DNA of 38,268 bases from Paraglomus brasilianum (Eukaryota). Under the pieces are notes generated by a model, which was not told the origin of the DNA, searched no databases, and was given only the letters and a program-made list of their open reading frames with translations. Both the position numbers and the translations under genes were made by a program. The stretch covers positions 1 through 38,268 of the forward strand of contig CAJVPI010000260.1 in NCBI GenBank assembly GCA_910592345.1, in the 5' to 3' direction. Of this stretch, positions 1-38,268 are shown in pieces (positions within the stretch are counted from its first letter, which is position 1; the number at the start of each line of letters is the position of its first letter).

Positions 1-471
1 TTATGTATTTGATTGCTACTGGTGAACCACCTTTTAGAGATAGGCAGTTCGATAGAGATTTAGTATGCGATATTATGAGCGGACTACGACCATCGATGCC
101 TGATTCCGCACCAGAGGGATACAAGAAACTTGTCGAGCGGTGTTGTGATGCTGATCCTGATAAGCGTCCAGATGCAGACACACTTTATGGTGATATTCGC
201 AAGCTTATTGAAGAGATGAAAAACGACAATTCTAATGACAAGATGTGGTATACCATATATTATAATGATGTAAAACCTTTATCACGTCTCGAGAAGGAGA
301 GTAAATATTCTAGTACATTCTTACCTACTGGAAATTTGCCTAAACCGAGAAACAGTTATGATTTTGATTCAATTGCAGGTATGACGACAGCAATTGGTTA
401 CGTGAAATAAAGTTAATTTGCAATATTAACCTCGTTCATTGTCTTATAATTTAGTGACTCAAAATTTTTGA
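1..471 (+). CDS. 3' end of tyrosine-kinase-like protein kinase (subdomains IX-XI and tail); exons <1-378 and 455-471
   Basis: ORF reads IATGEPPF...IMSGLRPSMPDSAPEGYKKLVERCCDADPDKRP (kinase C-lobe). GT at 379, TATTAAC branch site and TTAG at 451-454 give the ending ...AVTQNF*. Confidence 0.9.
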
Positions 472-1169
472 ATTATACAGTCTTACACGAATTTATTCGA
501 GGGTTTACCCATCTTGCAATTAAATACGACGATATGCTCGACACGAGTGAGTTCCGAATAAAATTGGTGCACGATGTCGATGGGTTCGGTCGAATTTAAC
601 AGAAACTAGAAGTTTAGTATTAACTATCTGTTATTAAGCTTACCAGAGAATGTTTGAATATGTAAGAAAGATTGAGTACATTATTTAAAATAACAAGAAT
701 CAACGAATATGAGTTTGTTCTATTCGTTCGAAATAACTGAGAAACGATGCCTACCTGATTTATCAATAATAATTGAATGTTCGCTAATATCGCACAAACC
801 AATCCTCTCTAGATGCACACACTTACGCTTGTGAAGTATGGACAGTCTCATGTCTGCAGTTTTGAAAATACATTAAGCGAGGGGTTTTGTGTCAATCCTT
901 GTCGAATGTTAGGCTCCACTTTATCCTGACCTTTGTCAGCATACCCCAAAACAATGACAACGTCAGTGTTGAAGGGCATCGACTCTTGTCATATGAATCG
1001 AGTCGACCAGACCAGTCATCATGATCATGTATACTAGAAGATTGCTCTCCGTAGATTGCCTTCATGTTTGTCTTGCGTATGAAGCAAACGCTATCATATT
1101 GTTTAATACGAATATAACGTACCAGTGCAAGTCTTTATTAATTTTAATTTCTTGCGAAATATCAATGAT

Positions 1170-1252
1170 GGTGATTTGGCCGAGTTGGTCTAAGGCGCCG
1201 CACTCAAGTTGCGGTCTCGAAAGAGGCGTGAGTTCGAATCTCACAGTCACCA
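1170..1252 (+). tRNA. tRNA-Leu (CAA), intronless, long variable arm
   Basis: Acceptor stem GGTGATT/AGTCACC plus discriminator A; D-arm TGGCCGAGTTGGTCTAAGGC; anticodon stem CCGCA/TGCGG with loop CTCAAGT (CAA at 1205-1207); variable arm CTCGAAAGAG; T-loop GTTCGAATC; T-run downstream. Confidence 0.97.
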
Positions 1253-3127
1253 TTTGTGTTAAAATGTTCCTTTTTCCTCGAATATGATGTAACAAATTTT
1301 ACTACTGATCACTTATAATACTGTGTAACGATCTATTTATAACAATATGATAGTTAACAGTGTACGCGTATAAGGTAGACGAAAGCGCGCCTTTTTATTT
1401 CCACCAGAGATGCTAGTAATTATTAATATCATAGCATCGACCATACTAATTATCGGTATGGCGAGATTATGTACTGTATCTTTGCAAATTCTGTTGCATT
1501 ATTGAAAAGGTACAGGATAGAGTTTAATATTGGGAACGGATGATTTTCTACTTACGCATCTTTATGATACTCTTAGTTTATTTCTTGTTTGTATAAGCCA
1601 TATTATAATTAAGAAATATTTGAGCAATCGCCGCAGTCTAGTTGGCCAACGGGAACAAGCAATCAACAGGGAAAATATTTGTTTCTGACCTGTCAAATAA
1701 ATCAAAAGTTGTCTTTGGTTAATACATATTATCTACCAGACATAAGCTAACTTTAGGCATGTATCCCTAAACCTTTCGGCTACTATTATAATCGCTTTAA
1801 TAACTTGCAACTGTCATTCGGGCCTTGAAATAAAAATTTTTTAATCAGTTTATCAAACGCTAATTTTGATCACTGTCAATTGATTATTGCTTTATACAGA
1901 AAATTTATCAATTTGTAAATCCAAAACAATTATCTCCACAAACACTCAAGCAGTCTTTTGTTTGATAACTTGCTTTCAGATAATACTTTTTCCGGATTTA
2001 TAATTTTATCTATAACACTTTAGACAACAAAGTTATCGAATTCGCACTTGATAGAAATCGAGACGCGGATTTTATCAGCAGTCATCAACTGAAACACGCA
2101 ACAATATATCAAGTAACATTATTTACGCAGTACTTTTAGTATTGAACGTAGACATGTCTATTGAAAAAAGCAAATGTTCAACATCGTTTGTTTATTCTGT
2201 ATTTAACATTGAGAAAATCTCATTCTTGAACTGATGTTGTATTCGACATTGATGAATCTGACTCCACAATTATTCAAGAGAAAAGCTCCCCCCTCGCTTT
2301 TATGCTTTTGGTCAAGCTAACGGTTAAATGGTCATACGTATACCCATATTAATATGACACTAACTGTATATAATAATAATGATGATGGGTTTGCTTCTTA
2401 TTTATTTTAACCACGTAATTTCAACATGTCATGTTTATTTCTTATTCTTGATTTAACAGATATATTATAATGCAAGCCATGAATCCGGTTTTGGGAATGG
2501 AAGATACAAATGTAGGCTTCTGAGCCAAATTTGCAATTACGTGCAGCAATTCTCCAATAACGGAACGATAGGTATTAGTATTAAAGTTGTAACCTCGATA
2601 TTGTTCTTCTTTGGGTGACTGTATTTATACACATACGCTGTTCTAATTCATAGAATGCAGTATATGAGTAGACTCGTGTGTGGCTCTTAGATTAGACTTT
2701 GAATTTAATATTTTCCACAATCGATACACACGCTCATGTTCTACCAGAATAAGAAATACAGTAAACCAATAGTAACTGGATACAAATTTAACGAATCAAC
2801 CAATCCCGTTTTCTTAGCGCTCCAATTGCATCTTTTCAATATGCCGTGGACAATATAATCTCAGACTATGGTTGGACAGTCAGTAGTGTAAAGATTGTCA
2901 ATATACACATACAATGTTGTACTTCAAATAATTTATTGGACCAAAAAAGGATGAGAGGTATAATTAAAAGCATACTATACAACTTTTAGTCCCGTTCCTC
3001 TTCTTCTTCCTTTGGATAATTATTATTTTCTTCCTTAGTTTTGTAGTAATAATTCTAATCAACGTTCTCACTTTTGGATAAATTAATCACTTTCATCTGT
3101 AAAAGTACTGTATATTAGAAAATAAAC

Positions 3128-5030
3128 ATGGCTACTGCCGCTGAACCACAGAAGGTATGAGCATTGTCATCTTGATGAGAGTCTTACGAGATGTACAATT
3201 GCAGGGAGAGAGCATTCCAACAAAAAGTTGTTTAAAGTGCACATATACTGCACCTAAACGTGTTTACTTATTACTCTCATGTGCCTATAGGTGCAACTCA
3301 ATGGTTACGTAGGTTTTGATACCATCACCACGCAAATTGAGAAGAAACTGTTGAAGCGTGGATTTCAATTCAATGTTATTGTCGTCGGTATGTAAACATT
3401 AACCACATAAATGTCGGCTGTTGTAGGATTGACAAGGCCATAAAATATAGCAAACAAAGTTTTCATAGTCAATCCCTCATTCCCTGTCTTTTCCTAGCAC
3501 ACACATTCTAACGTATTTTTCTTAATTAAGGTCAAACTGGATTGGGTAAATCAACGCTCATCAACACTATTTTTGCTGCTCACCTTATTGACAGCAAAGG
3601 GCGTCAATCTGTCGAAGAGCCCTTTAGGCAGACGACCGAGATCCAAACCGTGTCTCATTGTATGTTACTTTACTTTTCATTGAGCAATGACGAATGATTG
3701 ATAGGAACGATTTTAGTACTTTGTTAACAGAGTCTTTATGTAATTGCGCCTAATTTACGTTTTATTTAATTTGTAAAGTAATTGAAGAGCACGGTATTCG
3801 TTTAAGACTCAATATTGTTGACACTCCCGGATATGGCGACCAGGTCAATAACGAGAATTGGTGAGCAACAAGAATAGTTTAAAGGGAGGAGGCGGGGGTG
3901 TTATGTGAATGTATGATTAAGATTACGCTGCTTAACTTTTGATGAACATTCTAATAACCATTCCTTATTTTAATAGTTGGGAGCCAATTATCAAATATAT
4001 CAAAGACCAACATTCAGCTTATCTTCGCAAAGAATTAACTGCCATGCGTGAGCGTTATATTCAAGACACCAGAATTCACTGCTGTTTATTCTTCATTTCA
4101 CCCACCGGCCATGCGTACGTATATTTAAAGTTCATATATCAGTTTATAGGTACAATTACAATCATCAAATGGCTAATAATTCACCTTTTCTTTTTTTAAA
4201 CCAAAGTCTTAAACCGCTCGATATTCTCGTTCTCAAGAAACTTTCAGAGGTTGTCAATGTCGTCCCTGTCATTGCTAAATCTGATTCACTGACTATCGAA
4301 GAACGCCTTGCGTTCAAGCAAAGAGTAAGTTTTTCTGCCCATCAGCAAGCGTGATTGAAATATTTTGAACTAGGACTAAAAGCCATCAATTTTTTTGCTT
4401 GCAACTTTCTTTAAACTAGATAAAGGCAGAATTAGCACACAACAATATCAAACTCTATCCGTATGATAGCGATGAACTCGATGATGGTGAACTTGCTTTG
4501 AATCAGAGCATGAAAGAACTTATTCCATTCGCCATTGTCGGTTCCGAGAAGAACGTTGTTATTGATGGAAAGGCCGTTCGCGGGCGGCGGAACAAGTGGG
4601 GTGTGATCGTAGGTAAGAGATCAGGAAGAGAGGGAGTAGAGGGCTGCGTGGGTCTGGGAAGCGAAACGAAATCGAAATCAAAATCGAAATCGAAATTGAA
4701 TCGAGACTGAATGATCGCTGGCAATTTTGTAGTGGAGAATGAGAATCATTGCGAGTTCGTACATCTGAGAAACTTCCTCACTAGGTAAGAATCGCTCATT
4801 CTTGTTGGGATGAGCTTATTTACATTTGTGAACAGACTATCGGTTATCATCTGCTAACAACTTTATCAACTCTGTACATTAGAACTCATCTCCAAGACCT
4901 TATCGAAACCACTGCTCAGATCCATTATGAGGCTTTCCGTTCTAAACAACTCTTGGCGTTGAAAGAGTCCAGCGCCAGACAAGAGCAACCGCAGCCTCCT
5001 CAGCCATCGTCGCAGGGTGGAGTCATTTAA
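3128..5030 (+). CDS. CDC10: Septin, Cdc10/Spn2 group; 9 exons (3128-3154, 3291-3387, 3531-3659, 3779-3860, 3977-4114, 4207-4324, 4420-4612, 4733-4784, 4883-5030)
   Basis: Spliced translation gives YVGFDTITTQIEKKLLKRGFQFN, G1 GQTGLGKS, G3 DTPGYGD, G4 AKSD, septin unique element RGRRNKWG..VENENHCEF and a short C-terminus without a coiled coil. All introns are GT-AG and frame-consistent. Confidence 0.95.
4663..4703 (+). repeat. Imperfect (GAAATC)n hexamer microsatellite in septin intron 7
   Basis: GAAACGAAATCGAAATCAAAATCGAAATCGAAATTGAATCG. Confidence 0.8.
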
Positions 5031-5680
5031 TTTCACGCTACCACTCATAAAATTAGAGCTACATAGCACATGGATTCGATTTAAAGTTGCAATATCCTTA
5101 CTTAGAGTCTACATATCACATTATATTCATATCATATTAATGGAGGACACGTTCTCTGTTTACGTTAACACCGATTATTATTAGTTTATTTTGGTAACTT
5201 GATTTCATTTATATAATTTAGATGTAGTTTTTTTTCGAGAGAGAAATTCTGGACATACTCCATCCAGAATTATTAATGATATTCATGTCGACAATGAAAA
5301 CATACCGCTGCAGATAGAGTGAAACATGAAATTGTTGTAGGGTGACGGGAACGTTTCGAACAATGATTACGAGTTGATTACAAAGCAAGCTAAACATCGC
5401 ATGCTGTCACTAATAATTCACTGGTCTTGCGATAAATACTCAAGAAGATTAGTGTGCAAATGATGCGTGTATTATTAATGAGGAAAACGAGAGATTGGAA
5501 AACTATCTACAGACATTATGCTATAAAAAATCTATTACTCATAATCAATGCAAAAATGTACTTATACTTCCCCAATTACCAATAACTGCCAGACTGTTAC
5601 TCCTTTCTATCAACTCCAAAGTCTGAATCTTTGGCATCACAGCCTCAATTAAACATTCAAATTCCACCCAAACCTCGCCA

Positions 5681-6879
5681 TCACGTCGGTTGCCCAACTC
5701 GACTATCTCCCCATATCGTCACCTTTCCCTTTTTAAACTTTCTCAACCACCAAACTTCACTTTCCATAAATCGCACGGCTCTGTCCCAGACCCTTTGCCT
5801 TACGTCCTGTGACAACTGCCTGTTTCTTAGATCAAAATCTAACCACGCTTCGTGAACACGGTATTTGGTTTTACCGCTAACTTCGGCTTGGAGAAACGTG
5901 ATTAGTTCTCCAACATACTCGTCGTCTTGATTGCGTTTTTTCTTGTGATATCCATACCATTTGAAGGTACTGTATATCACTGACAAGAAGAGCACAACGA
6001 ATAAGGAAGCCAGGAGAATGGCTTATAGATTTGACAATTGGGAAAAGAGAGAATTAGAAATTATTGCTGATAGTAACCACGATTAAAAGAATATAATGAA
6101 CCCCGTCAAAAAAAGTAGAACCATAGAATACGTACATACGAAGAAAGCCTTTAAGCTATCAACAAAGTCTCTCGCACTCGTGACAATGTCTTCTTTTTTA
6201 AGTCCCACAACCGATGCCAGTCGACTTTCTGATGCAAGCAAACAGAACTCACCGATCAGTGCATTTCTTAAATAGCACCTCCCACTCTCCCGCACGAAAC
6301 CAATAACATTTTCTTTTCTATTCCTCTCTCTCCATTCCACTCTGTCTTTCTCTCTATCTCTCCCCATTTGCATTTTCCCAACAACGTTCAAAAACAAGCA
6401 AGACCCCACCTGCTCCAACAAAAAATCACTAATCACCATCAAATAATCAACGCACCAATTACACTACTAAGTACCCTGATCAAGACATCACCAATCCTTT
6501 CAACTTTACTCCTCCTTTCATGGTTCTTTCCTCCTTCAAACGCACCAGTACCACTACCAAGCCGTACTTCTTCTTGTTCTTCTTCAAAACTATTGTACTC
6601 TCGCACCATGCACATACCATTTCCATTTTCACTTATTTCTATTCCCTTCTTTCTATCTATGTGCCACCAAATACCGATAAAAGTAAAAACAAACACAATG
6701 TCTAACAATCGCCAATAGTTAAAGAGTGTTCTTTCGGGTGGTTGAGTGCGAAGATGCATGGGGATTTTCGATTCAAACGGACGTGGTGTGTAGGGAATGT
6801 GTCCATAACGATGGTGGTGGTAGCGTTTTACTTCGTCGTGATCGTCTATTATTAATCGGCTGGGAACTAGATCACCCAT
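5681..6879 (-). CDS. MAN1/Src1(Heh)-like inner nuclear membrane protein: two TM helices and a C-terminal winged-helix (MSC-like) domain; exons 6879-6475, 6409-6136, 6021-5681
   Basis: TM1 WRLLDIVFVFTFIGIWWHI; TM2 ILLASLFVVLFLSVIYSTFKW followed by HKKKRN; C-terminal RQRVWDRAVRFMESE resembles the MAN1 winged-helix motif KKVWDRAVDFL. Two frame-consistent GT-AG introns join three ORFs. Confidence 0.65.
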
Positions 6880-8006
6880 GACAGAAACTATTAAACGTTA
6901 AAAAAGAACAAGGTTAAACTTATATTGTGTGACGTCGTCGATCATTTCAAATTGATTGGGATCAGCCAATGGGGGATCTGAGCGTATTAACAATATTAAT
7001 ACTTAATATGGTTAATTGATAAATTACACAAAAAAATAGATTTGAGCACATAGTATCTTCTAATATTCTATTACTACACCCCAAATGCGATATGAGAAAA
7101 CTATTGTAAAATCAATAAAATATTTCCTGCTTGAAAAAGCTTCTCTTTTAGTTGTGGAAATGAATTTCGCAGTCAGACTCTCACGGATGGCTATGCGTAT
7201 TGCAAATCTTAAACATAGAAGCATGGTTTACGATATTCAAAAATTGATTAATATCAAAGAACGTATTCTTAATAGTAACGCACTTTACATTATGCGTGAC
7301 ATGTACAGTAAAAACATTTAATTAATGGCAAAAATGTTAGTCAGATGCAACTTTCTTTTTTTTTATACAGTCTCTGGCTATTTGTTAACTACAACCTCAA
7401 TGTTATAAAGCAATCGTACTGAAGCATTTAATGCATTGGAGTTACAAAATAACAACCCTTGTTCGGTTACCATTAATTTTGTCTATTGCAATTGCAGCAT
7501 CCTACCGAACAGTCTTATTAAACGCAGCAAGGGTTAATTGAATATTAATTCTATTGATACAACAATCGAAGCCAATATCCTGACTACGTACTTATTGGCA
7601 ATACGCTTAAAACTGGTGAAATGTCTTAAAATTGAAAATTGCGACAATAAAGAATCAGCCCGAGGAAGACAAAGTTATGCAATTTCTTCAACAGAAGGTA
7701 ATTATTATGGTGAATAGTTGATAAATATATCTCTCATTTTACTGAACTGATGGCACGGATGGAGATAAACTTTATAGAAAACTTTAGAAAAAATTAGTTG
7801 GCAAATGTTTGTGTGTTCTCTGATCTGAAATAAGTCTGTTTACATAATTGACTTGCTTGTATAAATAACGCGCCTGTTAAACTGTTATAGGCCCATATAA
7901 GAGAAAACATCCCCCACGCTTGTTAGGCAACAACACTGAAAATTTCCAGCATATTGCATACTAAATCTCTACCGTTCTAAAAATTCATAAACGCACTATG
8001 ATTATA

Positions 8007-8214
8007 TGGGGCATGCTGCAACAAAACCAGACAAAGTGAACATTCAATTATGTGACATAAATGAGGGGCTGGTTATGATGTGGCTGTAAAATTGACCAGT
8101 GTAACTGATGGCATTTTGAAAAGTAATAATGGTGCTCATTCATAACTTATGGACTTGTTAATTTTAATGTTTCCTTTATCATACCAGAATGTGATGAATA
8201 TAAACCATAACAGG
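8007..8214 (+). repeat. Repeat family A end sequence (left arm of inverted repeat)
   Basis: 8073-8214 matches the reverse complement of 13224-13371 (about 5 substitutions, one 7-nt and one 1-nt indel). 8007-8090 matches 21653-21729. Confidence 0.92.
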
Positions 8215-8652
8215 GTGTTACGGCAAGCCGATCTGATGAATCAGATAAGTAAGTCACATGATAAAATCTTCCTCCGCGATCACACATCAAATAGCACAAG
8301 TTAAATTAGTAGCGGCGTTTCGAAATTTCTGCGGCAGGCGCAGCGTTTCAATTTTTCTGCGACAGCACAAGACGCCATAATTCATTTATACTTATTTCAA
8401 TTGATCTTCATAGAATTAGTAGTCTAAAAAGCGTTTCACTTTTTTTGTGATGCTGAAGATATATAAGCAGCTCAATTTCCATCGTATGAAATGTGAAATA
8501 TGTTACAATGTTTGAATGTTGAATAAATAAAATATTATTGATCTTAGTAATATTCCTTTATTATAAATATACGGTTTATTTCTATCGTCGAAATAATTGA
8601 TTATTAGACCGGATACTCCAATAAACGGCTCACTTAAGCTGTAATGGAATAG

Positions 8653-8801
8653 TGTTGTGTCTGAGTTGGGGACCTGTCTCAGTTCGGAACCCAGTCACTC
8701 AGTCCAGAACTCAGTTGTCTCGGTTCGGAACCCAGTCACTCAGTCCAGAACTCAGTTGTCTCAGTCTAGAACTGAGACAGGTCCCCAACTGAGGTACAAC
8801 A
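8653..8801. mobile_element. MITE-like element with 32-bp TIRs and an internal ~39-bp tandem duplication
   Basis: 5' TGTTGTGTCTGAGTTGGGGACCTGTCTCAGTT versus reverse complement of the 3' end TGTTGTACCTCAGTTGGGGACCTGTCTCAGTT (29/32). Second copy at 25699-25814. No clear TSD. Confidence 0.85.
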
Positions 8802-11028
8802 GCATTAATCAGTGGACGCCTGATTGTAATTATTATTTGCCATATGTGTCAGTAGTACAAGCGAGTGATATGGGGAAGTCTGCAATGGTCAAATTGATTT
8901 CTGACAGAGTTTTTGTTGTATACTGTTGTTTGAGGAATGTGCAACAAGAATTAGATCTAGGCTATCCAAAACGGTCCAGTATCACCCCAATCTTGTTGCT
9001 TGATCATAAGTTGACAAAAACGTCAGATAATGGGGATGAAATTTCTGTTCATCCAGAAAACATTCATCTGCTATTTCTGGGTGCTTGTATAGATTTGCTG
9101 GCCACATCATCAAAGACGCCGTCGGAATGGTTTTACTTTCAAAAAGATCATTCTTTTTGGTCACGGATTCAGGCATTGATGGAGGAATTGAAGAATGAAA
9201 TCCCAGAGCTTCAATATGAAACATCACTGCAAGACGAAAGACTCTCATCGGAATTCCTGTTAACTAAATGGAAAAATTTATGTAACACACCACATTTTAC
9301 GAAAGATTTTTGACTCATCTTTGTTTATGATGAATGTTGCAGTCTTGTCGAGAAAGATATTTTTTACATGCTTGTCGAGCTTTCAGAGCACTACCAAGAA
9401 TGGAATCTGTATCATCTTTATTTGTTATAGTTATGGATACACTCTCACGGATTTCTAATTTTTCTCCAACAAAATGTTATGAACCTTCAACACATGCTTC
9501 AGTCTCACAGATGCGACTTTTTCCACCATATTATCTTCTTGACTTTGTTGACATTTTTGTTCCTCAGACATCTCCGACAACCTTAAGTGAGTTTGCAAAA
9601 CCTGATCACTGGATGCTTTATGGGCAACCACTGTGGGGAGCTTTAGTACAGGCACAACAAACCAAAGAAGATCTGAAAAATAAATATCCACTGTTGGATA
9701 TTTTACTAATGGCTGCTGGTAAACTTATTGGTGGAGTTGATTTTCATAATTGGTTTTCAAATTATAAGATAAAAAATGAAAGAGTTACACCCTTGGTTGC
9801 TATTGCTGTATTGGGTCAGAGAGTTGCACTCAACATAATACCACAGTCAGAGATTGCAATGGAATTAGTAGCAAGTGCTATTACTATGCGAGTTTGTCTA
9901 CATATTACAGAAGATCGTGGAACTATCCTATCAACATACTTGTCTGAGCCAACTTTAAGTGAGGCTGCTGCATATATCATGAACATTGACAATGGGTTAC
10001 TTGTACCAGATCTGCTGACTATGTTAATCAATAGTATCAAAGAAGGAGTTGCAGAGGCCAGTTATCATGGTGAATTAGTAGCACGTTTTCTCTTACTTTT
10101 GGCATATGATTATGCCTATAGTCAGTTTATAGCAAATGTGTCATATTTTCCTGGCTATTATTCACAAGTCATCACTGTGCAACAATTCTTGCAGGCCTTA
10201 CTGGATTATGAGACTTTTAACCTAATTGCAACAGATATTTCCACCAGTAAACCCAATACATCAGCACCACTAGGTGAAGGTTATATACAGTTCAATCACT
10301 TTGTTTCAATAACCTACACACCTTCAAGAAAGCAATTGTTGAAATTCTTAGAACGAGGAGCTGCTGTATTATGCAAACATAACCAATGTGGTGTAGACAT
10401 TATCATACCAGTGTTACTAGAGCCTGGAGGAAGGATGAATATCAATAATATAACCTACATTCTTGTGCAAGTCAAAAACTGGAGACATACACCATCACAA
10501 CATCAAGTCCAAGAAGCTTCAAGAATGAAACTCTCACCTGAGTTTGCTGGAATTACCACACAACATTTATTACCTTATTTGTCTCTCTATTTGCAACTGG
10601 GTGGTGAGAAATGCACAGCACACATTGTGGAAGATATTGGTATTTTACCAGAAGTTGACCAACTGCATAAATTAGTTTTATCAGAACCCAATTTATTGAA
10701 ACGTCCAGCTGACAATGCAGAAATTCCCTTGAAAAGAGTCAAAATTGGCAGAAAAAAACGCTATCCATCAGATACATCAGTTTTTTCTGTGATATGTCAG
10801 ACTTTCCAAGTGTCATTAGCTGTTTATGGTCTTGGAAAAGAGGTGTATGCTTGTTTCAATCATTTCACAGCCATTGAGACCCAAACACAGATTTTAACAT
10901 CTCTGAGAAAGCTCTTGGTTGCCTGGCCTGATGCAGCTGAACTTGAGAATGATAGTAAACATGTACAACATATGCAACCATTAGTATATGTTGATGCAGT
11001 CAATAATAGTGACAATAATATTTTGTAG
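8802..11028 (+). pseudogene. Intronless P-loop NTPase plus C-terminal PD-(D/E)xK (REase-fold) nuclease gene, Crinkler/CR-effector-like architecture; disrupted
   Basis: YYLPYVSVVQASDMGKS (degenerate Walker A, 8858-8881); Walker B LIFVYDE directly after in-frame TGA 9311-9313; frameshift near 9355-9365; later YGQPLWGA, YLSEPTL, GELVARFLLL, FNHFV and nuclease motif GVDIIIPV...ILVQVKN. Confidence 0.78.
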
Positions 11029-11513
11029 CTGTCATTATGATAAGAATATTCTTATACCATGTCTTTGCAATTAAATATTAAAGATTAGATTGTATTACAA
11101 TATTCTGATATCAAATTCAATTCTGAGTATGACTTCTGGAGCAGTATTATTTGCCTGGCATTATATATTGGAATAAAACAGCAGTCTAAAGAAAAGCAAA
11201 ACACTATGTTTGTACCTTGTCAATTTTAATTGATATTAATATCACAATTTGCTTATCAATCATACTTTACACAAATCATGGCATTTACATAACCTGTAAA
11301 GGAGATGTAATACAGAGATGTGCATCAAGATAAAAGAGTGACTTTTTGGATAATTTATTCGATTTAAAAAGTTTGATAAATGCAAGTAACTTGAGATTTT
11401 AGAGTGATATTAACCACTCGAATTGCTTCTCTCCTTTTAGCAAGAAAATTGAAAATACTAATCCAAAGATAGGTTTACAAAGTATTAAAACTTATATATA
11501 GGATTACCCGTAT

Positions 11514-12601
11514 ATGATAAATAACGAATATAATGGCTCCACCAAACATGAAAAAGCAATACGTTTCTTGGAGACAGGTTGCAATTGTGGTTGCTCAAAA
11601 ATGATTCCGAGAGAGAAGTTTGCTGAATTACGTGAGGCGTTTCAAGCTCTCTCTAGATCCGAACAAGATATATTTTTAATGGCCCAGTTGAAAGCAATGA
11701 ATGGCGGAGAAATAACTGCCAGCTGACGTCTTAAAAAAAATGCGTACTAATAAGCGAACATTCTACTATTGAGATCGTAATACATCTCTTTGCCAGAAAA
11801 CGTATCTTAATATGTTAGGAATTGTCGCACTCACTTCGAAAACGTCAGAAATCACCTAGCGACAAATGGTATCGTACCGGGCGTTCATGGTAATATAAAA
11901 CGAATGCCGCGATGGAAAACCAAAATCACCATTGATATAACCGTTGCTACTGCCATGAAAAATTTTCTCGAAAATTATGCTGAAATTCATGGATTACCAA
12001 GTCCGGGTAGAATTGTCAATCGCATTACTCAATTGCTTACACTTCTGCCAGCTGAAACAAGTTGCAAATCGGTCTATCGTGATTTTATTGCAGGCCTCGA
12101 AAACGATAGCGCGTTGAAATTGTTAAAATATGATGCATTTCGCAAGTTATGGCACCAATTAACGCCTTATATTCAAATAATGAGTCCAAGAACGGATTTA
12201 TGTGACACGTGCCAACATTTCCGGAATGGCTTACAATATAATGCTCGTAAGGAAGAAGAGGCAAGAGACTTACTAAAGAAATTCAAAGAACATCTGGTTA
12301 AGGCTAAATTAGAGAGAAATTATTACAACAAAAAGACGAAATTAGCAGAACAACAGAGGAAATTGGTAAATGAACATTTTATAGCAAGAGGTAAAGCTGG
12401 TTATTGTAGCGTTGACGCTACTGCTCATTACAGTTACGATTGAGCGCAAAACGTTCACGTTCCCCATTCCGATCAACAAGTAAGATTTATTATCTTAGTC
12501 CGCGTAAAGTGCATTTATTTGGTATACAAGATGAAGCAGTGCGCGAACAAATTAATTATGTTCTCGATGAAGACGAAATTATCGGCAAAGGTCCTAATGG
12601 T
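11514..12601 (+). mobile_element. Sola1-like (DUF7869-type) DDD transposase, 5' part, truncated at GKGPNG
   Basis: GCNCGCS, VHGN, HGLPSPG, PRTDLCDTC, HYSYD(W)AQN (first catalytic D), YYLSPRKVHLFGI, DEDEIIGKGPN; several frameshifts and TGA codons. Confidence 0.8.
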
Positions 12602-12878
12602 AAAGAATTTACTGAAGACGGAATTGTTAAATACTATACTAAAAAGTTAGGAGGACAAAATCATGTTCAGAAGAAGTATGAAAGCCCTTTGAGGATCAGC
12701 AACAAGAAGTGTTCTGAACTTGAAAAAATCCTCTGGCTATCTTATCAGTAATTGGATTGCTTTCATGGCCGGAGGACTGGTGTGAGCTATTCTGAGCCGG
12801 AAAAAAATAGCTTCTTGATGAAATCAACCTGCTGAAGCCAAAAGTGATGAATTTGATAATGATGAGGAAGAATGGTAG
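12602..12878 (+). pseudogene. 3' fragment of a single-pass membrane protein gene readable with TGA=Trp (code 4); putative Mollicutes-related endobacterial origin
   Basis: With two 1-nt repairs in homopolymers (~12682, ~12762) and TGA=W: KEFTEDGIVKYYTKKLGGQNHVQKKYEKPFEDQQQEVFWTWKNPLAILSVIGLLFMAGGLVWAILSRKKIASWWNQPAEAKSDEFDNDEEEW*. TGA at 12715, 12721, 12783, 12816, 12819. Confidence 0.65.
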
Positions 12879-12928
12879 ATAAAGTTGCTGGAAACACAAA
12901 AAAGGTGTTCTAATAATGATTTGATTGT

Positions 12929-13186
12929 TTATTCTGCCAGTCTTCTTTTCTTTATTGGTTCACCATAAGTTGGCGTTAATGCTCGTTTAGTAGTTATGAT
13001 TTTCCGTTCCTCTTGATAAATTTCATAAGTGGTTTTTTCTTGATCTAGATATTGCTGGAGCATTTGGGTATCATTGATTTTGAAAACATAAGGGGCAATT
13101 TTTTCTCCTTGAGCTTTCTTTAGGATGCTTCTAATAGTGCTGTAATTCTTTGGTTCCATGGTGGATTTAATGTAGATTAGTTTCAT
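12929..13186 (-). CDS. Small 85-aa hypothetical protein with C-terminal basic motif PIKKRRL
   Basis: Intact ATG-to-TAA intronless ORF; paralogous decayed copy at 21756-21988 differs mostly at synonymous positions. Confidence 0.65.
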   Translation of the reverse strand: MKLIYIKSTMEPKNYSTIRSILKKAQGEKIAPYVFKINDTQMLQQYLDQEKTTYEIYQEERKIITTKRALTPTYGEPIKKRRLAE

Positions 13187-13223
13187 ATTAATATTTTTTA
13201 TATAGGGATAATCCTATATTAAT

Positions 13224-13371
13224 CCTGTTATGGTTTATATTCATCACATTCTGGTATGATAAAGTGAACATTAAAATTAACAAGTCCATAAATTATGAAT
13301 GAGCACATTATTACTTTTCAAAACGTCATCAGTCACACTGTACACTGGTCAATTTTACAGCCACATCATAA
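13224..13371 (-). repeat. Repeat family A end sequence (right arm of inverted repeat, outer ~65 bp missing)
   Basis: Reverse complement of 8073-8214. Confidence 0.92.
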
Positions 13372-15526
13372 TATATTACAACCAACAGTCATCGGATCGA
13401 ATGATTCAATACATGCGTAGTAACTACGTATATTAATAATATTACTGTTCACAAGTAGAAATAGTTTACCTCACAAAAATCAAATAAATCGTGCGCATCA
13501 ACTACCGTCTTTTACCATTTATTTGTCGTCAGTTCTAACCAATCTGCTACCCGCGTGCATCATGATGTGATAACGTCGTCTCTCGTATGTTTGTCAATCG
13601 AGAATATTCCGTCCATTGTATATGTTTCATGCCATTGCTAGTCCATTCATTGGATAATTATTTACGTCGAACAACTTTCTATCAGCAACCAGATAATAGC
13701 TGCCATCATATTCGGTAACCTTATCATGCTATTGCATACCCGCCTGTTAGAAGTGAGTATTTTCTGGCAAACTCACTCATTACTTACTGCTGGTGTATGG
13801 TTTTCAACGCTTCAAAGTAAAAGAATCATCTCTTTATAAATTCCAGCTTACAGTGGATTATTTGTGTCAACTTGGCCATATTTTGAATGAGGAATGCCCA
13901 AGGAGATTACTTAACAGTCTTCGTACTCATAATCGCGACACCAATTTAACAACTACGTGTTGACTCTTTTCGCAGCATACAATGTGAAGTTGACGTTCAG
14001 CCACATTTCTTTACTAGTTCGTTTTTAGCAAATTGTGCGTCATAGTCAGTAAATATTGTATTGAAATGCGTAATGTTTACAAACAAGTTTATGGAAATTG
14101 GTATGTTTTTCTAGCGCTCGTTCATAACTGCGTAAATTAACAAAAATAGCAATGTATTCCGAACAAAATAAACTATAAATGGTTAGCACTAAAATGCTCG
14201 CTCAAATTCAACAAGTTCTCAGTTTGACCAATTCAGACTAAAAACTATTTTACGTATCTGGGAATGTAAACAGCGATTGTACAAGTTCTCTGCTTGGGCG
14301 GATATACCACTCATACTTGTAATATTGTTGACTAATGATTATTAAGTGTCAAGAATGGCCCGGACGTTTTTCCTTAAACGGTTAGTTCAGCGAAAAATCA
14401 AAAACCAGCCCTTTCGCATGGCGCAGTAGGACTAGAATCGATGAGGCTAGCTAAATACAATGATTTGTGGAGTTGCATTGCTATTGTGTCATTAACTATC
14501 CATTTCCTACGCCCATGTTGCGGTGTTTATTTCCTTCTTTAGTTGCATAAATGTGTTCATTACTATTGTAAGACTACCATACCAGCAAAATGATATTACT
14601 ATTTAGTAATGCCATTCTACACACGTATTGTTTAAAGCGTGTTGTCAAAATGATGAAAGCATGAGCATTTTAATATTAAATCGGCCTTGATAACAGCGTT
14701 GCCTGTTTGCTGCTATATAATTAATATGACGCGACTAATTGTACAATACTCGTGATAAAAGTTATTTTACCTTGCCAAGTACATAATACTTAAGTAGTTA
14801 GATCAAGTGTTAAGCAGAGTCTGAGTTTCATAATATCTATCAAGATTACTATTAATTATTGGTATTCATATTAAAATGAATGTGACGATCGACAAAAGCT
14901 TCGGAAACTCGTGAAAACGGTTTCAGAAAGCAAATTCCTTGAGTAACTATTCCAATAGGACGTCTCAACCAGATCATCTACCGATGATCTTGAGAATCAG
15001 ACTTGTGACTGCATCTCTTTATGCCGTTTTAAACGATAGAATCCGCTGGCCAATCATCAAGTTGCGTTCAATTGACAAATGATCCACAACTCGCGAAACA
15101 CTTCTCCAATATATCATTTCAAATAACAACATTTTAATATTCACATCCAATGCCTGTGGATACTTTTATAAATAAATAAATGCTCACTAAAAGTTGTTCA
15201 TTTATACAATATCAAAATATACTCTAGCTTTGGTTTTTACATTAAAGCCGGTTAAAATAATATCACAAATAATGTAATGCAAAATAATACAATTAAACTT
15301 TAAGAATCTGTCTATCTGCATCAAATGGCACATCTCGAAATTCTCTCATACGGAACAACGAAGACGTAGAATTATAGAAATATGATGGAAAAATACAAGT
15401 GACAATACATTGAACACATCGATTACACCATATTATCCCAACAAATAATCAACCGCCCATCTCTGTCATTAACACCTGTCACTTGATATAATTAATTCTT
15501 GTTATAATGAAGCCAGTAAACTAAAT

Positions 15527-18500
15527 CTACTCATGTAATACTTTTTTGTCTCGCTCCTCAACAATCTTTAGAGAGAATACCTCAGAACCGCCAATCGTCG
15601 GATCATTTGCGGAGACGAGAATATTGCCTTTATTATCCGAAAATAAACATTGCAGGTTGTTTCCTTCAATGATCTGTTCCAATGACCCGGTTTCTACATT
15701 TCTGACTTCAATCAATGATGCCTCAAACGCAAGAATGTATGGATATTGCATGGCTACGGGGATATAAAGCCATATTAGTACGTGGATAAAACGCAAAGAA
15801 AAATTTCAAACTCTTGCTTACCAAATGATGTTGGCGCACCCTCCCACATCACTAACCAATTATGGCGAGACCGCCTCCCATCTTTATTCACATAGAATGC
15901 AAACTCTACATGAAGTGGAAACCATAAGCAACGTATATCATACACATTAGAAAACTACATGACTGACATACCATCATAACAGAGTAAAAAGTCCTCTCCG
16001 AGTCGAAAAAGTGCAATTGGCCTAACAGAGTCTTTCTTCTGTATGAAGCCAAGGGTAGTGTCTCCCGAGTCAAGTAGACGCTGTGTGTTTAAAGATTCGA
16101 GATCAACAATCTCAAAACCTTTGGCACAGCCTACACACAATGTTCTCTTGAGGAAATGTAATGAAGACACTTCTGATGGCACATACAATTCCTATTAATA
16201 GAAATCAATTAGTATACTCGCAAAGTTACACTCAATGTTCATTGTATAAACAGTACCTTGTGTATTTTGAGATAATCATTTGAATTACGTAGGAATTTGA
16301 AACCAGGGCCCTTGTTCTTGCTCTTTGAAGTGTAATCTATTGGTTCTAGCGTTTTTATTGTCGACTGAAGGGCTGTTGATTTCACGGTCGCAACCAGCGT
16401 CCTCCCCATACAAGTTCCCGATTTAAAGAAACTTGCATGTACTCCAAGTTTGTGTGCACGTTTATTGGAATGGTTTCCATCATCTGATTGTAAAGCATCG
16501 ATAGAGAAACTATATAAACTTCTGTCTGGTATAGTATATGTAACAAGGAATTGTCATTAAGTATCCAATACATGGCAAATGCATTATAATCACGCCGATA
16601 TAATTACTGAATAAATACCAGCTAGAACCAATAAAAATCCGTAGTCCTCGAGCATTTCAATCTGTGATACTTTTTCAATTTCAAGGGCTTTTTGGGGTAC
16701 ACTTTCAGCACCAGGGTTAATATCGCCAATCCATATTCCTGTTTCTGTCCCGAGGGCCAACTTCTGATAAGAGTCTAAGTGAGAAACATAAGCTGAAATC
16801 ATTCCACAAAACGCAAGACATGTCAACAGTAATTGTGAATTAATATTATATGTACCAAAATAAGCTGCACAGCTGATATTGTTCGTCCCTGAGAAGAACT
16901 TCCCTCGTATTAGAATGTTCTTCTGGAAGACTGGGTGCTCACAGAGCGCCTGTTTTTGATTTTTGATTTGCTTTATCCATTTCTCACGTGCAATTTGCGT
17001 AGTAGCATAAAGTGTCGCTGTGAAGCCCTTCTTCCCTATATAAGTGAACGTTATCGGATATGACTTGTTGATAGGCTTTCCTCCGGATTTCTCAGGAGCT
17101 CCTTCTTGTGTGGATATGCTCAGTAATTGAAGTGGAATCGGCTGTAATAATGTGATATTGATAATAGCAAAAGTCATTTAATATAAGATGACACGAGCTC
17201 CCCATAATTTTATCAGCAAATGTTTCAAAAGCTTACTTTTCGGTGTATTTTATACTGTTGTTCTATTTGCTTGTTGTTCCTCGCTTTAACCATTAATAAA
17301 GCATGATCGAATAAAATTACTTGTAGGTCGTCTGATTCCCCTGCGCTGCCCCCCTTCTTCTTCAGCGAGCCTTTGTATATTATTTCTCTACACTCGTCTG
17401 TCAGCCTTAAATCCTATAATACAATACAAAGCGGTCAACATAGACACTATATTATCATGTGTGCTGACTAACGTAGTACGTACCATAAAGTCACTTCCTT
17501 TTGGTATTACCAGTTGGTCATGAAGTTGTTGCAAGTTGAATCTGTTCTCCGTCTTCCCAGATTCAATATTTACATTTGTCAAAAACTCTTTAATAATGTT
17601 GATAACTTTTGGAAGATTTATTTTATCTGGGTGATTGTCAGGCGTATGTTTGAGAACAGCCTGAAGCAGTAACGGGTATCGTCCTAATCGAGTGATCGGT
17701 TTTGTCAGATATCCATTGAGCTCTAACTTCCTAGACTCGGGAAGATGCTCGGTTTCCTAGAATTATCGCATAGGCACTTTGTTAGTCGAACACGATTTTC
17801 GTCATTAACACGTTCAATAAAGAAGAACAACTTACCTCTACAAATTTGGAAAATGCGCTGTTTGTACTTTTGTCTCTTTCAAATTCATATTTCCCCCATA
17901 TTTGATGAGCGCCATATTTAATGAAAGGGTCAAATAATGGCACATACTCCAAAAATATATCCCCAATCTGCTGTACAATTGCATATGAATTTTGTCTTTT
18001 TTGGAGAGCATCGGACAGTATGGCATTAACGCTATGTATTTCCATTATGTTATAAAATACGTTATGTAAGAACTGAGCGCGACGATGCTCTGGTATAACA
18101 TTTAGGTTTGAAAGAGGTGTCATCCAACACTAAACATATTTGAGTCGGTTAGTGATAAAGTTTGCCAGAATTTCAACGCATAATATAAACGTACATCTCT
18201 AACATATTCCAGATCCCTGACAAAATCTTTTTCGGTATATATGACTTCATTTATAGCTTCCTGACGTTTTTTCTCCGTCTCTGATACAGAATTGGCTATC
18301 TCTGTCGGTACAGAGTGTATCCACAATTTCTGATCCTGTGGCAGTAATATAACATTAAGTTCGATCTAATATATAGCGAATTGACAATATTGCTAGTACA
18401 TACCTTCTTCTCCGATAATGATTCCCGACTGATCACTTTCTTTATCTGAGCGCTTGGTCTTTGATGCTGTATATAAGCCTGTATATAATTGTCGAATAGT

Positions 18501-20068
18501 CAGTCGGAATAGTCATTGTCTACTTGAAACAGCTACCCATATTATAACCGTGAATTAATTTTTAGACTCACCTGCTCTAGTCTCCTTGGGCAAGTGATAC
18601 TGTAGCAAACATTCTCTCGCGTACATGTCGGCGAATAACAGTCAGTCAATAGCGTGAATACACCGTTGGGTAGATCAGCTTCTTGCGCTTCCGCTTCATT
18701 AGATGCCTCATCAAAATTACCTGGAGAAGACATGATGGAAGGCATTCTATGAAATTGATACAATTCGTTTGGAGAGTCGCGAAGACGGTGGTCGTAAGTA
18801 ACATCATGGAAAAACTTTTGGGCATCTAATGCGCGACCGAGCAACAACGCCAGATTTCTGTCTGTTGTTTTGATGATAAAAGCTATAGCTTCCTGTTGAG
18901 ATCAATTGGATGCAGGAAAAAAAAAGGGTGATTATCACAATGTCAACTATCTGAAATACAAGTCGTTACACATGCATACCACAGCATCTTTCCCATCAAA
19001 ACAATCTTTGTATTCTATGTCGTCTTTAGTTTTCGTTGACATGATTATCCTGTGACGGAACGTCTCTGCCACTCTAGAGAGTAGGGCAGGATATACCATC
19101 GGAATGCGCGATATTGAATACGGAGTTTTCGGAGACACCGTAGTGCTCGATGACTCCGATGATGATACATCAGAGAATGTGATTGATCGGTGGCGCTGAT
19201 GTTCGACGTGACTAGCGGATACAGATCTCTTCTCCCTTCTGGGGATGTTATCTGAACGAGCAGGTATAATGAGACCGGGTCCTAAAGAAAGTGATTAAAG
19301 GTTATGAACAAAGTATATTCCGGGATTGATGTCCCTATGGTCTTCCTATAATAATGTAAATTCTTGCATCATAATATCAACTCTCTTTTTTTTTCCCGTA
19401 TCTTCACACTTGTAATCCTATCAAATCATTGTATTCCCAAAAAACTATATCTATTTTTCATGACAAAATTTCTCGCGGCAATTGTTAAGCTCAATGACTC
19501 GTTCAAAACTTTCCAATCCATTCCTGACTATCATCATAAAATGGGAAGCATGTACATACCGTTTATGGTATTTGAACGATTAAAATTGGTACTTATTAGA
19601 GGTACATTAGAATTGGTTGGCTGTATACGGCCTGCCGTGGACATTGATCTTGTAGCGGATGGGTGAATGCGCTGAGAATGGATCTCAAGCTGTGGAGGAG
19701 ACTTGGCCTGTGCCAGCTGTTGATAATTCTGATATGTCGGAATAGAATGCTGGGGAAGATACATAGACTGGTGACTATGTCCATTATAATGCGAGTACCT
19801 TAGATGCTCGTGAGAAACCGAGTGAGTGAGAGGTGTGTACGAGTGAGAGGAGTGAGAGGAGTGAGAGCGATGTTGTTGAGGGTGGTGAGAACTGTATTGC
19901 GACGAGCGATTTATTGCACGCGTATATGACTGGTAGCGTTGCGGCAGTTGCTGTTGGTGCTGCTGTTGATGCTGCTGCTGCTGCTGTTGTTGTTGTCGTT
20001 GTTGCTGTTGTTGCTGTTGTTGTTGTTGTTGCTGTTGTTGTCGTTGTTGCTGTTGTTGTCGTTGTTGC

Positions 20069-20114
<46 letters not shown>

Positions 20115-20358
20115 GCTGCTGCTGCTGTTGTTGCTGCAGTAGTGATGGAGGTGGTATTGAAGGAGGTGGTATTGAGGGCGGTGGGAATTGGGGTGGTAGC
20201 CGTGGTTGAGACGATAGTTGAGAAGTGAGAGATGTAAATTCGTCATATATCGAAGTTTCTAAGCTTGTGGGACTTTCTGGAGAGTGTGGTTGATATGGGG
20301 TATAACTCCTTGGCCCACGCGGTCTCCGCATCTCGAAATCGTCATAGTGAGCACTCAT
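15527..20358 (-). CDS. ROM2: Rho1 guanine nucleotide exchange factor (ROM1/ROM2/Rgf1 family): low-complexity N-terminus, DEP, DH, PH and CNH domains; multi-exon
   Basis: VYPALLSRVAETF, DGKDAV, LLGRALDAQKFFHDVTYDHRLRDS (DEP); GVFTLLTDCYSPTC; EKKRQEAINEVIYTEKDFVRDL (DH); PIPLQLL..YPITFTYIGKKG (PH); YPYILAFEASLIEVRN (CNH). Start codon tentative because a possible splice acceptor lies just upstream. Confidence 0.93.
19945..20138 (-). repeat. CAA/CAG trinucleotide repeat encoding a polyglutamine tract of about 60 residues
   Basis: (TGT/TGC)n on the plus strand, in frame in the ROM2-like first exon, with Arg/His interruptions. Confidence 0.95.
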
Positions 20359-21652
20359 TCCCCCTGTATTATTAATGAACCGGAAGGTAAGTTTATTTGA
20401 AAATTATCCCAGTGAGAGAATACTTTCAGGAGCACAAATAGATAATATCGATGTTACATGGTACCTTGCTATTACCAAAAGTTAAAATAAATAAATTCAT
20501 GTTTGTAAGGGGGGCCCGGGGGTGGGCATATTAATATGAATTTCAAGGGGCGTTAACGTCACTACGATGCCATAATTCTGGGCATAATTCTGAAGGAATC
20601 CACATTTATTAAACCAATGTTCTCTGTGGAAGAGATCACTCGAGTAATATAAGCCAAACTATGGATTAGCCTTTCAATTAATTGTTTACATTTACATTTT
20701 TACATTGGGCTGTAGTGGGATGTTTGGCGTTAGTTGTATTTTCCGATTGTGTAAATAACTGGTTTCATTTTTCGGCCATTGAATTTGGTAACGACATGTG
20801 CGCAACTTGTCGTTAGCAATTCACAATATTACGGCGATAGAACGCAGCAATACTAATATTATTGATAATAATAACTGTCATACGGTAAATCTGACTAATC
20901 TTTCCGCATAATAAACTTTTGTTGTGTAACATTAGTTTTAATATTTATTCAATTACCATGTCCATCTTGGGATAAACGCTGAGACCTAGTATTAATGCCC
21001 CCCGCATTCAATGCGGTGAAAATTGAAACATTAATGCTGATAATGGATAGTCTTAATGTATGAATTTCTTGGCCTCGGGTCTTACAACCGCCACATGATT
21101 CTACATTATTAATTTCCTCGATAAGCTGTATTTTTAAACCTTCAACTAGATGATGAAACAACCGACTATCAATAATACCAGAGAGCTAAAGTTTGTGCTT
21201 TATGATAGTGTATGGTTTTACTATTACTAGCCATATTAATATTGCAAGTTGATCGTTTTATTGGTCTCGCATTAAAAAGTTGAGACAAAATTCCCATTTT
21301 TTGTAATTAGCTGGTTTGATTATAGTTGGCATTGGAATCCTTTCAGATGAAGCTTACTAGAAATCTACGATAGACGTCTTCGAATACTCACATAATTAAT
21401 GAAATAAATATCTTGTGTGACCATTATAGTGAGTATAAATTAAGAATAATAACAAAGACAACGTTTCACAGAATATCCGATTTCTTGGAAATGAGTAAGA
21501 CGATATTCCTATTTTTAACCATCTGATAATGAATTGTTATCGCGCGTTTTATGTAAAAGCGCAAAACAATGCTTGCTAAAGTTTATGGATTATCCGCTAG
21601 TAAATAATCGACGGCGCAGACCAGTTAAAGTTTATCAAAGAGGTTAGCATAT

Positions 21653-21988
21653 TGGGGCAGGCTGCAACAAAACCAGACAAAGTGAACATTTGATTATGTA
21701 ACATAAATGAGAGGCTGATGTGGCTGAAAGTTAACTCTATAAAAATAAAATATATAAACTAATTTACATTAAATCCACTATGGAACCGAAGAATTACAGC
21801 ACCATTAGAAGTATTTTAAGAAAGCTCGAGGAGAAAAAATTGCTTCATACTCAATGATACCCAAACTCTCCAGGAATATCTAGATGAAGAAAAATTTACT
21901 TATGAAATTTATCAAGAAGAACGAAAAATAGCGTTCATTAACAGCAGCTGATAATGAACCAAGAAAAAAACGAAAGCTAGAAACGTAA
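21653..21988 (+). repeat. Third copy of repeat family A: end sequence (internally deleted) plus decayed copy of the 85-aa ORF
   Basis: TGGGGCAGGCTGCAACAAAACCAGACAAAGTGAAC matches 8007 onward; KLIYIKSTMEPKNYSTIRSIL...PRKKRKLET* matches ORF 12929-13186, with frameshifts and a damaged first ATG. Confidence 0.88.
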
Positions 21989-22689
21989 AATAAATAGGTG
22001 CTTTCTTACTATCATTGGGATTATTATTAATAAAGACATCAAATTCAAGACAAATTTTTTCATTGGTTCTTTGTCGACATATTCATCCGACTTTTATTCT
22101 TACAAACCAATCCAAACTTTAGGAGACGATGATGCGTTTGTTTATTTGTATCAAAGACTGTTTAATCCGTAACCGTAGCGTATTTTAATGTTACCTGATG
22201 AACTCATTATAAAAATAACACGACCTGCACTTGTATTTTAACTCAGAAGAATCAAATCATAAAATCATTCCAGTATTGATATCGAAATAATTTATTCGAT
22301 AAAAAAACTTGCAAACAACAAACGATTCAAAAAATGCTTGTTTTTATTATTCAATTCTTTTGCGGGTTGTTGATCGGAATTATCCTTGATCTCTCGCTCC
22401 ACTATGAAATGCATAATCAACTTGATAATATGAACGAAAAGCTTGAGATAACAGTTCAAGCAGTTAAATCTAAAGTAAACGTTCATTGAACGACATTATT
22501 CGTTCAGCATTGACATGTGTTAATCCAGCAAAATCCTTTAAGATTAAACTTTTGTGCATATGAATTTATATTTCCAAGCAATATACGTGGTATTTTACAC
22601 TTACTGTTACTCTAATTTAACATTAACCTCCGTTATACCTTTGTGCATGATTAGACTATTATTATACTGACTAAACCTCGTCATACTTT

Positions 22690-22722
22690 GCCCGGTCGAT
22701 ATAGTCGACCGGGCTGCTCTAG
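22690..22722 (+). mobile_element. Helitron-like 3' terminus (GC-rich hairpin plus CTAG followed by T)
   Basis: GCCCGGTCGA-TATAG-TCGACCGGGC perfect 10-bp stem, then TGCT, CTAG (22719-22722), T. Confidence 0.55.
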
Positions 22723-23269
22723 TCTATTTCACATTTAGTGTTTAGTATATGTTGATGGTGCAAATGGTTTACATAGAATACAAATAAAGATTATTTGCTA
22801 TTTGAGACAAGCTTATTATACGACCATTTGACAATGAAATGAAGTCCCACATGGCTTATATTGAGCTTAGCGATTAGTACGATAGAGTGTGAGTTTACTA
22901 TTGTTGCTAAATCTATTGGTTAAATTTTACCGCGCAGAATATAAATTTTATTCGGACACAGCCTGACCATGTTGCTTCTCGCGTTTGAAACATGGCTTCT
23001 CCCTTGCCTTTTGAGTTTCTTAAATAATTTTTGACGAGTGTGCAAACGATTACTCCATACTTTACTCCTGCATTTTACTTAACAGAAGTTGGTGTGTGGT
23101 AGCTCTTTAATACTTGTGGGCCAAACCTTTCACTTTCAAGTCGGAAGGATGTAATCGTTCAATCAACGGAAAACCTCACAAACCACATTTGTTGAATGTT
23201 TTACTAACATTGATTCTCTGAGAATATGCAAAAAAAATCCGTTTGATTATAGTCTTTACTTGAGGGAGA

Positions 23270-23896
23270 TGCATTTTTCCTTTACACAAAATCCACCCCA
23301 AGCAAAAATTTTTGTTCTGTCCTTGGTACAGTGAAATGCCATTCATCAGAAAATAATGTTTTCCCCTCAATTATCATTAAGATGCTGTCTTGCCCACTGT
23401 ACTTTTTTCTTATGAGTTTCAGTGAGAATTTGTGTAACTATTGGTAGGCTTTTGGAGTAACTAAGACAGGACAAATGCCTTGAAACAGTCATTAATGTCT
23501 TCTGAGTTAACATATTTGCCAATGTTCTGGTTGGGAGAGTAGTATCTCTTCGAATATACTGTCCCAATGCTTTCAAAGCTTCGGCCGACCGTTTCCTTTT
23601 GCATGGCTACACTTCCTGTTTTTTTTATATTATAGCCAAAGGTATGTTTGTCCTCCTATGTATTTCTTGACCATTGGTTATGCCTTGATTCCATAAGTGT
23701 AATATTTTTGACGTTGTGTTTCTTTGGCGGAAGTCATTTTTTTGATAATTGGAAAAACAGAATAACATGTGTGTTACACGTATAAACAAAAACACGCATC
23801 AAGTATTTTTTTCAATGACGCGAATTGGATTTTTTGGAAAAGTTATACGCGTTTTTACCAAACAAAAAAATATATCTTTTTTTTTTTGTTACACTG
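23270..23896 (-). mobile_element. Tc1/IS630-family transposon, 5' half, decayed
   Basis: End TA|CAGTGTAACAAAA; ATG at 23737 giving MTSAKETQR..ILHLWNQGITNGQEIHRRTNIP..KGNGRP, VQWARQHLNDN(W)..TLFSDE, PKDRTKIFAWGGFC. Confidence 0.82.
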
Positions 23897-25698
23897 TAAC
23901 AATTGGTGTTATGATGTGATATGATGCGATTGCTTGTAATCCTGAGTAATCGTAAAGACGATATATTAACATTATGTAGTCATAATTATATACGGATATT
24001 GTCACAGTATATGTATTATAAAAGAACATTATATTGCTCAATAAAGAATGACTTTTTAGCTAAACGTCTAAACAACCGTCCACTGACTTTAAAATTACCA
24101 ACATTATTTTGAATACACACTGTATGAGTATTTTTCAATAAACGGTCAAATTACATAAAAAAGTATCGTGTACAATAACAACAGACCATTAAAGGTTAAT
24201 AGTACATTACTCATATCGAATACTGGCCTTGGAATTTAGCCTTTTCCGACGAGATTCTTGACTAGCTCTACTTCAACTAAATCTACAATGTTAATTAGTG
24301 ACCTTTACATTGGGTTTAAATACTCACGATGTTAAATCGGTCTTGTTACACTTTCATTATTCAATCTTGAATAATACGTCTATTGCTCTCTGCGGGATTA
24401 ATTCAAGAGCCTATAGCGATAGGTCGGGGAAATTAAATGCGCAATAACGAATTAAATAATAACCCTGTTGTCAAGATTCTTTAGCACCGACGGCATGATC
24501 GACACTATTTACCACTGATCGAGAAAGCGTTCTAAACACTTTATCAGCGATAGAATACTTATGACTAGGGAACGAACGATAAATTACGTATTTGATAATT
24601 CATGTTTCTTTATTAGAATTCAAAGAGCTATTCTAAAGTTATTTATTACAATTAATTAATTGAAGGACGAGCTAAAAATCAGCAAATTTGTCCTTATTTA
24701 TTTATTTATTTCGTATCACTGTTTCACCGCGTGTTGTTTATAGCGCATTTCCACAAGCATTACACTGATGAATCCAATGTAGCATGTTTGTGTTACTGAG
24801 CGGAAATCACGGACTATACATGCCACGTCCGCCTTCTTATACCAACTCCATAATAAGTCGAGACCGTTTATTTTCTTGATTAGTACCTATAAGATGCTGG
24901 CAAAACTTATTAGTAACAATAACTTGGTTATGATGTTTCTCACAAATCGCATACGAGGTATGAAGAACAAACATAGGTATGATATAGTGCGAGTTGCTTA
25001 GCTGTTTTCTGAGTATTGCATGCCGCCAAACTTGCGATTTTTTTGTCTCACAAGGCCTTAACCCAATTTCACTACACTTTCCGTCAAACTCTCAAAGACG
25101 CACGGAAGGTCTCTTGCTCGTGGCTTTGGATAGACTGACACTGTCAAAAGGTTGTTTGAGATACAACTTAGTTAGCATGCTGTTTTGTCTTAGTCAAGCC
25201 AAGTACTTTTTCGAAACGAGTTGATTATTCTTGATTACTGGAAAATATGAAAAGTAGACGCCTTTTTCTTATGTATTTGCGTAGTTTTAGCTGCAAATGA
25301 TAATCGCGAAAATCCAGAAAACCCGTCTGTGTAAACCAAGAATTTCACGCAGATTATGCTCCTCTTTGGTATACTCCCTGACTGAAAAAAGTTTTGGCCG
25401 TATAAAATAAGCAATTGAAGCCTGATTACTTTATTTGGTAACTGAATAGTAATAGCCAAGACGAAATATTCAAGCCGAAAAATGCCAAGCACTTGTAATT
25501 TCCACTAGTTAACACTATCTTCAGCCATCTTCAGCTTATAGCTCTTTGATCTTAACATTTCTTTAATATCTTGTATTTCATTCATTAATGTTCTTCTTAT
25601 AATAAATCGGTATTTTAGTCCGGATAAAAATAATCGCTGTATTATTTCCTGGCCATTACGATGTGCTAACCCAATACGGTATATTTGGACATAACTTA

Positions 25699-25814
25699 AT
25701 TGGGGACCTGTCTCAGTTCTGGACTGAGTGTCTGGGTTCTGGACTGAGACAACTGAGTCCTGGACTGAGTGACTGGGTTCCGAACTGAGACAGGTCCCAA
25801 ACTCAGACACAACA
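25699..25814. mobile_element. Second, inverted copy of the 8653-8801 MITE
   Basis: TTGGGGACCTGTCTCAGTT...AACTGAGACAGGTCCCAAACTCAGACACAACA; one TIR lacks its outer bases. Confidence 0.85.
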
Positions 25815-26129
25815 TATATATAATTCCGGGAATTATATGGTGACGCACATAACTATGATATACCGTGCGTAACGAAAAAACCCCGTGCCATCCAAAATTG
25901 ACAAGAAAACGTGTTATTGATTACAAACGCAACCAACTACCATGCACTAAACATATTTAAGTACTATAGCAGATATCTCGATTAGTCCTTGCAACCTGGT
26001 CAACACAAGACTCGAAGAAACAATATACTATTATTGGCTTGGGGGTCCAATCCCTAACGAAAATACTGTACATCAAAAAACCAATATTCCTAAAGATACA
26101 GGAAATGTTGAGCACAAGAAGAGTAATAG

Positions 26130-26283
26130 GGGAGGTAATCATTTCATCGATAATCATTTCACCGACAATCATTTCACCGACAAATATTCACCAACATTAT
26201 TTCGAAGTTATCCTTTTTTGGTAGTTAATTGTCGGTGAAGTGTACTGTCAGTGAAATGATTGTCGATGAAATAATACAGACCC
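26130..26283. mobile_element. 154-bp Mutator-type (foldback-like) MITE with perfect 9-bp TSD
   Basis: GAGTAATAG at 26121-26129 and 26284-26292; GGG...CCC ends; ~55-bp imperfect TIRs built from 15-bp AATCATTTCACCGAC units. Confidence 0.9.
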
Positions 26284-26344
26284 GAGTAATAGACTCTCTC
26301 TCAAGTTACACAACTGTCACTCGCGCCGTTGAATAGCATGTGTG

Positions 26345-26660
26345 CAAGAAAACGCCTTAGTTTTCTTCATTGATATAATAGATAGCCTTTTTATGTAAGT
26401 ATATTGCAGACACAGCTCTTGCCTGCTGCCAAACACATATGCATAGCAAGAACTGGCATCTGCGACAAGATAATGAGTTATTCAAAGCATACCTCAATGT
26501 TACTAAGGATTTTATTGTAACAAATGGAATTTGGACTAGTGGCTGACCATTCAATAGTCCAGACCTAAACCAAGTCGAAAAGTTCGTGACTAAAGAATTG
26601 GAGAAAAAGGACTGTTGAAATTAAATCTCAACAATAAATGGGGATAGAATTTTGTATAAA
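26345..26660 (+). mobile_element. Tc1/IS630-family transposase, 3' (DDE) half, decayed
   Basis: VFFIDIIDSLFYVSILQTQLLPAAKH, WHLRQDN..SKHTS, (W)PFNSPDLNQVE, INGDRILY. Confidence 0.78.
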
Positions 26661-26685
26661 AATTATACGTATAATAATTTATGTG

Positions 26686-26812
26686 ATTTACATTATGCCG
26701 AGGTAAACTAATTACTTATGTTTATTGAATAGTTTAAATAATTATTGACTTATTATCATGTATCATTTTCACTAGTTATGTAATAAGCATCCAGATATTC
26801 TTACCACAGATG
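26686..26812 (+). repeat. Captured fragment of TKL kinase gene family including a complete intron
   Basis: Aligns to 37147-37274: TATGCCGAG|GTAAAC...CACTAG|TTATGT.ATAAGCATCC.GATATTCTTACCAC.GATG. Confidence 0.88.
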
Positions 26813-27300
26813 AGTGCATTTATTTGGTATTCAAGATGAAGCAGTACGCGAGCAAATTAACTATGTTCTCGATGAAGACGAAATTATCGGCAAAAGCCCT
26901 AATGGCACGCTGAGCATGGTATTCGATGGGATTAAGAGATTGAATAAAGGCGAAAAACGTCTAAAGATTACTTGTGATAATGCGGGGGGACAGAATAAAA
27001 ATAACGCCACTACTTGATTTTATTTGTATTTGGTTATCTGCGGCTATTATGAAAATATTGAATTAAATTTTATGGTACCTGTACACACTAAATTCAAGTG
27101 TGATGGTAGTTTTGGATTAATTAAAAAACTATACCGCAAAACAACAGTGGATTGCGTGAATCATATTGTTGAGGTTGTGAAAAGATCAAGTACAGCCGGA
27201 TTAAATAAATATCAGCGTTATGATAACGGAAAAGTTTTCAATACAAAAATATAAGCATTTTTTATTTAAAGCAGCCAATCCTGGAGTCGCCAAAACCCAA
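26813..27300 (+). mobile_element. Second Sola1-like transposase fragment (catalytic core)
   Basis: VHLFGIQDEAVREQINYVLDEDEIIGK is near-identical to 12509-12600; continues ITCDNAGGQNKNNATT(W)FYLYL, FMVPVHTKFKCDGSFGLIK, HFLFKAANPG. Confidence 0.85.
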
Positions 27301-30300
27301 CTGGTCCCGTAACGTAGAATCATAATATACGCGACAAAAGATTGTTTCCCTTTGCAACAAAATAATATTATTCACACAACATAGCTTTTTCCGTGGAAGA
27401 ACTTTGTGCCAGTTAATTTGCTTTTATGGAAATTAGTTAAACTTCTCACTCGCCTTACCTCTGTTAAATATTTGAGACATTGTAGCAATTAAGTACACTT
27501 TATTCCAGGTCGTTTAGCGATGTTCTGTGCTGGCAGAGTAGGGAATAACGGTCTCTGTATATTATAAGTTCCAGAACCAAGAGCTTAATTAGATTCTTTT
27601 CGGATATTTTGTAAGTACAAATTATCGAATAAATAAAACAGGTTTCAAATGTAATTAAATTACTTGCTGATACCGAGTATCCATGGACACAGGAATAATA
27701 ATATTAATTAAACCGTGAATTTTATTAATTTTACATCCCCGTGGCGGACTTATAATGTGAGCTTCACCATTCACACAATTGATCTTTGTTACCAAAAATT
27801 AACAATAATATGGACGAATCAAGCGACAAGCATTTATTACTCTTCTCTTCAAAATCCAGCTGTTCCTTTTTGGACTTCTGGGAAAGACCAATAAATGCTT
27901 GTTAAGGTAAAGGATAAATTAGAATTGGGAAATGAGAAAGACAGCGCTATATCTTCTTCTCTAAAGTTTTGATAATCATAATCTATTAAAACACATTAAG
28001 CTCATAGTAAGCGACCTGCTAAATTACCCAAAATCAAAGTAAATTTTGATTACAAGTACAGAATTATTAGTACATACATAGTTATATATAGTATAGTTCC
28101 AATTGGACTGTATTAATGCTATTTCATGACATTGCATGCTTACTTACAAGTTGGTTCCATTCTTTTGTTAATTCTTATTCTGCTTTAACTCACTAGTAAT
28201 TCCCCAATAAAAGCTTTGATTAATAAGGGTATACCATTTTCTATTTTCCATTACTTGCCTAATCTTGACTGATGCTTTGGAACATTATTCTCAAAATTTA
28301 GTATCTCCAAGCAAAAACCCTTTTCACGAATGCATACTAGTGTTAGCTTGCCAAACCTGAAACGGAGAATCTTAAAGGATGCTTTACAGAATAAACATTA
28401 ATGAAAGTGATCTCGTCTGTAAATTACTTTAAGACTATTATACACCTTTTACTCTGCTGATGTTTCCAATGTTTACAATTTTGTATCATTTATGGAGTGA
28501 GTAGTAAAGACATTTTCAGGGGTCAAGTTTGAAAATTTATACACTTGATAAAGACAGTTTGCAAACTTGTGTAGGGTACCATTCGTTCAAATCACTTATT
28601 CAAGTGTCTTTCTTTTTATCGCCGAGGTCTCAAACGGGTTACTATTATCATATTACAAAACCTGTAAATAGGTGAAAGGATGGACAAGTGAGAACCCAGA
28701 TCGATAATGAGACATACAAGCAGAATATCTGCCAGGAAAATCAATGTTATTGATTAGAAGATAAACCACCAAAATGCTAACTACATTTTCAAACCACTCA
28801 CTTCACTCGATGGTTAAACAAAGATGAAATATCATACTATTTCCGTTCACTTTGTTTGCAGCATGCGAAAAAGACCGGATCTACATCAGTCAGCCCGTTC
28901 AATTATATGTCATTCGTATTGATACTTTGTGTTCAATTAACCAAAAGGGCGAGTATAAACCTTAGGGGCAAAAGGCATCATAACAAAGTTAAGTTTCAGC
29001 TCCTAATTTTCCAAGGTTCAGCGCGTGAATAGTGTGGGAATATCTGTGATCGCAGCCCGTTCAGTAAATTGATCAGTATCACAGTCTTTCTGTTTTGGCT
29101 AACAATTTCACCATCCTTTTTTAGGCAAATACCTATCGACAATCAACAGGCAGTTGACATCCTAGAATCTTATCGATCTTACGTGTGGGACATATCATCA
29201 TGCGGACACTAGCCAAAAAGTGGGGATGGAGAATATGTAAATTGTTTGTTGAAGCTACGTATAGACATTGATCTTTCTTATTTATTACTAAAATAATGCG
29301 AATTTTCGTATCTATGTGTGCTATCTAACCAGGCGAGTATTTATACGTTGTAATTAATGACAACTGTCAAGGTATCGAAAAAAGCTATATGGAATTTCGG
29401 TATTTCTAAAAAAAAACCAAACTAAAATTAACTAGACGATCAATTTCGGAAGATCGCTCGACGTCATTCAGGTTGACTATTTCAACAAGATACCTCCACC
29501 TAAAGCAATCTCTCTAGCCCATTCAAACAGTCTGAATGTGCAAGAGGTAAAGCAACTAATACTTGAATAGAAAACCTTATTTCGTTGCCATTGATAGATA
29601 GTGTGACATCATTGTGCATGTGTTTAATATTAGATTTTCTAAATTAGGGAATGTGTCATGCATGTACAATTATAGAGTCGCTTCCCCGATCCAGCGAAAT
29701 TGCGCCATAATTGTTGAAACTTTGACTATACCGAAGACAGAGCCAATAAAAAAGTCATAAATACTTGCATGAACCTGTCTCTCCGCAAAACGTGCCGATC
29801 AGACCAAATAATTATGCGGAGAACACATTCATGTTTACTTTGTTATAGAATTGTATATTAAGGCTTTGATGCTATGAAACAAACACACAACCTTTGCATT
29901 TCATCCATCTGACAGCTTTTTTATGTATTCTCTTTCCTCTACTTTCGATTTTCTCGCTTTGTGGCCGTCTACTTTTTCCAACCGTAAACTCGCCTTTTGA
30001 TTCGTATGTGAGCACGTCGTTTCGTTGCGAAATTGTGAAAGTAGTACAAACCCCTAATCTTAAATCCTCTTTGGCGGAGATTGTTACCAATTTGGGCGAT
30101 TTGAGACACACGTTGAACGTTTTGTAGAATAAATAGTCGCGGGAACCGAAAAGGTCGAGCGGGCATTTTTAAGTGTCTTCCTTTGTATAAAGAAAAAAGC
30201 AAGAAGAAATAAACGATAACCAAGTAATTAAGCCATGCACTAGTATGTATTATTACTGCATTTAATTCCTACAACTTGCGTAAAATCAGGTCTCAATTAA

Positions 30301-32330
30301 TGCTTTAATTTGTTCCCGCGACTGAATACCGTTCCCGTTGTCTTATCATCAGTCTCGCTGATGCCAATGCCCATCCTTTCTTCTTTTCCGTCATTTCCAT
30401 GCAAATGCTCATATTTTTCGCCATTTTTATTCACTGCAGCAAATTTCACACGGGTACAAAGGGGGCAGTCTTATCGGTACAATATCGAATCGACTGTATA
30501 TAAAAATGCCATCTTGCTTGCATTAGAGTCTAATGTTAGAAAGCATTTGATGGATATGATGGAGTAACAGGCAAACTATTGGGTTGTATCGAGTACGTTT
30601 GGATGCATCTCGTACAAAACGGTTGCTATACGAATTCAATCACGGACCGTTCACGTCAGTCAGTACTCACAGCAAAAGCATATTGATGAACACTATTCTG
30701 CGAGAGAGAAGTATTTGCATCACTACGTACAAAGCGACATCCAATTGACCTGGTTCTACCTTCTGCTCCCATACTCCAGCAATTTTTTTTCTCACACTCT
30801 TTTCATAATCCGCGCATAGTCTCAAGACCACTTACTTTCCCTGCGTCACTATATATATTTATCACGCCCTTTCCTCCCGTGCTCATAACATCCGCAACGT
30901 ATTAGCGAAAGCTGCAAACATCGATTCATGTTATATGCTGTCTGCATTTTACGAATGTAAGTCTAGAACAATGCTTTTGTTAGCTGGGATAGAGACATCA
31001 TTATCGATATGGTTCTGACATAGAATTATAATCTGTATTTGCTTTTGCGGACAGACATGCAGACCCACTTCCATCTCGATAACGCCAAACGCACGATTAT
31101 TGCACTTGCCAAACTTTCCATCAAATTCGCGCCATCCCGTCATCAATATCCAGTCATAACGACACGTAACGACTTTCATAACGGGCTTTGGCACTCGCAG
31201 TGGATAAAATAGCACATGGCCATTGGTGTGCTCTGTATTGCCAGTTTTTGTCTAGATGTTATATGAGCCGCGCGGGATGTCTACAATTGGTGCCTGTTTT
31301 AAGATGAATCATTCGTTTTCTTCTTTCTTTTCTTTTCATTTTTTTTATCGTTTTCGGTTTACATTCTTACGTGCAACGTTTCTTTACGAAGGTTGATGTT
31401 GACCACTTACATTGTTCATTGACCATTGTTTGGAGGATTATTTATGCTTTCTAGGACTAAAGCACAAAAGCATTCTATACATTCATCAGCATCGACTTAA
31501 GTTTACTTTCGCTGACCGCATTTGCGTCAGAAAATTATTTTATGTCTTCATTTTATATATATATCATTTTCATCGCTCATACATATTTTTATCCTTTTAT
31601 TCTTTTACAATTTATTGAACCAACGTGACAGATTTTATTTGATGGTTTAGCGCAACTCTATGTATGGTTCTGCATATGTACAATAAGCCTGTATTTCTCA
31701 TCCATTTAATAAGTGCATCCCAACCACATCTGCAAAATTCTTTAGTATAAGGGAAACATAAAACATATTCTACTCTGTTCATAACAATTCGGATGCTTAT
31801 GGCGTGTTCTAGGTCGATAATTCCTTGGATTATTTGTAGCGAGTCTTTCGAGTATTACCTTTTCTTTCTACAATAATAAAAATTACGAAATGATGCGTAT
31901 AAACATATAAGGATATGTTTAATTACTCGCGATGATCTCGGCTCTTCCGCGCGTCTCTTGTGGTTTGACACAATTGGGATAGATTGCCGAGGTAACCATT
32001 GTATACAGTATGCCGATACTGATCGACGATCCCCAAGACCGCAAATGGCAATGTCATACAGCATACATGTGAGATATCTGATATGCCAATATTGATCGTA
32101 TGTTCATGTTTGTTGATCGTATGGAAATAAATTCAATGTTGATCGCATAATATTGGCTTGCACAAGTACTTTTACTCTTGTTTCAAAGTATATAAGGATT
32201 GGTTGCTTATCTTCACCGGGGGGGGGGGGGAGTAAGGCTGCTGAACATTCTAATTACAGGACAACACTCGAAAAAATTATGGTTCAAATTGAGTTAAGGC
32301 TGGGGAGTGTCTCGTTAGAATAAGGTAAAT

Positions 32331-32900
32331 GTACCGGACAAAAGTATCAGACACCCTAACTTTATTAATTGCTCAAAAGTGTACATAATAATTGAGGCTA
32401 AAGTTTTTATATGCCAAGCCTAACTTCTTATGAAAACACGGATATAATTTTTAAGCATTGATTATATTTATCGTGGCAGATTAAAACGAAATCGGATTAA
32501 AACGAAATTTGGTGTCTTTTTGGATCCTCTTTTAATACATCTGAACCCACATACTGTATACTCTTCTATTAACAAAAGTTACCCTAAATCCCAGTCCAAA
32601 TCCCAAAAAAAGTGCCCTCAAAAAATTTAAAATTTCATATTAAAATAGAGAAATTTTCATTTTAATCCGATTTTGTTTTAATCTGTCACATTTATTTCCT
32701 TTGTAAACAATATAATAAACGGGATTGGTGTTTTAATCTTTAACTTGAAAATGTCTGACTTAACCGAAGCCAAATTATCAAACTTTTTAAAAGCGGTGCT
32801 ACCAAAATGAGTATATCTAAAACTCTTGGCTTCCTTAGAGCAACAGTAATACAAACAATTCAAAAATTTTCTCGAAAGAAAAAGTCTCGCAACCAAACGC
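32331..32900 (+). mobile_element. Tc1/mariner 5' remnant (end sequence plus N-terminal HTH)
   Basis: GTACCGGACAAAAGTATCAGACACCC Tc1-like end; ATG at 32751 giving MSDLTE..QIIKLFKSGATKMSISKTLGFLRATVIQTIQKF..ERKS. Confidence 0.65.
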
Positions 32901-33558
32901 TTTAGTTCGCGTTTCGTGTGTATCGGTACATTTACTTTTCGTGTTAATATTGAGGATTTTGCGCTTTTGACGATTAAAGTTCCGGGACAAAATCGGCGAA
33001 ATGAAAACTCTTTCGTTGACTTCGACAATTTTTCTTTAGTAAATAGGTTGGAAAATTTTATAAAATGTGCAAAATATGTAAAACGATACTGCAAACAAGT
33101 TTAATTAATGCATAAAATACGGTTTGCGTTTTCATGGTGTGATTCGTATTTCTCCGTGACTTTACCAGCAAGTTCTGAAAATATTCATTTATGAAACGGC
33201 TTAGATCAAAAGTTGCCAACGAAGAAAATGACAATGTATGGTAGTTCACAAAGAAATGTGCTATCAAGGTTATGATTTTGTTTGAGGGTGTTACTAAAGA
33301 ACGCAAATCTCCAAGTGAAATGATACACGTATTTTGGTAAGCTAAAAACAGCAAATGGGATTGAAAGGTTAAGTGAGGAGAACAAACTATAGTTAGGAGA
33401 ACACGCTTTACTTCACTACGCTGTTGAATTATCATATAGACATCAATATGTTAATGCGTTTATTGTCGAAATCAATAGCAATAGATGACGTACTCCTTCG
33501 AAATATATGTCTACATCATCGCATCGCAGTGTGTTTTGCGAAATGTAAAATAGTTAAT

Positions 33559-34330
33559 ACCCATAGCATAGCCTTCTAAACAAGCTTTGAATAGTCCATC
33601 AATGCGAATTCGGTTTTGATGCCCTGCATTTGGATTGTGGTTGGGAAAAGCCTCACACTATTGTCGTAAATCTCTTATAAACACTGCTGGATCTTCACCG
33701 CGAAATTTTGGAGGGGTTATCCATGCCTGTATGTTGTATTTGCTCAGAATTTTGAGCGCGAGTTTTCCACTCACTCCACTTATTATTATTGTCCAACTGT
33801 AAGTTACAGAAGAAGTAAATCATTCTGCATTCTAAGTTTTAATTCTCTCCCATGTACCGACATGTTGTTCTAATCGATAAACATATACCTTATAAATAAA
33901 TTCAAGAGCACGTTTGAATTTGGACTGTTCATCCCATACCAAGCTTAGATTACGCCACAAACGTCCTCACAAATTATGTCCTTGTCAACGTCATCGAATT
34001 CCTTGAGTAAGTTGGTTGATTAGATTCTGCTGGTTTATATCTAATTGTCTAAATTAAAATGTATTGATATCATTCTGTAATAAACCTATCTGATTATTAC
34101 TAGCATTACGCTGAGCAATAACTTTAGTCAAATTATTTTGCAATGCAGTATGGCGTATATATTGATACGCAAGTCTCCAGTGAGTCGTCTGATTTAAGGT
34201 TCCATCAATCCCTTTGACCATTATATCTTGATCCGGAGAATTATTTCGTGGTGGAAAATTAATAAAAAACGATATAATAATAAAGTAAGTTCTGCTGTCT
34301 ATCAAGAGATCGAATCGCTGATATTCTGAT
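33559..34330 (-). mobile_element. Ty3/Gypsy-like gag remnant (coiled-coil region plus capsid N-terminus)
   Basis: Minus strand 33715-33559 reads PPKFRGEDPAVFIRDLRQ*CEA...RIRIDGLFKACLEGYA, preceded by a broken Q/N-rich coiled-coil ORF (34054-34330). Confidence 0.55.
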
Positions 34331-36506
34331 TGGCCGAAATTTAAATTCGTTTTTGTTATTGTCAAGCATATTAATATTAATACAATCACAGTATTTCCGG
34401 CACATGAAAATTTCCATTCCTATATGGTTATACTTTCCTATATTCTTTTTTCCTTGTCCAGTATATACTAAGCGTCATTAGAAGCGTAGGGGCGGAGACG
34501 AAGAGGGAGGAATAAAGCATGCCAGTGATGCCAGACAATTCACTGGCCACAGATTGCATAGTTATCGAATAAGTACCTTTCAGACTATCGAACAAAGTCC
34601 AGTCGGTGATTGGCTTTAGATTGCTGGGGGAGTTGCTCTTTCTATATTGAGAAGCATTTGTGCAAAAGCTGCTTCCGTAATTGTTCCTTTGATTTGGGCC
34701 GCTAAGTAATTCTCAAGCGCGTGCCAATATACACTATACTGCCAATTTGGCGTATTGGAAGCGCCTTTATCCATTCATATAAGGAAATAGGATCGTTCCA
34801 GTTAGGAACTGATAGAGGATGGATGCACAAGTAAATTGGGTGTGATGGCGAAGGGTAGGGTGGATAAATGGAACGAGTGATAAATATGGATGTGATGATA
34901 TACAAGAAAAGCGACAAACAATACCAGTGATATTTACCTTGCTGTTTTCGTTTCCGTGCAAGATAATTTCCCCATCCTTAGCATCGTGATTGTTTGCTCT
35001 GTATTCAGCAGCAAATTCTTCGTATTCTTGAGAGTCTATCATGTTTGTCAAATTATGAGAAGAAAGAAAAGAACGTGTAGCTGCGCGCGTTTATATCTTG
35101 CTACGCATCATGGGAAAGATCACGTTCTGGAACAATTGACGCGCATCAAATTATACTCCTGATGACGTTTCATACATACGAATATTCCGCTGACACGTGA
35201 TAATTAAAGTTACATTTAGTATCCCAAGTTTGTAACATGAGACGCTTATTTATTTAATGTTATCTGGACTTGAAGCTTGAAATAGCTGTTACGAAAAACG
35301 TTTAATCCGTTGGATGTACATCATTTATTGCGCAAATTATTTTTCGGTCACACTATTTTTCAGAAATTTATTATTCTTATCTTTCGAATAACCAAATAAA
35401 ACCAGAAAAAGGGAATACGAAAACCGGTTTAAAAGGACAGGCACCGCCAGCATATATAAGCCGCGAATAATTATATTAACGAAATAAAAATTAGCCACTC
35501 TGTGACTGCCTTCGACAATGAATTATAACCATATCTGCCATTAAAAATATAAATTGAACAATACAAATAAGTATAGCGATGAATTATTATAACAGGAACT
35601 GATGATACGTACGTAGTAACGATAACTATTGTAATAATTTTACCAATTAATTAAAATATTTACACAGGGATCGGTAATAATAACATATAATGTTAGCTTA
35701 TTCAATAGTTTGCATATACGACACATCTTACATCGACTTTTCGTACAAGTCATCCAGTTCAACGTTACGTGTAATAGAGCTTAACGTATTTTGTTCCTTT
35801 AACTAAATGCGTAGATGATCTGTAATTGACCAACCACATTTTAGCTTAAATTCCAAGAGCGAAAAGAATTAGTTAATATGTATGTCTATGAATAATAAGT
35901 CTCAACTGCTACTTCAACAGGCACTATTACTTGCAAATTCTTCTAGTGATAGTGAAGAGTCTCCTGATGGAACAAGTTCTGAATCAAGCGATAATGAACT
36001 GCTGACATAATTGAATACGTGTGTCGTCTATTTATTATGCGTATTTTGTGGTCTGATGTGTTCCAATTTTTATTACCTAAATTAGATATCCCCAAATTTG
36101 GAAAGAGAGAAAAATCGGAAATGAAAAGGAAAGACGGTAATAGTAATAGTAAGTGTTACTCACGGATCATCTCCGTGACTGTACAGTCGTACCTCATTTG
36201 TATCCCCTATTGTATCCGACTATAGTAATCTGCCTCTGGTTTATATGCCCTATTACTATCTCCTTTCTATTTATATAATCTGTGCCAGACTTGTACTACC
36301 AATTGAATATCATGCCAATGCCACTTTAATAAATTCTCAAGTGCAAATCAGGCCGTAAAATAAACATATTAATATAAGAGAGAGCATCTTGCTTATTTTC
36401 GCAAAGTCTATTAACCAATAAAATCGCATGCTTTAAATAACGTTGCACACACTCCCCGAAAAAGATAAACGAGGTACGATGTACTTGAAAACTTCTTATT
36501 CAAACG

Positions 36507-38268
36507 ATGTCATTAGTTCCAAGGATTAATAATCCAGTAATTGACAACTTGGTTCAATCCTCCTCAAGACTTGAATGGATTCATTACGAGGAAATCACCA
36601 ACATAAAACCAACTCAAATTGACAACGTCTATTCTGCTGTTCACAGTGATCGCATGGTAGTACTGGTATTCCTTGGAAATGATGAAATATGTACACTTGT
36701 AAGTGAGTTTGCTAGAATATACTCACTTCCAACACACGAATACAACAATGATGTCAGTCAATTTAGACGATATTCCAAATGGCTTAGCAGTCGCAACAAT
36801 CTCATAAAGGGATTTACCAAGCATGACGACAACTATTGCATGGTTGCTGATGAACCCTTTTACCATTATTATTCTCTCTATGGGTTCTGCTCCGCATGTG
36901 GAATACTCTGATGTAGTCCAGTGTGGTGCATTTGCGGACATAAGGAATTATCTGATGGATGGACTAGCAACAATAAGCAACTCGACGAGTTTATCAAGAA
37001 ATCTCAATTACAAACAAACTCTGCAAATGATGCCTATTTGGAATGGATTCCATTTGATTGTATTCATGAATATGGACACTTGTATGGACTACCTACTCGT
37101 ATATATGTTGAATTGATTCCACTTGAGATAACAGACGAGACACATTATTTATATTATGCCGAGGTAAACTATTTACTTATGCGTCATGTTTATTGAATAG
37201 TTTAGGCGATTATTGACTTATGTATCATTTCCACTAGTTATGTGATAAGCATCCGGATATTCTTACCACGGATGTTTGGGTTACCATCGGATTCACATAT
37301 GATACACATAAACAAGAGTATTGTCTGATAAAACGTGAGGATGGCTTATGTCTGGGGTGTGCAAGTCAATTAAACCCCAAGATAAATCTATTCTCTTATG
37401 AATGTAAAGCACCAAGACCTGCTGATTGGACGACTGGCAACAAGTCTTTGGATTCATTTCTAATAAAGTCGTGGAGTAATATGAAGTATATATTCGATGC
37501 GTACATACAATGGATTGAATACTGTCTATTGACAAACATACAAGAGATGACATCATTACGCCATGGATGCACACATATAGCAGAATGGACAACAAATGAA
37601 TTGACAAGTGTGACACTCAAAAAGATAGTTGAAGGGGATGATCAGTTATTTGATTTTCATCAGGTAAATTATTTCACGCGTAAAATGCAAGTAGTATTAC
37701 TAACGTGTGTATCAAGCAGATTATTGTTGTAACGACTGTATTTGTTTACTCAAACAGCTAACTAAGGAATATCCAGAGATATTAACACCCGAGAATATTT
37801 GGATAATTGGGATTGCTCAGAAGCCATCTACTCGAGAATATTATTTAGTTTTCTACCACGACGTACATGCACTATTGGACAAGTTTATACAACTTAACGA
37901 TGATATTGAATACATAAAGTATAGCGACTTTTACGAGCTCAAAGAGATCGGATCTGGTGGTTATGGAACCGTTTATACTGCCAACTATAACAAGTATTCA
38001 GCAGAAGAGTATCAGAATATACCATCAACTGTTGTATTCAAACGGTTTAAGAGTTTTAATGAAACGCCAGAATTATTTATTTCCGAGGTAAGCAATAATT
38101 GATAGTATTAATTAAAGTGATATTTAATTTGACACTGTATTTGTTTCTATTCAACATAATCCTTTCCTTAAAATTTATGGAGTGACACAAGACCCAGAAA
38201 CAAAAGAGTACGTGATTGTTATGCAATATGCTAACAATGGTAGTCTTTTGTCTTATTTGGATCAAAAT
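36507..38268 (+). pseudogene. Tyrosine-kinase-like kinase with repeated degenerate N-lobe modules, probably disrupted; runs off the window
   Basis: EIGSGGYGTVY, VVFKRF, IYGVTQDPETKEYVIVMQYANNGSL; introns after 37163, 37663 and 38087; in-frame TGA 36909-36911 within CSACGIL*CSPVWCIC; no usable AG acceptor before HNPFLKIYG. Confidence 0.8.

What the first reader, a model, noticed from the sequence alone, without database searches (positions are those of the whole stretch)
8007..13371. ~5.4 kb cargo island bracketed by long inverted repeats: NTPase-nuclease, Sola transposase, code-4 gene and small ORF
Seen: 8073-8214 and 13224-13371 are near-identical inverted repeats. A third copy (21653) shows the full end starts at TGGGGCA.GCTGCAAC and that the 85-aa ORF lies just inside one end, while different sequence lies inside the other, as expected for the two arms of a long-TIR element. 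The interior is an intronless mosaic of apparently different origins. Inference: a Pack-MULE-like or composite mobile element that assembles effector-like (NTPase plus REase) and endobacterial-like cargo, possibly an undescribed vehicle for fungus-endobacterium gene traffic. No TSD can be read because the right arm is truncated.
Basis: partly seen in the sequence, partly recalled or inferred. Interest (0 to 1): 0.8.

Follow-up and report, generated by a model that had tools for sequence, protein, structure and literature searches.

The report
Two-code transposon bridging fungus and endobacterium
This is a broken copy of a jumping-gene family in mycorrhizal fungi whose transposase and one set of passenger genes are written in the Mycoplasma genetic code while its other passengers are in the fungal code, so it likely shuttles DNA between the fungal nucleus and bacteria living inside the fungus.

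Summary
The inverted repeats are real and are the ends of a multi-copy Sola1-type (DDD, DUF7869) DNA transposon, not a Pack-MULE. Ends start GGGGCA; 29 of 30 distinct junctions have A-N-N-T outside. The 'Sola transposase' is the element's own enzyme and is itself in code 4: intact relatives are open only if TGA=Trp, swap TGA/TGG at the same tryptophans and show dN/dS 0.05-0.14. Relatives share one layout: end, 85-aa ORF, standard-code membrane/HTH gene, Crinkler-type gene (some with introns), code-4 transposase, operon-like code-4 cargo, 85-aa ORF, end. Gene models from five arbuscular mycorrhizal genera repeat the neighbourhood, and a Ca. Moeniiplasma protein falls in the code-4 clade. Both halves are under purifying selection in different codes, so the family likely cycles between nucleus and Mollicutes-related endobacteria. 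The window copy is decayed (frameshifts, internal deletion, right end cut). Not shown: a complete element inside an endobacterial chromosome, a paired TSD, or an empty site. The scan noted the recoded transposase before on other DNA (e1-7557336); the ends, target rule and two-code architecture were worked out here.

The parts
8004..8007 (+). Target-site tetranucleotide ATAT outside the left end
   Evidence: A-N-N-T in 29 of 30 distinct junctions, ATAT in 18; background 42 of 360 positions
8008..8214 (+). Left terminal inverted repeat, starting GGGGCA
   Evidence: carried by 39 of 44 loci that hold more than 250 nt upstream of the small ORF
8215..8652 (.). Left-arm interior; small ORF and HTH gene of typical left arms are absent; 8531-8652 is itself repetitive
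   Evidence: No match in the 80 loci; variants and loose ends at 8531 and 8652
8653..8801 (.). Unrelated palindromic MITE inserted in the element
   Evidence: Second copy near 25700-25814; 30 and 28 contigs with unrelated loose ends at 8653 and 8801 in run X1
8802..11028 (+). Crinkler-type P-loop NTPase + restriction-endonuclease-like gene, standard code, decayed: 5' end missing, in-frame stop at 9311-9313 and a frameshift nearby
   Evidence: 30% identity, E 1e-39, to the 939-aa gene upstream of the transposase in L021; 10 TGG and 0 in-frame TGA in its two open pieces; CpG o/e 0.29; nuclease label from motifs, by eye
11490..11513 (+). Conserved TATATAGGATTACCC motif just before the transposase start; a similar motif lies before the small ORF (13192-13219, minus strand)
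   Evidence: (I22); promoter role inferred
11514..12602 (+). Sola1-type DDD transposase in code 4, decayed: private stop at 11724, frameshifts near 11736, 11823, 12477, last ~225 codons deleted
   Evidence: intact relative P0122 hits DUF7869; invariant D310, D389, D431
12596..12878 (+). 3' part of a code-4 membrane-anchored cargo gene, two frameshifts, joined to the transposase at a short shared GGTA
   Evidence: 55-82% identity in three frames to intact code-4 ORFs of L023, L024, L040; family uses 40 TGA and 2 TGG
12929..13186 (-). 85-aa ORF, intact; predicted ferredoxin-like fold with basic C-terminal tail; reads alike in both codes
   Evidence: 835 homologues; dN/dS about 0.10, 1 Trp codon in 54 copies; 53 of 54 stops TAA; model pLDDT 78; weak Cas2/VapD and other ferredoxin-like matches
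13187..13371 (-). Right terminal inverted repeat, outer 65 nt missing; abuts a decayed kinase-family gene fragment

Best explanation
The island is a decayed copy of a Sola1-type cut-and-paste transposon whose transposase and right-arm cargo are in genetic code 4 and whose left-arm cargo is in the standard code, and the family likely cycles between Mollicutes-related endobacteria and the fungal nucleus. Shown: defined ends, A-N-N-T target preference in fungal-type DNA, conserved gene order, purifying selection on each half in its own code. Inferred: (1) the transposase and operon-like cargo are translated and selected in the endobacterium; (2) element DNA reaches the nucleus and is pasted in by a transposase, most likely made from rare copies whose Trp codons are all TGG and so readable in both codes; (3) in the nucleus the left arm picks up or swaps Crinkler-type genes, which are expressed there; (4) whole elements sometimes return to the bacterium. 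The 85-aa protein in the repeats is predicted to be an accessory factor usable in both compartments.
For: Ends and target. Outer flanks read as fungal sequence (helicase, kinase, LINE-like), none with a code-4-only long ORF among the termini with 250 nt or more of flank. Code 4: seven copies have no stop but TGA at Trp positions; W87, W135, W214 occur as both TGA and TGG; dN/dS 0.045-0.135 in 18 informative pairs of 21, and 0.03-0.14 in the stretches on either side of each TGA. 17 of 19 NCBI fungal gene models that span W311 skip it, while 7 of 7 Rhizophagus/Glomus outgroup models keep it. Right-arm cargo: TGA:TGG 35:4, 35:7, 28:3, 40:2, dN/dS 0.20-0.49, 6-nt gaps between genes, only TAA/TAG stops in 23 of 23 complete ORFs, GC 0.29-0.32, within the 29-33% reported for MRE assemblies (PMC11423566). 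Left-arm HTH gene: 36 TGG to 1 TGA at aligned Trp, dN/dS 0.30. A Crinkler-type gene ends 206-563 nt before 5 of 6 transposase starts; introns in two. 8 of 15 inspected NCBI models fuse such a gene to the transposase start, 6 of 15 fuse cargo to its end, over five genera. Ca. Moeniiplasma protein P0162 lies in the code-4 clade, 99/99. MRE are annotated in table 4 and hold host-derived genes (PMC10507103). P0235 keeps four of four covered Trp in a fungal gene model. The transposase is not CpG-depleted (1.36-1.43), unlike the adjacent nuclear-type gene (0.29).
Against: No element with these ends was seen inside a bacterial chromosome: scans of species genomes, viral contigs and plasmids found none. 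The Moeniiplasma protein is only 52-55% identical, 329 aa, in a sister subclade. Six cargo and HTH clusters listed no Moeniiplasma-named member; MRE-likeness of the cargo rests on code, composition, spacing and recall. No contig holds both ends, so no TSD pair. L017, L018 and L021 share one junction and may be assembly chimeras; L013 and L057 are near-identical. The code of P0235 is assumed from its being a fungal annotation and its fifth Trp is not covered. This copy's left arm interior matches no relative. The tree is midpoint-rooted and gives no direction of transfer.
Confidence: 0.55

Rival explanations
1. Same two-code element, but nuclear insertion is done by transposase made in the endobacterium and delivered with the DNA (a T-DNA-like route); no nucleus-readable copy is needed.
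For: Nearly all copies seen keep TGA next to the first catalytic Asp, yet intact copies sit beside intron-bearing genes; basic NLS-like stretches in transposase and small ORF (sequence).
Against: Needs protein-DNA export from bacterium to nucleus, for which nothing here gives a route; a possible all-TGG copy exists (P0235).
Confidence: 0.22
2. One-way traffic and chance assembly: a code-4 right-arm unit keeps entering the nucleus and lands or recombines next to resident Crinkler-type genes; the left repeat at 8008 is a separate insertion, so the 5.4-kb block never moved as one.
For: Left-arm interior is unique; NTPase gene is low-depth and CpG-depleted while the transposase is high-depth and CpG-rich; no empty site or TSD pair seen.
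Against: Same order and strand in 5 of 6 transposase starts and in 8 of 15 gene models from several genera; the sequence before the transposase has no sharp end (junctions from 11477 to 11496); P0208 joins small ORF, Crinkler-type gene and transposase.
Confidence: 0.13
3. The code-4 compartment is the mitochondrion or an unknown cytoplasmic replicon rather than MRE.
For: Fungal mitochondria use table 4 (tool description of the table); no complete element seen in a bacterial genome.
Against: Named relative in Ca. Moeniiplasma; operon-like spacing and C-terminal membrane anchors in cargo.
Confidence: 0.06
4. Purely nuclear element expressed by stop-codon readthrough, RNA editing or a suppressor tRNA.
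For: All flanks seen are fungal-type.
Against: Cargo genes carry up to about ten TGAs each; no readthrough context (C follows 18 of 136 TGAs); no TAG at Trp sites; no tRNA in 80 loci; host exons checked use TGG only.
Confidence: 0.03
5. Pack-MULE carrying a dead Sola gene as a passenger.
For: Long TIRs and captured host-type genes.
Against: Target conservation covers four bases, MULE TSDs are 7-12 bp (PMC10741241); the Sola gene is under strong selection and sits at a fixed place.
Confidence: 0.01

Closest known systems
Sola1 DNA transposons (Sola superfamily; DUF7869)
   Same: DDD triad, RNase H-like fold, 4-nt A..T target, long TIRs and size within the reported range (PMC10741241, PMC3845634, passages); Sola1 is reported from Rhizophagus (PMC5751038, passages).
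   Different: Transposase in code 4; protein-coding ORF inside the terminal repeats; cargo in two codes; positions 2-3 of the target are looser than AWWT (5 of 30 have C or G).
Pack-MULEs and other cargo-carrying TIR elements
   Same: Long TIRs around captured host-type genes.
   Different: Not MULE by target length or enzyme; keeps its own selected transposase; half of the cargo is bacterial-type.
Host-to-MRE gene transfer and MRE mobile elements
   Same: MRE use table 4, hold fungal-derived genes and many transposases (PMC10507103, PMC4916391, passages).
   Different: Those reports concern single genes in bacterial chromosomes; here an element with defined ends is amplified in fungal-type DNA with bacterial-code genes still under selection.
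IS607-like elements transferred from prokaryotes to eukaryotes (PMC3673617, abstract only)
   Same: A transposon crossing the bacterium-eukaryote boundary.
   Different: Prokaryotic family, rare one-way transfers, no code barrier; here a eukaryote-type family with signs of life on both sides.
Crinkler-RHS (CR) proteins
   Same: NTPase+REase and REase+kinase C-terminal architectures, transposon links (Zhang et al. 2016 as reviewed in PMC5289972; PMC6131194; passages).
   Different: This copy has lost its header and is broken; whole genes ride in a fixed slot of a transposon; secretion not tested.

Membership tests
Sola1 | DDD catalytic triad in an RNase H-like transposase | tested here: met
   Invariant D310, D389, D431 in 46 sequences; model pLDDT 82, best fold matches IstA, TnsB, integrases, though all E > 0.001; DUF7869. 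The window copy has lost the last two Asp.
Sola1 | AWWT-type 4-nt target preference | tested here: met
   A-N-N-T at 29 of 30 junctions, strict AWWT at 24 of 30; hallmark per PMC3845634
Sola1 | 4-bp target-site duplication on both sides of one element | tested here: inconclusive
   No contig holds both ends; right end of the window copy is missing
Sola1 | Terminal inverted repeats | tested here: met
   Same ~210-nt end (about 420 nt with the small ORF) on both arm types
Sola1 | Placement among Repbase Sola1 references | not testable with these tools
   No Repbase; the Sola label of DUF7869-type proteins is recalled, backed by triad and target
Pack-MULE | 7-12 bp TSD and MULE-type ends or enzyme | tested here: not met
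   Flank conservation spans four bases; no MULE domain in the transposase
MRE-resident mobile element | Genes in code 4 under selection | tested here: met
MRE-resident mobile element | Complete copy flanked by MRE chromosomal genes | tested here: inconclusive
   Only a sister-clade protein on Ca. Moeniiplasma contigs up to 125 kb; its DNA could not be fetched; exact-pattern genome scans blank
Crinkler (CR) protein | NTPase+REase or REase+kinase C-terminus | tested here: inconclusive
   Walker-A-like and nuclease-like motifs by eye; kinase and NTPase Pfam hits in relatives; no Pfam hit for the window gene
Crinkler (CR) protein | N-terminal header domain | tested here: not met
   5' end is cut at the MITE in this copy
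Cas2/VapD nuclease (small ORF) | Ferredoxin-like fold with catalytic acidic residue at the end of strand 1 | tested here: inconclusive
   Fold fits, best E 0.011 and Z 7.6 or lower, tied with unrelated ferredoxin-like domains; no Asp/Glu in residues 2-9; catalytic motif recalled

The most novel reading that the evidence does not exclude
A cross-domain shuttle transposon: a eukaryote-type Sola element that must pass through both a bacterial endosymbiont and the fungal nucleus, keeps one gene set for each genetic code, and uses endobacterium-made transposase to paste effector-like and bacterial genes into host chromosomes, spreading across Glomeromycota with host-switching endobacteria.
Probability: 0.3. 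Interest if true: 0.95.

Novelty: new variant of a known kind. Interest (0 to 1): 0.8.

Why it matters
[quoted passage not shown] This family has defined ends, a target rule and a code watermark that tells in which compartment each gene was selected, so direction, timing and mechanism become testable. It may move Crinkler-type genes between fungal genera, and it is a candidate natural integration system for fungi that (from my own knowledge) lack stable transformation. It also warns that fungal gene models of this family are mis-spliced around TGA codons and that code-4 DNA in these assemblies is not always contamination.

Tried and rejected
No whole genome is held, so copy number, pairing of ends and TSDs could not be counted. 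I first read a 71-aa code-4 ORF at 12663-12878 behind an AGGAGG motif as a bacterial gene; it had no homologue and its first half is a shadow frame: rejected. The 28-nt inverted pair 11496-11523/13192-13219 as TIRs of a nested Sola element: rejected, since the small ORF runs on into the long repeat in relatives and the junction before the transposase is ragged. Species-genome scans found only a distant decayed relative, L081; viral, plasmid, PDB-sequence and Rfam searches were blank; PHROGs, NCBIfam and Atlas gave nothing informative for cargo or small ORF. No RNA holder was listed; three runs guessed to be RNA gave a few low-depth contigs and no verdict on expression or editing (40 of 302 difference rows shown). 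Contigs of three soil runs cover parts of the NTPase gene and flanks, but none bridges the block and none of 15 shown joints (of 136) skips it, so presence/absence is untested. Summed contig depth is 100- to 1000-fold higher on ends, transposase and small ORF than on flanks, but it is no copy number. ARAGORN's tRNA-Pyl at 8711-8802 is the palindromic MITE. Bao 2009, Zhang 2016 and Naito 2015 were not held. No complex prediction was run.
Full report
Setting. The window is nuclear DNA of a fungus: intron-bearing septin and RhoGEF-PH-CNH (ROM2-like) genes flank the island. Named homologues of the island's genes come from arbuscular mycorrhizal fungi. No whole genome is held, so the family was studied through 80 metagenome loci, the best of 213 that encode the small ORF, through protein collections and through contigs of public runs.

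Observation. The inverted pair 8073-8214 / 13371-13224 is 91% identical over 149 columns and far above chance (209 bits against at most 46 in 100 shuffles). The third end at 21654 and its small-ORF relic are real. The 85-aa ORF has 835 homologues, dN/dS about 0.10 over 54 intact copies, and is tied to the repeat: 39 of 44 loci with more than 250 nt upstream carry it. All ends start GGGG(C/T)A; 29 of 30 distinct junctions have A-N-N-T just outside, against 42 of 360 background positions. An AWWT-type target is the Sola1 hallmark (PMC3845634, passages); Sola elements have DDD transposases, 4-bp TSDs and TIRs of 11-1124 bp, MULEs 7-12 bp TSDs (PMC10741241, passages).

The transposase. Relatives L013, L017 and L021 hold a full 587-aa frame, four more loci hold parts; none has a stop except TGA at tryptophan positions, and W87, W135 and W214 appear as TGA in some copies and TGG in others. 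dN/dS is 0.045-0.135 in 18 of 21 pairs (two do not overlap, one is near-identical) and stays low on both sides of each TGA. The protein hits DUF7869, has three invariant aspartates, the first directly before a TGA-Trp, and models as an RNase H-like transposase with weak matches to IstA, TnsB and integrases. Of 26 NCBI fungal gene models of the clade, 19 span W311; 17 skip it and 2 keep it, whereas 7 of 7 Rhizophagus/Glomus outgroup models keep it. So the code-4 spelling is family-wide. In a 55-row tree of the catalytic part (hits covering more than 180 aligned residues of that part; the rest left out) the family and a Ca. Moeniiplasma protein form one clade, 99/99, the latter in a sister subclade; the root is only a midpoint.

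Architecture. Of the 80 loci, 25 also hold a membrane-anchored HTH-like gene (HTH label by eye), 21 continue into long code-4 ORFs, 17 are too short and 17 are unclassified. The HTH gene uses TGG at 36 of 37 aligned Trp, dN/dS 0.30. The code-4 cargo families use TGA:TGG 35:4, 35:7, 28:3 and 40:2 with dN/dS 0.20-0.49, are spaced 6 nt apart in three loci and stop only at TAA or TAG. A Crinkler-type gene (NTPase-nuclease or nuclease-kinase) ends 206-563 nt before 5 of 6 transposase starts, on the same strand, with GT..AG introns in L013 and L017. Independently, of 15 NCBI models inspected because they carry extra sequence, 8 fuse such a gene to the transposase start (Geosiphon, Ambispora, Funneliformis, Diversispora) and 6 fuse cargo to its end (Ambispora, Geosiphon, Gigaspora); P0208 begins with the small ORF, and P0185 carries the same NTPase-nuclease family as L021 and the window. 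The full layout, pieced from overlapping loci and about 8-9 kb long, is: end, small ORF, HTH gene, Crinkler-type gene, transposase, code-4 cargo, small ORF, end. No single contig shows it whole, and L017, L018 and L021 share one junction and may be chimeric.

The window copy. It keeps this order but is decayed: the left arm lacks small ORF and HTH gene and carries a MITE; the NTPase-nuclease gene is cut at the 5' end and broken; the transposase has a private stop, three frameshifts and loses its last ~225 codons in a deletion that joins it to the tail of a code-4 membrane-protein gene; the right end lacks 65 nt. Ten of 58 private changes in the transposase are CpG transitions. Contigs of the best-holding run span each junction by only 23-40 nt, and that run may be the source of the window.

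Mechanism. Precise ends at a preferred 4-nt target in fungal-type flanks mean transposase-made insertions, not passive leakage. Selection on TGA-bearing genes means translation in code 4; selection against TGA in the HTH gene and introns in the Crinkler-type genes mean expression and capture in the nucleus. Readthrough, editing or suppression fit badly. MRE are annotated in table 4, carry host-derived genes and many transposases, and switch hosts (PMC10507103, PMC4916391, passages; PMC11423566, first third of the text). I therefore infer a cycle through both compartments. Which enzyme works in the nucleus is open: a copy with TGG at all Trp would be readable in both codes, and P0235 keeps four of four covered Trp in a fungal gene model; delivery of bacterium-made enzyme is the bolder rival. 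The small protein has almost no Trp codon and ends in TAA, so it reads alike in both codes; it models as a ferredoxin-like domain with weak, non-specific Cas2/VapD matches, and an accessory role is a guess.

Against. No complete element was seen in a bacterial chromosome; those scans use exact peptide patterns and may lack these MRE. The Moeniiplasma relative is 52-55% identical. Cargo clusters listed no MRE name. No TSD pair, no empty site, no expression data.

Novelty. Ten literature searches listed no paper on a code-4 Sola element or a two-code transposon in these fungi; 'Moeniiplasma' with 'transposase' gave 0 papers. The library lacks most subscription journals, Bao 2009, Zhang 2016 and Naito 2015 were not held and are known here second-hand or recalled, and I opened no supplements; MRE genome supplements may list this transposase. 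Sola1 in Rhizophagus is known (PMC5751038, passages), as are Crinkler architectures (PMC5289972, PMC6131194, passages), few bacteria-to-AMF transfers (PMC5982333, passages) and IS607 transfers (PMC3673617, abstract); a 2026 review's passages on MRE mention no such element (PMC13315312). An earlier scan note on another genome reports the recoded transposase and dozens of intact relatives in a bacterium-like genome (e1-7557336); I confirmed the recoding but could not check that genome. Verdict: a new variant of Sola1 with an unusual two-compartment life, interest 0.8.

Noticed in passing
window 21654-27306: Second, more decayed copy of the same element: end at 21654, small-ORF relic, HTH relic (22331-22477), a Tc1/mariner-like relic near 23259-25268 (by eye), a kinase-family fragment (26686-26812) and the transposase's C-terminal part (26813-27306) with TGA at W402.
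   Followed up: partly
window 8653-8801 and 25700-25814: High-copy palindromic MITE with internal 41-nt repeats and no clear TSD; ARAGORN miscalls it as tRNA-Pyl.
   Followed up: partly
window 13380-14000 and 36500-38100: A decayed paralogue of the kinase-family gene at 36500-38100 abuts the truncated right arm.
   Followed up: partly
window 26138-26275: Another short palindromic repeat with 15-nt units, also present in L037 inside an HTH gene.
   Followed up: no
L017:5504-5837, L018:2810-3143, L021:6745-7078: Two element ends face outward across an identical 334-nt spacer bounded by ATAT; may be two neighbouring insertions, a tandem or a circle junction.
   Followed up: partly
L048:1-72: The outer ~70 nt of the end is inverted at the very point where the window's right arm is cut, hinting at a fragile or secondary target site inside the repeat.
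   Followed up: no
proteins P0128/P0130: A 72%-identical transposase subfamily with 33 cluster members, many on contigs of 39-236 kb from one kind of source; could be a bacterial genome with many copies.
   Followed up: no
protein P0428: Distant small-ORF relative fused to a Trp-rich tail that I recall as typical of MRE proteins.
   Followed up: no
window 1169-1253: tRNA-Leu(CAA) gene.
   Followed up: no
window 19907-20182: Long triplet-type repeat (poly-Gln on the minus strand) in the 5' part of the ROM2-like gene.
   Followed up: no

Follow-up and report, generated by a model that had tools for sequence, protein, structure and literature searches.

A dead, internally deleted Sola-like transposon in Paraglomus brasilianum, whose UGA=Trp genes were probably selected in Mollicutes-related endobacteria and whose copies probably re-inserted into the fungal nucleus

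Features of the locus

The DNA analyzed here, hereafter called the window, is a stretch of 38,268 nucleotides of P. brasilianum, and it presents the features of fungal-type DNA: its long ORFs are few, and it contains a PH/CNH gene, a poly-Q ORF and MITEs. It carries an internally deleted copy of a Sola-like transposon with three frameshifts, together with a second fragment and, third, a further left arm. The element itself spans positions 8008-13372. Throughout the text, L-numbers are metagenome loci, X-numbers are read runs and P-numbers are database proteins. The features are the following:

8008-8214, + strand: left terminal inverted repeat (TIR), starting with GGGGC and preceded by ATAT; it matches ends in L003, L005, L017, L018, L019 and L029
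8645-11028, + strand: standard-code fungal gene upstream of the transposase, broken, CpG-depleted and with a MITE at 8653-8801; identities of 31-35% to the intact upstream gene of L007 and of 26-37% to its counterpart in L005
11478-11513, + strand: conserved leader with the imperfect palindrome ATATAGG-N6-CCTATAT, where the similarity within the family begins
11514-12600, + strand: 5' part (about residues 1-365 of 589) of a code-4 DUF7869/Sola-like transposase; 88-89% DNA identity to L006, L007, L008, L017 and L018
12601-12940, + strand: accessory-slot remnant past the deletion junction, with a membrane-like, Trp-rich stretch that code 4 alone leaves open; a small number of related copies in the read runs
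12932-13213, - strand: small ORF of the terminal arm, 85 residues from Met, starting MKLIYIK, with no Trp codon; 52-92% identical ORFs in L001, L002, L003, L011, L018, L020 and L029
13224-13372, - strand: right TIR, with the outer ~65 nt missing
21654-22474, + strand: left arm of another copy, with TIR, small-ORF remnant and the remnant of a gene also found within L017 and L018
26813-27305, + strand: 3' transposase fragment of another copy, with the catalytic region, TGA=Trp at 27015 and a ~50-nt deletion at 27244; DUF7869 match at E=5e-12

The window also contains a piece of the PH/CNH gene (16587-17177), presumably ROM2-like, the poly-Q ORF (19528-20403) and a tRNA-Leu(CAA) (1169-1253). A MITE-like hairpin family with 41-nt internal repeats is present at 8653-8801 and 25700-25814; a tRNA-Pyl called by ARAGORN lies on a MITE hairpin and was rejected. 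Another repeat family, at 13458-13777, 36702-37675 and 26686-26812, has ORF remnants that look kinase-associated by eye (no Pfam match) and abuts the second transposase fragment.

The transposase copy at 11514-12600 is a pseudogene, because it presents three frameshifts with respect to L018, the closest relative that is intact (deficits of 2, 1 and 4 nt after 11737, 11824 and 12477, respectively), and a TGA at 11724, a codon that is CGA in most other copies. The original prediction, made from the letters of the window, had listed TGA codons at 11770 (FYY-stop-D), 12441 (YSYD-stop-AQN) and, in the second fragment, 27015 (NATT-stop-FYLYL), along with the use of TGG (RWK, at 11913; LWH, at 12150), and all of them are present. 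Those at 11770 and 12441 are inherited TGA=Trp codons; the stop at 11724 is a private CGA-to-TGA change in an Arg column, as had been suspected, with C being the majority in X1, X4 and X3 and the minority in X2. The count of about 50 CpGs in 1.1 kb was also accurate (53 in 11514-12601, observed/expected ratio, o/e, of 1.36). Nevertheless, the argument built on CpG retention did not stand: the median o/e of the 1-kb bins of the window is 1.0 (at least 1.0 in 19 of 38 bins, at least 1.3 in three), and the outlier is the CpG-stripped neighbor. We rejected CpG retention as a mark of bacterial residence, one intact clade of the family being itself CpG-depleted (o/e 0.05-0.10).

The similarity to the transposase stops at 12600-12602, where a deletion in the element joins codon ~365 to the accessory-slot remnant. 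At this joint, GPNG/KEF, an in-frame fusion to a code-4 membrane fragment had been proposed. The frame past the joint closes at 12749-12751 and the Trp-rich membrane stretch (12705-12875) lies in another frame, so an in-frame fusion would need another frameshift. The frames imply no fusion protein, a functional one at 12600 was rejected, and the most plausible interpretation of the joint is a deletion junction within a dead copy. The best read contig over it has 28 letters on the short side, against a tool threshold of 31. No homologue of the remnant at 12601-12940 was obtained among 13 candidates (none at E<=10), by local comparison, or with PHROGs and NCBIfam. The fragment at 26813-27305 belongs to a different copy, since it overlaps the first one by 93 nt at 94% identity.

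UGA as a tryptophan codon in the family

A metagenome scan gave at least 63 loci (at least 592 pattern matches), of which five distant ones (28-33% identity) were dropped and 58 were used to read codons. At the five Trp columns of the transposase, these 58 close loci have 129 TGA, 87 TGG, 1 TAG and 10 other codons. In 26 of the 30 loci aligned as a single block, the TGAs at Trp columns are the sole stops, the other four having further stops. The TGA codons of the family are inherited and do not result from decay; they keep to Trp columns in frames that are conserved and otherwise open, a pattern that chance is far from explaining. At the level of the window itself, in run X1, the best match to its DNA, G at 12443 accounts for 6,413 of a depth of 96,946 (6.6%), about 93% of the depth being TGA, with no row for TAG. 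The 25 longest clean loci, chosen for having Trp-column TGA as sole stops, add up to 12,243 codons with no stop elsewhere and carry 66 TGA, 45 TGG and 1 TAC at the Trp columns. None of the 26 loci spanning all five columns was free of TGA. Furthermore, dN/dS under table 4 had a median of 0.079 (0.043-0.159) in 12 near-complete loci (66 pairs, with saturated pairs left out), and at least 11 TGA/TGG swaps were placed on a DNA tree made without the Trp columns. The inference that the transposase evolved under UGA=Trp is supported by the Trp-column counts, the dN/dS values and the swaps more strongly than had been claimed. On these alignments, we are nearly certain that the family is under purifying selection with UGA=Trp.

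The competing explanation from the start was a TGG>TGA mutation bias in dead fungal transposons. The proportion of 129 TGA to 1 TAG and the absence of other stops in the 25 long frames refute it for the transposase family. Moreover, CAA>TAA changes were seen in decayed copies alone (14/433) while the share of TGA does not rise in them (63/115 in decayed against 66/112 in intact copies), and TGA is the majority in X1. One Tc1-like remnant with TGA at a Trp motif speaks for such a bias, to which we leave hardly any chance. Of the two Tc1 remnants with TGA at Trp that had been mentioned, one was found by a motif hunt (26544) and the second was not. The former is a Tc1/IS630-like remnant at 26440-26620, whose TGA occupies the Trp of WPxxSPDLN; it could represent a second code-4 transposon family or chance decay.

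In other runs, the A at 12443 was kept in three of three contigs of the metatranscriptome X18, and G (TGG) was found in one of the two covering contigs of X17, guessed to be RNA; nothing from X16, likewise guessed to be RNA, aligned there. Runs X16-X20 contribute small shares and are no evidence of habitat or expression. Of the clean truncations in the databases, 7/16 for the transposase and 18/20 for accessory gene 3 stop immediately ahead of a Trp. Named fungal gene models skip Trp 87 in 8/10 cases, Trp 312 in 12/14 and Trp 403 in 9/12, and keep Trp 135 in 9/13 and Trp 214 in 11/14; the Dentiscutata model P0027 has Trp at the four columns that it covers. In addition, in the public models P0009, P0010, P0014, P0017, P0018, P0023 and P0024, a kinase or another fungal gene lying upstream is fused to the transposase by way of predicted introns that leave out Trp codons; these models are likely annotation artefacts. 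Gene callers splice around the TGAs and fuse the transposase to upstream kinases; therefore, the annotations of these loci are wrong.

Structure of the element

The original prediction overlooked that the transposase forms part of a larger element with TIRs, code-4 accessory genes and fungal genes upstream, present in many copies. In the window, the TIR pair (8073-8214 and 13224-13371) is 91% identical over 149 nt. The arms of L018 reach 428 nt at 93%, and a 44-nt core is common to L003, L005 and L019. The TIR starting with GGGGC comes after the accessory genes and, in one subfamily, is lengthened to ~430 nt by a small ORF. The motif AWWT adjoins eight of nine TIR tips; there is no paired target duplication because no locus shows both ends of one copy. 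In L029 (2923-2926) a copy abuts the TIR of another copy ~50-65 nt from its tip, and the right TIR of the window (13372) breaks near the same place. In L018 (5087-6339) a right and a left arm, separated by 316 nt, point outwards, and the contig begins with a match to the cargo of L017; this pair could correspond to tandem copies, a circular form or a collapsed assembly. The sequence ATATAGG-N6-CCTATAT is found at 11496-11513 and 13192-13219, before the transposase and the small ORF, and marks the start of variable upstream DNA. This palindrome is a candidate promoter, binding site or capture site.

On the 3' side of the transposase, the family carries one or two genes on the same strand (a coiled-coil family and a Cys-rich family), readable without introns and either overlapping or separated by ~10-15 nt from stop to start. 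Being intronless, closely spaced and on one strand, the gene layout of the element is bacterial in style. The accessory genes have 64 TGA to 12 TGG in 14 frames, with up to 8 UGA per gene; in the same comparison, transposases have 43 TGA to 29 TGG and upstream genes 6 TGA to 107 TGG. Searching L018 for sigma-70 promoters and terminators yielded counts at the level of shuffled sequence (20 vs 18.5 and 0 vs 1.6, respectively). With the accessory proteins, PHROGs and NCBIfam yielded coiled-coil noise alone, and accessory gene 3 matched only clusters without taxa in the ESM Atlas. Both unrelated accessory proteins often end in A-x-I-E-[VI]-K (L008 2374-3669, L003 4434-6117, L019 1694-3458), possibly an export signal; we take these tails to resemble those of proteins of Mollicutes-related endobacteria (MRE).

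The upstream side is of a different nature. The likeness among copies ends 20-60 nt upstream of the transposase start. Upstream sequence of 1.1 kb or more is available for 21 loci, and in 15 of them (11 distinct arrangements) a same-strand ORF of at least 200 residues ends at most 800 nt from the match. The upstream ORFs scanned comprise protein kinases, an AAA-ATPase-like gene and NTPases like the gene at 8645-11028. They are written in the standard code, with 107 TGG against 6 TGA in 22 segments, three of the six TGAs being the terminal stops of three upstream kinases; spliceosomal GT-AG introns are present in the upstream genes of L017 and L001/L005. The gene at 8645-11028 (CpG o/e 0.19 and 0.52; no Pfam family), which we liken to a Crinkler-type NTPase, is a probable cargo. 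A left arm is located 3-4 kb upstream of the transposase in the window, L017 and L020 (in L020, the ORF part only), and no TIR tip was seen within 2.4-6 kb upstream in L001, L003, L005, L007 and L013. From this arrangement, the upstream fungal genes are likely enclosed by TIRs; a chance pairing of arms is possible, since solo arms are common. In L004, L010, L013 and L020, which represent the strongly CpG-depleted clade, the transposases have a CpG o/e of 0.05-0.10 and are yet intact; their upstream kinases have 0.12-0.28, and other clades 0.6-1.5.

Ancestry of the transposase

The Pfam family DUF7869 matched window positions 26820-27251 with 46.2 bits (cut-off 26) and the full-length relative P0028 with 61.6 bits. 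A catalytic DDD triad is of the Sola type, and of the 76 aligned proteins 74 have D311, 73 have D390 and 75 have D432. As regards an RNase H-like DDE fold, the structure model (pLDDT 59) has a beta3-alpha-beta-alpha-beta pattern at 302-444, with weak Foldseek matches to DDE enzymes: the best rows were IstA and retroviral integrases, at E 0.003-0.05 and none at <=0.001. A PDB sequence search returned only vimentin (E 0.8). The label Sola1 is putative and is based on motifs and on target preference, the target-site duplication of Sola1 being the 4-bp AWWT.

A profile search gave 10,030 representatives; of the best 150, 82 cover the core and 60 were taken into a first tree of 76 rows. In a second tree of 35 rows (IQ-TREE, LG+G4), the code-4 clade, itself supported at 100/100, groups at 100/99 with five unnamed soil proteins and one protein of Gigaspora margarita, and a Rhizophagus protein lies just outside this group, its placement being weakly fixed. 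The soil proteins look standard-code because none of 14 truncations among the cluster members falls at a Trp. The P0355 cluster (P0513-P0526) comprises 98 full-length DUF7869/Sola-like proteins with Desulfobulbaceae and Thermodesulfobacteriota MAG names, on contigs of up to 244 kb. Apparently, it is a genuine bacterial branch, separate from the code-4 clade: a grouping of both was rejected (AU, p=4e-51, for a group picked after the trees had been seen). The description of the transposase as eukaryote-type is supported in that, in trees with bacterial homologues, its nearest relatives are fungal-type, the Gigaspora sequence among them. A fungal source of the code-4 element is favored by these trees, with one named fungal sequence in the sister group, sisterhood rather than nesting, and real bacterial DUF7869 proteins on the other side. 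Sola1 and Sola3 are reported from Rhizophagus in the excerpts available of two articles (PMC5751038; PMC11075540).

Copies in fungal genomes

Reads cover the transposase ~80-450 times as deeply as low-copy sequence in X1, X4 and X3, the last from soil (the reference being the flanks and, in X3, the junction remnant), and 1,597 of the 1,806 matching contigs of X1 are less than 99% alike, with many deletions. The plain reading, depth being no copy number, is on the order of hundreds of decaying nuclear copies. Relatives were located on scaffolds of Diversispora and Geosiphon that measure from 70 kb to 2 Mb, and named close relatives came from Ambispora, Diversispora, Geosiphon, Gigaspora, Funneliformis and Dentiscutata assemblies. 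The genes next to intact copies are of fungal rather than bacterial type wherever long upstream ORFs were readable. No bacterial core gene and no mitochondrial gene was found in any metagenome locus, and ARAGORN found no tRNA in 28 loci.

The compartment that reads UGA as Trp

We consider MRE, with good probability, to be the UGA=Trp host. The element was likely kept working in endobacteria because the whole family uses TGA for Trp. CpG methylation is known in Mollicutes and in fungal nuclei and is not expected in mitochondria; the CpG depletion of one intact clade and of many accessory genes fits a CpG-methylating host. According to the portions consulted of three articles, MRE are intracellular bacteria of mycorrhizal fungi (PMC11423566), use table 4 in their annotation and contain host kinases (PMC10507103), and devote 1-8% of their non-orphan genes to transposases (PMC4916391). 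On the other hand, there is no direct sighting of the element in an MRE genome, and any route for a transposase from bacterium to nucleus is hypothetical. In GTDB, searched with no positive control for the presence of MRE, the transposase gave 50 pattern matches and accessory gene 3 gave 90, none of them confirmed. No MRE name was seen among 25 transposase matches, the 120 listed of 338 accessory-gene matches, or the listed cluster members. This absence is weak evidence because MRE are poorly represented in databases, as stated in the part of PMC11423566 available. IMG/VR had no match to the transposase, gene 3, the TIR pattern or the small ORF, and tblastn found none in plasmids and phages.

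The same absence of MRE among GTDB matches and names would agree with another compartment, namely the fungal mitochondrion or some other code-4 replicon (a mitochondrial plasmid, another endosymbiont or its plasmid), from which the nucleus was reached as DNA or by transposition. Mould mitochondria use table 4 as well, and intronless AT-rich genes would fit. However, the CpG depletion (o/e 0.05-0.10 in one intact clade, and many accessory genes) points to CpG methylation, the loci lack mitochondrial genes, the viral, phage and plasmid collections were without a match, and the precise TIR ends at AWWT speak against a passive, NUMT-like transfer; we therefore regard this origin as improbable. Those tips, with AWWT at eight of nine, also weigh against a scenario in which MRE DNA was transferred passively once or a few times long ago and was later duplicated, without transposase-driven re-entry. 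MRE DNA does contaminate or enter fungal assemblies, according to the accessible part of PMC11423566, and the window copy is junk-like. Nevertheless, intact copies have diverged to dS saturation, each still open, and nothing bacterial-looking is seen beyond the element's own genes, so that passive transfer seems to us very improbable.

An element confined to the nucleus would require recoding: a suppressor tRNA that reads through UGA, A-to-I editing that turns UGA into UGG, or the mobilization of the rest by rare all-TGG copies. A TGA-free nuclear helper copy may exist, because P0027 has Trp at all covered columns and X17 has a TGG contig at 12443. Nuclear recoding would also account for the fungal-type surroundings of all intact copies with readable long upstream ORFs, and a clade that is CpG-depleted yet intact suggests long nuclear exposure. 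However, neighboring fungal genes use TGG only and end at TGA, no tRNA was found in the 28 loci scanned, and the X18 contigs keep the A at 12443. Up to 8 UGA per accessory gene in operon-like spacing suit bacterial translation, and selection on TGA-bearing lineages whose dS is saturated goes beyond what a helper by itself can account for. Nuclear recoding is, in our opinion, quite unlikely.

Proposed mechanism

Altogether, the window element is, on balance, probably a dead, internally deleted Sola-like cut-and-paste transposon whose UGA=Trp genes were selected in MRE and whose copies re-inserted into the fungal nucleus. Taken by itself, repeated transposase-driven re-entry into the fungal nucleus is probable. 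As the tree suggests, a Sola-like element in the standard code would have passed from a mycorrhizal fungus into a UGA=Trp host. There, as the codon counts show, TGG and TGA turned interchangeable, and one or two TGA-rich genes follow the transposase in operon-like order. The transposase made in the bacterium, complexed with the excised element or free in the host cytoplasm, would then integrate TIR-bounded copies at nuclear AWWT sites. Because they hold UGA stops, copies in the nucleus could not be translated beyond the first of these and would decay by frameshifts and deletions, as the window copy does and as perhaps hundreds of others do in the genome. Standard-code kinase and NTPase genes, in a fixed slot upstream and between the TIRs where both arms are seen, may travel as cargo.

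A further step is a shuttle transposon with a two-kingdom cycle, in which the transposase is made in the endobacterium alone and repeated nuclear integration is followed by the pick-up of kinase or NTPase genes and by return to the bacterium. We put this forward tentatively, as an idea that could well prove wrong. If it were true, the element would be a physical vehicle of gene flow between fungus and MRE in both directions, and the symbiont would drive the expansion of host gene families. A repeated fungal transposon family selected in a different code already implies an enzyme made other than by standard nuclear expression. If the host is MRE, a eukaryote-type DDE transposon would be thriving in a bacterium, which provides a testable mechanism for gene transfer between fungus and MRE. 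The TGA codons would serve as a built-in tag for where each copy last worked. In the literature covered, which left outside Bao 2009 and the 2015 PNAS MRE genome papers (Naito 2015; Torres-Cortes 2015), no UGA=Trp Sola element was found, nor a transposon of eukaryotic type that persists in an endosymbiont and invades the host again.

Comparison with known systems

The closest parallels are the Sola1 DNA transposons, whose features were reportedly set out by Bao et al. in 2009. Three conserved Asp, the CxxC and GHTKF motifs, TIRs and AWWT at the ends are common to both; UGA=Trp coding, extra operon-like genes and standard-code fungal genes upstream distinguish the element described here, and the Sola elements that we know of are read in the host nuclear code. 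Pack-type TIR elements such as Pack-MULE carry host genes, with introns, between TIRs. In our case, whole kinase and NTPase genes lie beside an intact transposase in another genetic code. Nuwts and NUMTs are nuclear inserts of endosymbiont or mitochondrial DNA, and they resemble the present element in being code-4 DNA that decays in a nucleus. Unlike them, this element ends at transposon TIR tips and belongs to one family only, in many copies.

Transfers of prokaryotic insertion sequences to eukaryotes (IS607, and an IS5-like element in a rotifer) also place a bacterial-style element in a eukaryotic genome, as described in the portion available of a broad survey, which in that portion reports no conclusive eukaryote-to-prokaryote DDE transfer (bioRxiv 10.1101/2021.09.26.461848). 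Here, in contrast, the ancestry points to fungi and nuclear copies would be untranslatable. MRE insertion sequences and fungus-to-MRE transfers (kinases, LRR proteins, MGMT) are further parallels. In the sections available of two MRE studies, MRE are rich in transposases (PMC4916391), and the transfers are host-derived genes kept in a table-4 endosymbiont (PMC10507103), as would be the case of the transposase. The element differs from those transfers in that the transferred thing would be the mobile element itself, in that its copies are seen in host-type DNA, and in that no Sola is named in MRE in those sections (PMC10507103; PMC4916391).

Follow-up and report, generated by a model that had tools for sequence, protein, structure and literature searches.

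A decayed Sola1-like transposon with cargo, written mostly in endobacterial code, in DNA of Paraglomus brasilianum

Described transposons and gene exchange

Pack-MULEs and Starships hold variable captured genes between their termini, and the genome paper on Diversispora epigaea reportedly describes transfers between fungus and endobacteria (MRE). Sola1 transposons are described in the accessible part of PMC3845634 as preferring AWWT targets, and Sola1/Sola elements are reported in Rhizophagus in the accessible parts of PMC5751038 and PMC11075540. According to the accessible sections of PMC10507103 and PMC4916391, genes common to Glomeromycotina and MRE include kinases, and mobile elements are numerous in MRE; within the accessible main text of PMC10507103, the string "transpos" occurs 0 times. 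Literature searches listed no description of a UGA-coded eukaryotic-type transposon in these fungi, and the MRE mobile-element and genome papers with their supplements may list such elements.

The stretch of DNA analysed here, hereafter the window, is 38,268 nucleotides long. The exons flanking the element belong to septin and RhoGEF genes, and the host, judged from its sequence, is a fungus. The RhoGEF gene has a long CAA/CAG repeat (poly-Gln) towards its 5' end, at 19900-20200. A sequence-only reading had singled out a short fragment in code 4 (TGA for Trp) as endobacterial DNA inserted on its own between ordinary host genes. The fragment proves instead to be cargo of a TIR transposon, and its left border is apparently an internal deletion joint.

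The window element and its code-4 fragment

The window element is a decayed, dead Sola1-like (DUF7869) TIR transposon with cargo, mostly in endobacterial code. Its left TIR arm (8008..8214, + strand) starts with GGGGCA, shares 78-94% identity with metagenome TIR arms and presumably pairs with the rest of this element; the ATAT 4-mer directly outside it (8004..8007, + strand) is the likely target site. The right TIR (13224..13372, - strand) retains the inner part, with the outer ~65 bp including the GGGGCA end missing, and window positions 8073-8214 and 13224-13371 show 91% inverted identity. A 564-codon standard-code ORF (9334..11028, + strand) of low depth separates the left TIR from the transposase; it has 5 TGG and 0 TGA codons and matches no Pfam or NCBIfam family, and CRN-like is a candidate label for it. 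Contigs in runs X2, X4, X6 and X11 connect this ORF to the transposase start (10400-11541 in X2, 10719-11542 in X6), and no contig covers the entire element.

The transposase start is overlapped by a 20-nt imperfect palindrome (11496..11515, + strand), which has an inverted twin before the terminal ORF; the arms of this region, 11496-11523 and 13192-13219, are 86% identical, and the palindrome is absent from the five MRE-family genomes searched. The DUF7869 DDE-type transposase (11514..12602, + strand) is dead and comprises the 5' 60% of the gene, with 89-91% identity to the copies at loci L013, L017, L021 and L057. It has TGA at Trp codons 11770 and 12441 and frameshifts after 11736, 11823 and 12477, and it ends cut at 12602. 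The last seven nucleotides, AATGGTA (12596..12602, + strand), occur in both an intact transposase (L017) and an intact cargo gene (L024), and this microhomology suggests that an internal deletion was joined here. The code-4 fragment follows, and then the 85-aa terminal ORF P0001 (12929..13186, - strand), which is present in both arms of the family. TIR and transposase thus surround the fragment, which does not lie in a bacterial segment devoid of transposon termini.

The window also contains another left arm of this family in a decayed state (21654..22513, + strand), with TIR, P0001-like ORF and ORF-B-like remnant, and a second transposase fragment (26813..27306, + strand), which is 87-89% identical to L013, L017 and L021 and has TGA at the conserved NATxWFY column. 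A hairpin-shaped short repeat with 38-nt arms and high soil-run depth occurs in two copies, at 8648-8806 and 25712-25814, and is a probable MITE nested in the left arm. Other repeats with raised depth lie next to both arms (8215-8650 and 13373-13900), and 13458-13621 is repeated in inverted orientation at 37505-37675. Named relatives of the element proteins are found in Dentiscutata, Funneliformis, Ambispora and Gigaspora assemblies.

Homolog alignment identifies the fragment (12603..12916, + strand) as the 3' end of a cargo gene in code 4, with 79% DNA identity to L023 and L040. The soil-metagenome loci L023, L024, L038, L040 and L045 contain homologs of this gene end, four of which lie in long open code-4 frames. 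A search using one frame of the fragment gave no match. The five in-frame TGA codons that had been noted at Trp positions are present (12715, 12721, 12783, 12816 and 12819); a sixth TGA is out of frame and was excluded from the count. The matching Trp columns in the intact homologs of L023, L024, L040 and L045 carry TGA in 4/4, 2/4, 4/4, 4/4 and 4/4 sequences. Because intact homologs share these columns, the TGA codons were inherited and not produced by chance or local decay, and the earlier preference for recoding over G-to-A hypermutation is borne out, those homologs being under selection.

The alignment also places the two single-base losses that had been proposed. The first indeed falls in a homopolymer, the A-run at 12681-12683, and related copies in runs X6 and X10 have the extra A at 12680; the second, near 12761-12764, need not be located in one. 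The TGG TAG at 12873-12878, formerly read as the gene end, exists in the sequence but is probably the product of a third frameshift, since a neighbouring frame stays open as far as TAA TAA at 12911-12916, the place at which the homologs end. The extra tail of the fragment has homologs in 0 of 88 loci.

A membrane helix had likewise been predicted. The two helix pieces of the fragment have mean hydropathies of 1.99 and 2.08, and each of the intact homologs P0176 and P0387 contains a single hydrophobic stretch, at the C-terminus, in agreement with the prediction. P0387, a full-length relative of the parent of the fragment, has 1008 aa, so that the parent was not the small membrane protein that had been envisaged. 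By comparison with these homologs, the fragment comprises the final ~100 codons of a cargo gene for a tail-anchored protein of ~1000 aa.

Contigs from runs X2 (12573-12940) and X4 (12573-12948), which may be the source sample, show 0 differences and 0 gaps against the window. Over the 349 bp of 12592-12940, run X5, from soil in another study, differs at 1 position and has 0 gaps, which supports the earlier view of real, non-chimeric DNA in a fungal context. The joint at 12602 never has at least 31 letters on both sides in any of the contigs listed, the short side being 30 in X2 and X4 and 11 in X5.

The element family and its two codes

The family loci are the best 80 out of 213 matches that P0001 gave in metagenomes, and locus counts are not independent events, as L013/L057 and L017/L018/L021 are near-copies. 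The family terminus starts with GGGGCA and, among the matches listed, the preceding 4-mer is ATAT in 27 of 42 TIR flanks and AWWT in 34 of 42. Some of these loci share one insertion, and a duplicated 4-mer on both sides of an element was not seen; no locus had both ends of one element. Within the best 80 of 213, P0001 is followed by ORF-B (29 loci) or by code-4 cargo, of which four families were tested and 26 matches obtained (loci, and the window where matching), L017 and L018 having both kinds. Transposase and P0001 share a contig in 11 of these 80 loci. The order is transposase, cargo, P0001 in L013 and L017, and P0001, ORF-B remnant, kinase, transposase in the left arm of L072. The family anatomy is TIR and terminal ORF, variable standard-code genes, transposase, code-4 cargo, and again terminal ORF and TIR.

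The standard-code gene directly upstream of the transposase differs per copy, with kinase genes in L017 and L072 and genes without family assignment in L013, L021 and the window. In L017 (4422-4757), L018 (2809-3144) and L021 (4517-4852), two members stand tail to tail, ~335 bp apart with the same spacer, and a right arm faces the left arm of the neighbouring member.

Outside the TIRs, matches to a DDE_3 transposase, a PIF1 helicase and a Ser/Thr/Tyr kinase were obtained in 3 of the 11 flank loci scanned. All flanks that could be recognised are eukaryotic-type by these family matches; an MRE chromosome was recognised in 0 of 21 TIR flanks of at least 200 bp, most flanks having no Pfam match. 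L016 (1-305) and L052 (42-1195) have the identical insertion site inside a PIF1-like helicase, a probable Helitron. The kinase beyond the terminus at L051 (1-474) has TGA at a usually conserved Trp; it could be a fungal gene in decay or, alternatively, a kinase that an MRE replicon encodes in code 4.

The L013 transposase matches Pfam PF25273 (DUF7869) with an E value of 1.4e-15, and D309, D388 and D430 are kept in at least 90% of 35 alignment rows, as in a DDE(D) RNase H-type enzyme. Its predicted model has a pLDDT of 85, and the nearest folds are IstA, TnsB and integrases, at E 9.6e-4 and weaker with low TM. We take DUF7869 to be the link to Sola. The transposases of L013, L017 and L021 span 591-593 codons with TGA as the sole stop type. 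Three of five Trp columns mix TGA and TGG, two have TGA in all copies, and TAG never occurs. With dN/dS at 0.045-0.10 for dS of 0.33-1.8 (L013, L017, L021, L057, L072), TGA and TGG interchange at these Trp columns under purifying selection. Private synonymous and non-synonymous changes number 19:13 in the window transposase versus 24:7, 27:11 and 18:4 in intact copies.

A fungal origin is suggested by a quick tree, left unrooted, that places the code-4 transposases together with a protein of Gigaspora margarita (SH-aLRT 99); it is suggested only, because other relatives, at 33-36%, include sequences of a sponge, a clam and Thermodesulfobacteriota MAGs. The P0181 cluster comprises 98 full-length DUF7869 transposases, including Desulfobulbaceae and Thermodesulfobacteriota MAG proteins, and this eukaryotic-type family may be active in free-living bacteria too.

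The aligned Trp codons of the four cargo families are TGA over TGG by 60:5, 38:4, 41:11 and 28:3 (167:23 in total), versus 3:45 in the left-arm ORF-B, where the TGG count depends on two columns in related sequences and the alignment excludes L071 and L033 for internal stops. The Fisher p value of 1e-27 for this difference ignores relatedness and is overstated. Median dN/dS is 0.21-0.47 for the cargo and 0.12 for P0001, from pairs with dS of 0.05-1.5 only, and dN/dS of ORF-B is 0.14-0.42. Two codes are thus used by genes of a single element family, and by these ratios both classes are under purifying selection. The cargo codon usage correlates with that of MRE G001 at r = 0.97, of DhMRE at 0.83 and of the host exons (657 codons) at 0.59, AT-richness contributing to these values. 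GC3 is 0.21 in the cargo, 0.36 in ORF-B and 0.38 in the host; DhMRE itself uses TGG for 74 of its 220 Trp codons.

Links to MRE, explanations and known systems

Two MRE genomes were found via a 16S primer from 10.1101/2023.07.25.550273, and the DhMRE family consists of five genomes. P0001 has 836 homologs, and its profile matches DhMRE alone, 1 of 399 Mycoplasmatales genomes, at E 1.3e-23 with 47% identity over 81 aa. Pattern searches with P0001 found no match in genomes and viral contigs, and a cluster search returned only the clusters of the element family itself; we regard the pattern blanks as insensitive because the profile search did find the DhMRE homolog. The readings of P0001 as an unrelated MRE insert and as a purely fungal ORF were both dropped.

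An antitoxin gene usually stands directly upstream of its toxin gene. The DhMRE homolog of P0001 is directly upstream of a PemK/MazF toxin gene (Pfam PF02452) and is a putative antitoxin. The two genes, at L088 (1501-2174), lie beside a type III restriction res gene and are a candidate for an unannotated toxin-antitoxin pair in DhMRE.

For the cargo tail there is a weak match to a single DhMRE protein, with E values of 3.7e-5 and 3.3e-4 (1 of 298 Mycoplasmatales genomes; 44% over 36 aa). For the sequence-only reading, which had compared the WWN-P-acidic ending with MRE proteins and advised a code-4 search, this is a mixed result: the preceding 36-40 residues (EGF..NNP, helix, RK) give the weak DhMRE match at E 3.3e-4, but the ending itself has no MRE match. 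The endobacterial affinity it had proposed for the fragment is nonetheless supported. The N-terminus of ORF-B also weakly matches a DhMRE ORF (E 1.2e-4). Cargo bodies gave weak or no matches in MRE-family genomes, none convincing, and the weak ones of alignments A3 (G004) and A4 (G003) were excluded from support. Full-length P0387 occurs in 0 of the 5 DhMRE-family genomes, and DUF7869 is above cut-off in 0 of 298 Mycoplasmatales genomes. The TIR arm has no real match in MRE-family genomes, one in G003 being rejected as AT-rich noise.

We consider it probable that the fragment is the 3' end of the right-arm cargo of a cut-and-paste transposon, Sola1-like and decayed, within fungal DNA, that the transposase and right-arm cargo are likely translated in MRE, and that copies likely reach the nucleus from there. 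Translation in MRE is put as no more than likely, since the transposase was not found in the five DhMRE-family genomes; among relatives it was found in 0 of 61, a small sample. MRE ribosomes would translate the transposase, which would recognise the GGGGCA termini and insert at AWWT sites, and copies would pass from MRE to the fungal nucleus. Nuclear copies would be unable to make the transposase, as the first UGA lies near codon 90, and could only decay or be mobilised in trans. In the window copy, a microhomology deletion would have removed the 3' part of the transposase and most of the cargo.

It is unlikely that the element is confined to the nucleus, with host ribosomes reading UGA as Trp through a suppressor tRNA or strong read-through and with MRE genes captured in the past. 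Such an element would fit the recognised flanks, every one of which is eukaryotic-type, the summed contig depth, which lies orders above that of the flanks (this is not copy number), and the result that no copy was found inside an MRE replicon among five DhMRE-family genomes and 61 relatives, again a small sample. However, 3-4 UGA per transposase and 15 in 476 cargo codons would need decoding in a host where TGG is exclusive in exons (5:0) and in left-arm genes (22:0), tRNA genes occur in 0 of 58 loci scanned, and the cargo is under selection with MRE-like codon usage.

The chance is similarly small that the code-4 phase takes place elsewhere, whether in a virus-like replicon of the cytoplasm, in a plasmid of the mitochondria, or in an MRE plasmid or phage that the chromosome assemblies lack. 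The element is absent from the MRE chromosomes searched and many fungal mitochondria use code 4, both of which agree with such a replicon; yet P0001 has a clear DhMRE homolog, 72,556 plasmids gave no match, viral contigs matched neither TIR nor P0001 (the P0001 pattern search being insensitive), and mitochondrial families were none among the flank ORFs scanned.

Passive integration of a one-off piece of endobacterial chromosome between host genes might account for a low-depth, code-4 fragment in a fungal contig, but is very improbable. The same placement, with cargo and P0001, recurs in L023, L024, L038, L040 and L045, transposase, other cargo and P0001 are combined in L013 and L017, and the left border is a microhomology joint; the shared element anatomy largely refutes this reading. 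G-to-A decay of a fungal gene, or an assembly chimera, is scarcely credible in spite of the decayed window copy with its three transposase frameshifts and 19:13 private changes and of the 12602 joint with its short spans, given the identical TGA positions in intact, selected homologs and the same allele across the joint in a run from another study.

With a decayed transposon translated in MRE as the preferred reading, its lineage may, on weaker grounds, also have a standard-code (nuclear) phase, proposed because the left-arm ORF-B retains TGG and is under selection; traffic would then go both ways. We tentatively extend this to a two-kingdom shuttle, a somewhat doubtful proposal, in which a fungal Sola-like element colonised the endobacterium, its transposase was recoded to UGA=Trp, and it now moves back and forth between MRE and fungal nucleus, the bacterium expressing one arm and the fungus the other. 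If true, the shuttle would be the vehicle, in both directions, of the known gene exchange between fungus and MRE. A selected transposase in a code unlike that of the surrounding genes implies either that its active phase is extranuclear or that the host decodes UGA, and both would be surprising. As a testable proposal, genes could flow between arbuscular mycorrhizal fungi and their endobacteria with this family as the vehicle. For annotation, gene callers split such genes or skip TGA codons (P0178, P0179), and screens may mistake nuclear copies for MRE contamination.

Compared with Pack-MULEs and Starships, the family here has a different transposase and draws its cargo from two kingdoms and two codes. 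As with the Wolbachia-type inserts and NUMTs of PMC3673617, in its accessible part, bacterial-code DNA decays in a nuclear genome; those are passive fragments, whereas the present family has termini that are defined, prefers certain targets, exists in many divergent copies and encodes a transposase under selection. The accessible parts of PMC10507103 and PMC4916391 treat fungus-MRE transfer without naming a vehicle, and here MRE-type genes are found in nuclear DNA inside a eukaryotic-type transposon. The element resembles Sola1, in the accessible descriptions of PMC3845634 and PMC5751038, in its ~590-aa DDE-type transposase, TIRs starting with GG and AWWT preference. It differs from Sola1, the features of which are taken from descriptions, in the TGA for Trp within its transposase, the long arms holding an MRE-related ORF and the variable two-code cargo. 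What is newly seen against known Sola1-like transposons is a family that, as far as its codons tell, is written largely in endobacterial code.
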